Position numbers and translations under genes: made by a program. Shown here piece after piece: positions 1 through 64,000 of a DNA stretch of 64,000 bases. A model generated the notes under the pieces. The model had not been told where the DNA came from. It ran no database searches and saw only the letters and a program-made list of their open reading frames with translations. The DNA comes from Candidatus Eiseniibacteriota bacterium (GTDB lineage Bacteria; Eisenbacteria; RBG-16-71-46; JABDJR01), in NCBI GenBank assembly GCA_963783375.1, contig CAWANH010000028.1, positions 1,760,001 through 1,824,000 of the forward strand, in the 5' to 3' direction. How positions within the stretch are numbered: the first letter of the stretch is position 1; every line of letters begins with the position of its first letter.

Positions 1-183
1 CGCCTGGAAAAGCACAACTTCCCGCGCCGCAAGCGGATGACGGTGGGGGTGGGGCTGGCCACCTACCCCACGGATGCAGAAGGGGCTCAAGAGCTCTACG
101 ACTTTGCCGATAAGAATTTGAACGAGGCCGCCCAGTCCGGGCCGGCCGGCGACGACGTTTATCAACCCATGGCCATTTCCTGA
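1..183 (+). CDS. C-terminal fragment of a GGDEF-like (diguanylate cyclase fold) protein, truncated by the window edge
   Basis: Frame 1 translates RLEKHNFPRRKRMTVGVGLATYPTDAEGAQELYDFADKNLNEAA...*. This matches the GGDEF C-terminal pattern T-V-S/G-x-G-x-A-x-Y-P...L...AD..L..A. TGA at 181-183. Confidence 0.6.
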   Translation, partial: RLEKHNFPRRKRMTVGVGLATYPTDAEGAQELYDFADKNLNEAAQSGPAGDDVYQPMAIS

Positions 184-206
184 CCTTCACGGGGGAAGGC
201 GGCTTC

Positions 207-1973
207 ATGATTCAGGAAGCGGGCGCCCAGGGGGTCGGTGAGCCCCGGCCCAGACTCCTCGTCGTGGACGATGAGGAAAACGTCGTGCAGATCCTCCAGG
301 ACCTGTTCAGCGAGCGTCCCTACGACGTGGACACCGTCACGTCCGGCGAGGAGGCTCTCGACCGCCTGGAAGCCAACCGCTACGACCTTCTTCTTACCGA
401 TATCAACCTCCCCGGAGTGAACGGGCTCAAGGTGGTGGAGGCGGCCAAGGCCGCCGACCCGGACATCGTGATGATCGTGATCACGGGTTACGCTTCGACC
501 GGGACCGCCATCGACGCCCTCCGCCATGGGGCCTACGACTACATCACCAAGCCGTTCGATCTCTGGGAAGTGGATCAGATCGTCGCCCGGGGATTGGAGA
601 GCCGGCGGCTGGTTCACGAGAACCGGCGGCTGGTGCTCGACCTCCAGGGGGCCAACGAGGAGCTTCGCCGCCACGAGGAGATCCTGAAGGAGAAGGTGGC
701 GGTGGCCACCCGCCGGATCCGCACCCTCTACGAGGTGGGCAAGGACGTCAACGCCAGCCTCGACGTGACCCGGACCCTGAACTTCATCGTGAGCCAGGCC
801 GCCACCCTGACCGGGGCGCGGATGGGGCTCCTCTTCCGGAGCCGGGAGAACACCGGGACCCTGGTGGCCGAGGTGGGCTACGGTCCGGCCGAGGCCCTGA
901 CCGGCACCGCCACCGTGCGCGTGGGACAGGGGGTGAACGGCCGGGTCGTCGAGACCCTGGAGCCGGCCCGCGTGGAAACGGACACCCCCCAGAGCTTCGG
1001 CGAGGAGTGCATGGCCGAGCTCGGAGTCCGCATGCTCCTGGCCGTGCCCCTGAAGCACAAGGGGAAGCTCCTGGGGGTCCTGAATGTCATGGAGAGGGAG
1101 CATGGCTCGTTCACCGACGAGGACCAGGACCTTCTCGAGTCCTTCGCCTCCCAGGCCGCCCTGGCCCTGGCCAACGCCGAACTGTACGAGACCGCCCGCC
1201 AGCTCGACCAGATGAAGTCCGAATTCGTGGCCGTGGTGTCCCACGAGGTGCGGACCCCGCTCACCGCCATCCAGGGATCCCTGGAACTCGTGCTCGACGA
1301 CCGGTACTTCCAGATGGTCCCCAAGATGCGGGAACTTCTGAGCATCTGCCAGGCCAACGTGGAGCGGCTCCGGATTCTCATCAACGATATTCTCGATTTC
1401 TCCAAGATCGAGGCCAATCGCTTGAGCCTCGACTTCTCACCGGTGGATCTCTCCGACGTGGCGGTGGAGGTCGTGACCTCGATGGAAACGATCGCCGAAC
1501 AGAAGAAGATCCGCCTCCGGCTGGACGCCGCCGAGGACCTCGAGGCGATCCCCGCGGATCGGATGCGGGTGGGCCAGGTGCTGACCAACCTCGTGGGGAA
1601 CGCGCTCAAGTTCACCCCCGACGGTGGGCAGGTGGAGATCACCCTCGATCGCCTGCCCGAGGGCGGAGTGGTCTGCGTGGTGAGCGACTCCGGCCCCGGA
1701 ATCGCCTCCCAGGATCTGGGAAAGCTCTTCCAGAAGTTCCAGCAGATCGACAGCTCCCTCACCCGGCGCCAGGGCGGCACCGGCCTGGGGCTCGTGATCT
1801 CGAAGGGACTGGTGGAAGGACACGGGGGCCGGATCTGGGTGGAGAGCGAGGTCGGGGTGGGGAGCCGGTTCTGCTTCACCCTCCCCGAGACCCCTCCCGG
1901 TTACGTCGCTGCGCCCCAGGCCGGACCCGCCGGGCCGGATGCCGACGCCGACGAGTCCGCCCAGGCCGCCTGA
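207..1973 (+). CDS. Hybrid sensor histidine kinase (REC-GAF-HisKA-HATPase)
   Basis: Receiver motifs LVVDDE, LLLTDINLP and YITKPF; GAF-like middle region; H-box SHEVRTPL; N-box NLVGNALKF; G boxes DSGPGI and GGTGLGL. Confidence 0.95.
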   Translation: MIQEAGAQGVGEPRPRLLVVDDEENVVQILQDLFSERPYDVDTVTSGEEALDRLEANRYDLLLTDINLPGVNGLKVVEAAKAADPDIVMIVITGYASTGTAIDALRHGAYDYITKPFDLWEVDQIVARGLESRRLVHENRRLVLDLQGANEELRRHEEILKEKVAVATRRIRTLYEVGKDVNASLDVTRTLNFIVSQAATLTGARMGLLFRSRENTGTLVAEVGYGPAEALTGTATVRVGQGVNGRVVETLEPARVETDTPQSFGEECMAELGVRMLLAVPLKHKGKLLGVLNVMEREHGSFTDEDQDLLESFASQAALALANAELYETARQLDQMKSEFVAVVSHEVRTPLTAIQGSLELVLDDRYFQMVPKMRELLSICQANVERLRILINDILDFSKIEANRLSLDFSPVDLSDVAVEVVTSMETIAEQKKIRLRLDAAEDLEAIPADRMRVGQVLTNLVGNALKFTPDGGQVEITLDRLPEGGVVCVVSDSGPGIASQDLGKLFQKFQQIDSSLTRRQGGTGLGLVISKGLVEGHGGRIWVESEVGVGSRFCFTLPETPPGYVAAPQAGPAGPDADADESAQAA

Positions 1974-1988
1974 TCTTCGTCCGGCCGG

Positions 1989-4900
1989 CTACCGGTCGTT
2001 TCGGGTCGGGTAGCTCGGCCGCGCCGCGCGCGGCGGCGTCTTGGCCAGCTCCGCCTTCACCAGCTCGATCGCCTTTTCCAGCTGGGGATCCCGGCCGGCC
2101 GCGAGCTCCTCGGGAAGGTTGATCACCTCGTAGTCCGGGTCCACCCCGTGATTCTCGACCTGCCAGCCCTTGCCGGGGATCCAGAACCCGAAGTCGGGGA
2201 TGGTCACGCTCCCGCCGTCCAGAAGACGGATCCCCCGGCTGATTCCCACCAGGCCGCCCCAGGTGCGGGTGCCCACGATGGGTCCGAGCCCCGCCTCGCG
2301 GAAGAAGTAGGGGATGGCGTCGCCGCCGGAGCCCGCCCAGCTGTTGGTCACGCAGACCTTGGGGCCCACGATGGCCGCCTGGGGGGTGCGGAAATCGCGC
2401 CCCTCGCGCCGGGACCAGAGGCCGAGGAACGGCCGGGACAGCCGGTCCACCATGTAGTCGGGGATGAACCCGCCGCTGTTGAATCGACCGTCGAGGATCA
2501 CTCCTTCCTTGTCGGTCTGATTGTAGAAGTCGCGGCTGAAGCGCTTCACCCCGGCCATGGCCGTGTTGGGCATGTGGATGTAGGCCACGCGGCCGTCGGT
2601 GGCGTCGTAGACCCGCTGCCGGTTGGCGGCCACCCACTGCTCGTACCGGAGCGCGCCCTCGCTGCCGATCGGCGTCACCGTGGCCTCGCGCGTGTTCTTC
2701 CCGTCCGGCGAGGGACCGACGGTGAGCTTCACCTGCTTCCCGGCCAGGTTCTGGAACCACGCGTAGACGCTCCGGTCGGCGGTTACCGACTCGCCGTCCA
2801 CCGCGATCAGGTAGTCCCCCTCGTGGATGTCGACCCCCGGCCGGGCCAGGGGGGCGATCACGTCCTCGTCCCAGTTGCTGTTCTCGAGGATCCCGGCGAA
2901 CCGGTAGCGTCCGGCGCCCCGGTCCAGGGAGAAGTCTGCGCCCAGGAGCCCCACGTTCACGTGACGGACCTCGGGTTGGTCCCCGCCGTAGACATAGGTG
3001 TGGGAGGTGGAGAGCTCGCCGATCAGCTCCCCGATCACGTAGTTCAGGTCGGCCCGGCTCCCCACGTGGTCGACCAGGGGCTCGTACCGCGCGCGCATGG
3101 CCTTCCAGTCCAGGCCGTGCATCCCGGGGTCGTAGTAGAAGTCGCGCTCCAGCCGCCAGGCGTCCACGAAGATCTCGTGCCACTCGGCCCGGGGGTCCAC
3201 CACCGTCATGAGGCCGCCGGTATCGAGCCGCCCGTCCCCCACCTTCTGGTTCTCGGACGCGTCCACGATGCCCCAGGTCGGCCCAGACCGGTAGAGCACC
3301 TTGGCCGCGTCGGGGGTCAGCTCGTAGCCGCCGATCCCGACGAGGACGGTCTTCACCTCCCGCTTGTCGGAGTCGAAGTAGAGGAGCTCGTCGTGCCCCC
3401 GGGGCGGTCCTTCGTCCCCGGCGTCGGCCGACCCGCGGCTCAGGTAGAAGAGCTTTCCGTCGGCGGGAATGAGATCGCTGTAGTCTCCGGCGGGCACCGG
3501 GACCTCGGAGACGCGGCCGGCGAGACCGTCGACGTCGATCATCACCGGGACGGATTCGGCCGACGCCTCCTCATCCTTGTCCTGCTTCTTTCCCTTGGCG
3601 CCCTCCTTCGCCTTGCCGCTGTCCTCGGACTTCGGGGTCTCCTCGTCGCTCAGGGGCGGGAAGGGGCGCGGGGTGTCCTTGGCCAGGCTCACCGCGTAGA
3701 GCCCGGAGGCATCCTCGAGCACGTACTCGAAGGCGAAGTCCCCGAAGGTGGGGTTCAGGTGGCGCTTGGACAGGAAGTAGAGGTACTTCCCGTCCGGGCC
3801 GAAACCGGGAGAGAAGTCGTCGGTGAGCCGGTCGGTGACCCGGGCGCCCTTCCCCGAATCCAGCGAATGGACCCAGATCGAGCCGTAGTCGTTGGGATCG
3901 AGCTTCACATAGGTGAGCCACTGCGAGTCCGGGCTCCAGGCATACTCCCGGATGTCGTCGATCTCGCTCTTGTCCACCGGGGTGACCTTCCCGGACTCGA
4001 CGTCCACCCAGAACAGCGACCAGGTCTTGTCGGGGAAAGCGATCTTCCTGGAATCCGGGGACCACTTCTGGCTGAACATGAAGCTCGAGCGGCCGTGGGT
4101 GACCTGGCGAGGCTCGCCGGAACCGTCCTGGGGACGCACGTACAGCTCGTATTCACCGGTCTCGTCCGAAAAGTAGGATACCCACCGGCCGTCCGGAGAC
4201 CAGGCGGGAAACCGCTCGTAGACCCCGGGGGTGGAGGTGAGCCGGCGGACGTCGCCGTGCTCGGCGGGGACGGTGAAGATCTCGCCCCGGGCTTCGAACA
4301 CCGCCCGTTTGGCCGAGGGGGAAAGGCCGGCTCCCCCGATGAGATCGGACACGTTCTTGAGTTCGGGCCGGGCGGAGACCGCGTCGGTCTCCAGGCTCAC
4401 ATCGATCTTCCGGGGCTTTCCGTCGGGGAGGTCCAGCACATAGAGCCAGCCCCCGTTCTCGAACACGATCGAGTCGCCGCCCAGGCTGGGCCAGCGGACG
4501 TCGTACTCCTTGAAGTCGGTGACCCGGGAGAATTGCCGGGTGTCCACGTCGTAGGCCCAGAGGTTGAGCTTCCAGTTCTCGCGGTCGGAGAGGAAGTAGA
4601 TGGTGTTCCCGTGCCACATGGGGAAGCGATCGGTTCCTTCCCAGTCGGTGACCCGGCTGGACTTCTGCCGCTTGAAGTCGTAGATCCAGATGTCCTCCGC
4701 CGTCCCTCCCCGGTAGCGCTTCCAGGTGCGGAACTCGCGATTCAGCCAGGTGAACGCCGCCCGGTCCGTGCCCTGGGGGGAAAACGAAAGGCGCTCGCAG
4801 ATGGGAAGCGCCACCGGCTCCGGCCACCCGCCCTCCACCGGGACGTGGAAGACCCGGTCGTAACGCCGGGTGGAGCTCATCCGGGACGAGCGGAAGTAGA

Positions 4901-5270
4901 TCTCCTTCGAATCCGGAGACCACGTGATCACCTGGTCGGCTCCAGGATGGAAGGTCAGCCGGCGGGGCTCCCCCCCTTCGGCGGGCATCACGTAGACGTC
5001 GGTGTTCCCGTCGTACTGCCCGGTGAACGCGATCCATTTCCCGTCGGGGGAGATCCGGGCGAGATCCTCGTCTCCGTCGTGGGTGGTGAGCCGCCGGGCG
5101 GTGCCGCCGGAGCGACCGACCGTCCAGAGGTCCCCGGCATAGGTGAAGACCACCTGGTCGCCGTGGATCGCCGGCATCCGCAGGAGCCGTCCTTCCCCGG
5201 CGCGGGCGTCCGGCGCGGACGTGAGAAGGGTGACGGCGGCCAGACCGCAAACCAATAGGAACGTGCGCAT
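1989..5270 (-). CDS. Tricorn protease homologue (peptidase S41) with signal peptide
   Basis: N-terminal signal peptide; PD40/WD-like propeller repeats (WSPDG); KRYRGG motif; PDZ-like segment; catalytic region WAGSGGD and GTRTWGG; C-terminal RDPQLEKAI. Confidence 0.95.
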   Translation of the reverse strand: MRTFLLVCGLAAVTLLTSAPDARAGEGRLLRMPAIHGDQVVFTYAGDLWTVGRSGGTARRLTTHDGDEDLARISPDGKWIAFTGQYDGNTDVYVMPAEGGEPRRLTFHPGADQVITWSPDSKEIYFRSSRMSSTRRYDRVFHVPVEGGWPEPVALPICERLSFSPQGTDRAAFTWLNREFRTWKRYRGGTAEDIWIYDFKRQKSSRVTDWEGTDRFPMWHGNTIYFLSDRENWKLNLWAYDVDTRQFSRVTDFKEYDVRWPSLGGDSIVFENGGWLYVLDLPDGKPRKIDVSLETDAVSARPELKNVSDLIGGAGLSPSAKRAVFEARGEIFTVPAEHGDVRRLTSTPGVYERFPAWSPDGRWVSYFSDETGEYELYVRPQDGSGEPRQVTHGRSSFMFSQKWSPDSRKIAFPDKTWSLFWVDVESGKVTPVDKSEIDDIREYAWSPDSQWLTYVKLDPNDYGSIWVHSLDSGKGARVTDRLTDDFSPGFGPDGKYLYFLSKRHLNPTFGDFAFEYVLEDASGLYAVSLAKDTPRPFPPLSDEETPKSEDSGKAKEGAKGKKQDKDEEASAESVPVMIDVDGLAGRVSEVPVPAGDYSDLIPADGKLFYLSRGSADAGDEGPPRGHDELLYFDSDKREVKTVLVGIGGYELTPDAAKVLYRSGPTWGIVDASENQKVGDGRLDTGGLMTVVDPRAEWHEIFVDAWRLERDFYYDPGMHGLDWKAMRARYEPLVDHVGSRADLNYVIGELIGELSTSHTYVYGGDQPEVRHVNVGLLGADFSLDRGAGRYRFAGILENSNWDEDVIAPLARPGVDIHEGDYLIAVDGESVTADRSVYAWFQNLAGKQVKLTVGPSPDGKNTREATVTPIGSEGALRYEQWVAANRQRVYDATDGRVAYIHMPNTAMAGVKRFSRDFYNQTDKEGVILDGRFNSGGFIPDYMVDRLSRPFLGLWSRREGRDFRTPQAAIVGPKVCVTNSWAGSGGDAIPYFFREAGLGPIVGTRTWGGLVGISRGIRLLDGGSVTIPDFGFWIPGKGWQVENHGVDPDYEVINLPEELAAGRDPQLEKAIELVKAELAKTPPRAARPSYPTRNDR

Positions 5271-5395
5271 GGGTCGGTTTCCTTCTTGATCAGAGAAGCG
5301 ACCGGACCGAGGTGGTAGTGCGAGGGTGACGCCACCCTACACCAAACAGTGCGGCCGGAAAACCGGTGAGGTGACCGTCGATACCCGGGTGGAGG

Positions 5396-8300
5396 TCAGG
5401 CTTCAGGAAATTCGAGTGCGGCCGCCACCGCGTCTCCGGGGGGGAGCCGCCGCCCGGCCCGCCGGTTCGCCTCGACGGCTTTCGCCCCCAATCGCGAACG
5501 GACCGGAGCCAGGCGCCGCTCGAGCCGTGCCCGGTCCGCTTCAGGGGCGGGGAGCCGTTGTTCCTCGCGGAGCGCTCCGGCCGCCCCGGCCAGGCGGAGG
5601 GCCGCCTCGGGCCGGCGTTCGGCGAGGCCGGCCGCCGTCGCCTCCAGGGCCAGGGCCACGCCTCGCAGGTCCCGGAGCTCCCAGAGCACCTCGAGGCCCC
5701 GCCGGAGGTGGGGGAGCGCTTCACGGGGTTCCCCCGCGCTCAGCTCGGTCAGTCCTCGGTAGAGGGTCGACCACGCCTCCCCCTGGCGGGCTCCCAGCTT
5801 CCGGCTCGAGGCCACGCTTTCCTCCAGGAGAGACCGCGCCGCGTCGAGATCTCCCTGATAGAACGCGACCCGGCCGAGGCTTCCCACCGCCGCCGCCACC
5901 ACCTGCCGGTCGCCGAGCCGCCGGAACCGCTCCAGGCTCTCTTCCAGGAGCGCCCGCGCGCGGGGGTAGTCTCCTTCGTCCTTGGCCGTGTTCCCCAGGT
6001 GATAGAGGGAGGTGGCCGCGCCGCGTGCGTTCCCCAGCCGCTCGAATCCGGCCAGGCTCGCCTCCAGGCGGCTTCGCGCCGTGGCGTAGTCGCCGGTCTC
6101 GGAGGCCAGGAGCCCCAGCTCGCAGAGCGAGGCCGCCTCGCCCGGCTTCGTCCCCCAGTCGCCGCGAAAGGGTCAGGCTCTCCTCGTGGCAGGGCCCGGG
6201 CCGCCTCGAAATCGGAGCGGTCGTCGGCCAGGGCCCCCGCCCCCCGGAGGGCCCGGGCGCGCTCGGGCAGCTGGTCGTCGGAGGCGGGAAGGGCGAGAAG
6301 CCGGTCGAACCAGGCGCGGCCCTCGTCGGTACGCCCGCGCACCGACCACCAGCGCCAGAGCGCCGCCCCCATCCTGAGCCCCCGTCCCGCGTCCCCGGAC
6401 TCGGCGAACCGGGCCAGGGCCCGGCGCAGGTTGTCGCGGTCCCGCTCCAGCCGGTCCATGCGCTCGAGTTGGCCGGGGCCGGTGAGCTCGGGCGCCGTCT
6501 TCTCGGCCTCGGTCAGGAACCACGAGGCATGACGCTCGCCCATGGAGTCGGTCTCGCCCGACGCATCCAGCCGTTCGGCAGCGTACTCCCGGACCGTTTC
6601 CAGGAGGCGATGGCGGACGCGTCCCCCCGGCTCGGGAACCGGGAAGAGCATCGACTTGTCATGAAGGCGGACGAGGAGCAGGGGGACGTCCTCCGGATCG
6701 ACCCCGTTCCCCGCGCATACCGCCTCCGCCGCGTCCAGGTCCGCCCCCCCCGCGAACACGCTCAAACGAGCGAGAAGGATGCGCTCCTCGGGGGCGAGAT
6801 GCTCATAGCTCCAGTCCATGGCCGCCCGCAGGGTGCGATGGCGCTCGGGAGCGGTGCGGCTCCCCCCGGTGAGAAGGCGGAAACGGTGTTCGAGGCCCCG
6901 CCGGAGGCCCTCCGGTCCGAGGGCGGGAACCCGGGTGGCCGCCAGCTCCAGGGCCAGCGGGATCCCGTCCAGGAGCCGGCAGATCGCCGCCACCGCCGCC
7001 GCGTTGTCCGCGGTGACCCGGAACCCGGGTTGCGCCGCGCCGGCCCGCTCGGCGAAGAGACGCACCGCATCCGAGGCGGTCGTGGCCTCGAGGGTGAACT
7101 CCGGACTCCGGGGACCGGGAGGGAGATCGAGGGAGGGCACCGGGTAGACCCGCTCCCCCTCGACCCGCAGGCGCTCCCGGCTGGTGGCCAGGACCCGGAG
7201 GCCGGGGGCGGAGGAAAGGAGCCGGTGGACCAGCTTCGCGCATCCTTCCAGCAGATGCTCGCAGTTGTCGAGGACGAGGACGGCGCGCCGGGAGGCCAGG
7301 GCCGCGGCCAGGGCGTCCTCCACGGTTTCGCCCGGCCCCGGTCGGGCGTCCAGGACCGCGGCGGCGGTGGCCGCCACCAGGCCGTCCCCCCGGACCGGGG
7401 CCAGGTCCACCCAGATCGCGTCGGCTTCGAGATCCGGGGGCGGCCGCCGGACCGCCTCCACCGCCAGGCGGCTCTTTCCCGCGCCTCCCGGCCCCAGGAG
7501 GGTAACCATCCGGGACGCGGCGAGAAGGGCCCGGATCTCGCCGAGTTCGCGGGCCCGGCCCACGAAGGCGCTGGCGAGGGCCGGAAGATGGGACGGGGCG
7601 GCGGGCGCCGCGGCGAGGGAATCCGGGGCCTCGATGGAGCGTTGGAGATCGTCGCGAAGCTCGGCCGCGGAGGGGTAGCGATCGCCGGGGTCGCGGGCCA
7701 GTGCGCGGTCCACCACCCGGGCCAGGGCCGGAGGGATCCCCGGAGCCGCCTCGCCCACCGACGGCGGGGTTTCGGTGAGGATCGCCGCCATCACCGCATG
7801 GGAGCTTCCGCCGGTGAAGGGTCGTCGTCCGGCCAGCATCTCGTAGAGCATGACCCCGAGGGCGAAGACGTCGCTTCGAGGGTCCGCTTCGATCCCTTTC
7901 CAGATCTCCGGGGCCATGTAGGCGGGGGTGCCGAGCAGGGTGTGGGGTTCGGTGAGGAGCGCCTCGGTCGCGGCGTCGGGGGAGGCGGCGGCGCCCGCCG
8001 CGCGCTTGGCCAGGCCGAAGTCGAGCACCTTGATCCGCCCATCCGGGGTGAGCATGACGTTGGCCGGTTTCATGTCGCGGTGAACGAGGCCTCGTGCGTG
8101 GGCTTCGGCGAGGGCGTCGGCGACGGCGGCGCCCCAGGTCGACGCCTCGGTCACGCTCACCGGAGCCCGGCTCATCCGGGCGGCCAGGGTCTCGCCCCTG
8201 ACGCACTCCATCGCGATGAAGACCCGGCCGCCGGCTTCACCCGTTTCGTAGATCACGGCGATGTTCGGATGGGTGAGGGAGGCGGCGGCGCGGGCCTCGC

Positions 8301-8466
8301 GCAGAAAGCGGCCCCGGGCCTCGGGATCGGCGGCCAGGGCGGGGGAGAGGAACTTGAGGGCCACGGTGCGGCCGAGGACGGTGTCGTGGGCTTCCACGAC
8401 CTCGCCCATCCCTCCCGCGCCCAGGGAGCGGATCAAGCGATAGTGGGAGACGGTTTCCGGTTTCAT
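5396..8466 (-). CDS. Ser/Thr protein kinase fused to STAND-type ATPase and TPR repeats (~1020 aa after correcting two +1 indels near 6188 and 6142)
   Basis: Kinase motifs LGAGGMGEV, HRDMKPAN and DFG; Walker A GPGGAGKS; VLDNCEH; LDGIPLALELAA. Removing two bases joins ORF 5749..8466 to ORF 5396..5902 through continuous TPR-like helices (LHEESLTLSRRLGD...). Confidence 0.85.
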
Positions 8467-8527
8467 GCTCCGGCCCGGGAGCTTCCCCGGCCCCCTGGTC
8501 GTCCGGCGGCGGCCCCGCCGGGGTGGA

Positions 8528-9985
8528 TCACCGCAGGACGACGAGTCGGACGGTGCTCCGCCGGGCCGATGTTACCGCAGTCGCGAAATAGATGCCCGAA
8601 CCGAGCACGCGCCCCGCGTCGTCCCGACCGTCCCAGGTGAAGACGCGAAGACCCGCCTCGACCGGGCCGTCGTGGAGGGTGCGGACGATGCGTCCCTGGA
8701 GATCGTAGATGCGGAGGCGGAGGGGCCCCGAGGCGCCGGCCTGAACCTGGAGGGTCCCGGGGCCTCTCATCGGGTTGGGGCTGGCGGAGAGAACGACGGC
8801 GGTGGGCCCGGGAGCGGGAAGGTCTCCGACTCCGGTCTGCTCCCCCACGCCGTAGGCGTAGTCCATGGACCCGTCGGTTTCGTTGTACACGCCCAGGTTG
8901 GGAAGCCCCTGGGGGTCGAAGGCGATGGAGCTGAAGCGTCCCACGTTTCCCGCGGTGAGCGGGGTGTTGTAGATCCAGGTGCCGTTGAAGCGCGCGGCAT
9001 AGCGCAGGTCGCCCTGGGCCCGGTCGTAGTAGAGGACGTGGGGCCACCCGCCCTGGCCGCAGGCGATGCTGCAGCCCTCACCGAGGTCCCCCGCGCCGTC
9101 CACCGTGAGCACGGTCCACGGACCGCCGGGGGTCTCCCGCGACGCCACCTTGAGATCGAGGTGGGTGACGTCCTGGTAGGCGATGTAGGTCGCCTCTTCG
9201 AAGGAGGCGATGGCGACGTTCCGCCCCACGTCCCCGATGCTGTCGATCCGCGCGGTGCGCCAGGTGCTCCCGTCCAGCCAGGCGTACTTCAGGTCCCGGC
9301 GGTCCAGGTCGTAGTAGGCCACCTCGACGCGCGGCTTCACGACCAGGGCGGTATAGAGCCCCACCGTCCCGTCCACGTCCGGATAGGTAAAGCTCCAGAT
9401 CCCTCCGGGGGGCTTGGTGGCCACCTTGAGCCCCGGCCGGGTGGCGTCGAAGTAGGAGATCAGGATCGTGCCTCCGCCGGTGACCCCGATCGAGGTGTAC
9501 TGCCCCACCGAGCCCGACTGGTCCACCACCTCCCGCCTCCACTGGCCGAAGGTGGAGTCGAACCATGCGTGTTTCAGGTTCCGGTTGTAGGAATCGTAGT
9601 AGGAGAAATGCGGGGTGCCGTCGAGGGCCAGGGCCATGGAAGCGTAGAAACCGGTGGACGGGCTTCCGTCCACGGTGACCGTCGACCAGGCACCCGCCCC
9701 CAGGGGAGACGGATTGGTGGCGTACTTCAGGTTCTGGTTCCCGTCGGAGATTCCGTCGTAGCGGAAGTACCCCAGGTGGAGGCGGCCGAACGGGTCGATG
9801 CGCAGGGTGCAGAACTGGCCCGGGCTGTTCCCGTTGGAGTCCACCGTCACCTCGTTCCAGTCCCAGGCGACGGCCGGAGCCGCGGTGACGAGGGACAGAA
9901 GGCAGACGACGGCAGCGCGTCGGAGGAGCGAGCGGGCCGGACTCCGGTGCGGACCCTTGGCCAGGCGCTTTCGAAGGAAGGTCAC
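8528..9985 (-). CDS. Secreted repeat (probable beta-propeller) protein with C-terminal FlgD-Ig/T9SS-like domain
   Basis: Signal peptide ending APAVA; about six repeats of VD..G.VG.Y.S.A....P...YYD.....LKYA; C-terminus SPNP...IYDLQGRIVRTL...WDGRDDAG..LGSGIYF. Start codon uncertain (GTG at 9985 chosen). Confidence 0.8.
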   Translation of the reverse strand: MTFLRKRLAKGPHRSPARSLLRRAAVVCLLSLVTAAPAVAWDWNEVTVDSNGNSPGQFCTLRIDPFGRLHLGYFRYDGISDGNQNLKYATNPSPLGAGAWSTVTVDGSPSTGFYASMALALDGTPHFSYYDSYNRNLKHAWFDSTFGQWRREVVDQSGSVGQYTSIGVTGGGTILISYFDATRPGLKVATKPPGGIWSFTYPDVDGTVGLYTALVVKPRVEVAYYDLDRRDLKYAWLDGSTWRTARIDSIGDVGRNVAIASFEEATYIAYQDVTHLDLKVASRETPGGPWTVLTVDGAGDLGEGCSIACGQGGWPHVLYYDRAQGDLRYAARFNGTWIYNTPLTAGNVGRFSSIAFDPQGLPNLGVYNETDGSMDYAYGVGEQTGVGDLPAPGPTAVVLSASPNPMRGPGTLQVQAGASGPLRLRIYDLQGRIVRTLHDGPVEAGLRVFTWDGRDDAGRVLGSGIYFATAVTSARRSTVRLVVLR

Positions 9986-10385
9986 GGCGGCTTCCCGATC
10001 GACGCCGGACGGAACCGTGGCCCCGAGCGTCGACCCGTTGGATGTTCGGGCTCCCATTCTGCCGGAGCCATAGACAGGTGGAATGCAATTCTACCATGGG
10101 GACGGAGCGCTTCGATGCGGCGGCTACGGGCCCGGAGGCTTCGGTTGACCCGGGGTCCGAACCTGTCACTTCGGCCCATTGGCGCTGGAGATTGGATGGT
10201 AGAAATGCCGACAGTTCTTTGAGAAATTTTGTAAAGCCAGCCAACTTAATCTTCGACTACCGGAATCGATCGATGATACTATCTGCCATGAGTCAAAACT
10301 GAGCGACAAGCCTGTTGTCATTTGCTGTAGATGAACTTAACCGACATGGAACCTGCTGTTTCCGGGCGGTGAATTGTAATTGAAC

Positions 10386-10414
10386 TTGAACAGCGGCCGC
10401 TTCGTTGGTATAAA
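10386..10414 (+). promoter_or_regulatory. Putative sigma70-type promoter for paralogue 1
   Basis: TTGAAC-17 nt-TATAAA with an extended -10 TG, in an AT-rich intergenic island. Confidence 0.6.
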
Positions 10415-10698
10415 TGAGAATCGATTGAGGAGCAGATATTGAACTCCGGGCCGGGGAGAATGCTCTTCATCAAGCGCGGCGTATCTCCCCAGTTCGGTCG
10501 GGCCGGCGCCACCCCGGCGCCACCACGGTTTCCAATCGCGCTTGAATGCCTCGCCGCCAAAGATCTCAGGACGGAGGAAACGGGTGCCCTCTCGATTTGC
10601 GACGTGGATGCGGTCTCTCTCACGCTCCACTCCATCGACCTCCCCCCACCTCGCCCCTCCTCGATGCTGGGTCCCCATACGGACGAAGGAGGTCCCTC

Positions 10699-13600
10699 AT
10701 GTGTAGGCGTCTCACGCGCAGCTCCAGTTCGATTCTGACCGGATGCGCGATGCTCATGCTCCTGTTCCTCGTGGTCGGGGCGGTGCCAGCCTCGGCCGAC
10801 AACGGGGCGGTTCCTCCGGCGTTCGGCGGCGTCACCGCCGCCATGGTTCGGACCAACGCCCAGCAGATCCAGTACGACCCGCCGTTGGACGTATTCGGGA
10901 ACGGCGGGTCGTGTCCCGACCCGACCAATTACGGCTTCGACTACGGCGACAGCGTCTACGTCTGGCTCGCGCCGAGCGGGGACCTGTGGTGGGTGATCGA
11001 AACCCACGGAAACGTCGGGGACTCCAATCAGGACGGCGGTTACGACACCAACACCCCCGATTGCGGGGGCCATCCGGGCTGCGTCAACACCGAGGCCGAC
11101 GCTTTCAACAACATCTTCGCCTCGGGGGTGGAATCGGTCACCATCGGGGTCGATCGCGACTGCAACGGGGTCAACGACCTCCGCTTCACCCTGACCGGCG
11201 CCGGTGACCGCGCCGCGGACGAGGTCCGGGTCACCCTGGACGCGATGACCAACTACTTCAACTCCACGCTGGGTGAGCAGGGAACCGCCTGGAGCGGCGA
11301 CCCCATCCAGGTGGGCCCGGACGCGGTCTGCGTGGTCCAGCGGAACGGCGCGGTCATGATCAGGATCCCGGATTGGCAGAAGTACTTCCGGGACCCGAAC
11401 ACCAACGCTTTCTTCGCCTCTCCCACCGTCTTTTCCTGGCTGGTGGACTCGGGCAACAACTCGGACTTCTACACCGAGGACACCGTCGTCGGTCTCTTCG
11501 ACGTGTCCGCTCCCAACATCTCCATCGACAAGCAGGCCAATCCGACCCTGGTCTGCACGACGGGGGACTCCACCCGGTTCACGGTGACCGTGACCAATAC
11601 CGGAAACACCCCGCTCACCAACGTGCAGCTCACCGATGTGCTGCCCGCTGGGCTGACCTACGGAAACGCCTACATCGACGACCCCACTCTTCCCCTTGGG
11701 GCACCGACGGTTCTCTCGAACAACCTGTCCTGGGGCTCATTCTCGATGGAGCCCCTGGAGTCCCGGACCATCTCCTACCGGGTGCTTACCGATGGATGCT
11801 CGGGGACGGAGGCCAACCAGGCGGTGGTCACCGCCGAGTTCAACTCGGACTGCCTGCCGCTTCCCAGCGGCCTGCGCGAGGAGAGTTCGGCCCAGGTGAC
11901 CTGTGCGGAACCGGGGATCTCGGTCACTCCGCCCGCCGACAGCCGGCTCTGCGTCCTCTCGCCGGTGTCGCTGACCTTCGTGGTCACCAACACGGGTAGT
12001 CACACCGAGGACCTGAACTTCACCGGAATGTTCGACGGGTCGCCGGCCACGGTTGCTCCCACGTCGCGGGCCGGCGTGGCCGCCGGGGACACCGTCCACG
12101 TGGTCCTGACCGCGGTCATGCCCGGAACCTGCGCCGGGGACCTCACCGCCCAGGTGTCCGCCTCCGGCGACATCCCCGGGCTCACGAACTGCAGCGCGGC
12201 GGACAGCGCCCTGGCCACGGTGCAGTGCTCCGAGCCCGGGGTCACGGTGACCCCGCCCACGGACCTGACCGCCTGCGTGGACACCCCCCTCAACCTGGAG
12301 TTCGTGGTGACCAACACCGGGAACTCCACCGAGAACCTGACCTTCAGCGGGATGTTCGGGGGATCGCCGGCGACGGTGAACCCGGCGTCGCGGAACGGCC
12401 TTGCCGCCGGGGACACGGTGCACGTGGTGGTGACGGCAACGATGCCGTCGACGTGCAACGGCGACATCACGGTGTCGGTGACCGCGAACGCCTCGGTGGA
12501 CGGGGTCCAGGGTTGCGACGACTCGGACAGCCAATCCTCGATCGTTCACTGCGCCGACGCGGGGGTCTCGGTAGCCGCTCCGCCCGATACCAAGGCGTGC
12601 GTGGACTCGACGCTTCTGATGACGTTCGTGGTGACGAACACCGGGAACGTCACGGAGGATCTGAGCTTCACCGGGATGTTCGGGGGATCGCCGGTCGCGG
12701 CCAACCCGGCCTCGCGGAACGGCGTTGCGTCGGGGGACACGGTGCACGTGGTGCTGGCCGGAGTGATGCCGGCCCAGTGCAGCGGGGACGTGATCGCCCG
12801 GGTGGACGCCTCGGCAACCATTCCGGGGGTCGACCTCTGCGATGCCGACGCCGCCGACAGCGCCACCGTGCAGTGCGCGGAGGCGGCGGTAGACGTGGCT
12901 CCGGCGGGCCAGATCTTCGCGTGTCTGGACTCGGACATCGCGTTCGAGTACGTGGTGACGAACACCAGCGCGGAGACGGAGAACCTGACCTTCGCCGGTC
13001 TGTTCGACGGATCCCCGGTGACGGCGACCCCGGCGTTCCGGAACGGGGTGGCGGCGGGGGACACGGTGCACGTGATTCTGTCCGGGTCGTGCAGCGGGCG
13101 GACGATCAACACCCAGCTGACCGCCACCGCAGTGGTGGACGGGTTGCCGGGCTGCGAGGCCCAGGACTCGGCGGAGGGGTCGGCGACCTGCGCGACCCCG
13201 GGAGTGGGGGTGACGCCGCCGACGGACATCACGCTGTGCGTGGACAGTCCGGTGGTGCGTGAGTTCGTGGTGACGAACACCGGGAGCGATCCCGAAGACC
13301 TGACGTTCAGCGGGATGTTCGACGGGTCGCCGGCGACGGTGAACCCGACGTCGCGGAACAGCGTGGCGGCGGGGGACACGGTGCACGTGGTGGTGACGGG
13401 GACGATGCCGTCGACGTGCAACGGCGACATCACGGTGTCGGTGACGGCGAACGCGTCGGTGACGGGTCTCCAGGGGTGCACGGACAGCGACACCCAGCCG
13501 ACGACGGTGCACTGCGTGGACGCGGAGGCGAGCGTGACGCCGCCGCCGAACACGAAGGCGTGCGTGGACTCGACGCTTCTGATGACGTTCGTGGTGACGA

Positions 13601-16600
13601 ACACCGGGAACGTGACGGAGGACCTGACGTTCACCGGGATGTTCAACGGGTCGCCGGCCACGGTGAACCCGGCGTCGCGGAACGGCGTTGCGTCGGGGGA
13701 CACGGTGCACGTGGTGCTGACCGGGTTGATGCCGTCCCAGTGCAGCGGGGACGTGACCGCCCGGGTGGACGTGAGCGCGTCGGTTCCTGGCGTGGGAGCG
13801 TGCGACGCGGCCGACTTCGCCACCGCCACCGTGCAGTGCGCGGAGGCGGCGGTAGACGTGGCTCCGGCGGGCCAGATCTTCGCGTGTCTGGACTCGGACA
13901 TCGCGTTCGAGTACGTGGTGACGAACACGAGCGCGGAGACGGAGAACCTGACCTTCGCCGGTCTGTTCGACGGATCCCCGGTGACGGCGACCCCGGCGTT
14001 CCGGAACGGGGTGGCGGCGGGGGACACGGTGCACGTGATTCTGTCCGGGTCGTGCAGCGGGCGGACGATGCGACACCCAGCTGACCGCCACCGCAGTGGT
14101 GGACGGGTTGCCGGGCTGCGAGGCCCAGGACTCGGCGGAGGGGTCGGCGACCTGCGCGACCCCGGGGGTGGGGGTGACGCCGCCGACGGACATCACGCTG
14201 TGCGTGGACAGTCCGGTGGTGCGTGAGTTCGTGGTGACGAACACCGGGAGCGATCCCGAGGACCTGACGTTCAGCGGGATGTTCGACGGGATCGCCGGCG
14301 ACGGTGAACCCGACGTCGCGGAACAACGTGGCGGCGGGGGACACGGTGCACGTGGTGGTGACGGGGACGATGCCGTCGACGTGCAACGGCGACATCACGG
14401 TGTCGGTGACGGCGAACGCGTCGGTGGCGGGGCTCCAGGGGTGCACGGACAGCGACACCCAGCCGACGACGGTGCACTGCGTGGACGCGGAGGCGAGCGT
14501 GACGCCGCCGCCGAACACGAAGGCGTGCGTGGACTCGACGCTTCTGATGACGTTCGTGGTGACGAACACCGGGAACGTGACGGAGGACCTGACGTTCACC
14601 GGGATGTTCAACGGGTCGCCGGCCACGGTGAACCCGGCGTCGCGGAACGGGGTGGCGTCGGGGGACACGGTGCACGTGGTGCTGACCGGGTTGATGCCGG
14701 CCCAGTGCAGCGGGGACGTGACCGCCCGGGTGGATGTGAGCGCGTCGGTTCCTGGCGTGGGAGCGTGCGACGCGGCCGACTTCGCCACCGCCACCGTGCA
14801 GTGCGCGGAGGCGGCGGTCGACGTGGCTCCGGCGGGCCAGATCTTCGCGTGTCTGGACTCGGACATCGCGTTCGAGTACGTGGTGACGAACACCAGCGCG
14901 GAGACGGAGAACCTGACCTTCGCCGGTCTGTTCGACGGATCCCCGGTGACGGCGACCCCGGCGTTCCGGAACGGGGTGGCGGCGGGGGACACGGTGCACG
15001 TGATCCTGTCCGGGTCGTGCAGCGACCGGACGGTGGCGACGTCCTTGACCGCGACGGCGGTGGTGGACGGGTTGCCGGGCTGCGAGGCCCAGGACTCGGC
15101 GGAGGGGTCGGCGACCTGCGCCACCCCGGGGGTGGGGGTGACGCCGCCGACGGACATCACGCTGTGCGTGGACAGTCCGGTGGTGCGTGAGTTCGTGGTG
15201 ACGAACACCGGGAGCGATCCGGAGGACCTGACGTTCAGCGGGATGTTCGGGGGATCGCCGGCGACGGTGAACCCGACGTCGCGGAACGGCGTGGCGGCCG
15301 GGGACACGGTGCACGTGGTGGTGACGGGGACGATGCCGTCGACGTGCAACGGGGACATCACGGTGTCGGTGACGGCGAACGCGTCGGTGGCGACGCTCCA
15401 GGGGTGCACGGACAGCGACACCCAGCCGACGACGGTGCACTGCGTGGACGCGGAGGCGAGCGTGACGCCGCCGCCGAACACGAAGGCGTGCGTGGACTCG
15501 ACGCTCTTGATGACGTTCGTGGTGACGAACACCGGGAACGTGACGGAGGACCTGACGTTCACCGGGATGTTCAACGGGTCGCCGGCCACGGTGAACCCGG
15601 CGTCGCGGAACGGGGTGGCGTCGGGGGACACGGTGCACGTGGTGCTGACCGGGTTGATGCCGGCCCAGTGCAGCGGGGACGTGACCGCCCGGGTGGACGT
15701 GAGCGCGTCGGTTCCTGGCGTGGGAGCGTGCGACGCGGCCGACTTCGCCACCGCCACCGTGCAGTGCGCGGAGGCGTGCGTGAACGTCATTCCGCCCAAC
15801 CCGATCACCGCCTGCGCGGACGCGGCGGTCTCGGCGGAGTTCGTGGTCCAGAATTGCGGGAACGACACCGAGGACATGACCTTCACCGGCCTCTTCCTGG
15901 GGCTTCCGGCCACGGTCACCCCCGCCTCCCGTAACGGGGTTGCCCCCGGGGACACGGTTCACGTCGTGCTCCACGGGGTGATGCCCGCGAACTGCGACTT
16001 CGGCGTGGATCCCATCACGATCCAGGGCGGGGGCGCGGACGTGGGCGTCAAGGCCATCACCATTCCCACCGTGGATCTCTCCGCGGTGGCCACGGTGTCG
16101 GGTCTCGCGGGTTGCGAGTTCCGGGACTCGGCCTCGGCCGACCTGGATTGCGTGAACCCCGACGTCCTGGCCGAGGCGCCCCCGCGGACGACGTTCTGCG
16201 CGGACGCTCCGGTGAGCCTCACCTTCGTGGTGACCAACACCGGCAGCGACCCCGAAGACCTGACGTTCGGCGGGATGTTCAACGGCTCTCCGGCGACGGT
16301 GACGCCGTCCTCCCGGAACGGGGTGGCCGTGGGCGATACCGTACACGTAGTCCTCTCGGCCACGATGCCGGCGGTTTGCGACGGTCCCTACACCGGACGG
16401 GTCATCGTCGCGGCGGCGACCGGTCTGGTCGCCTGCGACGCGGCGGATACCGCGGACGTGCTGGTGGACTGCGCGGAGCCCGGAGTGGACGTCGCGCCGC
16501 CGGATCCCTCCACCGCATGCGCCAGCTCCATGGTGTGGCTCGAGTTCGTGGTGACCAACACCGGGAACCTCGCCGAGAACATGATCTTCGGCGGGTCCTT

Positions 16601-18464
16601 CGGGACGGATCCCGCCACGGTCACCCCGGATGCGCGAAACGGCGTGGCCCCCGGGGACACCGTGCACGTCATGGTGCACGGGGAGCTTCCGGGCAGCTGC
16701 AACGGACCCCTCCAGGCCCGCCTGGCGGTGACCGGCCAGATCGTCGGCGTGGACCTCTGCGCCGCCGAGGACATCGACTCCACCCAGGTCTCCTGCGCCG
16801 GCCCCTGCGTGACCGTCACCGGACCGCCGACCGATGAGGTCTGCCCGGGAAGCGACGTGTGGACCACCTTCGTGGTGGAGAACTGCGGCAACGAGACCTC
16901 GAACCTGAGCTTCACCTCTACGTTCAACGGCAGCCCGGCCGCGCCGGTTCCGGCCTCCCGGAACGACGTGGCCCCCGGGGACACCGTGCACGTGATGATT
17001 CACGGCACCATGCCCGCCGACTGCCAACCCATCCCGGAGCGCCGGGGGTGGTGAACGCGGCCGCGGGCGGCCCGGCGAATCCGCCCGCCGCGGGAGCGCA
17101 GGTCAAGCTGGTGGCCCTGGCCGAGATCGCGGGGACGACCGAGTGCGCGGCCTCGGACAGCGCGTAGCGCCTTCATCCCTGCAAGATCCCGAGCGTCTCC
17201 CTGGTGAAGGACACGTCGCCCGACACGACCGAGACCACTTCCAAGGTCACGATCGTGGTGGAGAACACGGGGAACTCGGTGCTCGACCCGGTCCTGGTGA
17301 GCGACCATCTGCCGTCGGCGCTGGGCTTCGACACGAACCAGATCATCGGCGGGACCTGCGGGGCCAGCCTGGATCACGTCCAGACCGTGGGTGACGTCTC
17401 CTGGGTGTTCTTCAGCGGGTTCTCCCTCGATCCGGGACAGTCCTGCACGATCATCTACGACGTCAATTGCCGGTCCACGACCGGGGAGGCCAGCATCGAC
17501 ACCGCCTACGTGGAGGCCTGGTGCGACGGCACCTTCGGCATCGTCGAGCCGGTGACCGACTCCGACACCGCCAGCGTGGTGTGCCGGACCCCCGGCGAGG
17601 CCTGTCCCCGCACGATCGGGTTCTGGCGTCAGCAGTGCGCGCAGAAGTTGAACGGATCCACCAAGATCTGCGAGGCCGGCATGGAGTCGCTGTGGGTGTG
17701 CGTGATCAATGCCACCGACGTCGTCCAGTGGAAGAAGAACGACGGCAGCTACGAGACGACGGCCAGCCTCCGGACCTTGGGAGGAGCGAACCCGACCGGG
17801 CTGTTCGACGCACTGTGCTCCCAGCTCCACGGTCCTCGTCCGATGACCATCCGCGACATGACCGAACTCCAGTACCTGGGACTCATGCTCAACGTGTGTT
17901 CCTCGGCCATCGCCCGGGGCATTCCGGTGAGCAACTCTTTCGTGGGCACGGTGGGTGAGGCGATCGACGGGATCGAGAACGCCCTCGAACACCGGACCAG
18001 AACCTCGGTTACTGGGAGGGCATCGCGGACCAGATCGACAACGGGATCGGCGTTCTCGCCGCGGAACTGCCCGGATCGAGAACGGGATCTTCAGCAATCT
18101 CCCGGGCTGCAGCGCTGCCACGGTCGGGCAGACCAGGGAGCTCGGGTTCCTGAGCGGGATGACCGAGATGCCCACGATCTTCAACTCGAGGCCGTACCCG
18201 AACCCGGTCTTCTCGGGCCAGACCATCATCCTGGTCGAAGTCCCCGAGGCGATGGGTGTGCGCGACGTGCGGGTCGAGGTCTACGATCTCAAGGGCGCCA
18301 AGGTCCGTCAGCTCTACAGCGCACCCATGAATCCCGGTCGCCACACCGTGAACTGGGACCTCCGCGACGACGGCGGTTCCGACGTGGCTTCGGGGATCTA
18401 CTTCTACCGGGTGGTGGCGGGGGACACCGCAATCACCCAGAAGATGCTGGTCATGCGCCGCTAG
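10699..18464 (+). CDS. Giant Cys-rich modular secreted/surface protein, paralogue 1 (~2580 aa reconstructed; several frameshifts, probably sequencing indels)
   Basis: RBS GAAGGAGG then ATG 10699; signal peptide; conserved N-domain; DUF11-like domain; ~16 modules with FVVTNTG/GDTVHV motifs; second DUF11-like domain; CPRTIGFW domain; YPNP...SGIYFYR CTD. Spans ORFs 10546.., 14096.., 14304.., 16859.., 17204.. and 17955..; junctions fixed by alignment to sister repeats and paralogue 3. Confidence 0.8.
12547..15775 (+). repeat. Intragenic tandem repeat, 963-bp unit (321 aa = three Ig-like modules), ~3.3 near-identical copies
   Basis: The anchor cagtgcgcggaggcg recurs at 12871, 13834, 14799 and 15762. 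Spacings are 963, 965 and 963; the 965 unit carries the two +1 insertions at ~14070 and ~14291. Confidence 0.92.
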
Positions 18465-18534
18465 GACGGCGCGATTGAGGGAGGGAACGGAGGGCCTGAG
18501 GGTCCCCCGTTCCCGGGCCCTTCGAACTCTCCGG

Positions 18535-18570
18535 ACGAGGCTCCGCCCCAGGGCGGGGCCTCGTTCTTTC
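18535..18570 (+). terminator. Rho-independent terminator after paralogue 1
   Basis: Inverted repeat acgaggctccgccc / gggcggggcctcgt followed by tctttc; a second hairpin lies at ~18483-18514. Confidence 0.7.
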
Positions 18571-18809
18571 AGGGACGCGGCGGAATCCGGTCCGGGAGTC
18601 GACCGCTCGAACCGGGGGACCCAAGAGCGAAGCCGACTCCGGTCCATCCCGGGTCCCGAGGCGATGAGGAGTGTGCCGGTATTGAAGGAACCTCGACGCT
18701 CAGGATGCGCGGGCGCCGGTCGCTCCAACACCTGCGGGCTTTCCGCCGCAGGAAAGCCGACGTGGACCCGGCAGTCCGGCCTCATTTGTCTGCGGATCGT
18801 TTCAGGATG

Positions 18810-18822
18810 TAATCATTTGATT
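18810..18822 (-). promoter_or_regulatory. IHF-consensus site upstream of paralogue 2 promoter
   Basis: Reverse complement AATCAAATGATTA fits WATCAANNNNTTR exactly. Confidence 0.5.
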
Positions 18823-18904
18823 ACTATCACGGCTAGAAAGGTCATAAGTGATTGGTTTTCGGACGTTAGGTCCCGAATTCTGCGAAATAAATTAGTCAAG
18901 AATA

Positions 18905-18934
18905 TTGACTTTGCCCACCCATTCTTGATATCAA
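18905..18934 (+). promoter_or_regulatory. Putative sigma70-type promoter for paralogue 2
   Basis: TTGACT-18 nt-TATCAA with TG extension, in AT-rich DNA. Confidence 0.5.
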
Positions 18935-19206
18935 TTCAATTCGTTGACAGATAAGCCGCACTTGCAGGGAGGTGCAAGGTCGGGGTTTCGTCGTTGGGCG
19001 ATGCGGATAGCCATGTTGGCGCTGCGATCCGGGAGCGCGGCGCCGAGGGGGGGATCCCCCAGCATCCATCCTGCAATCCCGCCCGTGTCTCTCTCCGGAA
19101 CCCCACTCACCGAGCCCTCCGATCGCGTCTTCCGCTCTTCCGACGCCACCTGCAGGTGTAAGTAGCGCTTCGCGGACCACAGACTTCGCGGATGGAGGAA
19201 ATCACA

Positions 19207-22200
19207 ATGTCGAGCAAACTCATGGGCCTCCGGAGAGCACCGCTCTTCGGCGTCGGCCTCATTCTGGCGGTGGCCATCGCGCTCCTCGGCGCGGGTCCCG
19301 TCTTCGCCAACAACGGGATCAATACCCCGCCGGTCGGCGGCGTCACCGCCGACATGGTTCGGGCGGCGGCCCAGAACATCGTGTTCGATACGGAGGGCGA
19401 CGTCTTCGGCGGCGGCGGCAGCTGTCCCAACCCGGTGAACTACGGCTTCGACTACGGCGACAGCGTCTACGTCTGGCTGTCTCCGGCGGGGGACCTTTAC
19501 TTCGCGGTCGAGATCCATGGAAACGTGGGGGACTCGGACCAGGACGGAGGCTATGACACCGAGGGATCGACCTGCGGTGGGCATCCGGATTGCGTGGCCG
19601 CGGAGGCCGACGCCTTCCACAACATCTTCGCCTCCGGGGTCGAGTCCATCACCTATTCGATCGACCGGGACTGCAACAACGTCTTCGACCTCCGGTTCAC
19701 CCTCACCGGGGCCGGGAACATGAAGGCGGACTCCGTTTCGGTGACCCTGGATTCGATGACCGGCACCTTCGGGGACATCCTGGGCGGACAGGGCACCGCA
19801 TGGGCCGGCGCGCCGCTGCAGGCCGGTCCCGACGGGGTCTGCGTCGTGGCGCGGAACAGCACGGTCGTGGTCAGGATCCCCGACTGGGGCCGCTATTTCG
19901 AGGATCCGGTCACCCACGATCCGATCCCCGGCATCGTGTCCAACATGTTCACCTGGAGGGTAAACTCCGGAAACAACTCGGACAGCTACACCGAGGACGA
20001 GGTTCTGGGGGTGTTCGACACCTCGAACCCCCAGATCGACCTGTCGAAAACCACGTCCAAGAACCAGCTCTGCGGGAACGGGGACACCGCCCGGTTCACC
20101 CTCACCGTGACCAACACCGGGAACACGCCTCTGACCGGCGTCACCCTGAGCGATCAGCTTCCGACCGGTCTGGGCTACAACGATTCCTACATCGACGATC
20201 CGACCAACGCGATCGGGAGCCCGAACGTGGTTTCGGACCTCCTGACCTGGACCCCCTTCGACCTGGAGGTCGGCGGGTCCCGGGTCGTCTCCTACCTGGT
20301 CGTGAGCAATGGGTGCCAGGGCCAGGTGTCGAACGCCGCCGTGGTCCAGGGGACGTTCGACGTGGACTGCCTGGACGTGCCGGTGAACGTGGGTGACCAG
20401 GACGCGGCCACCGTGACCTGCGTCGACCCCGGGGTGTCGGTGACCGCTCCGCAGGCTCAGAGCCTCTGCGCGGGGTCGCCGTGGACGGCTACCTTCGTGG
20501 TCACGAACACCGGCGACGCGACCGAGAACCTCTCCATCGCCTGTACGATCGGCGGCGCGCTCCAGACGCCGGTAGTCCGCAACGGAATCGCGGTGGGGGA
20601 CACGGTCCACGTGGACGTGGCCGGAACCCTGCCCGCGACCTGCGGCTCTCCGATCACCGTGAGCTGTGAGGCTACCGCAACCCTGCCCGGGGTGGATCCC
20701 CAGGCGTGTTCGGACGTCGACAGCGATCAGACCACGGTGAGCTGCACCGCGGCGTGCGTGACCGTGGCCGACGCCCCCAACGACACCGCCTGCGCGGGGA
20801 CGACCCTCTGGATCGAGTACGTGGTGACCAACTGCAACGGCCAGGGCGGCGACGAGAACATGACCTTCTCCGGCATGTTCAACGGATCCCCGACCACGGT
20901 GAGCCCGACCTCTGCCTCGAACGTGGCCGACGGGGACACCGTGCACGTGAAGCTGCTGGCGGTGCTGCCCGCGACGGACTGCAACCCGGCCGGACACCTC
21001 GGCACCCTGACCGCGAACGCGGCCCTGGCCAACGACGCCGGGTGCACGGACTCGGACAGCGGCGACGGACGGGCCTTCTGCGACGTCCCCGACGTGGACA
21101 TCGTGAAGACCACCAGCCCGACCACCACCGACTCCGGCTCCACGGTGACCATCACCGTCACCAACCCGGGCGGCGCGGCCCTCGACCCGGTCCTGGTCAG
21201 CGACCACCTGCCCGCCGGCCTGACCTTCGACGCGGGCCAGACCCTCGGTGGAACCTGCGGCGCGACGGTGGATCACGTGCAGACCGTAGGGGATCTGACC
21301 TGGGTCTTCTTCACCGGGTTCTCCCTGGACCCGGGCGCGAGCTGCACCATCTCCTATGAGGTGGGCTGCGGTCAGTTCGACAACGCGGCCCGCGTGGACA
21401 CCGCCTACGTGAGCGCCTGGTGCGCCGGAACCTCCCAGACCACCGATCCGGTGACCGCGTCGGACACCTCGGCCGTGGTCTGCGAGCGGGAGGAGATCTG
21501 CTGCTGGATGACCACCGGCGGATTCGAGAACGGCGGCTTCAGGTCCGGCAACAAGGACGACAACTTCGGCGGGAACGTGGGTCCGCCCCCCAGCGGGCAG
21601 TGGCAGCACGTCCAGCGGTCCGGGAAGAAGGTCGTCTTCAACTTCCACAGCCACGACGCCCGCGTACGCGCATGCGGGAACGACGGGACCGCCGGTCCCT
21701 GCGTGCCTCGCGGCCACTCCAACTGGATCGAGTTCGGCGGGCCCGGGGCCTACAACCTGGGGAACGGCCCCCGGAAGTACGCTGCGTACTTCACCGCCCG
21801 GGCCGAGGATCACGGGGAGCCGGGTCGTCGCGGGAACCAGAACGGCGGCTGCGGCACTCCGGACTACTACGAGATCACGGTCTGGGACGGCGCCACCAAC
21901 GAGGTCGTGTTCACCGCCTCCGGTCTCCTGGACGGCGGGAACATCCAGATCCGCGACTGCAAGGCCAAGAAGCAGGAGGACGAACCACCGCCGGTCACCG
22001 ACGGTTCCGCCCTGGACGGCTCCGGCAACCTGGGCAGCCTGGAGACCGGACAGGATCTGGGGCTCGCGACCCTGAGGCTTCGGGCCTATCCGAACCCGGT
22101 TTCCCAGGCTCCGACCCTGATCCAGTTCAACGTTCCGTCCCACTTGAGTGGGAGCCAGGTGGACATCTCGGTCTACGACATCACCGGCCGCAAGGTCCGG

Positions 22201-22353
22201 GCCCTGGTTTCCGAGACGATGAACGCCGGTCAGCGGACCGCGAGCTGGGACCTGCGTGACGAGTCAGGAAACGCGGTGGCGACCGGGATCTACTTCTATC
22301 GACTGCGGGTCGGGAGTGAGTCCCTGACCCAGCGGATCCTGGTCATGCGGTAA
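19207..22353 (+). CDS. Cys-rich modular secreted/surface protein, paralogue 2 (intact, 1048 aa)
   Basis: RBS GGAGGA; signal peptide; same N-domain; DUF11-like domain; 2 stalk modules; second DUF11-like domain; distinct C-domain (MTTGG..NFGGNV..DHGEPG..GGNIQI); YPNP...TGIYFYR CTD. Confidence 0.92.
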   Translation: MSSKLMGLRRAPLFGVGLILAVAIALLGAGPVFANNGINTPPVGGVTADMVRAAAQNIVFDTEGDVFGGGGSCPNPVNYGFDYGDSVYVWLSPAGDLYFAVEIHGNVGDSDQDGGYDTEGSTCGGHPDCVAAEADAFHNIFASGVESITYSIDRDCNNVFDLRFTLTGAGNMKADSVSVTLDSMTGTFGDILGGQGTAWAGAPLQAGPDGVCVVARNSTVVVRIPDWGRYFEDPVTHDPIPGIVSNMFTWRVNSGNNSDSYTEDEVLGVFDTSNPQIDLSKTTSKNQLCGNGDTARFTLTVTNTGNTPLTGVTLSDQLPTGLGYNDSYIDDPTNAIGSPNVVSDLLTWTPFDLEVGGSRVVSYLVVSNGCQGQVSNAAVVQGTFDVDCLDVPVNVGDQDAATVTCVDPGVSVTAPQAQSLCAGSPWTATFVVTNTGDATENLSIACTIGGALQTPVVRNGIAVGDTVHVDVAGTLPATCGSPITVSCEATATLPGVDPQACSDVDSDQTTVSCTAACVTVADAPNDTACAGTTLWIEYVVTNCNGQGGDENMTFSGMFNGSPTTVSPTSASNVADGDTVHVKLLAVLPATDCNPAGHLGTLTANAALANDAGCTDSDSGDGRAFCDVPDVDIVKTTSPTTTDSGSTVTITVTNPGGAALDPVLVSDHLPAGLTFDAGQTLGGTCGATVDHVQTVGDLTWVFFTGFSLDPGASCTISYEVGCGQFDNAARVDTAYVSAWCAGTSQTTDPVTASDTSAVVCEREEICCWMTTGGFENGGFRSGNKDDNFGGNVGPPPSGQWQHVQRSGKKVVFNFHSHDARVRACGNDGTAGPCVPRGHSNWIEFGGPGAYNLGNGPRKYAAYFTARAEDHGEPGRRGNQNGGCGTPDYYEITVWDGATNEVVFTASGLLDGGNIQIRDCKAKKQEDEPPPVTDGSALDGSGNLGSLETGQDLGLATLRLRAYPNPVSQAPTLIQFNVPSHLSGSQVDISVYDITGRKVRALVSETMNAGQRTASWDLRDESGNAVATGIYFYRLRVGSESLTQRILVMR

Positions 22354-22437
22354 GCGACGGGGCCCTTGGGCCCGTCGGCGATCGGCGGGCGATGCCGGCC
22401 CGGGTCCAGCGCCCGGACCGGCGCCGTCTCGACCGAA

Positions 22438-22473
22438 TCGGGGCGCTCCCTCACCGGGGGCGCCCCGAGTTTT
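22438..22473 (+). terminator. Rho-independent terminator after paralogue 2
   Basis: Stem tcggggcgctcc / gggggcgccccga followed by gtttt. Confidence 0.65.
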
Positions 22474-22676
22474 CCTTCCCCCATCGCAACGTCCCCGAAG
22501 TCGGTCCGTGCCCATTCGAACGCATGGGATCTGAAGGGGGCCGAATCGACGGTTCTCCGACGTCGCCGCGGTCTGACGCGCGGAGTTTCCGACGCTGGCT
22601 GGAGACAGTGGAAAATACTCTGACGTTCTGGAGAGTCTATGTCAACGAATGACTACATGTTCTGCGTGCAAGTCTG

Positions 22677-22689
22677 TAATAAGTTGATT
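22677..22689 (-). promoter_or_regulatory. IHF-consensus site upstream of paralogue 3 promoter
   Basis: Reverse complement AATCAACTTATTA fits WATCAANNNNTTR exactly. Confidence 0.5.
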
Positions 22690-22737
22690 TCAATGGCCGT
22701 TATAACGCCCAGTCTACAAAGTAAATCGTAAGAAAGA

Positions 22738-22766
22738 TTGACTTCGTGGATTTGATCTGATAATTT
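22738..22766 (+). promoter_or_regulatory. Putative sigma70-type promoter for paralogue 3
   Basis: TTGACT-17 nt-TAATTT with TG extension, in AT-rich DNA. Confidence 0.5.
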
Positions 22767-23033
22767 TTGTGGATCACATCGACTCATCTCACCTCGAGGG
22801 GGGGGTCACCTGAGTCCACGGACGGGGTCGCTTCATTCTCTGCAGTCGTGCGCGGACCGCGCTCATCACCGTTCTATGGGTTCTCCACGGATCCTCCCTC
22901 CCGGCTCGCCTCCGGCCCGCACGGCGGAAACGCCTTGGGTTCCGGAGGGTTGTTTTCAACAGGGCGAGCGGCGCTCATTCCGCCTCGGGAATCGCTTCAA
23001 AGTGGTTCGACCATGCGGATGGAGGAATTGAAC

Positions 23034-26000
23034 ATGTCAAGCAAACGAATCGGCGAGGGTAGGGCTTTCCCGCTCCTCGTCGGGCTCACTATTCTGGCTC
23101 TGGGCTGTCTGGCCACCGCCGGCATGGCCCTCGCCAACAACGGGGTGAATTCACCGGCCGTGGGCGGCGTTACCGCCGACATGGTCCGTGCCGCCGCCCA
23201 GCAGCAGGTCTACGACCCGCCGATGGACGTCTTCGGCAACGGTGGAAGCTGTCCGGACCCCGTGAACTACGGGTTCGACTACGGGGACAGCGTCTACGTC
23301 TGGTTGAGCCCGGGCGGGGACATGTACTTCGCGATCGAGACCCATGGCAACATCGGGGATTCCGATCAGGACGGCGGCTACGATACCGAGACCGCGACCT
23401 GCGGCGGCCACCCGACCTGCGTGAGCGCCGAGGCCGACGCCTTCAACAACGTCTTCGCCTCGGGGGTGGAGTCCGTCACCATCTCCGTCGATCGTGACTG
23501 CAGCGGGACCTCGGACCTGCGCTTCACCCTGACCGGCGCCGGCAACATGCGCGCGGACTCGGTCAGCGTGACCCTGGACGCCCTAACCGGGTTCTTCGGC
23601 TCCATCCTGGGCGGCCAGGGGACCGGCTGGGCGGGGGCGCCCCTTCAGGTCGGCCCCGACGCGGTCTGTGTGGTCCAGCGCGCGGGCGTGGTGGTGATCC
23701 GGCTCGCCAACTGGAATCAGTACTTCCAGGACAACACCCCGGCCCACAACTTCCTTCCCGGTATCTCCCCGACCACCTTCGACTGGATCGTGGACTCCGG
23801 AAACAACTCGGACTTCTACACCGAGGACCTCGTGACCGGCCGGTTCGACATCTCGAACCCGCAGGTCGACCTGGTGAAGTCGGTGTCCCGGTCCCAGATC
23901 TGCGCCTCGGGGGACACCACCCGGTTCACCCTCACCGTGACCAACATCGGGAATACGCCGCTCACCGACGTGATCCTGACCGACCAGCTCCCGGCCGGCT
24001 TGGTCTACGACGACTCCTACATCGACGACCCGTCGAACCCGATCGGCGCGCCGAACGTGGTTTCCAACAACCTGACCTGGACGGGCTTCACCTTCGCCCC
24101 CGGGGATTCCCGCACCGTCTCCTACCGCGCGGTGAGCGACGGGTGCCAGGGGCAGGTGGCGAACAACGCCGCGGTGCAGGCCCAGTTCGACATCGACTGT
24201 CTGGGCGGCCCGGTGGCGGTTGCGGACTTCGATTCGGCCGACGTGACCTGCGTGGAGCCGTGCGTGACGGTATCCGCGCCGGACGCCGCAGAGCCTCTGC
24301 GCCGGGTCCCCGTGGAGCGCGACCTTCGTGGTGACCAACTGCGGAACGGTGACCGAGAACCTCTCCATCGCCTGTACGATCGGCGGCGCGCTCAAGACGC
24401 TCCTGGTGGTCCGGAACGGCATCGCCGCGGGGGACACCGTCCACGTGGACGTCTCCGGGATCCTGCCCGGAACCTGCGGCCCGCCGATCGCGGTGAGCTG
24501 TGAGGCCACCGCGACCCTGCCCGGCGTGGCGCCGCAGGGCTGCTCGGACGTGGACAGCGACCAGGCCACGGTGAGCTGCACCGCGGCCTGCGTCACCGTG
24601 GCCGACGCGCCGGCCGACTCCTCCTGCCCGGGAACCGACCTCTGGCTGGAGTACGTGGTGACCAACTGCAACGGCCAGGGCGGCGCCGAGAACATGACCT
24701 TCACCGGCGTGTACAACGGCTCTCCGGCCACGGTGAGCCCCACCTCGGCCTCGAACGTGGCCGACGGGGATACCGTGCACGTGAAGCTCCTGGCGTCCCT
24801 GCCGGTGGACTGCAGTCCCAACGGCTACCTGGGAACCCTGACCGCAAACGCGGCCTTGGCCACCGACGCCGGGTGCACGGACACGGATTCCGGTGACGGC
24901 CGCGCGTTCTGTACGAATCCGAACGTGGACATCGTGAAGAGCACGAGCCCCACCACCACCAGTTCCGGGTCCACGGTCACGCTGGTGGTCACGAACCCGA
25001 GCGGTGTCACCCTCGATCCGGTCCAGGTCAGCGACCACCTGCCCCCGGGGATGCTGTTCGATGACACCCAGACCATCGGCGGCACCTGCCTCGCCTCGGT
25101 GGATCACGTGACGGACCTGGGCGGGATCGTGTGGGTCTACTTCACCGATTTCACCCTGGGCCCCGGCCAGAGCTGCACCATCACCTACGACGTGGACTGC
25201 GGTGAGTTCGACGGCCAGGCCAGGATCGACACCGCCTATGTCGACGCCTGGTGCGACGGCACCTTCGGAATCGCCAACCCGGTGTCCGATTCCGACACCG
25301 CGGTGGTGGTCTGCGAGGGTGGCCAGGCTTGCCCGCGGACCATCGGCTTCTGGCGCCAGCAGTGCGCCCAGAAGGGGAACGGCTCCACCAAGGTCTGCGA
25401 GGCCGGGATGGAGTCCCTGTGGGTGTGCGTGATCAACGCAACCGACGTGGTGCAGTGGAGGCTCAACGACGGCGGTTACGAGACCACCGCGTACCTCCGG
25501 ACCCTGAGCCCGTCGGATCTCTTCGCGCATCTCTGCAGCCAGCTCCAGGGACCGCGGCCCATGACGCTTCAGAACATGGCCGAGATCCAGTACCTGGGGC
25601 TCATGCTGAACTACTGCTCCGAGGCGGTCTCGGGCGGCATTCCGGTCCAGAACTCGTTCACCGGCACGGTGGGCGCGGCGATCGACTCGATCGAGGCCGC
25701 GATCAACAGCGGCGTGAACATCGGCTACTGGAAGACGGTCGCCGACGAGATCAACAACGGGATCGGCGTTCTCGCCCCTGCCTGCGACAACGAGAGCACC
25801 TTCTTCCGGAACCTGCCGGGCTGTGCGCTGGACGCTCCTGGGTCCGGACAGACCGACATCCTGAAGGAAGGGTTCGATCCGAATGCCCTGGTGGCGCGGT
25901 CCTATCCCAACCCGGTCCTGCCGGGGAGCGGAACCGTGATCTACTACCAGATCCCGCCGGACATGGGCCGGACGACGGTGGAACTCAGCCTCTACGACAT

Positions 26001-26175
26001 CGCCGGACGGCTGGTGAAGCGGCTGGTCTCCGAAGGCAGGGATCCCGGCTCCTACACGGTCAACTGGAACCTCACCGATCAGACGGGGAGCCAGGTGCCG
26101 TCGGGGGTGTATTTCTACCGCCTTCGGGCCGGGTCCGAGGTCTTCACCCAGAAGATGCTGGTGGTTCGCCACTAG
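23034..26175 (+). CDS. Cys-rich modular secreted/surface protein, paralogue 3 (~1046 aa; one +1 indel near 24287)
   Basis: RBS GGAGGA then ATG 23034. ORFs 22767..24503 and 24328..26175 join by removing one base (APDAQSLCAGSPW vs paralogue 2 APQAQSLCAGSPW). Carries the CPRTIGFW domain and a YPNP...SGVYFYR CTD. Confidence 0.88.
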
Positions 26176-26221
26176 GCCGAGTTTCGATCCGTATGGATTG
26201 AAATCATGCGCAACCCGGAAT

Positions 26222-26258
26222 GGGGGGTCGGCACCGTGCCGACCCCCTGTTTCTTCTT
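26222..26258 (+). terminator. Rho-independent terminator after paralogue 3
   Basis: gggggtcggca-ccg-tgccgaccccc followed by tgtttcttctt. Confidence 0.7.
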
Positions 26259-26636
26259 GCAAACTTTCCCGCCAACCCTGAACTTTACCCGCGTTCAGCG
26301 GGTATCCAAATACGGTCCCTTGCGTCTTTCCGTACAAGGATCACCAACGGCGCAAGCGGCTTCGGTCCGGATTTGAGCCCGAAGCACCCAAGGAGGGCCG
26401 GTGCCAGGGGGCCAGATCTACAGCGGCAAAGAGCCGAACGCTTTCGGCAACTTGCTGCATCATAACAACTTGAAGGTGACGCGGTCTCTTCGTGGGCGCG
26501 ACGGGGGCTGCGTGCTATTTCCCAAAGGGCGAGCGTATCGCACGCCCTTGACTCCAGGTCCAGCCTCGCGGACCGAAAACCTGGTTGCGTGGGTTCCGTC
26601 CCAAGTAATCGATCAAGTCCCTGCGAGGAGATCCAA

Positions 26637-28796
26637 GTGAGAAACGCTCTGTTGGGACGGATCCGTGTATCCGTCGGTTTGGCGGCTCTTGCCGGCCTGA
26701 TCGGGGCGGCCGTCGCGCTCGGCGCCCCCGCCCCCGCCCCCGCCGACGGTAAACTCGATTCCCGACTTCAGGCTCTGCTGGATCACGCCGGCGTCCCGGC
26801 CGCTCCCGGCATGGTGGACCAGGACGGGACCGTGGAGGTGATCGTCCGCGGCGACCTCGACCGCGAGTTCCTGAAGGGGCTGGGCGCCGAGCCTCAGACC
26901 GTCCTCTCCGGTCTCGTAACCGCCCGGGTCCCGGTGGCCGCCCTTCCGGCCCTCGTCGCCTCGAGGCGGGTTTCCCGCATCCAGGCCGGGTCCGGAATGG
27001 AGTATCTCCTCGACAAGAACCAGGTCGAGACCGACGTCGAATCGATGTGGGGAGGAGCACCGCCCCAGTACCCCACCGGCGGCTACACCGGCCAGGGCGT
27101 GGTCATCGGCATCGTGGACACCGGGATCGACCGCAATCACCTCGACTTCAAGAACGCCGACGGCACCACCCGCATCCGCTACATGTGGGACCACACCGGG
27201 GGCCCGGAGCCTCCGCCCGCCGGCTACACCTACGGCCAGGAGTGGACGGCCTCGGAGATCAACGCCGGCCAGTGCATCGAACAGGATGCCGTCGGTCATG
27301 GGACCCACATCGCCGGGGTGGCGACCGGGAACGGCCGGGCCACCGGGAACGGGGTCCCGCAGTTCACCTACGTGGGCATGGCCCCCGAGGCGGACATCAT
27401 CGCGGTCAAGCTGGACTTCCCTTCGGATGTGGAGGTCATCGACGGGGTCTCCTACATCTTCCAGAAGGCCGACCAGCTCGGCGAGGACGCGGTGGTGCTG
27501 CTGGCGGTGGGCAAGCAGTCGGGGCCCCACGACGGCACCGATCCCCTGGATCTGGCCATCGACGCCATGACCGGTCCGGGCCACCTAGTGGTGGCCGCCG
27601 CCGGCAACGAGGGCATGAACAAGATCCACTCCGAGATCGCGATCACTCCCCACCAGACCACGAGCACGACCTTCAACGTCCCGAGCTACGGCTACGCCAG
27701 CAACCCGTTCATCGCGGTGGACGGATGGCTGACTCAGGGCCCGACCATGTCGGTGACCCTTACCACGCCGTCGGGATACAACCTCGGTCCCATCGCCGTC
27801 GGGCAGGTCAACGTCTGGAGCAACGCCGACGGTTCGGTCCGACTCGAGGTTCCTGCGGGGAGCCCCACCCAGTTGCACCTGTCGGTCAGCAATCCGGGGG
27901 CGGGGACCTGGACGGTAAGGGTCAACGCGGGAAATTCCAGCTCCGGCACCATGGACTTCTGGATCTCGGATTACGACCTGGCCGGCTCCAAGCCCGAGAT
28001 GGTCCAGGGGCAGACCTTCGCCAAGTGCGTCGCGTCGCCGGCCACCGCGACCAATGTCGTGGCGGTGGGGGCCTACACCACCAAGAAGTACTGGACCGAC
28101 CAGTACGGCGGGACGAAGTTCTATCTGAGCGCGGTCATGGACCAGATCGCCGACTTCTCGAGCCGGGGCCCCCGGCGGGACGGCGTCCTGAAGCCGGAGA
28201 TCACCGCGTCGGGCTACGGCGTGGCCTCCGCCCGCTCCACCGCCGCCACGATCTACTCGGGTTACATCGTGTTGGACAAGGTGCACTGCATGATGTACGG
28301 CACCAGCATCGCCGCGGCCTCGGTCGCGGGGGCGGCCGCACTCCTGCTCGAGGAGTTCCCGGGACTCGATCCGTCCTCGCTGAAGACCCTCCTCCAGGGG
28401 CGGGCCAACGTGGACCAGTACACCGGCGCGGTCCCCAACCCGACCTGGGGATACGGGAAGCTCTGCTTGACCGCCGCCACCACCGCGGTGGGGGACACCG
28501 GACCGGGGACCGGGCTTCTGACCCGCATGCTGGGCGCGCCCTATCCGAACCCGACCGGGGCCATGACCCGGGTGCCGGTGAACCTCGACGTCGCGGGGGA
28601 CGTGACGGTCTCGGTGTACGACGTGACCGGCCGCACGGTGAGGGTCCTCTATTCCGGCTCCATGGACGCGGGCCCGCATCTCCTGAGCTGGGACGGCACG
28701 AATCAGATGTCCCAGGCCGTTCCTTCGGGGAGCTACTACGTGGTCGCGGTGAATCGGACGGCTCGCGAGAGTCGCGCGGTTCTGATCCTGCGATGA
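26637..28796 (+). CDS. Secreted subtilisin-like serine protease (S8) with inserted domain and FlgD-Ig/T9SS-like CTD
   Basis: RBS GAGGAG then GTG; signal peptide and prodomain; triad GIVDTGID, GHGTHIAG, GTSIAA; oxyanion AAGNEG; insertion between the N and S motifs; CTD YPNP...VYDVTGR...WDG. Confidence 0.93.
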   Translation: MRNALLGRIRVSVGLAALAGLIGAAVALGAPAPAPADGKLDSRLQALLDHAGVPAAPGMVDQDGTVEVIVRGDLDREFLKGLGAEPQTVLSGLVTARVPVAALPALVASRRVSRIQAGSGMEYLLDKNQVETDVESMWGGAPPQYPTGGYTGQGVVIGIVDTGIDRNHLDFKNADGTTRIRYMWDHTGGPEPPPAGYTYGQEWTASEINAGQCIEQDAVGHGTHIAGVATGNGRATGNGVPQFTYVGMAPEADIIAVKLDFPSDVEVIDGVSYIFQKADQLGEDAVVLLAVGKQSGPHDGTDPLDLAIDAMTGPGHLVVAAAGNEGMNKIHSEIAITPHQTTSTTFNVPSYGYASNPFIAVDGWLTQGPTMSVTLTTPSGYNLGPIAVGQVNVWSNADGSVRLEVPAGSPTQLHLSVSNPGAGTWTVRVNAGNSSSGTMDFWISDYDLAGSKPEMVQGQTFAKCVASPATATNVVAVGAYTTKKYWTDQYGGTKFYLSAVMDQIADFSSRGPRRDGVLKPEITASGYGVASARSTAATIYSGYIVLDKVHCMMYGTSIAAASVAGAAALLLEEFPGLDPSSLKTLLQGRANVDQYTGAVPNPTWGYGKLCLTAATTAVGDTGPGTGLLTRMLGAPYPNPTGAMTRVPVNLDVAGDVTVSVYDVTGRTVRVLYSGSMDAGPHLLSWDGTNQMSQAVPSGSYYVVAVNRTARESRAVLILR

Positions 28797-29079
28797 TCTG
28801 ATCCTGCGGGCGGGTCGCGGCACCCGCCCCACCGCCATTCCGATCGTCGGCGGCGGCCCGGCTCTCTCCGGGCCGCCGCTTCATGTTGTCCCGGCGCGTT
28901 CTGCCCCCCAACCGTCGAGCCGTCCAGACCGGTGGTCGGCCCCAAATGTGGAAGCCGTACTCGATTCCTTCCGCAGAGACTGTGTTCTTCTCGATTTCCC
29001 TCCAGGTCCCGGTTCCGGGATTAACCCGTAATTTATTGTTAAGAAATGACTTGAGAGACATTGAACGAATCCCATCCGA

Positions 29080-29095
29080 TGGCATCCGGGTTGCA
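29080..29095 (+). promoter_or_regulatory. Sigma54 (-24/-12) promoter
   Basis: TGGCAT-CCGGG-TTGCA has the exact consensus spacing; an IHF-like AATGACTTGA lies at 29045-29054; it sits 55 nt before ATG 29150. Confidence 0.75.
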
Positions 29096-29149
29096 ATGCA
29101 GGGGGGCATACAGGTCGTTTCGGGGTCTCGGAAAACGGAGGTGGAGGCC

Positions 29150-29773
29150 ATGTCTCGCAAACAATTGCCGGTCTTGATCGGAGCGGTCCTTTTCTCGGGG
29201 GCCGTTCTCCTCGGTGGGCAGCGGGCCGAGGCGGTCTCGGACACGGGTCTGGGCCGTGGGCTCGGCCATGAGGTGTCCTACTGCGTTCTGGAGCAGGGGC
29301 GGGACGGCCCGTGGATGAGCTCCATGGTGCGGCTCTTCTCCTGCGAGGCGGAGTGGGACGCAGCCATGTCCGATCTCGCCTCCCGGGCGCTCCTGGTCAT
29401 GGCCCCGGTCTCCGCGCCCCGGGACGTCGATTGGAGCCGGCAGGCGGTGATCCTCGTCACCATGGGAGAGCTTTCCGGAGGCGACTACTCCGTTCAGGTC
29501 CGCGACATCATCCGCTCGGGTCCGGAGTGCGTGGTGGACCTCGAATGCAGCGGATCCTCACTCCGCGGCTGGGGCCGGAGCGTCTGCCGTCCCTACCAGG
29601 TGGTCGTGATCGAGAAGCACGGGGTGAAGGAGGCCCGGGGACGGTTCCGCTGGACCGGTGAAGGGATTGCCTCCGCCCGGGCTGCGGTGCAGGGTTGGGG
29701 TCTCACCGGGGACGCGGACGCCGGAAGCGTGCGCCGTCTGAGCTGGGGCGCCCTCAAGGCCGGGGGATACTGA
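29150..29773 (+). CDS. Secreted PrcB-family (protease complex subunit-like) protein with C-terminal SWGALK tail
   Basis: RBS GGAGG; signal peptide; VDWSRQAVILVTMGELSGGDYSVQV...PYQVVVI resembles the PrcB C-terminal domain; ends LSWGALKAGGY. Confidence 0.7.
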   Translation: MSRKQLPVLIGAVLFSGAVLLGGQRAEAVSDTGLGRGLGHEVSYCVLEQGRDGPWMSSMVRLFSCEAEWDAAMSDLASRALLVMAPVSAPRDVDWSRQAVILVTMGELSGGDYSVQVRDIIRSGPECVVDLECSGSSLRGWGRSVCRPYQVVVIEKHGVKEARGRFRWTGEGIASARAAVQGWGLTGDADAGSVRRLSWGALKAGGY

Positions 29774-29931
29774 GCCCGCCGGACCCCCGCCGCCGAATTC
29801 GCTTCAGCCCCCCGCACGGGCGCCGAGAACAGGATAGGGCCGCCGGCCGAGCCGGCGGCCTTTCCGGTTGACTGGCTGTGTAAGTGCAGTTATGTTCAGA
29901 CTTTACCGCTTACGTTCATCGAGGGCCCTGG

Positions 29932-31194
29932 ATGTTCTCCGGACGCCTCCGGGCCGGCTGGGCCGGTCTGGTCATCCTCGCCGTCCTTCTCCCCTTCCGG
30001 GGCGAGGCGAGCCCATCGTCCGCCGGGTCCGAGCCTCCCGCCGCCCGCGCCCTCGTCGCCCACGGGTTCGAGAACGTCGTGATGGATGCGACCCCCCAGG
30101 CGGTCACCGTCTGGTACGAGAACCGGATCTATCGCTACGAGATGGCCGGACTGGGTGAGGCGGCGGCCCTGGCCTCGGCGGATCTCGATTCGGAGCGCAC
30201 CCTGATCATGGTCCCCGAGAACCGGGGGGTACCCATGGTTGCGGTGGCGGCGGCCGCGGGGGACTGGCGGCGTTTCCTGGCCGGCGACGCCGACGCCTCG
30301 TGGTTTCGAGGCCGCATCGAAGTGCTCGCCGACGGAAGGGTTCCCCGCCCCCCCGCCGGAGCCGTCCGCTCCAACCCGCGTTGGTGGCGGACGGACCTGA
30401 GGCTCCGCCCGCTTCTTTCCTTCGAGCTGGGGATCGCGGACGACCCCTTTCAGTACTCGCTCTGGCTCGCTCCCGAGGCGGTCGTGAGCCCCGTCACCGG
30501 CGTGCTGGTCACCGGGCAGGCCCAGGTCCGGCTGCACGAGGACTTCGACGAGTTCGGCCGCGACGTGGTTCCCGGCCGGAACACGGTGAGCTGGGGAGGA
30601 CGGCTCCCGGCGGGATGGCTCGGCGCGGCCAGCGCCGGCCTCTTTCCATCCAACCGCTACGGCGTGGCCGCCCGGACGGGACGGCTCTTTCGCGGGGGGG
30701 CGCTCGAGATGCAGGTGGGGGGGGACCTCTCCGGGTTCCTGAAGTTCTCGCGGCACGTGGTTCTCTATTCCCGCCTCGAAACCTGGTCCGCGTTCGTGGC
30801 CGGAACCTACCGGACCCGCGGCATCGATCTGGAGACCACGGTGACCGGAGCGCGGTTCATGGAGAAACGGCTGGGAGGACGGCTCGACGTGGCCCGGCGG
30901 TTCGGGGAGACGCGGGTGGATTTCTTCGGCATCAAGACCCGGGACGATTCGGTGGTGGGGATGGAATTCGAGATCCCGCTCCCGGTCCGCCGGTGGTCCC
31001 GGCCCCGAACGGTGCGGCTCGCCACCGTGCCCGATTTCCCGCTCGTCTACCGGGAATCCGTGCAGGACGTCGGCCGCCAGGTCTCGATGTTCGACGACAT
31101 CGAGCGCCTGCGGATGGGGCTCTATCCCACCTTCATTCTCAACAACCTCGATGACCTGCGATCCGGACTTCCGCGGGGGGAGGGTGGGGAATGA
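29932..31194 (+). CDS. YjbH-like outer-membrane polysaccharide-associated protein
   Basis: Signal peptide; GFENV...YEN..YR motif; alternating beta-strand pattern; AGLF..NRYG; lies at the edge of the EPS locus. Confidence 0.65.
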   Translation: MFSGRLRAGWAGLVILAVLLPFRGEASPSSAGSEPPAARALVAHGFENVVMDATPQAVTVWYENRIYRYEMAGLGEAAALASADLDSERTLIMVPENRGVPMVAVAAAAGDWRRFLAGDADASWFRGRIEVLADGRVPRPPAGAVRSNPRWWRTDLRLRPLLSFELGIADDPFQYSLWLAPEAVVSPVTGVLVTGQAQVRLHEDFDEFGRDVVPGRNTVSWGGRLPAGWLGAASAGLFPSNRYGVAARTGRLFRGGALEMQVGGDLSGFLKFSRHVVLYSRLETWSAFVAGTYRTRGIDLETTVTGARFMEKRLGGRLDVARRFGETRVDFFGIKTRDDSVVGMEFEIPLPVRRWSRPRTVRLATVPDFPLVYRESVQDVGRQVSMFDDIERLRMGLYPTFILNNLDDLRSGLPRGEGGE

Positions 31195-31910
31195 AACGGT
31201 TTCAGAGCCTTCTCGCCCTCTTCCTGGTCCTGGCCGCCGCACCGGCCGCCCGGGGCGCCGAACCCCTCCCCGGCCACGCGTCCCTGGGAGGAACCACGGG
31301 CCTCATCAACACCCCCACCGCGGACGTCCTTCCCGACGCCACCTTCCGTTTCGGGTACTTCCGGATCGACAGAAAGTGGGCCTACCAACTCCGGGGGGTC
31401 TCCGACAACGACGTCTACTTCGTGAGCTTCGGGTTCCTGCCCCGGGTGGAACTCACGGTCCGGGCCACGGTGTTCAAGGACGTCACCCTTCTCCCGGACA
31501 CGGACTTTCCGCAGGTGGACCGGATGGGATCGGCGCGGATCCTCCTTCTACCCGAAGGGAGGGCGCCGGCGGTGGCGGTGGGTCTGGACGATCCGCGCGG
31601 CACCCGGCGATTTCACAGCCTCTATGTGGTTGGAACCAAGACATTTCCAATTCCGATGGGGCAAATCACCCTCCGGGCTTCGGGCGGATACGGGTTTTCC
31701 GCGCTTTCCGCGGCGCGGCGGGTCCTCGACGGAGGCTTCGGCGGGGTCGAGCTGGGAATCGCCGGCCGGGCGACGGGAATGCTTGAATACGACACCGAGA
31801 AATGGAATACTGGTGTAGGTCTGGTGTTCCTTGGACGCCTGAGCATCCACGCAGCCTTGCTTCATCTCGACACCCTGTCCGGGGGTGCGGCTTGGACCCA
31901 GTCGTTCTGA
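31191..31910 (+). CDS. YjbH-domain outer-membrane beta-barrel protein
   Basis: Signal peptide; GTTGLINTPTADVL is typical of the YjbH N-terminus; EYD motif; C-terminal Phe; 4-bp overlap with the upstream gene. Confidence 0.75.
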   Translation: MKRFQSLLALFLVLAAAPAARGAEPLPGHASLGGTTGLINTPTADVLPDATFRFGYFRIDRKWAYQLRGVSDNDVYFVSFGFLPRVELTVRATVFKDVTLLPDTDFPQVDRMGSARILLLPEGRAPAVAVGLDDPRGTRRFHSLYVVGTKTFPIPMGQITLRASGGYGFSALSAARRVLDGGFGGVELGIAGRATGMLEYDTEKWNTGVGLVFLGRLSIHAALLHLDTLSGGAAWTQSF

Positions 31911-32045
31911 CGGTTCTTCGGAACGTCGGGACCGGGTCGACATCCAGGATGCCCGCCCGTGGATGAGGGTGGTCCAAGTACACCGTGACGCTTCGGTTCG
32001 ATCCATTCTCTCGTTAGCGAGTCACAGCCAAGGGGGATCAGGCTC

Positions 32046-32417
32046 ATGCGCTCCAACCAGCCCTATCGCCGTATCTCTTTCTTCGCCATCGCCGGTCTGG
32101 CCTTCTTCGCCCTGGCCGCCTCGGAACCCCAGTGCGCGCGGGTGGGGGATCAGGTCGTGTCTCCGGACGGCGCGTCCCTCAATAGCAACAAAGGTGGGGT
32201 TTCGCAGTGCGTACGCGCCTGCGTCGACGAAGCCCAGCAGCGTCGTGCCGACGAGCTGGACCTTTACCAAGCCAACCTCGCGAGCTCTGGGGGCGACTGG
32301 CAGGCTATTCAGGAAGAGGAAGTCCGTCACAATACGGTCATGCAGCAGATCGCCATGGACCAGCGTGACTGCAAGGCCCTTTGCCACAATCAGGGAGGCG
32401 GGCACGGCGGGCAGTAG
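32046..32417 (+). CDS. Small secreted protein with twin CX3C motifs, unknown function
   Basis: RBS AGGGGG; signal-like N-terminus; CVRAC ... CKALCH flank a predicted helical hairpin; Gly-rich end. Confidence 0.7.
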   Translation: MRSNQPYRRISFFAIAGLAFFALAASEPQCARVGDQVVSPDGASLNSNKGGVSQCVRACVDEAQQRRADELDLYQANLASSGGDWQAIQEEEVRHNTVMQQIAMDQRDCKALCHNQGGGHGGQ

Positions 32418-32689
32418 CTCCGGTTCCGTTCCCCCTCTGCTGAAAGCATTTGTGACCGTGGCACGCGGGCCCTACGCCGTGCGCCACGGTTTTTCTGTGC
32501 CGGCGCCCGGAGCGCACGGCGCCCCGACCGCTCTCGATGGCCGTCCGGTCTTCCGGGGCATTCCCGTCCGCTCGAATGTCCACCGCTCCGGCCGGTTCGT
32601 GACGGATCCGGGCCGAATTCTCCGCCCGCCAATGGATTTGTGATAAAATCCATCCTCGTTCCGGTCGATCACCTCTTCACCAGGGCAAC

Positions 32690-33883
32690 ATGACGCGAAC
32701 CATTCCAGACCACGCCACGGACACTCCGGCGCCCGGGGCGCCTCGGGAACCCTTCCACGCCGCGGCACCGGGATCCGCTCCCAAGGGACCGGGACCCCGT
32801 CCGGATGCGCCACCGGCCCCGGTTCCGGATTCCCCCTCCCTCTTCCGCCACGCCGCCGCCCATCGGCGCATCGTGCCCGAGGACCTGCTCCTGGTCCTCA
32901 CCTACCGGTGCAATTCCCGGTGCGTGATGTGCGGGATCTGGGAGGCGGACCAATCGGGCAAGGGGGAACTCACCCCAGAGGACTATGCCCGGGTCATCCC
33001 CGATACCCTCCTCAACGTGAACCTCACCGGAGGCGAGGTGTTCCTCCGGAACGACCTTCCCGCGGTGGTGGCCGCGGTGCGCTCCGCCGCTCCCCGGGCC
33101 AAGATCGTGATCTCCACCAACGGCCTTCAACCGCGCCGGACCCGTAAGATGATTCCGGAGATCCTGCGGGCGGATCCCGGGATCGGCTTCGCGGTCTCGA
33201 TCGACGGCGAAGAGGATGTTCACGACCGGGTACGCGGCATCCGGGGGGGATGGAAGAAGGCCTACGAGACCGTGCAGGTCCTCCAGGAGGAGGGAGTCAC
33301 CAACCTCCGCATCGCCTTCACCGCCACCGTGAACCAGGTCGCCGACAACACTTCGCACCTGGGGAAGATCTACGACCTCGCCCGCCGCACCGGGGTGGAG
33401 TTCACCTGCGCGGTGGCTCACAACTCCGACCACTACTTCAAGACGAGCTCCAACAAGGGGGTGAACGTCGACGAGCTGACCCGGCAGCTGGACTACGTGG
33501 CCGGGAACGAGCTCCGAAGCGGGAAGCTAAAGAGCTGGCTCCGCGCCTACTTCCACAAGGGCCTGGTGGAGCACGTCAAGGCCAACGTCCGGCCCACCCC
33601 GTGCGAGGCGGCCCATACCAGCCTCATGATCGATCCGGTGGGGGACGTCTATCCCTGCAACATCCTGAACCTGCCGGTGGGTAACGTCCGAAAGACCCCT
33701 TTCATGGAGATCTGGCGCTCCCGGAGGATGGAAGAGGTCCGGGACGTGGTACGGGGGTGCAACCAGCCCTGCTGGATGGTCTGCACCGCCCGGGCCAGCA
33801 TGCGCCGCGACAAGACCCAGGTGCTCTCCTGGGTGGCCGGGAACAAGGTCAAGGCCCATCTGGGTCGTTCCATCATCCGCTGA
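32690..33883 (+). CDS. Radical SAM protein with SPASM/twitch-type C-terminal domain
   Basis: CNSRCVMC (CX3CX2C); TGGE; STNG; SIDG; C-terminal CEAA...GDVYPC...C...CWMVC. True start may be downstream. Confidence 0.92.
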   Translation: MTRTIPDHATDTPAPGAPREPFHAAAPGSAPKGPGPRPDAPPAPVPDSPSLFRHAAAHRRIVPEDLLLVLTYRCNSRCVMCGIWEADQSGKGELTPEDYARVIPDTLLNVNLTGGEVFLRNDLPAVVAAVRSAAPRAKIVISTNGLQPRRTRKMIPEILRADPGIGFAVSIDGEEDVHDRVRGIRGGWKKAYETVQVLQEEGVTNLRIAFTATVNQVADNTSHLGKIYDLARRTGVEFTCAVAHNSDHYFKTSSNKGVNVDELTRQLDYVAGNELRSGKLKSWLRAYFHKGLVEHVKANVRPTPCEAAHTSLMIDPVGDVYPCNILNLPVGNVRKTPFMEIWRSRRMEEVRDVVRGCNQPCWMVCTARASMRRDKTQVLSWVAGNKVKAHLGRSIIR

Positions 33884-34150
33884 CCCCCCACCACGGCTCC
33901 TCGGTCCCGCCTTCCCTTCGCCGACCTTCCTCCCTCGCCACCGACCTGCCGTCAGCGTTTCCGCGACAGGGCCTCGGACCGGTCGGAGGAGCCCGAGATT
34001 CCCGGCCCCTCCCGGCTGCGCCAAATGGCGCAATTTGCCATCGCCGCCACTCCGGGATCAAGTTCGGAGCGAACCAGGACGATAGTTGAAGGGACAGGGG
34101 ATCGTGGCCCTGGGCCCCCGCCCACCTCCGACAATGGGATCTTGACTGGC

Positions 34151-34930
34151 GTGAATATCGAAGCCCTCATCCTCGCCGAGACCGGCAGCCTTCGACTCCG
34201 TCCACTGACGGAGCATCTTCCCACCTGTCTGGTGCCGGTGGGGGGGACCCCCATCCTCGATCACGTGATCCAGGCGCTCCACAGCGCCGGGGTGGACCAC
34301 ATCACGGTCATCGGAGGATACCGATCGGCCCAGGTGGAGCAGGCCTGCCGGGCGTACGGCGACGTGCGATTCTGCATGAACACCCGCTATTCGCGGGCGG
34401 AGCCCCGCCTGAGCACGCTCCGGGCGGCGGGGGCCATGCCGCCGCGCTCCCTGCTCCTGGTGAGGGGCGAGATGGTATTCGACGGAGTCATGATCGAGCA
34501 GCTCGTGCGGGGAGGCGATGGGAATCGGGTGGTGGTGGACGCGGCGGGTGATCCGGCCGGAATCTGGTGGCTGACCGCCCGCACCGCCGCGGCTCTGTTC
34601 GCCGCCGCCGGGGACGAGGGAGCCCAGCTCGACTCGGTGGAAGGGCTCTACGACGCGCTTCGGGACGTCCTGGAGCGGCACGGACACGAGCCCGTTGCGG
34701 TCAACGGGCATCCCTGGGCCCGGGTCGACACCATGGAAGACCTGGCCCGGGCGCTCAAGGCGCATCGTCAGGTGGCCGAGGCCCGGGTGGCCCGCCACCA
34801 GGAGCGCCTCCGGGTCGAATCCCCCTCAATGCACCCCGCCCGGCCCAACCCTCCGCGGCTTCCCACCCCCCCGATCCCCCCGGCCCGCGCCAACCTGCCC
34901 CGCACGGAGATGAAGCCGATCCACCCCTGA
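34151..34930 (+). CDS. Nucleotidyltransferase-like protein (degenerate signature)
   Basis: ALILAETGSLRLRPLTEHLPTCLVPVGG resembles ILAAGxGxRLxPLT..PK; WARVDT.EDL; Pro-rich tail. Confidence 0.75.
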   Translation: MNIEALILAETGSLRLRPLTEHLPTCLVPVGGTPILDHVIQALHSAGVDHITVIGGYRSAQVEQACRAYGDVRFCMNTRYSRAEPRLSTLRAAGAMPPRSLLLVRGEMVFDGVMIEQLVRGGDGNRVVVDAAGDPAGIWWLTARTAAALFAAAGDEGAQLDSVEGLYDALRDVLERHGHEPVAVNGHPWARVDTMEDLARALKAHRQVAEARVARHQERLRVESPSMHPARPNPPRLPTPPIPPARANLPRTEMKPIHP

Positions 34931-35110
34931 TTTCGCCGTCCTTGCCGGGCGCTCGAGTCGCGTTACGGCTGTTGTTGGATAAGGTTGCGGCATGGTACGC
35001 TCTATGGCGAATAAGCCACGCCAACCGGTGCAAAATGGGGTTTCAGGGGGGCTGTACACCCCGCTCTTCCGCCCAACCGGGAGACCCCCCCAAGGACGAA
35101 ATCACAGACC

Positions 35111-36655
35111 ATGACCGCCTGGATCCGAGACCTCTCCGCGCGACAGGTCGCCAGCACGGATTCGATCAGCCCCTCTTCCTTCCCGACCCCCCCGGTGATG
35201 GAGCCCCTTCCCCGTACCCGGGTCATCGTGGCCTTGGCCCTGGTCGATTTCGTGGCCGTAGCCGCCGCGTTCTGGGGAGCGCACCTTCTGCGCGATTCCT
35301 CCCAGGCCCTGGGGCACGCCGCGCGCGTGGCCGTCGCCTCGCTGGCCCTGGCGACGCTGGGAGTGGGCGTGTTCGGGGTGAACGGCCTCTACGACCCGAG
35401 GGTCGTCGCCCGCGGTGGACGGCAAAGCGCGCCGCTCTTCGGATCCTGGATGATGCTGATGGGCCTGGCCATCCTCGGCATCTTCCTGGCCAAGGCCGAT
35501 TCCCCGCTCCGTTCGCGCCTGGCTCTCTTCCTCTTCTTCCTCTTGGGATCCGCCCTCACCTCGGCGGTCCGCGCGGGTGGATGGCGGCCCTGGCTCACCG
35601 CCCGCTATGGACGGCGGCTCCGGGGAGCCCGGGTGATCGTGGGCACCGGCAAGCTGGCGCGGCGAGCCGCCTCCCTCGCCGCCGAGCAGGGGGAGGCCGA
35701 ACCCTATCTCGTGGGATTCGTGGACGACCTGACCGATCCCGGAACCGGATTCCGCAATCCCGCGCCCCGGGGGCTCTCCGAACCCTTCCTGGGAGGCCTC
35801 AACGAGGTGCGTCATCTCGCCCGGGAGCATCGCATCACCCAGGTGATGGTGGCCCGGGAGGACCTCTCGAGGGGCCGGCTGGTGGAGCTGGCCCACGACT
35901 GGCTCGACGAGGGGCTTCGGGTGATCCTGGTCTCGAGCGCGTTCGAGGTCATGGTGGCGCGCGCCTCGGCGGGACTCCTGGGCGGCGTTCCCCTGGTGGA
36001 GCTCCGCCGATCGCCGCAACGGGGCTGGGGTCTCACCGCCAAGCGCGTCCTCGACGTTACCTCGGTGACCGCCGGGGGGATCGTGCTCCTTCCCCTTCTG
36101 GCTCTCATCGCCGCGGCCATCAAGCTTACCTCGCCCGGCCCGGTACTCTACAAGCAGGAGCGGGTGGGGCGACAGGGCAGGCGCTTCGTCCTGTACAAGT
36201 TCCGGAGCATGGTGGTGAACAACGATGACGAGGCCCACCGGAACTACGTGAAGTCGCTCATGCGGGGGAATGCGGCGGGGGTCGATGAGCGCGGGCGCAA
36301 GGTCTACAAGATGATGGACGATCCCCGGGTGACCCCGATCGGACGCTTCCTCAGGCGGGCCAGCCTGGACGAGCTGCCGCAGCTCTGGAACGTCTTCCGG
36401 GGGGACATGAGCCTGGTGGGGCCCCGGCCCTGCCTTCCCTACGAGTGGGACCTGTACGAGGAATGGCAGCGTCATCGCCTCGACGTGGTTCCCGGCATCA
36501 CCGGCCTGTGGCAGGTCACCGGCCGGAGCCAGGTCTCCTTCGAGGAGATGGTCCTTCTCGACCTGCACTACATCACGAATTGGTCCCTGGGCCTGGATCT
36601 GGCCCTGTTGACCCGCACCATACCCGTCGTGATCCACGGAAGCGGGGGGCATTGA
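35111..36655 (+). CDS. Priming undecaprenyl-phosphate glycosylphosphotransferase (WcaJ/WbaP-like)
   Basis: Four N-terminal TMs; KRVLD; KFRSM; [34 protein letters not shown]; PGITGLWQV. Confidence 0.95.
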
Positions 36656-36693
36656 GAGATGGTGGGGGGGGCGCGGCAATCAGGAGTGTGCGC

Positions 36694-37737
36694 ATGGTGA
36701 AGGTCGGCGTGGTCGGATGCGGATATTGGGGCCCGAACCTGATCCGGAATCTGGTGGAGAACCGCCGGTGCGAGGGCGTGGTGGTCTGCGACCTGGAGCA
36801 ATCCCGGCTGGACTACGTCCGCCAGAGGTTCCCGGTGGCCGGCACCACCCTCGACATCCAGGAGATCCTGGACGATCCCGCGATCCCGGCGGTGGTGATC
36901 GCCACCCCGCTCTCCACCCACTTCGACCTGGCCCGCCGCGCCCTCGGCGCGGGGAAACACGTCTTCGTGGAGAAGCCCTTCGCCCACACCTCGGTCCAGG
37001 CCCAGGCGCTGATCGACCTGGCCAAGGCCTCGGGGAAGGTGATCATGGTCGGTCACACCTTCGAGTACTCGCCCGCGGTTCGGAAGATCGGCGAGGTGAT
37101 CCGTTCCGGTGAACTCGGCGACGTGTATTACATCTCGTCCACACGGGTGAATCTCGGACTGCACCAGAAGGACGTCTCGGTGGTCTGGGATCTTGCCCCC
37201 CACGATCTTTCCATGATCTTTGCCTGGCTGGGGGAGCACCCGGTCCAGGTGGTGGCGGTGGGACGGGACTACGTCCAGCCCGGGCTTCCCGACGTGGCTT
37301 TCATCGACCTCATCTTCGGTTCCGGCGTCCTGGCCCACGTCCAGGTGTCGTGGCTCTCTCCCTCCAAGCTCCGGAACACCACCATCGTGGGATCCCGGAA
37401 GATGCTGGTCTACGACGACACCGAACACCTGGAAAAGGTGAAGATCTTCGACAAGGGAGTGAACTACCGCGATCCCGAGACGTTCGGCGAGTACCAGCTT
37501 TCCTACCGGGCCGGAGACATCGTCTCCCCCAAGCTCGACTCCTACGAACCGCTCCAGGCCGAAGTGGACGACTACCTCCGGGCCATCCAGGAGAAGGGGA
37601 CCCCGGGGGTGGACGGATATTCGGGGCTCCGGGTGGTGCGGGTGCTGGAAGCGGCGGAGCGCTCGCTCCTGAACGGCGGTCGCCCCGAGACCCTGTCCTG
37701 GGAGGCGCCGCCTTCTCCCTCCCGCATCAAGGTCTGA
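36694..37737 (+). CDS. Gfo/Idh/MocA NAD-dependent oxidoreductase (WbpB/WlbA-like)
   Basis: GCGYWG Rossmann motif; HVFVEKP; DLAPHD. Confidence 0.9.
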   Translation: MVKVGVVGCGYWGPNLIRNLVENRRCEGVVVCDLEQSRLDYVRQRFPVAGTTLDIQEILDDPAIPAVVIATPLSTHFDLARRALGAGKHVFVEKPFAHTSVQAQALIDLAKASGKVIMVGHTFEYSPAVRKIGEVIRSGELGDVYYISSTRVNLGLHQKDVSVVWDLAPHDLSMIFAWLGEHPVQVVAVGRDYVQPGLPDVAFIDLIFGSGVLAHVQVSWLSPSKLRNTTIVGSRKMLVYDDTEHLEKVKIFDKGVNYRDPETFGEYQLSYRAGDIVSPKLDSYEPLQAEVDDYLRAIQEKGTPGVDGYSGLRVVRVLEAAERSLLNGGRPETLSWEAPPSPSRIKV

Positions 37738-37750
37738 GGGGAGCGCGCCG

Positions 37751-38407
37751 GTGGAATCCCGCATCTACGAGAACGTGCGCCTGGGCGAGGGCGCGATCGT
37801 CCACCCGCCGGTCATCCTCGGTTTCCCTCCGCGGGGACGCGAGGAGGGTGAACTTCCCCTGATCATCGGCCCCGGGGCGGTGATCCGCCCCTTCACCACC
37901 ATCTACGCCGGCAGCACCTTCGGGGCCCGGCTCAACACCGGCCAGGGCGCCTCCATCCGGGAGGAGAACGTCCTCGGCGACGACTGCTCGGTGGGGACCC
38001 ACGCGGTGCTGGAGTATGGGAACCGGGTGGGGAACGGAAGCCGCATCCACAGCGGGTGTTTCCTGGAGCAGGTGACTCTGGGCGAGCAGGTATTCCTGGG
38101 TCCCAACGTGGTCTTCACCGACGATCCCCATCCCCCCTGCCCCCGTTACAAGGAGTGCAAGGGGGGGGCGATCGTGGAGGATCTGGTGAAGATCGGGGCC
38201 AACGCCACCATTCTCCCCGGGGTGCGGATCGGACGGAACAGCCTGGTGGGCGCGGGCTCGGTCGTGACCGCCGACGTCCCGCCCGGAGTGGTGGTGGCCG
38301 GTTCCCCCGCCCGCATCGTGAAGCGGATCGACGAGCTCACCTGCTACCCCGGTCTCTTCGAACATCCCTACGAGTGGGAACCCTACGGCTCCGGCGGCAA
38401 GCGCTGA
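37751..38407 (+). CDS. Hexapeptide-repeat N-acetyltransferase (WbpD/WlbB-like)
   Basis: Left-handed beta-helix repeats; GPNVVFTDD; IGANATILPGV.IG...LVGAGSVVT. Confidence 0.9.
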   Translation: MESRIYENVRLGEGAIVHPPVILGFPPRGREEGELPLIIGPGAVIRPFTTIYAGSTFGARLNTGQGASIREENVLGDDCSVGTHAVLEYGNRVGNGSRIHSGCFLEQVTLGEQVFLGPNVVFTDDPHPPCPRYKECKGGAIVEDLVKIGANATILPGVRIGRNSLVGAGSVVTADVPPGVVVAGSPARIVKRIDELTCYPGLFEHPYEWEPYGSGGKR

Positions 38408-38504
38408 CGACCTGCTTCCCGTGGGCTGCTAAGATGGACTCCGGGTTCCGCGCCGGCGGCTCGGGACCGCGCCCCCGGCACCCGTAGGGAAAGGAGCCGC
38501 TTCC

Positions 38505-39698
38505 ATGCAGTACACCCCGCGCTCCGAGCTCGAGGCCCGTCTGGTCAAGGTGCAGTCCAAGCTCCGGAACCGGGAACTGGACGGCGCCCTGATCCTCCAG
38601 AAGGCGGATCTCTTCTACCTCACCGGAACGGTCCAGGCCGGTGCGCTGTTCGTTCCCATCGACGGGGAGCCGATCTTCGCGGTGCGGCGCTCGGTGCACC
38701 GCGCCCGCACCGAGAGCGCGTGGCGGGAGATCGTCCCCCTCCCCCGGATGTCGGATCTTCCCGCGATCCTCTCCGGCCGGGGCTACGGGTCCTTTTCCCG
38801 GTTGGGTCTCGAGTTGGACGTGCTCCCCGCCGCGATCTATCTCCAGCTCACCCGCCTCTTCGAGGGGACGGAGTTCGGCGACGTGAGCCCGATCCTGCGC
38901 GAGGTGCGCATGGTAAAGAGCGCCTACGAGATCGAACGGATCGAGCGGGCGGCCGAACAGCTCCGCACCGTCTTCGCCGAGATTCCGGAGATGATGAAGG
39001 AGGGATGCGAGCGCGAGATCGACCTGGCCGCCCGGATCGAGGGCGCGCTCCGCCGCCGCCGGCACCAGGGGCTCATCCGGGTGCGCCGGTTCGGCATGGA
39101 GATGTACATGGGGGCGGTGAGCGCGGGGGGCAGCGCGTCCTATCCCACCGACTTCGAGGGGGCGGACGGGGTGGAGGGGCTCTATCCCGCGGTGCCTCAG
39201 AGCGGGGGAGAGCGCCTGCTCCGCCGGGGAGAGCCGATCATGGTGGATCTCTGCGGGGGGTACGACGGGTACATCGCGGACAAGACCCGCATCTTCGTTC
39301 CCGGCGGCCTCCGGGACGAGGAGATGCTTCGCGCCCACCACTTCTGCCTCCAGCTCCAGGCCGAGGTGAAGGCCCGCATGCGTCCCGGGGCCCACACCGG
39401 GAAGCTCTACCAGGCCATCGAGGAGATCGCCCGGGAGTCCCCTTTCGCCGCCAACTTCATGGGATACGGCGACAACCGCACCCGGTTCGTGGGGCATGGG
39501 GTGGGGCTGGAACTCGACGAACTCCCCGTCCTCACCGCCAAGAGCGACGTGGTGCTGAAGGAGGGGATGGTGGTGGCGGTGGAGCCCAAGGTCTTCTTCG
39601 GCGATCGCGGCGGGGTGGGAATCGAGAACACCTGGCTCGTCACCCAGGATGGGTGCCGGAACCTGACCGCCGATTCGGACGAGATCGTCGCGGTCTGA
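38505..39698 (+). CDS. Xaa-Pro peptidase family (M24) protein
   Basis: Creatinase-like N-domain; metal ligands in VDL, ADKTR, GHGVG, VEPK and IENT. Confidence 0.92.
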   Translation: MQYTPRSELEARLVKVQSKLRNRELDGALILQKADLFYLTGTVQAGALFVPIDGEPIFAVRRSVHRARTESAWREIVPLPRMSDLPAILSGRGYGSFSRLGLELDVLPAAIYLQLTRLFEGTEFGDVSPILREVRMVKSAYEIERIERAAEQLRTVFAEIPEMMKEGCEREIDLAARIEGALRRRRHQGLIRVRRFGMEMYMGAVSAGGSASYPTDFEGADGVEGLYPAVPQSGGERLLRRGEPIMVDLCGGYDGYIADKTRIFVPGGLRDEEMLRAHHFCLQLQAEVKARMRPGAHTGKLYQAIEEIARESPFAANFMGYGDNRTRFVGHGVGLELDELPVLTAKSDVVLKEGMVVAVEPKVFFGDRGGVGIENTWLVTQDGCRNLTADSDEIVAV

Positions 39699-39743
39699 AC
39701 CGGAGTCCGGCGTGGTCCGGATCGGCCGGAGTCCGGAGGCCGG

Positions 39744-40496
39744 TCAGGCCAGGTCGGCTTCCATCCACCGGCGGACCTCCGCCGCCGCCTCCGCCCAGTC
39801 GACGCCCGGGGAGAGATGCTCCCGTTCCAGGTGGGTGGCCAGGGCGGGCATGGGGGATACCAGGCGCCGCCGCGGAAACCGGAGCCGGTAGCCCCCCAAT
39901 CCCTGGACCGCCCGCCAGATCCCCCGGTCGTCGGGAATGGGCCCCCGGGTCTTCCATCGGTGGATCCAGGCGTCCCTCCGGAGCGCGCCCAGACGGACGC
40001 CATAGGTGAGGCAGGTGCTCTCCACCGTCCGCCAGTGGCGCCCCCCCCCGAAGAAGATCCGGACCCGTCCGCGGTCGGCGTCGTCGTCCCGCCGATAGCG
40101 ATCGGGATGATCGTAGAGGGTGAAGTAGGAGGCCGCCGGGATCTCCCCCGCGGCCCTGGAAAGGGTACCAAGGGCCTCCGGAAGGTAGAGATAGTCGTCT
40201 TCCGCCAGATAGACCAGGTCGTTCTCCGGCCACTCCCGGGAGAGGGCCTCGTCGAGCGCCCGGCGATAGGAGCCGCTGTTCCCGAGCCCGGGAAGCTCCA
40301 GGATCTCGCCGGCCGCCCGCATCCATCCCACGAGATCGCCGGAGATGGGGCCGTCGTTCAGGAAGAGCACGTCCGCCTCCTGACCGGCTTCCCGCAGTGC
40401 GCGCAGAAACGACGCCAGGGCCGTGGCCTTGTCGAAGAAGTGGGGCCGGTTCTTCCGGTTGGCGGCTCCGGCGGATCGATAGAGGATGTGGATCAT
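39744..40496 (-). CDS. Glycosyltransferase (GT-A fold), antisense to the cluster
   Basis: FLNDG; LGNSGSY; VYLAEDDYLY (DxD-like); YDHPDRY. Confidence 0.75.
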   Translation of the reverse strand: MIHILYRSAGAANRKNRPHFFDKATALASFLRALREAGQEADVLFLNDGPISGDLVGWMRAAGEILELPGLGNSGSYRRALDEALSREWPENDLVYLAEDDYLYLPEALGTLSRAAGEIPAASYFTLYDHPDRYRRDDDADRGRVRIFFGGGRHWRTVESTCLTYGVRLGALRRDAWIHRWKTRGPIPDDRGIWRAVQGLGGYRLRFPRRRLVSPMPALATHLEREHLSPGVDWAEAAAEVRRWMEADLA

Positions 40497-40584
40497 CGCT
40501 CCAGACGATACAGCGGACGGCCGCGCGGGCCAACTCCAAGACGGCCGGGACGCCGGCTCCGCTTTTTGGTAGACTCCTCCGGCC

Positions 40585-41490
40585 ATGTCCGACCGCACCG
40601 GGCCCGCCGCCCCTTCCGGGCCCCCTCACCGCTACGTCCTCATCTCGGTGGTCCGGGACGAGGAGGCGTTCTTCCCTCGCACCCTGGCCTCGGTCGTCGC
40701 GCAGACCGTGCTCCCGGCGGCGTGGTTCGTGGTGGATGACGGTTCCCGGGACCGGACCCCCGCCATCCTGGCCCGGGCCGCCGGCGAACACTCCTGGATC
40801 ACCGTGCTCACCGAGCCCCGGAGCGAGTCCCGGGTGGCGGGCGAGGCGGCGGGGCGGGGTTTCAACCTGGCGCTCCCCCGGGTGTGGTCCCAGGAACCCG
40901 ATGCGGTGGGGATGCTGGACGGGGACACCGAGCTCCCCCCGGCCTACTACGAGACCCTGTTGGGCGCCCTGGGCGACGATCCGGAGCTGGGCATCGTGGG
41001 GGGGCATGCGGTGGAGCCCCATCGGGACGGGAGCTGGGGTCGGGTGCGGATTCCCGGGTACCACGTGCACGGGGCCACCAAGTTCTACCGGCGCGCCTGC
41101 CTCGAGCAGATCGGGGAGCAGGTGGTGGGGACGGGATGGGACACCGCGGACATCGTGCGCGCGCGGCTCGCGGGGTGGACCACGCGGACGGTCGGCGAAC
41201 TGACCTTCCGCCATCTGCGGGTCTCCGGCACCGCGCTGGGGGTTCGCCGCGGCCCCTACAACCGCGGCCGGGCGGCCTACCTGACCGGATACCATCCCCT
41301 CTTCGCCGGGCTCCGGGCGGTGAGAAACATGTTCCGCCCTCCGTACCTGAGCGGGGGGGTCCATTTCCTCCGGGGTTTTCTCTCCGGGTACCGGGAGCGG
41401 GCGCCCCGGGTCCTCTCCCCCCGCGAGATCCGCTGCTTCCGCCGGGAGCAGATGCGGGCCCTGACCGGACGGTCGTCCTGGTGGCGGTAA
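40585..41490 (+). CDS. Glycosyltransferase family 2
   Basis: VRDEE; VVDDGSRDRT; LDGD; GWDTAD. Confidence 0.9.
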   Translation: MSDRTGPAAPSGPPHRYVLISVVRDEEAFFPRTLASVVAQTVLPAAWFVVDDGSRDRTPAILARAAGEHSWITVLTEPRSESRVAGEAAGRGFNLALPRVWSQEPDAVGMLDGDTELPPAYYETLLGALGDDPELGIVGGHAVEPHRDGSWGRVRIPGYHVHGATKFYRRACLEQIGEQVVGTGWDTADIVRARLAGWTTRTVGELTFRHLRVSGTALGVRRGPYNRGRAAYLTGYHPLFAGLRAVRNMFRPPYLSGGVHFLRGFLSGYRERAPRVLSPREIRCFRREQMRALTGRSSWWR

Positions 41491-41492
41491 GC

Positions 41493-42671
41493 GTGCCGCG
41501 ACGCCGGAGGGCCCTCCACGTGGCCTACAGCCACTACGCGAGCGATCCGCGGACCCGCCGTCAGGCCGAGGCGCTGCGCGACGCGGGTTGGGAGGTGACG
41601 GTGGTGGGCCTGGCCCACGCGGGGGAGGCGGGGCGCGGGGAGCTCGACGGCGTGCGCCTCATCCGCACCGCGATTCCCCGCTACCGCGGCGCCTCGGTGG
41701 GGGGGTACCTCCGGACCTACGCCGGCTTTCTGGCCCGGGCCGCCGGCGAGGCCTCGTTCCACCCCCGCCGCTACGACCTCGTGCACGTGCACAGCCTGCC
41801 TGACTTCGCGGTCCACGTGGCCCTTCCCTCCCGGCTGAGCGGAGCGGGGGTGATCCTCGACGTCCACGACCCGGTTCCCGAGCTCTTCCGGGAACGGTTC
41901 GGCGACCGGCGCCGGGCGCTCCATCGACTCACCCTTCTCTCGGAGCGGCTTGCCTTCGCCTCGGCCGGCCACGTGCTCACCGTGAACGAGCCGTGCCGCC
42001 GGATCCACGTGGGACGGGGGCTCGCCCCCAGGAAGATCTCCATCAACCTGAACCTCCCCGACGAGGCGGTTTTCTGGCGGGAGGAGCCGCTTCCTCCCCC
42101 CGAGCACCCCGTCCTGGCCTATCACGGGACCCTGGTGCCCCGCTACGGCCCGGACCTGGTCCTGGAGGCGGCAGCGCGACTGCTCCCGCGGTTTCCCGAC
42201 CTCACGGTGACCATCCTGGGAGACGGGGACCAGCGCGACGCCCTGGCCCGGCGGGCGGCGCGGCCCGATCTGGACGGACGGGTGCGTCTGAGCCCGGAGC
42301 GGGTGCCCATCCACCGGATCCCCGAGGCTCTGGGCCGGGTGAGCGCGGGGGTGGTGGCCAACCGGCCGGAGGGGTTCTCGCGGCTGGTGCTCCCCACCAA
42401 GCTCCTGGAGTACCTCGCGCTGGGAATTCCCGCGGTGGCCACCCGAACCGAAACCCTCGATGAGTACTTCGAGCCGGGGGAGCTGACCCTGGTGGACCGC
42501 CCCGACCCCGACGAACTGGCCCGGGCCCTGGTGCCGATCCTCGAGGACGCCGCCGAAGGCGGCCGGCGGGTCGTGCGCGGGCGGGGGTTCTTCCGGCGCC
42601 ACTCCTGGGCCCGGGAGCGCGCGGCCTACGTGGCGCTGGCCGAGCGGCTTGCGCGCCCGGCGGTGCGATGA
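41493..42671 (+). CDS. Glycosyltransferase family 4
   Basis: DPRTRRQA; VHVHSLPD; LDVHD..PE; YHGTL; PTKLLEYLALG. Confidence 0.9.
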   Translation: MPRRRRALHVAYSHYASDPRTRRQAEALRDAGWEVTVVGLAHAGEAGRGELDGVRLIRTAIPRYRGASVGGYLRTYAGFLARAAGEASFHPRRYDLVHVHSLPDFAVHVALPSRLSGAGVILDVHDPVPELFRERFGDRRRALHRLTLLSERLAFASAGHVLTVNEPCRRIHVGRGLAPRKISINLNLPDEAVFWREEPLPPPEHPVLAYHGTLVPRYGPDLVLEAAARLLPRFPDLTVTILGDGDQRDALARRAARPDLDGRVRLSPERVPIHRIPEALGRVSAGVVANRPEGFSRLVLPTKLLEYLALGIPAVATRTETLDEYFEPGELTLVDRPDPDELARALVPILEDAAEGGRRVVRGRGFFRRHSWARERAAYVALAERLARPAVR

Positions 42672-42764
42672 TTGCCCTTGACCCCTACGCGACACATGGT
42701 TAGCTTGTGGGGCCGTCCGGAGCGGCCCCGAAAGGGTGTATCCCAGGAAACGAAGATCTACCCT

Positions 42765-44825
42765 ATGAAATCCAGAAACCCCTTGTGGGCGCTCGGCTTG
42801 ACCTTGGTGCTCCTCGCCCTGGCCCTTCCCGTCGCCGCCCAGGTTTTCACCAACCCCAGCTCCCAGGGCGGGGCCTCGGACCAGAAGTCGCTGACCCTGG
42901 CCGAGATCCGGCTCATTCTCCTCTCCCGGGACGTCTCGCCGGAGGTCATCGACAAGGTCCTCGGCGACTTCCCCGAGGACCGGACCTTCACCCAGGACGA
43001 GGCCCAGATCCTCATCGACAACACCACCGCCCTGGCCGGGCAGCGCGAGACCACGGCCCGGATGTCGACGGGACAGGCGGCGGGAACGCCCAAGGTTCAG
43101 GGTCCCGAGGCCGGCACCGCCGAGCCGATCCTTCCCCCCGGGACCGTTCCTCTTTTCGGCCAGTCCATCTTCCGCGGAGCGCCCGAGGAGTTCCAGCCCG
43201 CCCAGGACATCGCGGTGGGCCCGGACTACATCCTGGGAGCGGGGGACGAGCTCTCGATCGTGATCTGGGGAAGCGTCCAGAAGAACTGGAATCCGGTGAT
43301 CGCCCGGGACGGCACCGTCGCCCTCCCGGAGGTCGGCCTCATTCCCGTCGCCGGGACGAGCCTCGGCGAGTTCCGGGAGACCTTGAAGGCCCGCCTCTCC
43401 GGCGTGTATTCCGGATTCAACCTGAGCGTGACCTTGAGCACGCTCCGGAGCATCCAGGTTTCGGTCCTGGGCGACGTACGCCGCCCCGGCACCTACACCC
43501 TGAGTCCCCTCTCATCCTCCTTCAACGCGCTCTACTACGCGGGGGGACCGCTGGAAACCGGCACCCTCCGCCGGGTGAAGGTGTTCAAGGGGGACAGCCT
43601 CCTCGCCACCGTGGATCTCTACGGCCTTCTGCTCCGGGGGGAGAGCAAGGGGGACGTTCGCCTGGGGACCGACTACCGGGTATTCGTGCCGCCGGTCTTC
43701 GGCGTCGTCACCGTCCGGGGGGACGTCCGCCGGCCGGCGCGGTACGAGGTGAAGCCGACGGACACGGTCGCCGACCTCATACACTACGCGGGAGGGCTCA
43801 CCGCGACCTCCTACGCGCCGCGGGCCGTGCTGGACCGGGTGAACGGGCCGGGAGGGCGAGTCACCATCGACGTGGATCTGGCCACCGAGGCCGACACCGT
43901 CCTGGTGCGGGACGGCGACGCCCTCACCGTGTATCCGGTCTACCACGTGGAGCCCCGCCGCTACGTCTACGTGAGCGGGCAGGTCCAGAGCCCCGGCCGC
44001 TACGAGCTCTATCCCGGGATGACGGTGAGCGACCTCATCTACCGGGCGGGAAACACCCTGGAGGGTGTCTTCCTGGCTCGGGCCGAGCTCTCGCGCCTGT
44101 CCTCCGCCTCCGGGGATTCGGTGGCCTTTTCGGTGTTCTTCAACCTCGAGATTGCCCTGAAGCGGCCCCATTCGGAAGCCGACCTGACGCTCCTTCCCCA
44201 TGACCACCTCTACATCCGCCGTCGGCCGGGTTGGGCGCCGCAAGCCACGGTGGATCTCACCGGGGAGGTCCAGTTTCCCGGCACCTACACCCTGACCCGT
44301 CAAGGCGAGAAGCTGAACGAGATCCTGAAGCGGGGCGGAGGGTTCACCCTTCACGCATTCCCCTCGGCCGCCGGTCTCTTCCGCAGGGGGCAGGGACGGG
44401 TCATCGTGGATTTCGAGAAGGCCCTGAACCGTCCCGGGAGCCTGGAGAACGTGGCTCTGGTCGAAGGCGACTCGATCTTCGTCCCCCGCTACAACCAGAC
44501 CATCCAGGTGGTGGGGGCGGTGAGCCGGCCCGGCGCCCTGGTCTACCAGCCGGGCAAGACCGCCGACTACTATCTGAGGCGGACCGGGGGGCTGGCCGAG
44601 AACGCCGACAAGGGGAGGATCCAGATCGTGCGGGTGGACGGGGTGGCGCAGAACGCCCGCCGCTCCCTCTGGTTCGATCCCGAGGTCCCGCCGGGCGCGG
44701 TGATCGAGGTGGACACCAAACCGACGGGGGAGGAAGTGGACTGGATGGGGGCCATCCGGGACGCCACCACCATCATGAGCGGGCTCGCCACCACCATCTT
44801 CATCATCACCCAGATCAAGAAATGA
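42765..44825 (+). CDS. Polysaccharide export protein with multiple SLBB domains (Wza/KpsD-like)
   Basis: Signal peptide; DYILGAGDEL.I.IWG Poly_export motif; repeated V.V.G.V..PG.Y SLBB motifs; C-terminal helix. Confidence 0.92.
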   Translation: MKSRNPLWALGLTLVLLALALPVAAQVFTNPSSQGGASDQKSLTLAEIRLILLSRDVSPEVIDKVLGDFPEDRTFTQDEAQILIDNTTALAGQRETTARMSTGQAAGTPKVQGPEAGTAEPILPPGTVPLFGQSIFRGAPEEFQPAQDIAVGPDYILGAGDELSIVIWGSVQKNWNPVIARDGTVALPEVGLIPVAGTSLGEFRETLKARLSGVYSGFNLSVTLSTLRSIQVSVLGDVRRPGTYTLSPLSSSFNALYYAGGPLETGTLRRVKVFKGDSLLATVDLYGLLLRGESKGDVRLGTDYRVFVPPVFGVVTVRGDVRRPARYEVKPTDTVADLIHYAGGLTATSYAPRAVLDRVNGPGGRVTIDVDLATEADTVLVRDGDALTVYPVYHVEPRRYVYVSGQVQSPGRYELYPGMTVSDLIYRAGNTLEGVFLARAELSRLSSASGDSVAFSVFFNLEIALKRPHSEADLTLLPHDHLYIRRRPGWAPQATVDLTGEVQFPGTYTLTRQGEKLNEILKRGGGFTLHAFPSAAGLFRRGQGRVIVDFEKALNRPGSLENVALVEGDSIFVPRYNQTIQVVGAVSRPGALVYQPGKTADYYLRRTGGLAENADKGRIQIVRVDGVAQNARRSLWFDPEVPPGAVIEVDTKPTGEEVDWMGAIRDATTIMSGLATTIFIITQIKK

Positions 44826-46030
44826 CCGTGGACCGGCCCCCCTCCGGGATCACCCTCTCCGACTACGTCGTCATGGTCAGGCGGTGGTGGCGGACCGCCG
44901 CGGCGGTGGTGGGCGTCACCCTCCTGGTGACCCTCGTCCTCACGGTTGTCGCCGACCCGATCTACACCGCGCGCGCCACCCTGCTCCCCGAGTCGTCCGG
45001 TCCGGACGCCTCCGGTCTCACCAGCCTTCTCATGAACAACGTGGGAGTGCTTCCGGGCTTCGCCAACGGTCCCGCCACCGCGGGGGACGTGGCCATGTCC
45101 CTCCTCCAGAGCAAGTCCCTCGCCGGCGAGGTGGTGGACACCCTGAAGCTCGTCCAGGCCTGGGATCTCCACGAGGGGAACGACGTCGTTTCGCGGGAAG
45201 TCGCCATCGACAAGCTGCAGAAGGCCATTCGCATCACCCAGGACGAGCATACCCTGGTGAAGTTGTGGGTGGAGGACACCGATCCCGTCCGCGCGGCGGC
45301 CATCGCCAACGCCTACCTCGATGCCCTCGATCAGTCCAACCAGCAGTTCACCACCGGCTCCGCCGCCCGCACCCGTCGCTTCGTGGAGGAGCGCCTGAAA
45401 TCGACGGAGGCCGAGCTGGCCCAGGCCCAGGCCGATCTGGAGGCGTTCCAACGCAAGCACGGGGCTCTGGCCATGGACGAGCAGACCAAGACCTCGGTCC
45501 AGGTGGTGGCCAAGCTGCAGGGGGAGATCGAGGCCCTGAAGGCCAAGCGGGACGCCCTGCGGTTCTCGATGAGCAATCGTTCCTCCGAAGTGGGAACCCT
45601 CACCGCCCAGATCAACGCGCTCCAGGCCCGGGTCAAGAGCCTGGTCGCTCCGGAGGAGGGAGCGGAACAGAGCCACGGCGTGCTCCTCTCCCTTCAGGAC
45701 GTTCCCGCCCTCGCCGCGGAGTACGCGCGCCTGTACCTCGCCGTGGAGACCCAGTCCACGGTCTACGGAATGCTGTCCCAGCAGCTCGAGCAGGCCAAGA
45801 TCGAGGAGGCCCGAAACACCCCCACGGTGCGGATCCTGGATCGGGCCTCCCCGCCGCTGTACAAGACCCGGCCGAAGCGAAAGCTAAACCTGGTCGTGGG
45901 TCTGGCGCTGGGGTGCGCGTTCGCCCTCATCATCGTTCTGGTGCTGGACCGGCTGGCGCCGCGCGACGGGAGCGAGGCTTCGCGGTGGAGGAAGCTGCTT
46001 CGGAGGCCGCCGTTCTTCCGGGCGGCCTGA
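44822..46030 (+). CDS. Polysaccharide co-polymerase / chain-length determinant (Wzz/GumC-like, no kinase domain)
   Basis: Two TMs flank a coiled-coil region; ILDRA.PP....PK motif; overlaps the exporter stop codon. Confidence 0.9.
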   Translation: MTVDRPPSGITLSDYVVMVRRWWRTAAAVVGVTLLVTLVLTVVADPIYTARATLLPESSGPDASGLTSLLMNNVGVLPGFANGPATAGDVAMSLLQSKSLAGEVVDTLKLVQAWDLHEGNDVVSREVAIDKLQKAIRITQDEHTLVKLWVEDTDPVRAAAIANAYLDALDQSNQQFTTGSAARTRRFVEERLKSTEAELAQAQADLEAFQRKHGALAMDEQTKTSVQVVAKLQGEIEALKAKRDALRFSMSNRSSEVGTLTAQINALQARVKSLVAPEEGAEQSHGVLLSLQDVPALAAEYARLYLAVETQSTVYGMLSQQLEQAKIEEARNTPTVRILDRASPPLYKTRPKRKLNLVVGLALGCAFALIIVLVLDRLAPRDGSEASRWRKLLRRPPFFRAA

Positions 46031-46108
46031 GTGATCGTGCGCACGGGCAATGCCGGCGCTCCCCCGGATGGCCGGGCGGCAGCTCGGGGACGGCGCCCGG
46101 GGGGGCGG

Positions 46109-47116
46109 CTAGGCCCCGAGTGCGGCCAGCTCCTCCTCGGCCAGCCGGACCCAGGCCCGGGCGAACCGCTCGGCGGTGAACTCGCGGGCGAACGCACGGC
46201 CGCGTTCGACCAGGGCCCGGCGGCCCTCCAGGGCTTCGGCCACCGCCCGCGGAAGGTCTTCCGGCGCCTCCACCGTGATCTGGCCGGCTCCGGCCAGGAG
46301 CTCGGCCAGTCCGCCCCGGGGGCGCCCGACCACCGGGGTGCCGCAGAGAAGGGCCTCGTGAGCGGTCCGGTTCCAGCCCTCGAGGAAGCGGGAGAAGGCG
46401 ATCACCACGTCCGAGGCGGCCAGGAGCCGCCGGTAGTCCCGGGCGGAGAGCCGCAGGTTGGGAATCGGGAGTTCCACCTCGGGGACACCGCTGGTGACCA
46501 GCTGGAACGGGAAATCCCTGAGCGCTTGATGGGCCTCCACCACCCCCTTGGCCGCCTGGCAATTCCCCAGGTAGACCAGGGGGCGATCGTCGAAGCCCAT
46601 CTCGCTCCGGAAGGCGCGCCGCCCGGCGGCGTCCAGCCCGTAGGCTTCCACATCGAACCCGTTCGGGATCACGGTGGCCGGAAGCCGGGGGGCCAGGGGC
46701 GCCAGAGCCCGCGCCCAGTATTCGGCCACCACCACGAGTCGGTCGGCGCGGGGGAGCGCCCGGGCGAAGAGCCGCTCCAGCCGCCGGCTCACCGCCGGGC
46801 GGGGTATCTCCCGGGAATCCAGGTGGTGGATGAGAACGATCTGGCGGCCCCGGGGGCGACGAAGGCCCAGGGCGAGGGCGGGCAGGTAGGTCCGGACGGT
46901 AAGGTCCCAGCCGGGGTCCCGGAGTCCTCCCAGGACCGGTCGCAGACGACGGCCGGGGAGGCCGGTCAACCGGCGGGGGTAGACGCTCCGCACCTCGAGG
47001 GGGAAGGCTTTGCCGAGGGCGGCCTGAACGTCGTTCTCGTACGCGGAGCCGCCGGTGAGGCCGCTCCGTGCGTGCAACAGGCCGACGCATGGGGACGATG
47101 AGGGGTCGTGAGCCAA
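46109..47116 (-). CDS. Glycosyltransferase family 4, antisense to the cluster
   Basis: 3' part of ORF 46109..48397: VIPNGFD; KGV; SRFLEGWNRTAHEALLCGTPVV (EX7E). Start uncertain (TTG at 47116). Confidence 0.85.
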   Translation of the reverse strand: MAHDPSSSPCVGLLHARSGLTGGSAYENDVQAALGKAFPLEVRSVYPRRLTGLPGRRLRPVLGGLRDPGWDLTVRTYLPALALGLRRPRGRQIVLIHHLDSREIPRPAVSRRLERLFARALPRADRLVVVAEYWARALAPLAPRLPATVIPNGFDVEAYGLDAAGRRAFRSEMGFDDRPLVYLGNCQAAKGVVEAHQALRDFPFQLVTSGVPEVELPIPNLRLSARDYRRLLAASDVVIAFSRFLEGWNRTAHEALLCGTPVVGRPRGGLAELLAGAGQITVEAPEDLPRAVAEALEGRRALVERGRAFAREFTAERFARAWVRLAEEELAALGA

Positions 47117-47140
47117 GGAAGTTCCGAGGGAAGAGGACCC

Positions 47141-48586
47141 GTGAACACCAGCACGCGGCAGTCTAGCAGCGCCCCCCAGGGGGGTCAACGCGCCGAGCTC
47201 CGCCGCCGGATGATGGCGGGGACGGCGGGTTACGTGGCGCTCCGAGCGACCACCGGGGCCCTGGGGGTCCTGGCCAGCCTCTTTCTCTACCGCCTCCTCG
47301 GGCCGGACCAGGCCGGTCGGCTCCAGCTCGTGCTGGCCATGGGGATGACCCTGGGCGCGGTGGCCGGGCTCGGCTTCTACGATACCCTGGCCCGCTTCGT
47401 CCCCGAACGAAGCCCGGAGGAGGGCCTGGGCCTCTTCCGTCGCGCGCTGAGCCTGAACGGCCTGGCCATCCTCGCGGGGGTGGCGGTCTTCGTTTTCCTC
47501 TGGTCCCTCGGGTGGGGGATTCCCCCCGAGGTGCGCCGGGTGGGAGGGCTCTTCCTGGTCTTTGCCGCCGCCTACGCCCTCTACACCACGTCCCTGGGGA
47601 TGCTCCGGGGCCGGGGAATGCTCACCACCATTCCCCGTCTGGATCTCGGGGTCAACTTCGGATCCAAAGCGGCGGCGGTCGGCGTCGTGCTTCTGATCCC
47701 GGGCTACGTCTCCGCCTTCACCGCCCACGTCGTGGTGCAGGTGGGCATGCTGGTCCTGGCGTTCTGGCTCGTGCGGGACGTGGTCCGGCACCCCGCCATC
47801 CGTCTGGGGCGGGTGGAGAGCCGGTTCGGTTTTCTCATCCTGGTGGGGACCGTGCTCCAGCTTCTCCTCAGCACGGTGGACATCTACGTCCTGAGGATTC
47901 TTCTCGGCCCCCACGAGGTGGGACTCTTCGCCGCGGGTTCGCGGGTGCCCCTCCTGGCCGAGCGCATCGTGCTCTCTCCCATGGGCGTCCCGCTCCTCTA
48001 CTACTTCAGCCATCCCGAGTACGGCGGAATGAGGGAGGCGGTGGTGCGGCAGGGAACCCGGCTCTCCGGGGCGCTTCTCGGCTACGCGGCGCTTCTCCTG
48101 GCTGCGGCCGCCCCCCTCATCATCCGGATCCTCCTCGGTCCCGCCTACCTGGAGAGCATCGGCATCGCCCGGGTCTACGCGGCCCACGCCCTCGGAATGG
48201 GGCTTCTCATCTTCTCGGTGCCCCTCTACGGGAGCCTCAACCGGCCGGAGTACGGGATCATCCAGGGGCTCGTCACCTTCATCCTCAACCTCGGTCTGGA
48301 CCTGCTCCTCATCCCCCGATACGGTCCGATCGGCGCCGCCTATGCCGGGGTGATCGCGGTCGGGACGACCGCCCTGGGAGCGACGTGGTTCTTCCATGCC
48401 CGGCTGGGCATCGATGTGCGCTGGCCGGTGGCCGGAATCGTGCTCCTCTACGCGGGTTGCTTCCTGCTCCTCACCACCCCGTTCTTCTGGGCGGGGTTGG
48501 TGGTCTACCCCGCCGCCCTCTGGCCGCTTCGGCTGCTCCGGCGCGGGGACTTCCGTCTCCTGCTCAGGCGGAGGGCGGAGGCATGA
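47141..48586 (+). CDS. Wzx-type oligosaccharide flippase
   Basis: About 12 or more hydrophobic segments; RLLGP...G; D...L...LG..EVG.F; LLIP.YG..GAA.A. Confidence 0.9.
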   Translation: MNTSTRQSSSAPQGGQRAELRRRMMAGTAGYVALRATTGALGVLASLFLYRLLGPDQAGRLQLVLAMGMTLGAVAGLGFYDTLARFVPERSPEEGLGLFRRALSLNGLAILAGVAVFVFLWSLGWGIPPEVRRVGGLFLVFAAAYALYTTSLGMLRGRGMLTTIPRLDLGVNFGSKAAAVGVVLLIPGYVSAFTAHVVVQVGMLVLAFWLVRDVVRHPAIRLGRVESRFGFLILVGTVLQLLLSTVDIYVLRILLGPHEVGLFAAGSRVPLLAERIVLSPMGVPLLYYFSHPEYGGMREAVVRQGTRLSGALLGYAALLLAAAAPLIIRILLGPAYLESIGIARVYAAHALGMGLLIFSVPLYGSLNRPEYGIIQGLVTFILNLGLDLLLIPRYGPIGAAYAGVIAVGTTALGATWFFHARLGIDVRWPVAGIVLLYAGCFLLLTTPFFWAGLVVYPAALWPLRLLRRGDFRLLLRRRAEA

Positions 48587-49521
48587 GCGGGGTGGAGATG
48601 GTGGTGGTGTCCTACAACACCCGCGAGCTTCTGGCCGCGTGCCTGGACGGAATCGCCCGGGCGACCCCGGAACCTCCGGTCACGGTGGTGGACAGCGCTT
48701 CCACCGACGGGAGCGCGGAGATGGTGCGGGAGCGTTTCACCGGGGTGAATCTCCTGGCGCTGGAAGAGAACCGAGGGTTCGCCGCCGCGGTGAACCGGGG
48801 GGTCGCACAGGGAACGGCGCCCCGGATCCTGCTCCTGAACGCGGACACCGAGTTCGTCGGGGACCCGTTGACCCCGTTGCTTTCCGCGATGGACGCGCAT
48901 CCCGGCTGGGCGGCCGCCGCCCCCCGGCTGGTTTACCCCGACGGAAGGGAGCAGGAGAGCCGGGAGCCCTTTCCCGAGGTCGGCTCGGTCCTCACCGGCT
49001 TCTTCCGCCGGGATCGGCGTCGCTCCACCCGCGGATCACCCCGGGGGGTGGAGATCACGTCCGACGCGGGAAGACGCCCGGCGTGGTATCCGATGGGGGC
49101 GGCGCTGCTCCTCGGTCGAGAGGCCCTGGAGGCGGTGGGCCCCCTCGACGAGTCGTACTTCTTCTACCTGGAAGAGGTGGACTGGTTTCGTCGCGCGGCG
49201 AGGGCCGGCTGGGGGTGGGGTCTCGTCCCCGAGGCCCGGGTGGTTCATCATCTGGGGGCGAGCCTCCGCCGGGCCGATCCCCTCCTGGAGGCCCGGATCA
49301 AGCGCAACTGGTACCGCTCCCGGCTCCGCTACTTTCGCCGGCACGAGGGAGGCCTTCGGTATGCGCTCCTGCGCGGAGGGTCTATCCCGTTCCTGGCCGC
49401 CAATGCCCTCCGCCATGGTCTCCGCGCCTGGCGGAGCCACGACCCCATCGAGCGCGAGCGGGCGCGGCTGGCCGCGGAGATCCTCGAGGATTACCTGCGC
49501 CGGAGGATCGAGCCGTGCTGA
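48583..49521 (+). CDS. Glycosyltransferase family 2 (rhamnosyltransferase-like)
   Basis: VVSYNT; VVDSASTDGS; NRGFAAAVN; LLNAD; DESYFFYLEEVDW. Confidence 0.92.
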   Translation: MSGVEMVVVSYNTRELLAACLDGIARATPEPPVTVVDSASTDGSAEMVRERFTGVNLLALEENRGFAAAVNRGVAQGTAPRILLLNADTEFVGDPLTPLLSAMDAHPGWAAAAPRLVYPDGREQESREPFPEVGSVLTGFFRRDRRRSTRGSPRGVEITSDAGRRPAWYPMGAALLLGREALEAVGPLDESYFFYLEEVDWFRRAARAGWGWGLVPEARVVHHLGASLRRADPLLEARIKRNWYRSRLRYFRRHEGGLRYALLRGGSIPFLAANALRHGLRAWRSHDPIERERARLAAEILEDYLRRRIEPC

Positions 49522-51002
49522 GCGGACGCGTCACCGCCGAACGCTGGTCGGGACCGGTGACCTGGTCCGTCCTGACCGCGGGGACCCTGGCGCTGCTCGG
49601 GGTCTTGGGCGCCATGGTGGTCCGCCACGGTCCGGTGGTGCTCCTGGTGCCCTTGCTCGTTCCGCTCACCGTCATCGCGCTCACCCGGCCGGTGTTCGCG
49701 GTCTACGTCCTCGCCTTCACCTCACCCCTCACCTCGGGCATGGCCCGGGGCCTGGTGGTTCCGTTCTTCCGTCCGAACGAACTGGTGCTCTTTCCCCTGG
49801 TCTACGTGGCCGCGGTCACCTTCCTGGCCCGGAAGCGTTCCTACCGGTTCACCTGGGGGGACGGGGTCCTTCTCTTCTTCCTCTTCTTCCGGGTGGCGCT
49901 CCCCACCGCGATCTTCCTCTTCCGGGGCGAACCGTGGAGCTTCTTCGCGGCCAAGACCCTCTTCGGTCCCCTGCAGTACTACGTGATCTACCGCATGGCG
50001 GTGGAGTGTGTGGAGGACCCCCGGCAGGTCCGCCAGGCCGTCTTCCTGATGCTCCTGGCTTCGGGAATCGTCTCGTTCGTGGGGATTCTCCAAGCCCTCC
50101 AGGTGCCGGGCATCAACGTCTTCCTGGAGACGTGGTATCCCTCGAACAAGAAGATCTTCACCTTCATCTTCGCCCGGCGGGTGACCAGCCTGTGGGCGGG
50201 GGACTGGAATGGGGTGGCGGTGTACCTGTCGATGTGCACCGTGCTCGCGCTCGGTACCTTTCATCTCTTCGAGCGACGCTGGCGACGCATGCTGGTCGTC
50301 TTTCTGGGCACCCTCGATCTGGTGGTGGTCTTCCTGACCGCATCCTTCACCGGGACCGTGGCCCTCTTCCTGGGCCTCTTCGTGCTCCTCTTCAAGAGCC
50401 CTCCGGCCAAACGGTTGGTGAAGCCCCTCCTCGTCCTGTCGCCGCTGGTGGGCATCGTTCTGGGCACGGTGTTCTGGAAGATCCTGAGCGAGCGGTTCCA
50501 GATCCAGTTCGGAAGCGCCGCTTCCTCCCTGATCCCCCTCTCCTTCCGGATCCGGATGACCATGTGGCGGGAGCTCATGTGGCCCTGGGTGGAACGGTTC
50601 TGGGTGTGGGGACTTGGTCCCTACCGCTGGGGATGGCCGGTGGAGGAGAGCTACTACATGTTCCTGATCCTGAAGGGCGGGTTCCTGGCCATCCTCTCCT
50701 ACTTCGCGCTCGTGGCGGTGATGCTGGTCCGTCTCCGCCGCTACTTCCCCTGGACGGGCCGGTGGCAGGGGGCGGTGGCCCTGGTCCTGTGGATCCAGCT
50801 CCTCCAGATCCTCATTTCCAACATCACCGGGAGCCATTTCGAAGCGAACGGGGTTGCGGAGATCATGTTCCTTCTGTTCGGATTCCTGATGGCGGGGGAG
50901 GTCCGCGGCCGGGGCCTGGCCTGGCTCCGCGAAACCGGCCGTCGTGGCCTCGGGCCGGGGTACGATCCGCTCGAGGCGACCGGGGAGCCCCATCGCCCAT
51001 GA
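49515..51002 (+). CDS. Wzy polymerase / O-antigen ligase-like membrane protein
   Basis: Polytopic; SF.IR..MW, WGLG and ESYY segments resemble the Wzy_C loop; located in the cluster. Confidence 0.75.
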   Translation: MLSGRVTAERWSGPVTWSVLTAGTLALLGVLGAMVVRHGPVVLLVPLLVPLTVIALTRPVFAVYVLAFTSPLTSGMARGLVVPFFRPNELVLFPLVYVAAVTFLARKRSYRFTWGDGVLLFFLFFRVALPTAIFLFRGEPWSFFAAKTLFGPLQYYVIYRMAVECVEDPRQVRQAVFLMLLASGIVSFVGILQALQVPGINVFLETWYPSNKKIFTFIFARRVTSLWAGDWNGVAVYLSMCTVLALGTFHLFERRWRRMLVVFLGTLDLVVVFLTASFTGTVALFLGLFVLLFKSPPAKRLVKPLLVLSPLVGIVLGTVFWKILSERFQIQFGSAASSLIPLSFRIRMTMWRELMWPWVERFWVWGLGPYRWGWPVEESYYMFLILKGGFLAILSYFALVAVMLVRLRRYFPWTGRWQGAVALVLWIQLLQILISNITGSHFEANGVAEIMFLLFGFLMAGEVRGRGLAWLRETGRRGLGPGYDPLEATGEPHRP

Positions 51003-52603
51003 CCGGAAGGAAACCAGCGAGCGTGACGCGATCCACCCTCATCCTCATCGTGACGGCGGCGTTCTGGGGGGCGATCGTCCCGCCGGCCGGGGCCACCGAC
51101 ATCTCGGCCGGGGTGATGGCCGGGGACCCGAGCTACCGGGAGCTTCGGTTGGCCGCCGACCTGGGGCTTCTGGCCGGGCCTTACCCCGGGGGTCAACCGA
51201 TCTCCCGGGCCGAGGCCTTCCGGCTCCTCCGGCCCCTGGCCCTGGAGCTTCAGCAGGGGACGGCGGTGGACCCCACCCGGGGCGTCACCCCCGCCCTGGC
51301 GCGGCGCCTGGACCGGTTCCGTCTCGAGATCTGTCCGTGGGAGGACTTCTGGGAGAAGGGGGAGTACCCGGTCACGCTGTGGGCCTGGTTCCCCCGGCGG
51401 GTGGCCTTGAACGGGAGCGAGGTCGAGCGCGGCCGAATCGCCCCCGACTACCTGGGCTACGGCTACGACCACCGGCAGGGAGCCACCGCGGAGGTCGACA
51501 ACACGCTCTTCGTGGAAGGCGTCGGGTTCGCGGTCCAGGAGTACGGGCGTCTCCGCTTCGACGCCGGCGCCCTCAGCTACCGGCCGCTGGTGCTGAGCCT
51601 CCGGACGGGCTGGAAGAACTTCCGGGTGATCTACGGACGGGAGCCCTTGACCTGGGGCCCGGGGGTGCATGGAAACCTTCTCCTCACCACCAACGCGCGT
51701 CCCCTGGATCAGCTCCGGTTGGAGTCGGACTCCCCCTTCCCGCTCCCCGGCCCGCTCCGCGGGATCGGGCGCTTCACCGCCGCCGCCTTCATCTCCCACC
51801 TCGGCGACAACCGTCGCGTCGACGCCCCCGATCCCTGGCTCACCGGGGTGCGCTTCACCTGGTCCCCGGCCCGCTGGCTCCTCCTGGGAGCGAACCGCAC
51901 CGTGCTCCTGGGGGGAAAGGGCCACCCGTTCATCATCACCCCGCGTTCGTTCTGGGAAGTGCTCTGGGCGACCCACGAACACGGGGTGGGGGACTCCCGA
52001 AACGACGCCGATCAGATCGCCTCGGTGGACTGGAGCCTCTATCTGTGGCCGGTGCTCCGGCCGCTGCCCCTCCTGGACGGGGGGCGGATCTACGGGGAAT
52101 ACGGCGGCGAGGACAGCCGGCAAAAGGGGCCGTTTCCCGCGGTTCCCGGGCACACCTATGGGATCGAGCTGGTGGCCGGGGGGGGCGTGCTCGTTCGTGC
52201 CGAGGCCGCGGCGAATCTCGACGACAAGAACCTCTGGTACTGGCACACCGTCTACCGGGACGGCTATACCTACCGGGGACGGGTGATCGGCCACCCCATG
52301 GGAGGGGACAGCCGGGCCCAGTCCTACGATCTGGAGGTCCCGCTGGGCTCCTGGGGCCTCGCGGTGGCGTCGATGGAACGCCAGGAGCACGGCTTTCGGG
52401 CCCGCCCCGGAATTCCCCCCATCGACGCCGCCCCGCCCATTCCCCACGGCGTCCAGGACACCTTCAAGCTGGCGGTGGAGCACTACGTGGGCCCCTTCCC
52501 GGGAGGGATCCGCCTGGAGGGCCGGGTGCTCCGGGAGTGGGGGGCTCCCGGCCGCCTGGGATCCCTGGAGAAGTGGGGGGTGACCCTGTCATGGTGGCGG
52601 TGA
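50999..52603 (+). CDS. Capsule assembly Wzi family outer-membrane protein
   Basis: Signal peptide; GREPLTWGPG..GNLLL..NARP; Y....Y.DGYTYRGRVIGHPMG.D. Confidence 0.88.
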   Translation: MTGRKPASVTRSTLILIVTAAFWGAIVPPAGATDISAGVMAGDPSYRELRLAADLGLLAGPYPGGQPISRAEAFRLLRPLALELQQGTAVDPTRGVTPALARRLDRFRLEICPWEDFWEKGEYPVTLWAWFPRRVALNGSEVERGRIAPDYLGYGYDHRQGATAEVDNTLFVEGVGFAVQEYGRLRFDAGALSYRPLVLSLRTGWKNFRVIYGREPLTWGPGVHGNLLLTTNARPLDQLRLESDSPFPLPGPLRGIGRFTAAAFISHLGDNRRVDAPDPWLTGVRFTWSPARWLLLGANRTVLLGGKGHPFIITPRSFWEVLWATHEHGVGDSRNDADQIASVDWSLYLWPVLRPLPLLDGGRIYGEYGGEDSRQKGPFPAVPGHTYGIELVAGGGVLVRAEAAANLDDKNLWYWHTVYRDGYTYRGRVIGHPMGGDSRAQSYDLEVPLGSWGLAVASMERQEHGFRARPGIPPIDAAPPIPHGVQDTFKLAVEHYVGPFPGGIRLEGRVLREWGAPGRLGSLEKWGVTLSWWR

Positions 52604-52658
52604 TCCCGGCCGCCGGCGCCCCCGCGGACCCGCCGGTCGCCGGCGGGGAGGGTCGCCG

Positions 52659-52835
52659 GTGAAGGAGTGCCCCAACTGCGCGGTGGACGTCCCCGACGCG
52701 GCCTCGGTCTGCCCCATCTGCCGCTACGAGTTTCCCCGCCGTGGCGCCCTCCCCTGGAAGCCGGTGGCGGCGGTGGTGCTGGTCGCCTTCCTGCTTCCGG
52801 TGGTCTGGCTTCTGCTCCGGCTCCTGGCCCGCTGA
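52659..52835 (+). CDS. Small zinc-ribbon membrane protein (58 aa; absent from the ORF track)
   Basis: RBS GGGGAGG then GTG; MKECPNCAVDVPDAASVCPICRYEF followed by a hydrophobic TM (VAAVVLVAFLLPVVWLLL); two CxxC motifs. Confidence 0.8.
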   Translation: MKECPNCAVDVPDAASVCPICRYEFPRRGALPWKPVAAVVLVAFLLPVVWLLLRLLAR

Positions 52836-53014
52836 TCCGGGGCCCCTCCCGCTTTCCCGACCGAACCGTTCTCTTTAGTGAAATTGTTCTATGTTGTTGT
52901 TTCGGAGTGGAACGACTTGTTAAATGTTGAACCGGAATGCAACAGCCGCGGGGCGTCGCCCGGTTCCTGTTCCGGCCAAGTGGGGAACCGGGGCGCCTGC
53001 GGCCGGAGACCGAT

Positions 53015-54745
53015 ATGGCCAGCATGCCCTTGGACGCCGGCCGCGACTTCCGCGGCGGGCCCGGCTTCGATCATCTGCTCCAGAACATCAACGAAGCCCT
53101 CTTCGTGGTGGACGCCGATTGCCGGATCACCGCGTTCAACCGCGCCGCCGAGGAGCTGACCGGCTACCAGGCCGCCGAGGTCATGGGCCGCCCCTGCACC
53201 GAAGTGTTTCGCAGCGACGCCTGCGAGGGCCGGTGCGCGGTGAAGGAGTCCCTCTTCCAGGGGAAGCGGATTCCCTACCGCAAGGTTCTCATGCGCCGCC
53301 GGGACGGCCGGATGGTTCCGATCTCGGTCTCCACATCCCCGCTTCACGATGATTCCGGTCGCTTGATGGGCGCGGTGGAGACGATCCGGAACATGAGCGA
53401 GGTGGAGCGGCTGAACGAGGTCCTGGCCCGGGAGACCGCCCAGAAGATGGCCATCCTGGACAGCCTGGCCGAGGGAGTGATCACCATCGACCAGGAATGG
53501 AAGGTGACCTCCATGAACGCGGCGGCGGAGCGGCTCCTGGGGTGTCGATCCGCGGAGGTGATCGGCCGATCCTGCTCCAACGTCCTTCGCACGGACCGCT
53601 GCAACGACGGCTGCCCGGTGGCCCGCACCCTGGAGGCCGAGGACCCGGCCCGGGATGAGCTGGTGCACCTGACCGGAGCCGACGGGCGGCCGGTGGAGGT
53701 GTCGCTGAACGTGGCCGTCCTCCGCGGCACCGACGGCGAGGCCCTGGGGGGCGTGCTTTCCTTCCGGGAGTTCACCGAGGTGGACCGTCTTCGGGCGGAG
53801 TTGGCCGGCGAGCATCATTTCCACGGGGTGATCGGCAAGTCGCCGGCCATGCGCGCGGTGTTCCGGATGATCGAGGACGTGGCGCCCAGCCATTCCACCG
53901 TGCTCATCACCGGCGAGTCGGGGACGGGGAAGGAGATGGTGGCCAACGCCATCCAGCAGTGCGGAGCCCGCCGCGGGGCTCCCTACGTCAAGGTCAACTG
54001 CGCGGTGTTCTCGGACGGGGTGCTGGAGAGCGAGCTCTTCGGCCACGTGCGGGGCGCCTTCACCGACGCGGTGCACGACCGCCGCGGTCGTTTCGAGCTG
54101 GCCCACACCGGCACGCTGTTCCTGGACGAGATCGGCGACGTGAGCCCCCGGATCCAGGTGAAGCTGCTCCGGGTCCTCCAGGAACGGTGTTTCGAACGGG
54201 TGGGGGGGGAAGAGCCGGTCGAGGTGGACGTCAGGATCATCGCGGCCACCCACCGCGACCTCGGGGAGATGGTGCGGAAAGGCGCCTTCCGCGAGGACCT
54301 CTTCTACCGGTTGAACGTCATCCCGGTGGTCCTGCCCCCGCTTCGCCAGCGCCGCGAGGACATCCCGCTCCTCGTCGATCACTTCCTCCGCAAGTACCAG
54401 CTCGTGACCGGAAAACGGGTGGAGCGCATTCACGATCGGGCCATGGATGTCCTGGCCTCCCACCTGTGGCCCGGGAACGTACGTCAGCTCGAGAACGCGA
54501 TCGAGTACGCCTTCGCCCGGGCCCGGGGAAACGTGCTCACTCTCGACCTCCTTCCTCCCGAGGTGCGCTCGCCGGCCTCGGCCCGCGCCGACAGCGCCGC
54601 CTCGGAACCGAGCGAGATCGTGGAGATCCGCCGCGCCCTGGAGCGCCACCACTGGCACCACGGGCGGGCGGCCAAGGATCTGGGCATCTCCCGCACCACC
54701 CTCTGGCGGAAGATGCGAAAGCTGGGGCTCGATCCCCAGGGATGA
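53015..54745 (+). CDS. Sigma54-dependent transcriptional activator with two PAS domains and Fis-type HTH
   Basis: Tandem PAS; GESGTGKE; ESELFGH..GAFTDA; LFLDEIG; FREDLFYRL; WPGNVRQL; AAKDLGISRTTLWRK. Confidence 0.95.
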   Translation: MASMPLDAGRDFRGGPGFDHLLQNINEALFVVDADCRITAFNRAAEELTGYQAAEVMGRPCTEVFRSDACEGRCAVKESLFQGKRIPYRKVLMRRRDGRMVPISVSTSPLHDDSGRLMGAVETIRNMSEVERLNEVLARETAQKMAILDSLAEGVITIDQEWKVTSMNAAAERLLGCRSAEVIGRSCSNVLRTDRCNDGCPVARTLEAEDPARDELVHLTGADGRPVEVSLNVAVLRGTDGEALGGVLSFREFTEVDRLRAELAGEHHFHGVIGKSPAMRAVFRMIEDVAPSHSTVLITGESGTGKEMVANAIQQCGARRGAPYVKVNCAVFSDGVLESELFGHVRGAFTDAVHDRRGRFELAHTGTLFLDEIGDVSPRIQVKLLRVLQERCFERVGGEEPVEVDVRIIAATHRDLGEMVRKGAFREDLFYRLNVIPVVLPPLRQRREDIPLLVDHFLRKYQLVTGKRVERIHDRAMDVLASHLWPGNVRQLENAIEYAFARARGNVLTLDLLPPEVRSPASARADSAASEPSEIVEIRRALERHHWHHGRAAKDLGISRTTLWRKMRKLGLDPQG

Positions 54746-54776
54746 TCTCCCGCCCGGCGGTTGTTTCGCCGCCGGT

Positions 54777-54789
54777 GTTTCATTGAAAC
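54777..54789. promoter_or_regulatory. Palindromic candidate upstream activator sequence
   Basis: GTTTCA-T-TGAAAC, ~180 nt upstream of a sigma54 promoter. Half-sites TGTTTCG at 54762 and 52898, TGAAACA at 54898. Confidence 0.5.
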
Positions 54790-54967
54790 CTTCGGTTGCA
54801 CGCCGAGGACTCGGCGCCGGACTTCCCCCCCAAATCATTGACCGGAAGAGCGATGGGCGGTTCCCGATCCCCTCGGATCCTCCACGATCCCCATCCCTGA
54901 AACAACCTGGTGCGACACGGTAGGGTTGGCCAATTTTCAAGTCATTGTCCTGTAAATAGTTAACTTA

Positions 54968-54983
54968 TGGCACGGTCGATGCT
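54968..54983 (+). promoter_or_regulatory. Sigma54 (-24/-12) promoter
   Basis: TGGCAC-GGTCG-ATGCT has correct GG/GC spacing; IHF-like TTTCAAGTCATTG at 54935-54947; directly downstream of the activator gene. Confidence 0.75.
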
Positions 54984-55045
54984 TTTCAGGTCCTGCGATG
55001 GGAACGCACGCCGTCCCCCCCGAGGGTGACCAGGGAGAGTCCGCG

Positions 55046-55498
55046 ATGTCCGAGATGCTGGCCAACCGCCACTTCGCCTCCGGCCACTACGAAGAGGCCC
55101 GCAAAGGCTTCGAGGCCGTGCTCCGGCGGCGTCCCGGGAACGTGACGGCCAGGAAGAAGCTCACCGTGTGCTACGTGCAGACCGGCCGTCTGCGGGAGGC
55201 GGTGGACCTGGTTCTCGGGCTCATGGAGGAGAACCCGGAGGCGCTCCGCAGCGCCGATGCCGGGTCGGAGGGCTTTCCCTGCCGGGCGGCGCTGGACGCG
55301 TTCGCCGAACGGGGCCGGTCGCTCGATCCCGGGGACTACCACGCGGGGCTCGGCGTGCTCCAGCTCTACTGCAACGCGGAGGCGGCTCTCGGGGAACTCG
55401 ACCGGGCGGCCGAGGAAGACCCGTCGAGAATGGAGATCCGGGCGCTCTTGGCGGTGGTCCGGAGACACCTGGAGGCGAAACATGTGGGTTGGGCTTAG
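55046..55498 (+). CDS. Tetratricopeptide repeat protein
   Basis: LANRHFASGHYEEARKGFEAVLRRRPGN TPR pattern; RBS GGGAGA. Confidence 0.8.
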   Translation: MSEMLANRHFASGHYEEARKGFEAVLRRRPGNVTARKKLTVCYVQTGRLREAVDLVLGLMEENPEALRSADAGSEGFPCRAALDAFAERGRSLDPGDYHAGLGVLQLYCNAEAALGELDRAAEEDPSRMEIRALLAVVRRHLEAKHVGWA

Positions 55499-55693
55499 AG
55501 CCGGATGGCTCCTTCTGGCCACCGCCGCTCCCGGGGCGATCCCGACCGTGGGCGGCGCCGACCAACAGCTATCCGGTGGTGCAATAGAGAAGCCGGGTCG
55601 TTCACGGGGCCGCTGGTGAACGACGCGGCTGCAGACAGGGTGCGGCAGCCATAGCCGGAAGCTGCCGCCGCACCCGACCGGCGAATGCCGGGG

Positions 55694-55726
55694 GGAGGGG
55701 TCCGCGAGAGCGGGCCCCTCCGTTTT
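55694..55726 (+). terminator. Rho-independent terminator
   Basis: ggaggggtccgc-gaga-gcgggcccctcc followed by gtttt. Confidence 0.7.
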
Positions 55727-55835
55727 GTCCGCGAGGCGGCCCGGCCCGCGGGGGGAGCGTGCAGGCGGGGGCCCGGGCCCTCCCTTCGCCTCCGGGCTTT
55801 CCTCCGGGAGAGCCCATGGGCTAGTGTCCGGTCCC

Positions 55836-57806
55836 ATGTCACCCCCCAACCCACCCGTGTTCTCCACCCCCCGGACCCGCGGGCGCGACCCGGCCCTGGT
55901 CATCATCCTGATCGCGGCGGCGATCATGGCGGTTCTGGCCGGCCCGGTCCTCCAGCGTTTTCCCCACTCCGGAGACGAGTACGCCTACCTCTACCAGGCG
56001 CGCACCTTCCTGGCCGGCCGGGTGGTGAACCCTCCCGCGCCGGATCCGGCGGCCCTCGCCCAGGTCCACATCGTCTCCACCGCCGACGCCATGTACTCCA
56101 AGTATCCGCCGGGGTGGCCGGCGGTGCTGGCGGTGGGGGCGGCCGTCCACCTCGCCTTCCTGGTGAACCCGATCCTGGTCGCCCTCACCCTCTGGATCGC
56201 CTACCGCCTGGCCCGGCGCCGGGCGGGGGAGACCGCGGCCCGGGTCATGCTCGTGCTCCTGGCCGGGGGCGCGTTCGTACTCCTGAACGGAGCCGCGTTC
56301 TATTCCCATCCCCTGGTGGGGCTCTCCCTGGTTCTGGCCCTGGACGCCCTGGACCGCTACGCGCGGCGTCCACGGGCGGCGTATGCACTCCTCGGCGGAG
56401 GGTGGCTGGGGGCGATTCTCCTCGCCCGCCCCCAGGACGCGGTCCTGGTCGGGATCGGGCTCGCCGTGATGGCCGCGCCCCTCCTGGGAAGAGCGGCCGC
56501 TTCCCGCCGGGCGGTCCATCTGGCTGCGGCGCTGGCGCTCCCCCTGGCCGCCGCCGGGATCTACCTCCTCTACAACCGAGCCACCACCGGCCACCCGTTC
56601 CTTCTCGGCCACGTGGTCTATGATCCCGCCGACCACCCGGCCTTCGATCTCCCGGAGATGGTGGCGGCCTCCGTGAACAGGCTCCAGGATTATCTCATCC
56701 TGGGGACGGCCGGGCTGGCCGCGCTGCTCCTCCTCCGCCGGCCCCCCCGGCGCCCGCCCGACCGGCTCCCGGGACGGCTCCTGGGCGGCCTGGCGCTCCT
56801 GGCCGCGCTCTTCTGGATCGGCTACGCGCTCTATCCCCGGCTGAACGGCCCCCCGCGGTTCGGCCCGCGCTACGTCTACCCCGCCCACCTCGTGCTGGTG
56901 TTCCTGGCCGCGGTGGGCCTCACCCGGGCGCTCCGCCGGCGCTACCTCTGGACGGTGGTGGGGGCGGCGGCGGCTCTCGGGCTGGTCCAGACCGCGGTGG
57001 TCGCGCATTCCGCGGCCAAGACCATACGGGCGGCGCGGGGCCCCGAGCGCGCGGCGGCGGCTCTGGCCCGGGCCATCGCCCCCCACCGGACGCTGGTGCT
57101 CCTCGAGGGACCGGCCGGCTCGGCGCCGGCCTTCGACCTGGACCGGAACGACCTGGACTACGAAGCCCCCGTTCTCTTCGCGCGGCGGCCGACCGCGGCT
57201 CCCGCCCTGGCGGACCGGGCCCGCTACCTCTGGGACGGGGCCGGTGGCATCGGCGTGCTCACCGCCCGGGACCCCGAAGCCGCGGTGCGGGCGGTGGCGA
57301 TCACCGATCCCCCCACGGTGATCCGGCGGGGGGGCGGGCCGGGGTGGCTGGTGACCTCGGGGTCCGACGCCTGTGCGCGTTTCTTCTACGCGTTCCCGGG
57401 TTCGCGCCCGGTGGACTGGGCGTTCTGGGGCCCCTGCGCGGGGAGCGAGGCCTCGGTGGGGCGGCCACCGGGGCCGGGGGAGCGATGGCCCCTGGCCGCG
57501 CGAAGGAGCGTTTACGCGCACTATCGTGGGTTCTTCCACGTCGATGAACCGGGAACCTACACCTTTACCGTCCGGGTGGGGGGACATGCCGCGGTGCGGG
57601 TGGACGGCCGGCTCCTGGGGGAGTGGGATGGGGAGCGCGCACCGGTGTCCTCGCCCGACCTCGGGGTCCGGCTCGACCCCGGCTGGCACGCGGTGGTCCT
57701 CTCGACCTGGCACCGGGGCGCGCCGGGGCTCCTGGAGTGGACGGCGCGGGGTCCGGGCGGGGCGCCGCTCGCCCCGGAGCGGTTCTTTCCCTCGCCGGGG
57801 GAGTGA
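55836..57806 (+). CDS. GT-C fold (ArnT/PMT-like) membrane glycosyltransferase with C-terminal PA14-like domain
   Basis: SGDEYAY..QA after TM1; SKYPPGWP; many TMs; GPRY; C-terminal YRGFFHVDEPGTYTF...VRVDG...LDPGWH. Confidence 0.75.
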   Translation: MSPPNPPVFSTPRTRGRDPALVIILIAAAIMAVLAGPVLQRFPHSGDEYAYLYQARTFLAGRVVNPPAPDPAALAQVHIVSTADAMYSKYPPGWPAVLAVGAAVHLAFLVNPILVALTLWIAYRLARRRAGETAARVMLVLLAGGAFVLLNGAAFYSHPLVGLSLVLALDALDRYARRPRAAYALLGGGWLGAILLARPQDAVLVGIGLAVMAAPLLGRAAASRRAVHLAAALALPLAAAGIYLLYNRATTGHPFLLGHVVYDPADHPAFDLPEMVAASVNRLQDYLILGTAGLAALLLLRRPPRRPPDRLPGRLLGGLALLAALFWIGYALYPRLNGPPRFGPRYVYPAHLVLVFLAAVGLTRALRRRYLWTVVGAAAALGLVQTAVVAHSAAKTIRAARGPERAAAALARAIAPHRTLVLLEGPAGSAPAFDLDRNDLDYEAPVLFARRPTAAPALADRARYLWDGAGGIGVLTARDPEAAVRAVAITDPPTVIRRGGGPGWLVTSGSDACARFFYAFPGSRPVDWAFWGPCAGSEASVGRPPGPGERWPLAARRSVYAHYRGFFHVDEPGTYTFTVRVGGHAAVRVDGRLLGEWDGERAPVSSPDLGVRLDPGWHAVVLSTWHRGAPGLLEWTARGPGGAPLAPERFFPSPGE

Positions 57807-57878
57807 ACGCGGGGCGAGGGGGGGCGATCACGCCGGGAGACCGGCGGCCCGGAGATCCGAAGCGCGGCGGTGGGGCGG

Positions 57879-58475
57879 TTAGGCCGGCTGGCGCGTCGCG
57901 TCCAGGACGGTCTGGCGGCCCTTCCCGAAGCCCCGGATGTTGAGTTCGAGGTACTTGGCGGGAATGCGCTTCTCGATGCTCGAGATGAGCACGTCCTCGT
58001 CCAGGTCCAGCTCCACCGAGAGCGCCCCCAGCATGATCGCGTTCACCACCTTGAGGTTTCCCAGGTCCTCGGCGATCCGGTGGGCGGGGACCATGACCAC
58101 CCGCCCCGCGCGCTGCTTGAGGATCCCCTCGATCTCCTCGGGATAGGGGCTCTTGCTCCATACCAGCATGCTGGGGTCGATCCGCTGGTCGTTCACCAGG
58201 GCGGTTCCCCCCGGGCGGAGGTAGTCGCGGTAGCGGAGGGCTTCCAACCGCTCCATGCTCAGGAGCAGGTCGGCCTCGCCGCGGCGGATCAGGGGGGAGT
58301 AGACCTCTTCCCCGAAGCGAACCTGACAGGTGACGCTCCCGCCCCGCTGGGCCATCCCGTGGACCTCGCTCTTCCGCACGCTGTGCCCCATGAGCATGGC
58401 CGCCTCGGCGACCACGTCCCCGGCCAGGATGATGCCCTGGCCCCCGACCCCGGCCATGAAGACGTTGGTGATCAT
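57879..58475 (-). CDS. iorB: Indolepyruvate:ferredoxin oxidoreductase beta subunit
   Basis: AGVGGQG; SEVHGMAQRGGSV; N.IMLGAL; overlaps the iorA stop codon. Confidence 0.95.
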   Translation of the reverse strand: MITNVFMAGVGGQGIILAGDVVAEAAMLMGHSVRKSEVHGMAQRGGSVTCQVRFGEEVYSPLIRRGEADLLLSMERLEALRYRDYLRPGGTALVNDQRIDPSMLVWSKSPYPEEIEGILKQRAGRVVMVPAHRIAEDLGNLKVVNAIMLGALSVELDLDEDVLISSIEKRIPAKYLELNIRGFGKGRQTVLDATRQPA

Positions 58476-61441
58476 CGGCCCGCCCCCGTGAGATAGGCGT
58501 GAACGGCTTCGGCGGCCTTCTTTCCCGAGCGGACGGCGTGGGACACCGTTCCGAACCCGGTGGAAAGATCGCCGGCCGCGAAGACTCCCGGCAGGTTGGT
58601 GGCGGTGGAGAAATCGGTGGTCACGATTTTCCGGTCGTGGAGAAGCTCGGGGGGAAGATCGCTGAAGCCGGCCCGCTCGCCCACCGCGGTCACCACCTGG
58701 TCGTACTCCTCGGTGTATTCCGAGCCCTCGACGGGCACCGGCCGGCGCCGTCCGCTGGCGTCAGGTTCCCCCGGCCGCATGCGGGTGAAGGTCACCGAGA
58801 GCCGCCCGCCCTGCATCCCGATCCGGATCGGGGCGGCGTAGGTTACCACCGGGATGCCTTCCTTCTGGAGATCCTCGACCTCTTCGGGGATGGCCGGCAT
58901 ATCCTCGACCCCGCGGCGATAGACCACCACCGGAGTGGCCCCGCGCCGCTTGACCGAGCGGGCCACGTCCATGGCGGTGTTCCCGCCCCCCACCACCAGG
59001 ACGTGCTTTCCCACCTCGACCTTCCGGCCCAGGTTGAGATCGCGCAGCAGTTCCACGCCGTGGACCACGCCGGCCAGATCCTCCCCCGGCACCCCCATGG
59101 GGGCGGTCTCGGAGAACCCGGTGGCCAGGACCACCGCGTCGAAGTCGCGGTCGATGAGGCCGAAGGCGAGCTCGCGTCCCACCGCGATGTCGGTGCGGAA
59201 GGTCACCCCCTTCTCTCCCAGCCGGACCAGGAACCGGTCCAGGGTCTCGCGGGGGAGGCGGAAGTCGGGGATTCCCGCCCGGAGCATGCCGCCGATCTCG
59301 GGGAGCTGCTCGAGCACGGTGACCGCGTAGCCCATCCCGGCCAGGTACCAGGCGCCGGCGAGGCCGGCGGGGCCGCTTCCCACCACCGCGACCTTCTCGG
59401 TCCGGGGATCGGGCGCCTGTCCGTTCCCGTTCCGGCGCCCGTGCTCCAGCCCCCAGTCGCCGATGAACTTCTCCACCGCGCGGATGGAGAAGCGGGCGCC
59501 GTCGCCGGTCCCGAACTCCCGGGTCAGCTCGGCGAAGCGCTGGTCGTAGACGCCGTGGAGGTCCAGACCCAGGGTGTTGATGTCGGTCTCGCAGGGATGC
59601 GGGCACACCCGGCCGGTGATGGAGGGAAAGGGATTGGTCTGGGTGAGGAGATCGTAGGCCTCCGCGTACCGCTTCTGGACCGTGAGCTCCAGGAATCCGG
59701 CCACGTCGTTCCCCGCCGGGCAGTCGTAGCACACCTGCTGGCACATGGAGCAGCCGTTGCAGAGTTCCTGGTTCACGGTCGGGGAATCGGATACGAAGCC
59801 GATGGCCGGGCACCCGATGGACAGGCAGGACTCGCAGTGGGTGCACTGGTCGGCCCGCACCTGGACCGGCGGGGCAAAGATCAGCTTCTCGTTCAGGACG
59901 CACCCGTTCTGGACGACGATGACCGAGGGCTCGTCCGCCTCCACCTCCTCCCGCACCGCCTTCTCGAGGTCGAGGAGCCGGTAGGCGTCGGCGGTCCGCA
60001 CCCGGCGGATCCCCACCGCCCGGGCCAGGGCCGGGATGTCCAGCCGGGGGGCGTCCTCGCCGTTCAGCCGCTTCCCGGTGGCCGGATGGGGCTGGTGGCC
60101 GGTCATGGCGGTGGTGCGGTTGTCCAGGACCAGGATCGTGCCGGTGCCGCCGTTGTAGACCGCGTCCACCAGGCCGGTGATCCCGGAGTGGACGAAGGTG
60201 GAGTCGCCGATCACCCCCACCACCCGGCGCCGGTCCTCGGGAGGGAGGGCCCGGGAGAGTCCGGTGCTCATGCCCACGCTCGCCCCCATGCAGAGACAGG
60301 TGTCCATGGCATTCAGGGGCTTCAGGGCCCCCAGGGTGTAGCACCCGATGTCTCCGGTCACGATCAGGTTCAGCCGCTGGAGCACCGTGAACACCCCGCG
60401 ATGGCCGCACCCGGGGCAGAGCACCGGGGGCCGGGCGGGGAGGGACGCGTCCACCACCGGCGGCGGGACCTCGGACCGGCCCTTGAAGTCGGCCATGGCC
60501 GCCACCAGGTCGGGGTCCAGCTCGCCCGTTTCCGGCCGGAGGTCGCGGCCCTGGACGTCGATCCCCAGGGACCGGATCTGCTCCTCCAGATACGGATCCA
60601 GCTCCTCCACCACGATGACCTTCCTCACCGAGGCGGCGAAGTCCCGGATCAGGGTCTCGGGGAGGGGGTTGGTGAGGCCGATCTTCAGGTGCGAGGCCTC
60701 GGGGAAGGATTCCATGGCGTAGAGCCAGGCCGCGCCGCTCGAGATGACACCCAGATCGGCCCCGCGGCGGCGGATCACGTTCAACCGCCGCATGGACGAC
60801 GCGTCCACCTTGAGCCGCTGCATCCGCTCCTCCACCAGCACGTGGCGCCGGCGGGCGTTGGCGGGGAGAAGAACGTACTTGGACGGGTCCTTCCGGAAGG
60901 GCTTCCGCTCGGGGGTCTTCGGCTCGCCGAGATCCACCTCCCCCTCGGCGTGGCAGATGCGCGTGGTGAGCCGCAGCATGACCGGGGTGTCGTAGGCCTC
61001 GGAAAGCTCGAAGGCCAGGCGGGTGAACTCCTTGGCCTCCTCACTGGTGGAGGGCTCGATCATGGGGATCTTGGCCGCCCGCGCCAGCCAGCGGTTGTCC
61101 TGCTCGTTCTGGGAGGAGTGCATGCCGGGGTCGTCCGCGGAAACCACCACCAGACCCCCGTTCACCCCCATGTAGGAGTGGCTGAACAGGGGGTCCGCGG
61201 CCACGTTCACGCCCACGTGCTTCATGGTCACCAGGACCCGGGCCCCGCCCAGGCTGGCCCCCACGCCCGATTCGTAGGCCACCTTCTCGTTGGGGGCCCA
61301 GCGGGCGTCCACTCCGGGGTAGCCGGTGAGGGCCTCCAGGATCTCGGTGGAGGGAGTCCCCGGGTACCCACTGGCGAAGGTGACCCCGCACTCGTAGGCT
61401 CCGCGGGCGACGGCTTCATTTCCGGTCAGGAGCTTCTTCAT
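58472..61441 (-). CDS. iorA: Indolepyruvate oxidoreductase alpha subunit fused to a GltD/NfnB-like FAD/NAD(P) oxidoreductase
   Basis: LLTGNEAVARG; YPGTPSTEI; SSQNEQD; CPGCGH; GDIGC; GDSTF.HSG; ferredoxin Cys motifs; then NPFP.ITGRVCPHPCE, GSGPAG, GGGNTAMD and FAAGD, all in one frame. Confidence 0.92.
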   Translation of the reverse strand: MKKLLTGNEAVARGAYECGVTFASGYPGTPSTEILEALTGYPGVDARWAPNEKVAYESGVGASLGGARVLVTMKHVGVNVAADPLFSHSYMGVNGGLVVVSADDPGMHSSQNEQDNRWLARAAKIPMIEPSTSEEAKEFTRLAFELSEAYDTPVMLRLTTRICHAEGEVDLGEPKTPERKPFRKDPSKYVLLPANARRRHVLVEERMQRLKVDASSMRRLNVIRRRGADLGVISSGAAWLYAMESFPEASHLKIGLTNPLPETLIRDFAASVRKVIVVEELDPYLEEQIRSLGIDVQGRDLRPETGELDPDLVAAMADFKGRSEVPPPVVDASLPARPPVLCPGCGHRGVFTVLQRLNLIVTGDIGCYTLGALKPLNAMDTCLCMGASVGMSTGLSRALPPEDRRRVVGVIGDSTFVHSGITGLVDAVYNGGTGTILVLDNRTTAMTGHQPHPATGKRLNGEDAPRLDIPALARAVGIRRVRTADAYRLLDLEKAVREEVEADEPSVIVVQNGCVLNEKLIFAPPVQVRADQCTHCESCLSIGCPAIGFVSDSPTVNQELCNGCSMCQQVCYDCPAGNDVAGFLELTVQKRYAEAYDLLTQTNPFPSITGRVCPHPCETDINTLGLDLHGVYDQRFAELTREFGTGDGARFSIRAVEKFIGDWGLEHGRRNGNGQAPDPRTEKVAVVGSGPAGLAGAWYLAGMGYAVTVLEQLPEIGGMLRAGIPDFRLPRETLDRFLVRLGEKGVTFRTDIAVGRELAFGLIDRDFDAVVLATGFSETAPMGVPGEDLAGVVHGVELLRDLNLGRKVEVGKHVLVVGGGNTAMDVARSVKRRGATPVVVYRRGVEDMPAIPEEVEDLQKEGIPVVTYAAPIRIGMQGGRLSVTFTRMRPGEPDASGRRRPVPVEGSEYTEEYDQVVTAVGERAGFSDLPPELLHDRKIVTTDFSTATNLPGVFAAGDLSTGFGTVSHAVRSGKKAAEAVHAYLTGAGR

Positions 61442-61851
61442 CGAACCTCGGCCTGGTGTGAAAAGAGGAGAATTCTAGGCGCGTATCCATCCTAGTGGGT
61501 CGGGCCCGGCTCAAGGTCAAAGATAAGCGGGATAAACGCTATTCAAATCGTGGATGTATAAGCCTTGTACGCGGTTGGCCCCGCCCTGGGGCGGCCGGGA
61601 GGCCCTCGCGACCCGATCCGCCTCGTGGGGGCGGGCAGGTCCGGGCCGGGCCCGGGACGCCCCGGCCCGGGGGAGCCGCGTTCCCCGGGATTGGGACAGA
61701 CACCGGCGTGGAAACGGCATATATTCTAAAGGTTGCGGGTTTGTTCCGAGGGCGCGGGTTACCCTATCAAGGGATTCCGCCGACAGCGCGGGACCTTCGA
61801 ATTTTCAGGCGGCGTGAGCGTCCCTCGGGAGGGAAGGAAGGGAGTCGGATC

Positions 61852-63174
61852 ATGGCGAAATTGAAGGACATCTTGCTCGAGAAGATCGAGGAGCACCGGC
61901 CTCGGACGACCGCGCTCCTCAAGGACCATGCCGACGTGAAGCTCGGCGAGGTCACGATCGGTCAGGCCATCGGGGGCGCGCGCGGGGTGCGCTGCCTGGT
62001 CACCGACATCTCCTACCTGGACCCCATGGAGGGCATTCGTTTCCGGGGAAAGACCATCCCCGAGACCTTCGCCGCCCTCCCCGAGGTCACGGGTCAGGAG
62101 TATCCGTACGTCGAGGGATTCTGGTTCTTCCTCCTCACCGGCCGGATCCCGACCGCGGCCGAAGCCGATGAGGTGGTGGAGGATTTCAAGCGCCGGGCCG
62201 AGGTCCCCCAGTACGTCTTCGACGTGCTCCGGGCCATGCCCCGCGACACCCATCCCATGACCATGTTCTCGGCGGCCATCCTGTCCATGCAGCGCGAATC
62301 CCGGTTCATCCACGAGTACCACAAGGGGATGAACAAGATGGACTACTGGGATCCGATGTACGAGGACGCCTCGACCATCCTGGCCCGGCTTCCCCGGATC
62401 GCCGCCTACATCTACCGCATGAAGTACCGGGGCGATACCCACATCGCCGCCGATCCCAACCTGGACCTGGGCGGAAACTTCGCCCGCATGATGGGGATTC
62501 CCAAGCCCTACGACGACGTGGCCCGGATGTACTTCATCCTCCACTCCGACCACGAGTCGGGGAACGTCTCCGCCCACACCGTGCACCTGGTGGCCTCGGC
62601 GCTGTCCGACTCCTACTACGCCCTCTCCGCGGGCATGAACGGCCTGGCCGGGCCGCTCCACGGGCTGGCCAACGAGGAGGTGCTGCGCTGGACCCAGACC
62701 TTCATGGACAAGCTGGGCGGGAAGCTCCCCACCGAGAAGGAGCTCAAGGACGCACTGTGGGAGACCCTGAACAGCGGCCAGGTGATCCCCGGTTACGGCC
62801 ACGCGGTGCTCCGGAAGACCGACCCGCGCTACATGGCCCAGCGTGAGTTCTGTCTGAAGCACCTGCCGGACTTCCCGCTCTTCAAGCTGGTGAGCATGAT
62901 CTACGAGGTCGCGCCGCCCATCCTGAAGGAGCAGGGGAAGGCCAAGAATCCCTGGCCCAACGTGGATGCCCAGTCCGGGGTCATCCAGTGGTACTACGGG
63001 GTCACCGAGTACGAGTTCTACACCGTGCTGTTCGGGGTGGGGCGCGCGATCGGGACCCTGGCCAACATCATCTGGGACCGCGCCCTGGGTTACCCCATCG
63101 AGCGGCCCAAGTCGGTGACCACGGCCATGCTGGAAGAGGCGGCGAAGAACGCCATGGCGGGATCGGCCAAGTAG
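61852..63174 (+). CDS. gltA: Citrate (Si)-synthase, eukaryote/Geobacter-like type
   Basis: GIRFRG; HPM; HSDHESGNVSAH; GLAGPLHGLANEEV; VIPGYGHAVLRKTDPRY; KNPWPNVDA; IERPKS. RBS GGAG then ATG 61852. Confidence 0.95.
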   Translation: MAKLKDILLEKIEEHRPRTTALLKDHADVKLGEVTIGQAIGGARGVRCLVTDISYLDPMEGIRFRGKTIPETFAALPEVTGQEYPYVEGFWFFLLTGRIPTAAEADEVVEDFKRRAEVPQYVFDVLRAMPRDTHPMTMFSAAILSMQRESRFIHEYHKGMNKMDYWDPMYEDASTILARLPRIAAYIYRMKYRGDTHIAADPNLDLGGNFARMMGIPKPYDDVARMYFILHSDHESGNVSAHTVHLVASALSDSYYALSAGMNGLAGPLHGLANEEVLRWTQTFMDKLGGKLPTEKELKDALWETLNSGQVIPGYGHAVLRKTDPRYMAQREFCLKHLPDFPLFKLVSMIYEVAPPILKEQGKAKNPWPNVDAQSGVIQWYYGVTEYEFYTVLFGVGRAIGTLANIIWDRALGYPIERPKSVTTAMLEEAAKNAMAGSAK

Positions 63175-63196
63175 CCGGGTTCCCGCGTCGATGAAC

Positions 63197-63228
63197 GGGC
63201 CCCGGGGCGCGACGGCGTTCCGGGGCCC
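63197..63228 (+). terminator. Hairpin after citrate synthase (possible terminator)
   Basis: gggccccggggcgc-gacg-gcgttccggggccc; weak U tract. Confidence 0.45.
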
Positions 63229-63299
63229 CTTGCTATAATCCCCGCTCTCATTCACGCTCCGCGTCATGTTGTGCCATTGGTCCGGGAGGAGATCTTCTC

Positions 63300-64000
63300 G
63301 TGAGCGCTGAGAGCGAATCCGGCCGCGAGTTCCTCACCCGGCTCCGCGAGGGTTCGGCCGGCGACGCCGCGGAGAGGGTGGGGGAGGACCTGAACGCCCT
63401 CCTCGGCCTGATCCTGGCCGGGCCCCCTCCCAGCGCCGGAGACCTCGGAAATCTTGCCGTCGCGGACGAATTCCTCGGGTTCGTGGCCGACGGCCGGCTG
63501 GACGAGGCGGTGTCGGCGGATCTCGACCTGGACGCCTTCGCCGCCCTTGGTGAGCGCCTGGCCGAGGCCATGGAGCCGGCCGGTGGACCGGCGGGCGAGC
63601 CGCTGCGTCCCCACGGATGGGGATGGCTCGACGCGGTGCGCCGCCCCGCGCTCCTGGCCCGGATCACCGCGGCCGGGGCGACCGAACGCTTCCTGGATCT
63701 CATCCTCCGGCTGATCGACGCCTCGGGCTACACCCTGGCCCGGATGTTCGCCCAGCGGGTCGAGAGCTACGGACCCACCACGCTCTTTCGGACCGCTTCC
63801 GCGGGGCGGGAGATCCGACACACCTGGCTCGCGGCGGCCGCCCAGGCCGACGGCATCGCCCGGGGCCTCCTCGCCCTCCTGAGCGAAACCGGACGTGGCC
63901 CGGTGGCCGTGCTCTCCGAGAACCGCTTCGAGATGGCTCTGGTGGACATCGCCTGCCTCACCACCGGCATCGTGAACGTGATGATCCCGGCCACCGCCAC
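63300..64000 (+). CDS. AMP-binding (acyl-CoA synthetase-like) protein, 5' part, truncated by the window edge
   Basis: Open frame from GTG 63300 to the end: TLARMFAQRVESYG...VAVLSENRFEMALVDIACLTTGIVNVMIP. A TGCTATAAT extended -10 lies at 63231. Confidence 0.8.
   Translation, partial: MSAESESGREFLTRLREGSAGDAAERVGEDLNALLGLILAGPPPSAGDLGNLAVADEFLGFVADGRLDEAVSADLDLDAFAALGERLAEAMEPAGGPAGEPLRPHGWGWLDAVRRPALLARITAAGATERFLDLILRLIDASGYTLARMFAQRVESYGPTTLFRTASAGREIRHTWLAAAAQADGIARGLLALLSETGRGPVAVLSENRFEMALVDIACLTTGIVNVMIPATA

Follow-up and report, generated by a model that had tools for sequence, protein, structure and literature searches.

A probable domain replacement beside the predicted anchor of one of three tandem, likely surface-protein paralogues in Eisenbacteria

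Three genes lying in tandem on the + strand of the window, the whole 64,000-nucleotide stretch of Eisenbacteria DNA analysed here, encode the paralogous proteins P1, P2 and P3. We consider it probable that these are modular fibrillar surface proteins, likely exported by the T9SS, in which P3 retains the ancestral layout, the stalk of P1 has expanded and P2 acquired its domain B by recombination. P2, rather than P3 as an earlier note on this DNA had proposed, is likely the mosaic gene, with domain B received in place of domain A.

Results

The P1 gene (10699..18464) runs from a signal peptide-like start through an N-domain, a DUF11 domain, an expanded stalk, a second DUF11-like domain and domain A to a FlgD/T9SS-type tail, and is split by several 1-bp indels. 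The P2 gene (19207..22353, 1048 aa) is intact, and the P3 gene (23034..26175) carries one 1-bp indel near position 24283; the open reading frames that start at 17204 and 24328 are fragments of the larger P1 and P3 genes. These frame-breaking single-base indels are not present in close relatives and are therefore likely sequencing errors: in a near-identical strain, P1 is a single protein of 2263 aa (P0117) and P3 an intact protein of 1045 aa (P0004). As judged by sequence comparison, P3 has the ancestral layout of N-domain, DUF11, stalk, DUF11, domain A and T9SS/FlgD tail, with its two-unit stalk at 24255..24906 and its second DUF11-like domain at 24907..25317. The N-domain of P2 (19306..20016, ~237 aa) has no Pfam or NCBIfam match, and is followed by a first DUF11 domain (20017..20424; PF01345 E 1e-16 for the whole protein), a two-unit stalk (20425..21075) and a second DUF11-like domain (21076..21486). 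The P1 stalk (11908..17176) comprises 16 GDTVH-containing units of ~107 aa, arranged in a three-unit higher-order repeat, and its second DUF11-like domain (17177..17587) matches Pfam DUF11 with E 2e-4, below cut-off. Promoter and terminator scans gave no signal over chance level.

The T9SS type A/FlgD-Ig tails of P2 (22078..22353; 37.6 bits) and P3 (25894..26175; 33.6 bits) scored over the TIGR04183 cut-off of 23, and the P1 tail (18189..18464; 49-50% identical to the other two) scored over that of PF13860 (match G000:C28:1778216, 34.2 bits, in the 33.7-35 bit class). By eye, the N-termini of all three proteins show a basic start, a hydrophobic stretch and Ala-x-Ala. Matches over cut-off in the same genome included SprA, 6 of the PorV family, 6 of C25 and 103 of FlgD-Ig. 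P1 to P3 are, by these signatures, likely T9SS-exported surface proteins.

P3 follows P2 closely through the stalk, as the earlier note had described from motifs that were all found again: the two units are 84% and 83% identical between P2 and P3, versus 44% and 42% between P1 and P3. Past the second DUF11 domain P3 matches P1 instead (102/134 aa, 76%) in domain A, located at 25318..25830 in P3 and at 17588..18100 (CPRTIGFW...) in P1, where it is frameshifted near 17987-18076 by indels relative to a relative's copy. The switch, which had been placed at DTAYV, lies where the second DUF11 domain ends, after VVCE/VVCR (~17587 in P1, 21486 in P2 and 25317 in P3). A match at WCDGTFGI has no diagnostic value: P0094, the P3 orthologue, has WCEGTYDF, and the outgroup P0005 also has WCDGTFGI. 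That P2 carries an unrelated domain in this slot was borne out: the P2 sequence in the slot could not be aligned to domain A of P1 or P3, the P2/P3 blastn alignment stops at 21486/25317, and profiles of A and B did not detect one another at E up to 10. Domain B (CCWMTTGGF...GGNIQI, 21487..21960) is flanked in P2 by the second DUF11-like domain on the 5' side of the swappable slot and by the tail on the 3' side.

Site patterns in the triplet differ strongly between segments (chi-square 97.7, 8 df). Counted in shared nucleotide sites, P3 is nearer to P2 than to P1 in the first DUF11 domain (92 versus 47), the stalk (186 versus 40) and the second DUF11 domain (66 versus 45), where P1 is 60-61% identical to P2 and P3. 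An excess of this kind would suit a recombinant P3, in which a P2-type front half was joined to the P1 C-domain at the second DUF11 domain; the A domains of P1 and P3 are also weakly sister (70/64), and an old event of such a kind is possible. We nevertheless regard this origin of P3 as very unlikely. Domain A occupies the same slot in outgroups (both L002 genes, both L007 genes and P0096), which points to A as ancestral in the clade, and P0096 has the full P3 layout. Silent sites in A are saturated between P1 and P3: 24/55 fourfold-degenerate sites are identical, with chance at 0.42 (35/68 in a relative's pair), so P3 has not recently received A from P1. The A domain of P0005 is 77% identical to that of P3 and 73% to that of P1, even though its N-domain is at ~40%, and domain A is therefore simply conserved; an outgroup copy thus equals the P1 copy in closeness to P3. 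Moreover, identity between the P3 and P1 tails is only 49%, and the P3 N-domain is as near to P1 as to P2 (94 versus 81 sites).

Within the window, replacement by B in P2, stalk expansion in P1 and homogenisation of the P2 and P3 stalks would together account for the pattern. The earlier note had held that a single domain replacement in P2 together with an expanded P1 stalk, and no recurrent swapping in relatives, would speak against it; those two changes, with the stalk homogenisation added, do suffice in the window, but recurrent swapping has likely taken place in relatives. AU tests did not separate the branching orders of P1, P2 and P3 on the N-domain, first-DUF11 and second-DUF11 trees (p 0.41-0.43), nor reject P1+P3 monophyly on the stalk tree (p 0.11). 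The tests that gave no decision concerned P2+P3 on the N-domain and first DUF11, P1+P3 on the second DUF11 and stalk, P3 orthologues on the second DUF11, and B genes on the tail.

The P2 stalk is 84% identical to that of P3 versus 76% to that of its own orthologue P0078, whereas the order is reversed in the N-domain (73 versus 81%) and the second DUF11 domain (64 versus 77%). These identities suggest that gene conversion has homogenised the P2 and P3 stalks. A 43-bp tract identical between P2 (20520..20562) and P3 (24351-24393) is a marginal candidate for a conversion tract (permutation p 0.04). Between P3 and its otherwise 99% identical allele P0004, 8 of the 14 differences fall inside a patch of 12 aa (~24370-24405; p under 5e-5), and the second DUF11-like domain of P3 is 83% identical to its L001 orthologue, with flanks at 95-97%. 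Four-gene site patterns, window versus L001, were mostly orthologue-type, also in the stalk (44, with 4 within-genome and 5 other), so conversion is old or sparse. The P1 stalk DNA is 89.6% identical to itself over 3003 bp at a three-unit offset, indels included, and it has 16 units in the window versus 13 in P0117, with flanks 99.6-100% identical (two assemblies, in which assembly error is possible).

Exchange of C-domains at the second DUF11 domain, claimed earlier from the three genes, does appear to be repeated across the family, with its junction at the C-terminal edge of the second DUF11 domain; P3 is unlikely to be an instance of it. On an N-domain tree of 43 genes, built after dropping two duplicate rows and five truncated proteins that have the N-domain but lack a C-domain, a minimum of 10 changes of the A/B label is needed. 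The gene set was collected largely by A and B queries, and all trees used LG+G4 without a mixture model, long branches included. Monophyly of the B genes was rejected on the N-domain tree (AU p 3e-52 with 12 rows, p 1e-5 with 43 rows) and on the first-DUF11 tree (AU p 2e-4). The B domain of P2 groups with those of P0087, P0092 and P0093 (93/92), which have distant N-domains. Neighbouring A and B genes are alike on both flanks, with 52% identity upstream and 71% in the tail at L004, and 75% and 68% at L088. Labels nonetheless follow the N-domain tree beyond chance (10 changes versus a mean of 14.8; 5/500 shuffles reach 10).

It is also conceivable, but in our judgement unlikely, that ancient A-type and B-type genes coexist and that conversion homogenises the N-domain, stalk and tail within each lineage, the cores never being imported; the unrelated A and B cores would be unable to convert, and the flanks would be overwritten instead. 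Consistent with this, four families (window and L001/L003, L004, L079, L082, L088) have A and B genes side by side, nine genomes stand on both the A list (18/206) and the B list (20/206), L002 paralogues share 100% identity over 1665 bp and 97.9% over 1218 bp, and the P2/P3 stalk itself looks homogenised. Vertical descent of B, however, predicts that the B domains of P2 and P0097 are sisters, and this grouping was rejected (AU p 1e-4) though the P0097 N-domain is close. Furthermore, 2/3 other genomes of the genus have A genes only at the locus, with no B match, and the P1, P2 and P3 tails are merely 47-50% identical.

Joint travel of the P2 tail with B was not rejected on the tail tree (AU p 0.50), so a double crossover is favoured by tail identities only; these are 47-55% to many A-type tails and 34-40% to those of P0087, P0092 and P0093. 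B is single copy in its own genome and no B donor was found there, so that its acquisition is old and the mechanism is one that we infer.

The L001 assembly contains a candidate P3/P2 chimera, an extra gene made of a P3 5' half and a P2 3' half. The chimera lies in an exact 3838-bp tandem duplication, with its junction in stalk unit 2 and 3861 bp identical, as might be seen if the array were still shuffling actively, with unequal crossover within the stalk sequence that the genes share giving new front/back combinations in living populations. Patchy divergence of P3 alleles points the same way (stalk tree AU p 0.012, for a group named after seeing the tree). We consider such activity highly improbable, however. 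The junction falls in a segment of ~60 bp that P2 and P3 share but for one mismatch, and in which assembly from short reads could produce a false loop; among the contigs listed (5/18 listed runs), none bridged it with both P3-specific and P2-specific bases, and one 966-bp contig spans the site as plain P2. Read depth there was too noisy for copy number (five runs). In addition, two long-contig assemblies of the window's species give the same P1, P2 and P3 proteins, and the A/B arrangement is constant in the window, L001/L003 and P0078/P0094.

The N-domain, domain A and domain B matched no Pfam family at cut-off. Domain A of P3, which has neither a family nor a fold match, gave a predicted model with pLDDT 90 that is mainly alpha-helical; Foldseek returned no match to the model at E up to 0.001, and the best match by VIA had Z 4.6 (rmsd 3.9, 82 aligned) with none at 5 or above among 48,161 chains, which does not imply a novel fold. 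A PDB sequence search with alignment A1 gave matches at E under 0.001 to the tail only (PorU, FlgD), and for A and B the ESM Atlas yielded nothing but unnamed clusters, under 0.9. The single-sequence model of domain B reached pLDDT 34. A suggested kinship of B to post-COAP-1 domains found an echo in a weak NF041523 match (E 0.0016, 18.8 bits) that did not reach the cut-off of 40; among 12 further B-bearing proteins, 4 scored 16.4-18.7 bits and none was listed for the other 8. The NF041523 search of the same genome gave no match, its controls likewise being without a match.

No dedicated switching machinery was found, the search covering reverse transcriptase PF00078 in the genome (0 matches in a 97% complete genome; the control matched in 3/14) and recombinase families in 34 of the window's ORFs, where there were none.

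Discussion

P1 to P3 are predicted to be rod-shaped at the cell surface, the N-domain forming the tip and A or B lying beside the anchoring point. Between the tail and the last Ig-like/DUF11 domain sits a slot that contains either A or B, two unrelated modules which would serve as alternative interaction or assembly modules. As the flanks are homologous on both sides family-wide, the middle can be replaced from another family member through a double crossover or a conversion tract, and in Eisenbacteria ordinary homologous recombination has likely done so several times over long periods. More recently, the stalks of P2 and P3 would have traded short tracts through gene conversion, and the P1 stalk would gain and lose repeat blocks through intragenic recombination. 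A more speculative reading, which we put forward as rather doubtful, is that A and B are functionally alternative or complementary anchoring or assembly modules at a dedicated two-state slot by the T9SS tail, that selection keeps adjacent A+B pairs (in at least four families), and that crossover in the shared stalk joins the modules to new heads and stalks, also in living populations.

Sequence comparison suggests a so far undescribed Eisenbacteria family of fibrillar-adhesin-like T9SS cargo, for which homologous recombination is the likely source of diversity; no prior description of these proteins was found in the literature searched, which lay mostly outside subscription journals and supplements. 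Recombination among modular surface-protein paralogues is already known, as in bacterial adhesins. What is new is the family: an abundant-looking T9SS-type cargo, in an uncultured phylum beyond Bacteroidota, with three undescribed domains. For comparative work the case is a clean one, with an exchanged part that adjoins the anchor and has two unrelated states, and domain A is a reasonable structural target, with a confident model and no clear solved-structure match. The case also shows that pairwise similarity of three paralogues can name the wrong mosaic gene until outgroups join the comparison.

Shufflons and diversity-generating retroelements vary the C-terminal part of surface proteins. 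P1 to P3, in contrast, are encoded by whole genes that all lie on the same strand, no silent cassettes were seen, and exchange here appears to be on evolutionary time scales. Domain B is like post-COAP-1 (NF041523) in that the weak match covers its C-terminal third in P2 and 4/12 further B-bearing proteins, but it is ~155 aa long versus a 115-position model and its 16-19 bits are far under the cut-off of 40.

Periscope proteins, for which intragenic recombination is proposed as the cause of repeat-number differences (Whelan et al., PMC8201768), resemble P1 in its stalk of high-identity DNA repeats, which appear to differ in unit number between near-identical strains. P2 and P3, however, have just two dissimilar stalk units, the rod shape is a predicted one, and the concept is without the C-proximal domain replacement proposed for P2.

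Fibrillar adhesins are long surface proteins of many domains, in which a head at the N-terminus is followed by a stalk of tandem domains and an anchor at the C-terminus, their diversity being ascribed to paralogues and domain shuffling (Monzon et al., 10.1101/2020.12.07.414375; Barringer et al., PMC10952558); Por_Secre_tail is among their anchors in the former (10.1101/2020.12.07.414375). P1 to P3 are similar in having DUF11 over cut-off, repeated Ig-like stalk units and a Por_Secre_tail anchor. They differ in that no known adhesive domain was detected (Pfam at cut-off for N, A and B), that the head is common to paralogues within one genome, and that the exchanged module adjoins the anchor, not the tip, and is one of two unrelated states. 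Finally, P2 and P3 resemble T9SS type A cargo (TIGR04183/PF18962; PF13860) in their sorting-type tail over cut-off and hydrophobic leader by eye, in a genome with SprA, PorV and C25 genes; unlike such cargo, P1 to P3 come from outside Bacteroidota, and their tails also score as FlgD-Ig.

Gene array and domain layout

Three paralogues lie on the same strand of one contig of the 4.7-Mb genome: P1 (10699–18464, +), P2 (19207–22353, +) and P3 (23034–26175, +). All follow the order leader, N-domain (~237 aa, without a family name), DUF11, stalk of roughly 107-aa units, second DUF11-like domain, C-domain (155–175 aa) and FlgD-Ig/T9SS-type tail; the C-domain is B in P2 and A in P1 and P3. P1 and P3 are interrupted by single-base indels, seen as 1-bp gaps at the same sites against the copies in close relatives' loci L003 and L001. 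In a near-identical strain P1 is whole as P0117 (2263 aa) and P3 as P0004 (1045 aa). Because relatives lack these indels, the frame breaks are most likely sequencing errors. The P1 stalk, unlike those of P2 and P3 because it has expanded, has 16 units in the window versus 13 in P0117, with flanks 99.6–100% identical.

P3 resembles P2 in the stalk and P1 in the C-domain

An earlier note had described P3 as a mosaic of the P2 stalk and P1 C-domain, and domain-by-domain amino acid identities (P1–P2, P2–P3 and P1–P3, respectively) bear out the resemblance: N-domain, 65, 73 and 71%; first DUF11, 48, 66 and 54%; stalk unit 1, 45, 84 and 44%; stalk unit 2, 47, 83 and 42%; second DUF11, 61, 64 and 60%; tail, 50, 47 and 49%. 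In the C-domain P1 and P3 are 76% identical and P2 is not alignable; in profile comparison, neither the A nor the B profile detected the other. The switch falls where the second DUF11 domain ends, ~30 residues beyond where it had been placed. Both A (25330–25353, CPRTIGFW) and B (21499–21525, CWMTTGGF) start with a Cys-x-x-Thr-x-Gly-aromatic-like motif, which might be a shared junction mark or a sign of very remote kinship.

Silent sites and outgroups speak strongly against the proposal that P3 is the recombinant. Within A, 24 of 55 fourfold-degenerate sites are identical between P1 and P3 (chance, 0.42), and 35 of 68 in a relative's P1–P3 pair. A also occupies this position in outgroup genes: both genes of locus L002, both of L007, and protein P0096, which has the entire layout of P3. 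In P0005 (L002 type) the N-domain is only ~40% identical, yet A is 77% identical to P3 and 73% to P1. Since outgroups keep A in this slot, and that of P0005 is as close, A is an old, well-conserved domain whose sharing has no bearing on exchange. Its predicted structure is mainly helical and confident (pLDDT 90, pTM 0.87); structure searches gave no clear counterpart among solved structures.

P2 is the mosaic gene, into which B would have come by replacement, presumably through a double crossover. B occurs once in the genome. In a tree of 35 B domains that of P2 joins P0087, P0092 and P0093 (support 93/92), proteins far from P2 on the N-domain tree. P0097, with an N-domain in the sister group of P1–P3, has a B distant from that of P2, and grouping the two B domains is rejected (AU p = 1e-4). 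The P2 tail is 47–55% identical to many A-type members versus 34–40% to P0087, P0092 and P0093, which suggests from sequence that replacement was confined to the middle part; the tail tree gave no decision (AU p = 0.50). The suggested likeness of B to post-COAP-1 domains shows as a weak match below the cut-off (E = 0.0016; 18.8 bits versus 40 needed), with similar results in 4 of 12 relatives.

Probable repeated change of the C-domain slot

Among 206 genomes of the phylum, 20 have B matches and 18 A matches, nine having both; A and B start at a median of ~275–283 aa before the C-terminus, immediately ahead of the tail. An N-domain tree (LG+G4, long branches present) of 43 genes, mostly gathered by A and B queries (21 A, 22 B), requires at least 10 A/B label changes. 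A single B clade is rejected on the N-domain tree (p = 1e-5 with 43 genes; p = 3e-52 with a 12-row set) and on the first DUF11 (p = 2e-4). Of the earlier interpretation, repeated exchange of the slot is supported and P3 as its product is not. The label keeps some vertical signal, as shuffled labels gave a mean of 14.8 changes and reached 10 in only 5 of 500 shuffles. A genes adjoin B genes in the window, L001/L003 and four further loci (L004, L079, L082, L088), and neighbouring A and B genes have common flanks around unrelated cores (52%/71% in L004, 75%/68% in L088). Repeated homogenisation of flanks would yield a similar picture to exchange of the slot itself.

Possible sequence exchange in the stalks

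Stalk identity is 84% between P2 and P3, above the 76% between P2 and its orthologue P0078; the N-domain and second DUF11 show the reverse. The two stalks have exact tracts of 43 bp (longest, p = 0.04) and 37 bp in common. Of ~1035 positions compared between P3 and P0004, 14 differ, and eight of these fall inside 12 residues overlapping the 43-bp tract. P3 orthologues of the window and L001 are 95–97% identical in N-domain, A and tail; across the stretch that runs from the stalk through the second DUF11, identity is 83–88%, and silent sites follow the same pattern. Their monophyly is rejected on the stalk tree (p = 0.012, for a group tested after the tree was seen) and not on the DUF11 tree (AU p = 0.33). 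More tentatively than for the slot, these data suggest that stalks too exchange sequence, perhaps by gene conversion. Frequent recent conversion is disfavoured, because 44 of the four-gene patterns at stalk sites are of the orthologue type, against 4 and 5 of the other types. In L002 (6305–14315), two paralogues with unequal numbers of stalk units share 1665 bp without a mismatch at their 3' ends and 1218 bp with 97.9% identity at their 5' ends, reflecting very recent duplication or ongoing homogenisation.

L001 holds a fourth gene, with a P3 front and a P2 back, in an exact 3838-bp tandem duplication (1680–9378) joined in stalk unit 2. This is a possible live example of recombination: unequal crossover would yield exactly such a duplication. 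A short-read assembler can also make this structure where two paralogues have ~60 bp in common, and contigs from five runs did not decide between crossover and assembly loop. If the chimera is real, the crossover point is the stalk, not the second DUF11 domain.

Neighbouring genes and export

Immediately after P3 lies an S8 subtilase gene with the same FlgD-type tail (26589–28796, +). Such a gene also adjoins the array in L001, L002, L006 and L007, so the subtilase may process or accompany these proteins. A divergent gene (8528–10057, −) encodes a repeat-rich N-terminal part and FlgD tail; similar proteins adjoin family genes in L004 (5341–6915) and L006 (11043–12608). Upstream are a gene joining a Ser/Thr kinase to a STAND-like ATPase (5749–8466, −), with an apparent frame shift close to its end, and one for an S41 protease of the tricorn type (1989–5270, −). 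Two YjbH-like genes (29884–31910, +) precede a polysaccharide locus (35111–52603, +) with sugar transferase, glycosyltransferase, Wzz, flippase-like and Wzi genes, beside a radical SAM/SPASM gene (32690); this region is possibly tied to surface attachment of cargo.

Genes for SprA, PorV-family and C25 proteins occur in the genome together with 103 FlgD-Ig matches, from which we infer export of P1–P3 by a T9SS-type pathway. Those tails, with 13 PorV-family matches of which six exceed the cut-off, suggest that the T9SS-type secretome of this organism, which lies outside Bacteroidota, is very large.

Ordinary homologous recombination would be the likely driver of the exchanges, since no reverse transcriptase was found in the genome and no recombinase among 34 window ORFs scanned. 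By analogy with fibrillar adhesins (10.1101/2020.12.07.414375), P1–P3 may act in adhesion, with the N-domain at the tip and A or B closest to the anchor; the stalk would be a variable-length spacer, as in periscope proteins (PMC8201768). Literature searches found no publication on this protein family. The P1–P3 type appears to be new as a family of a known kind, since published work already describes how fibrillar surface proteins shuffle their domains (PMC10952558).
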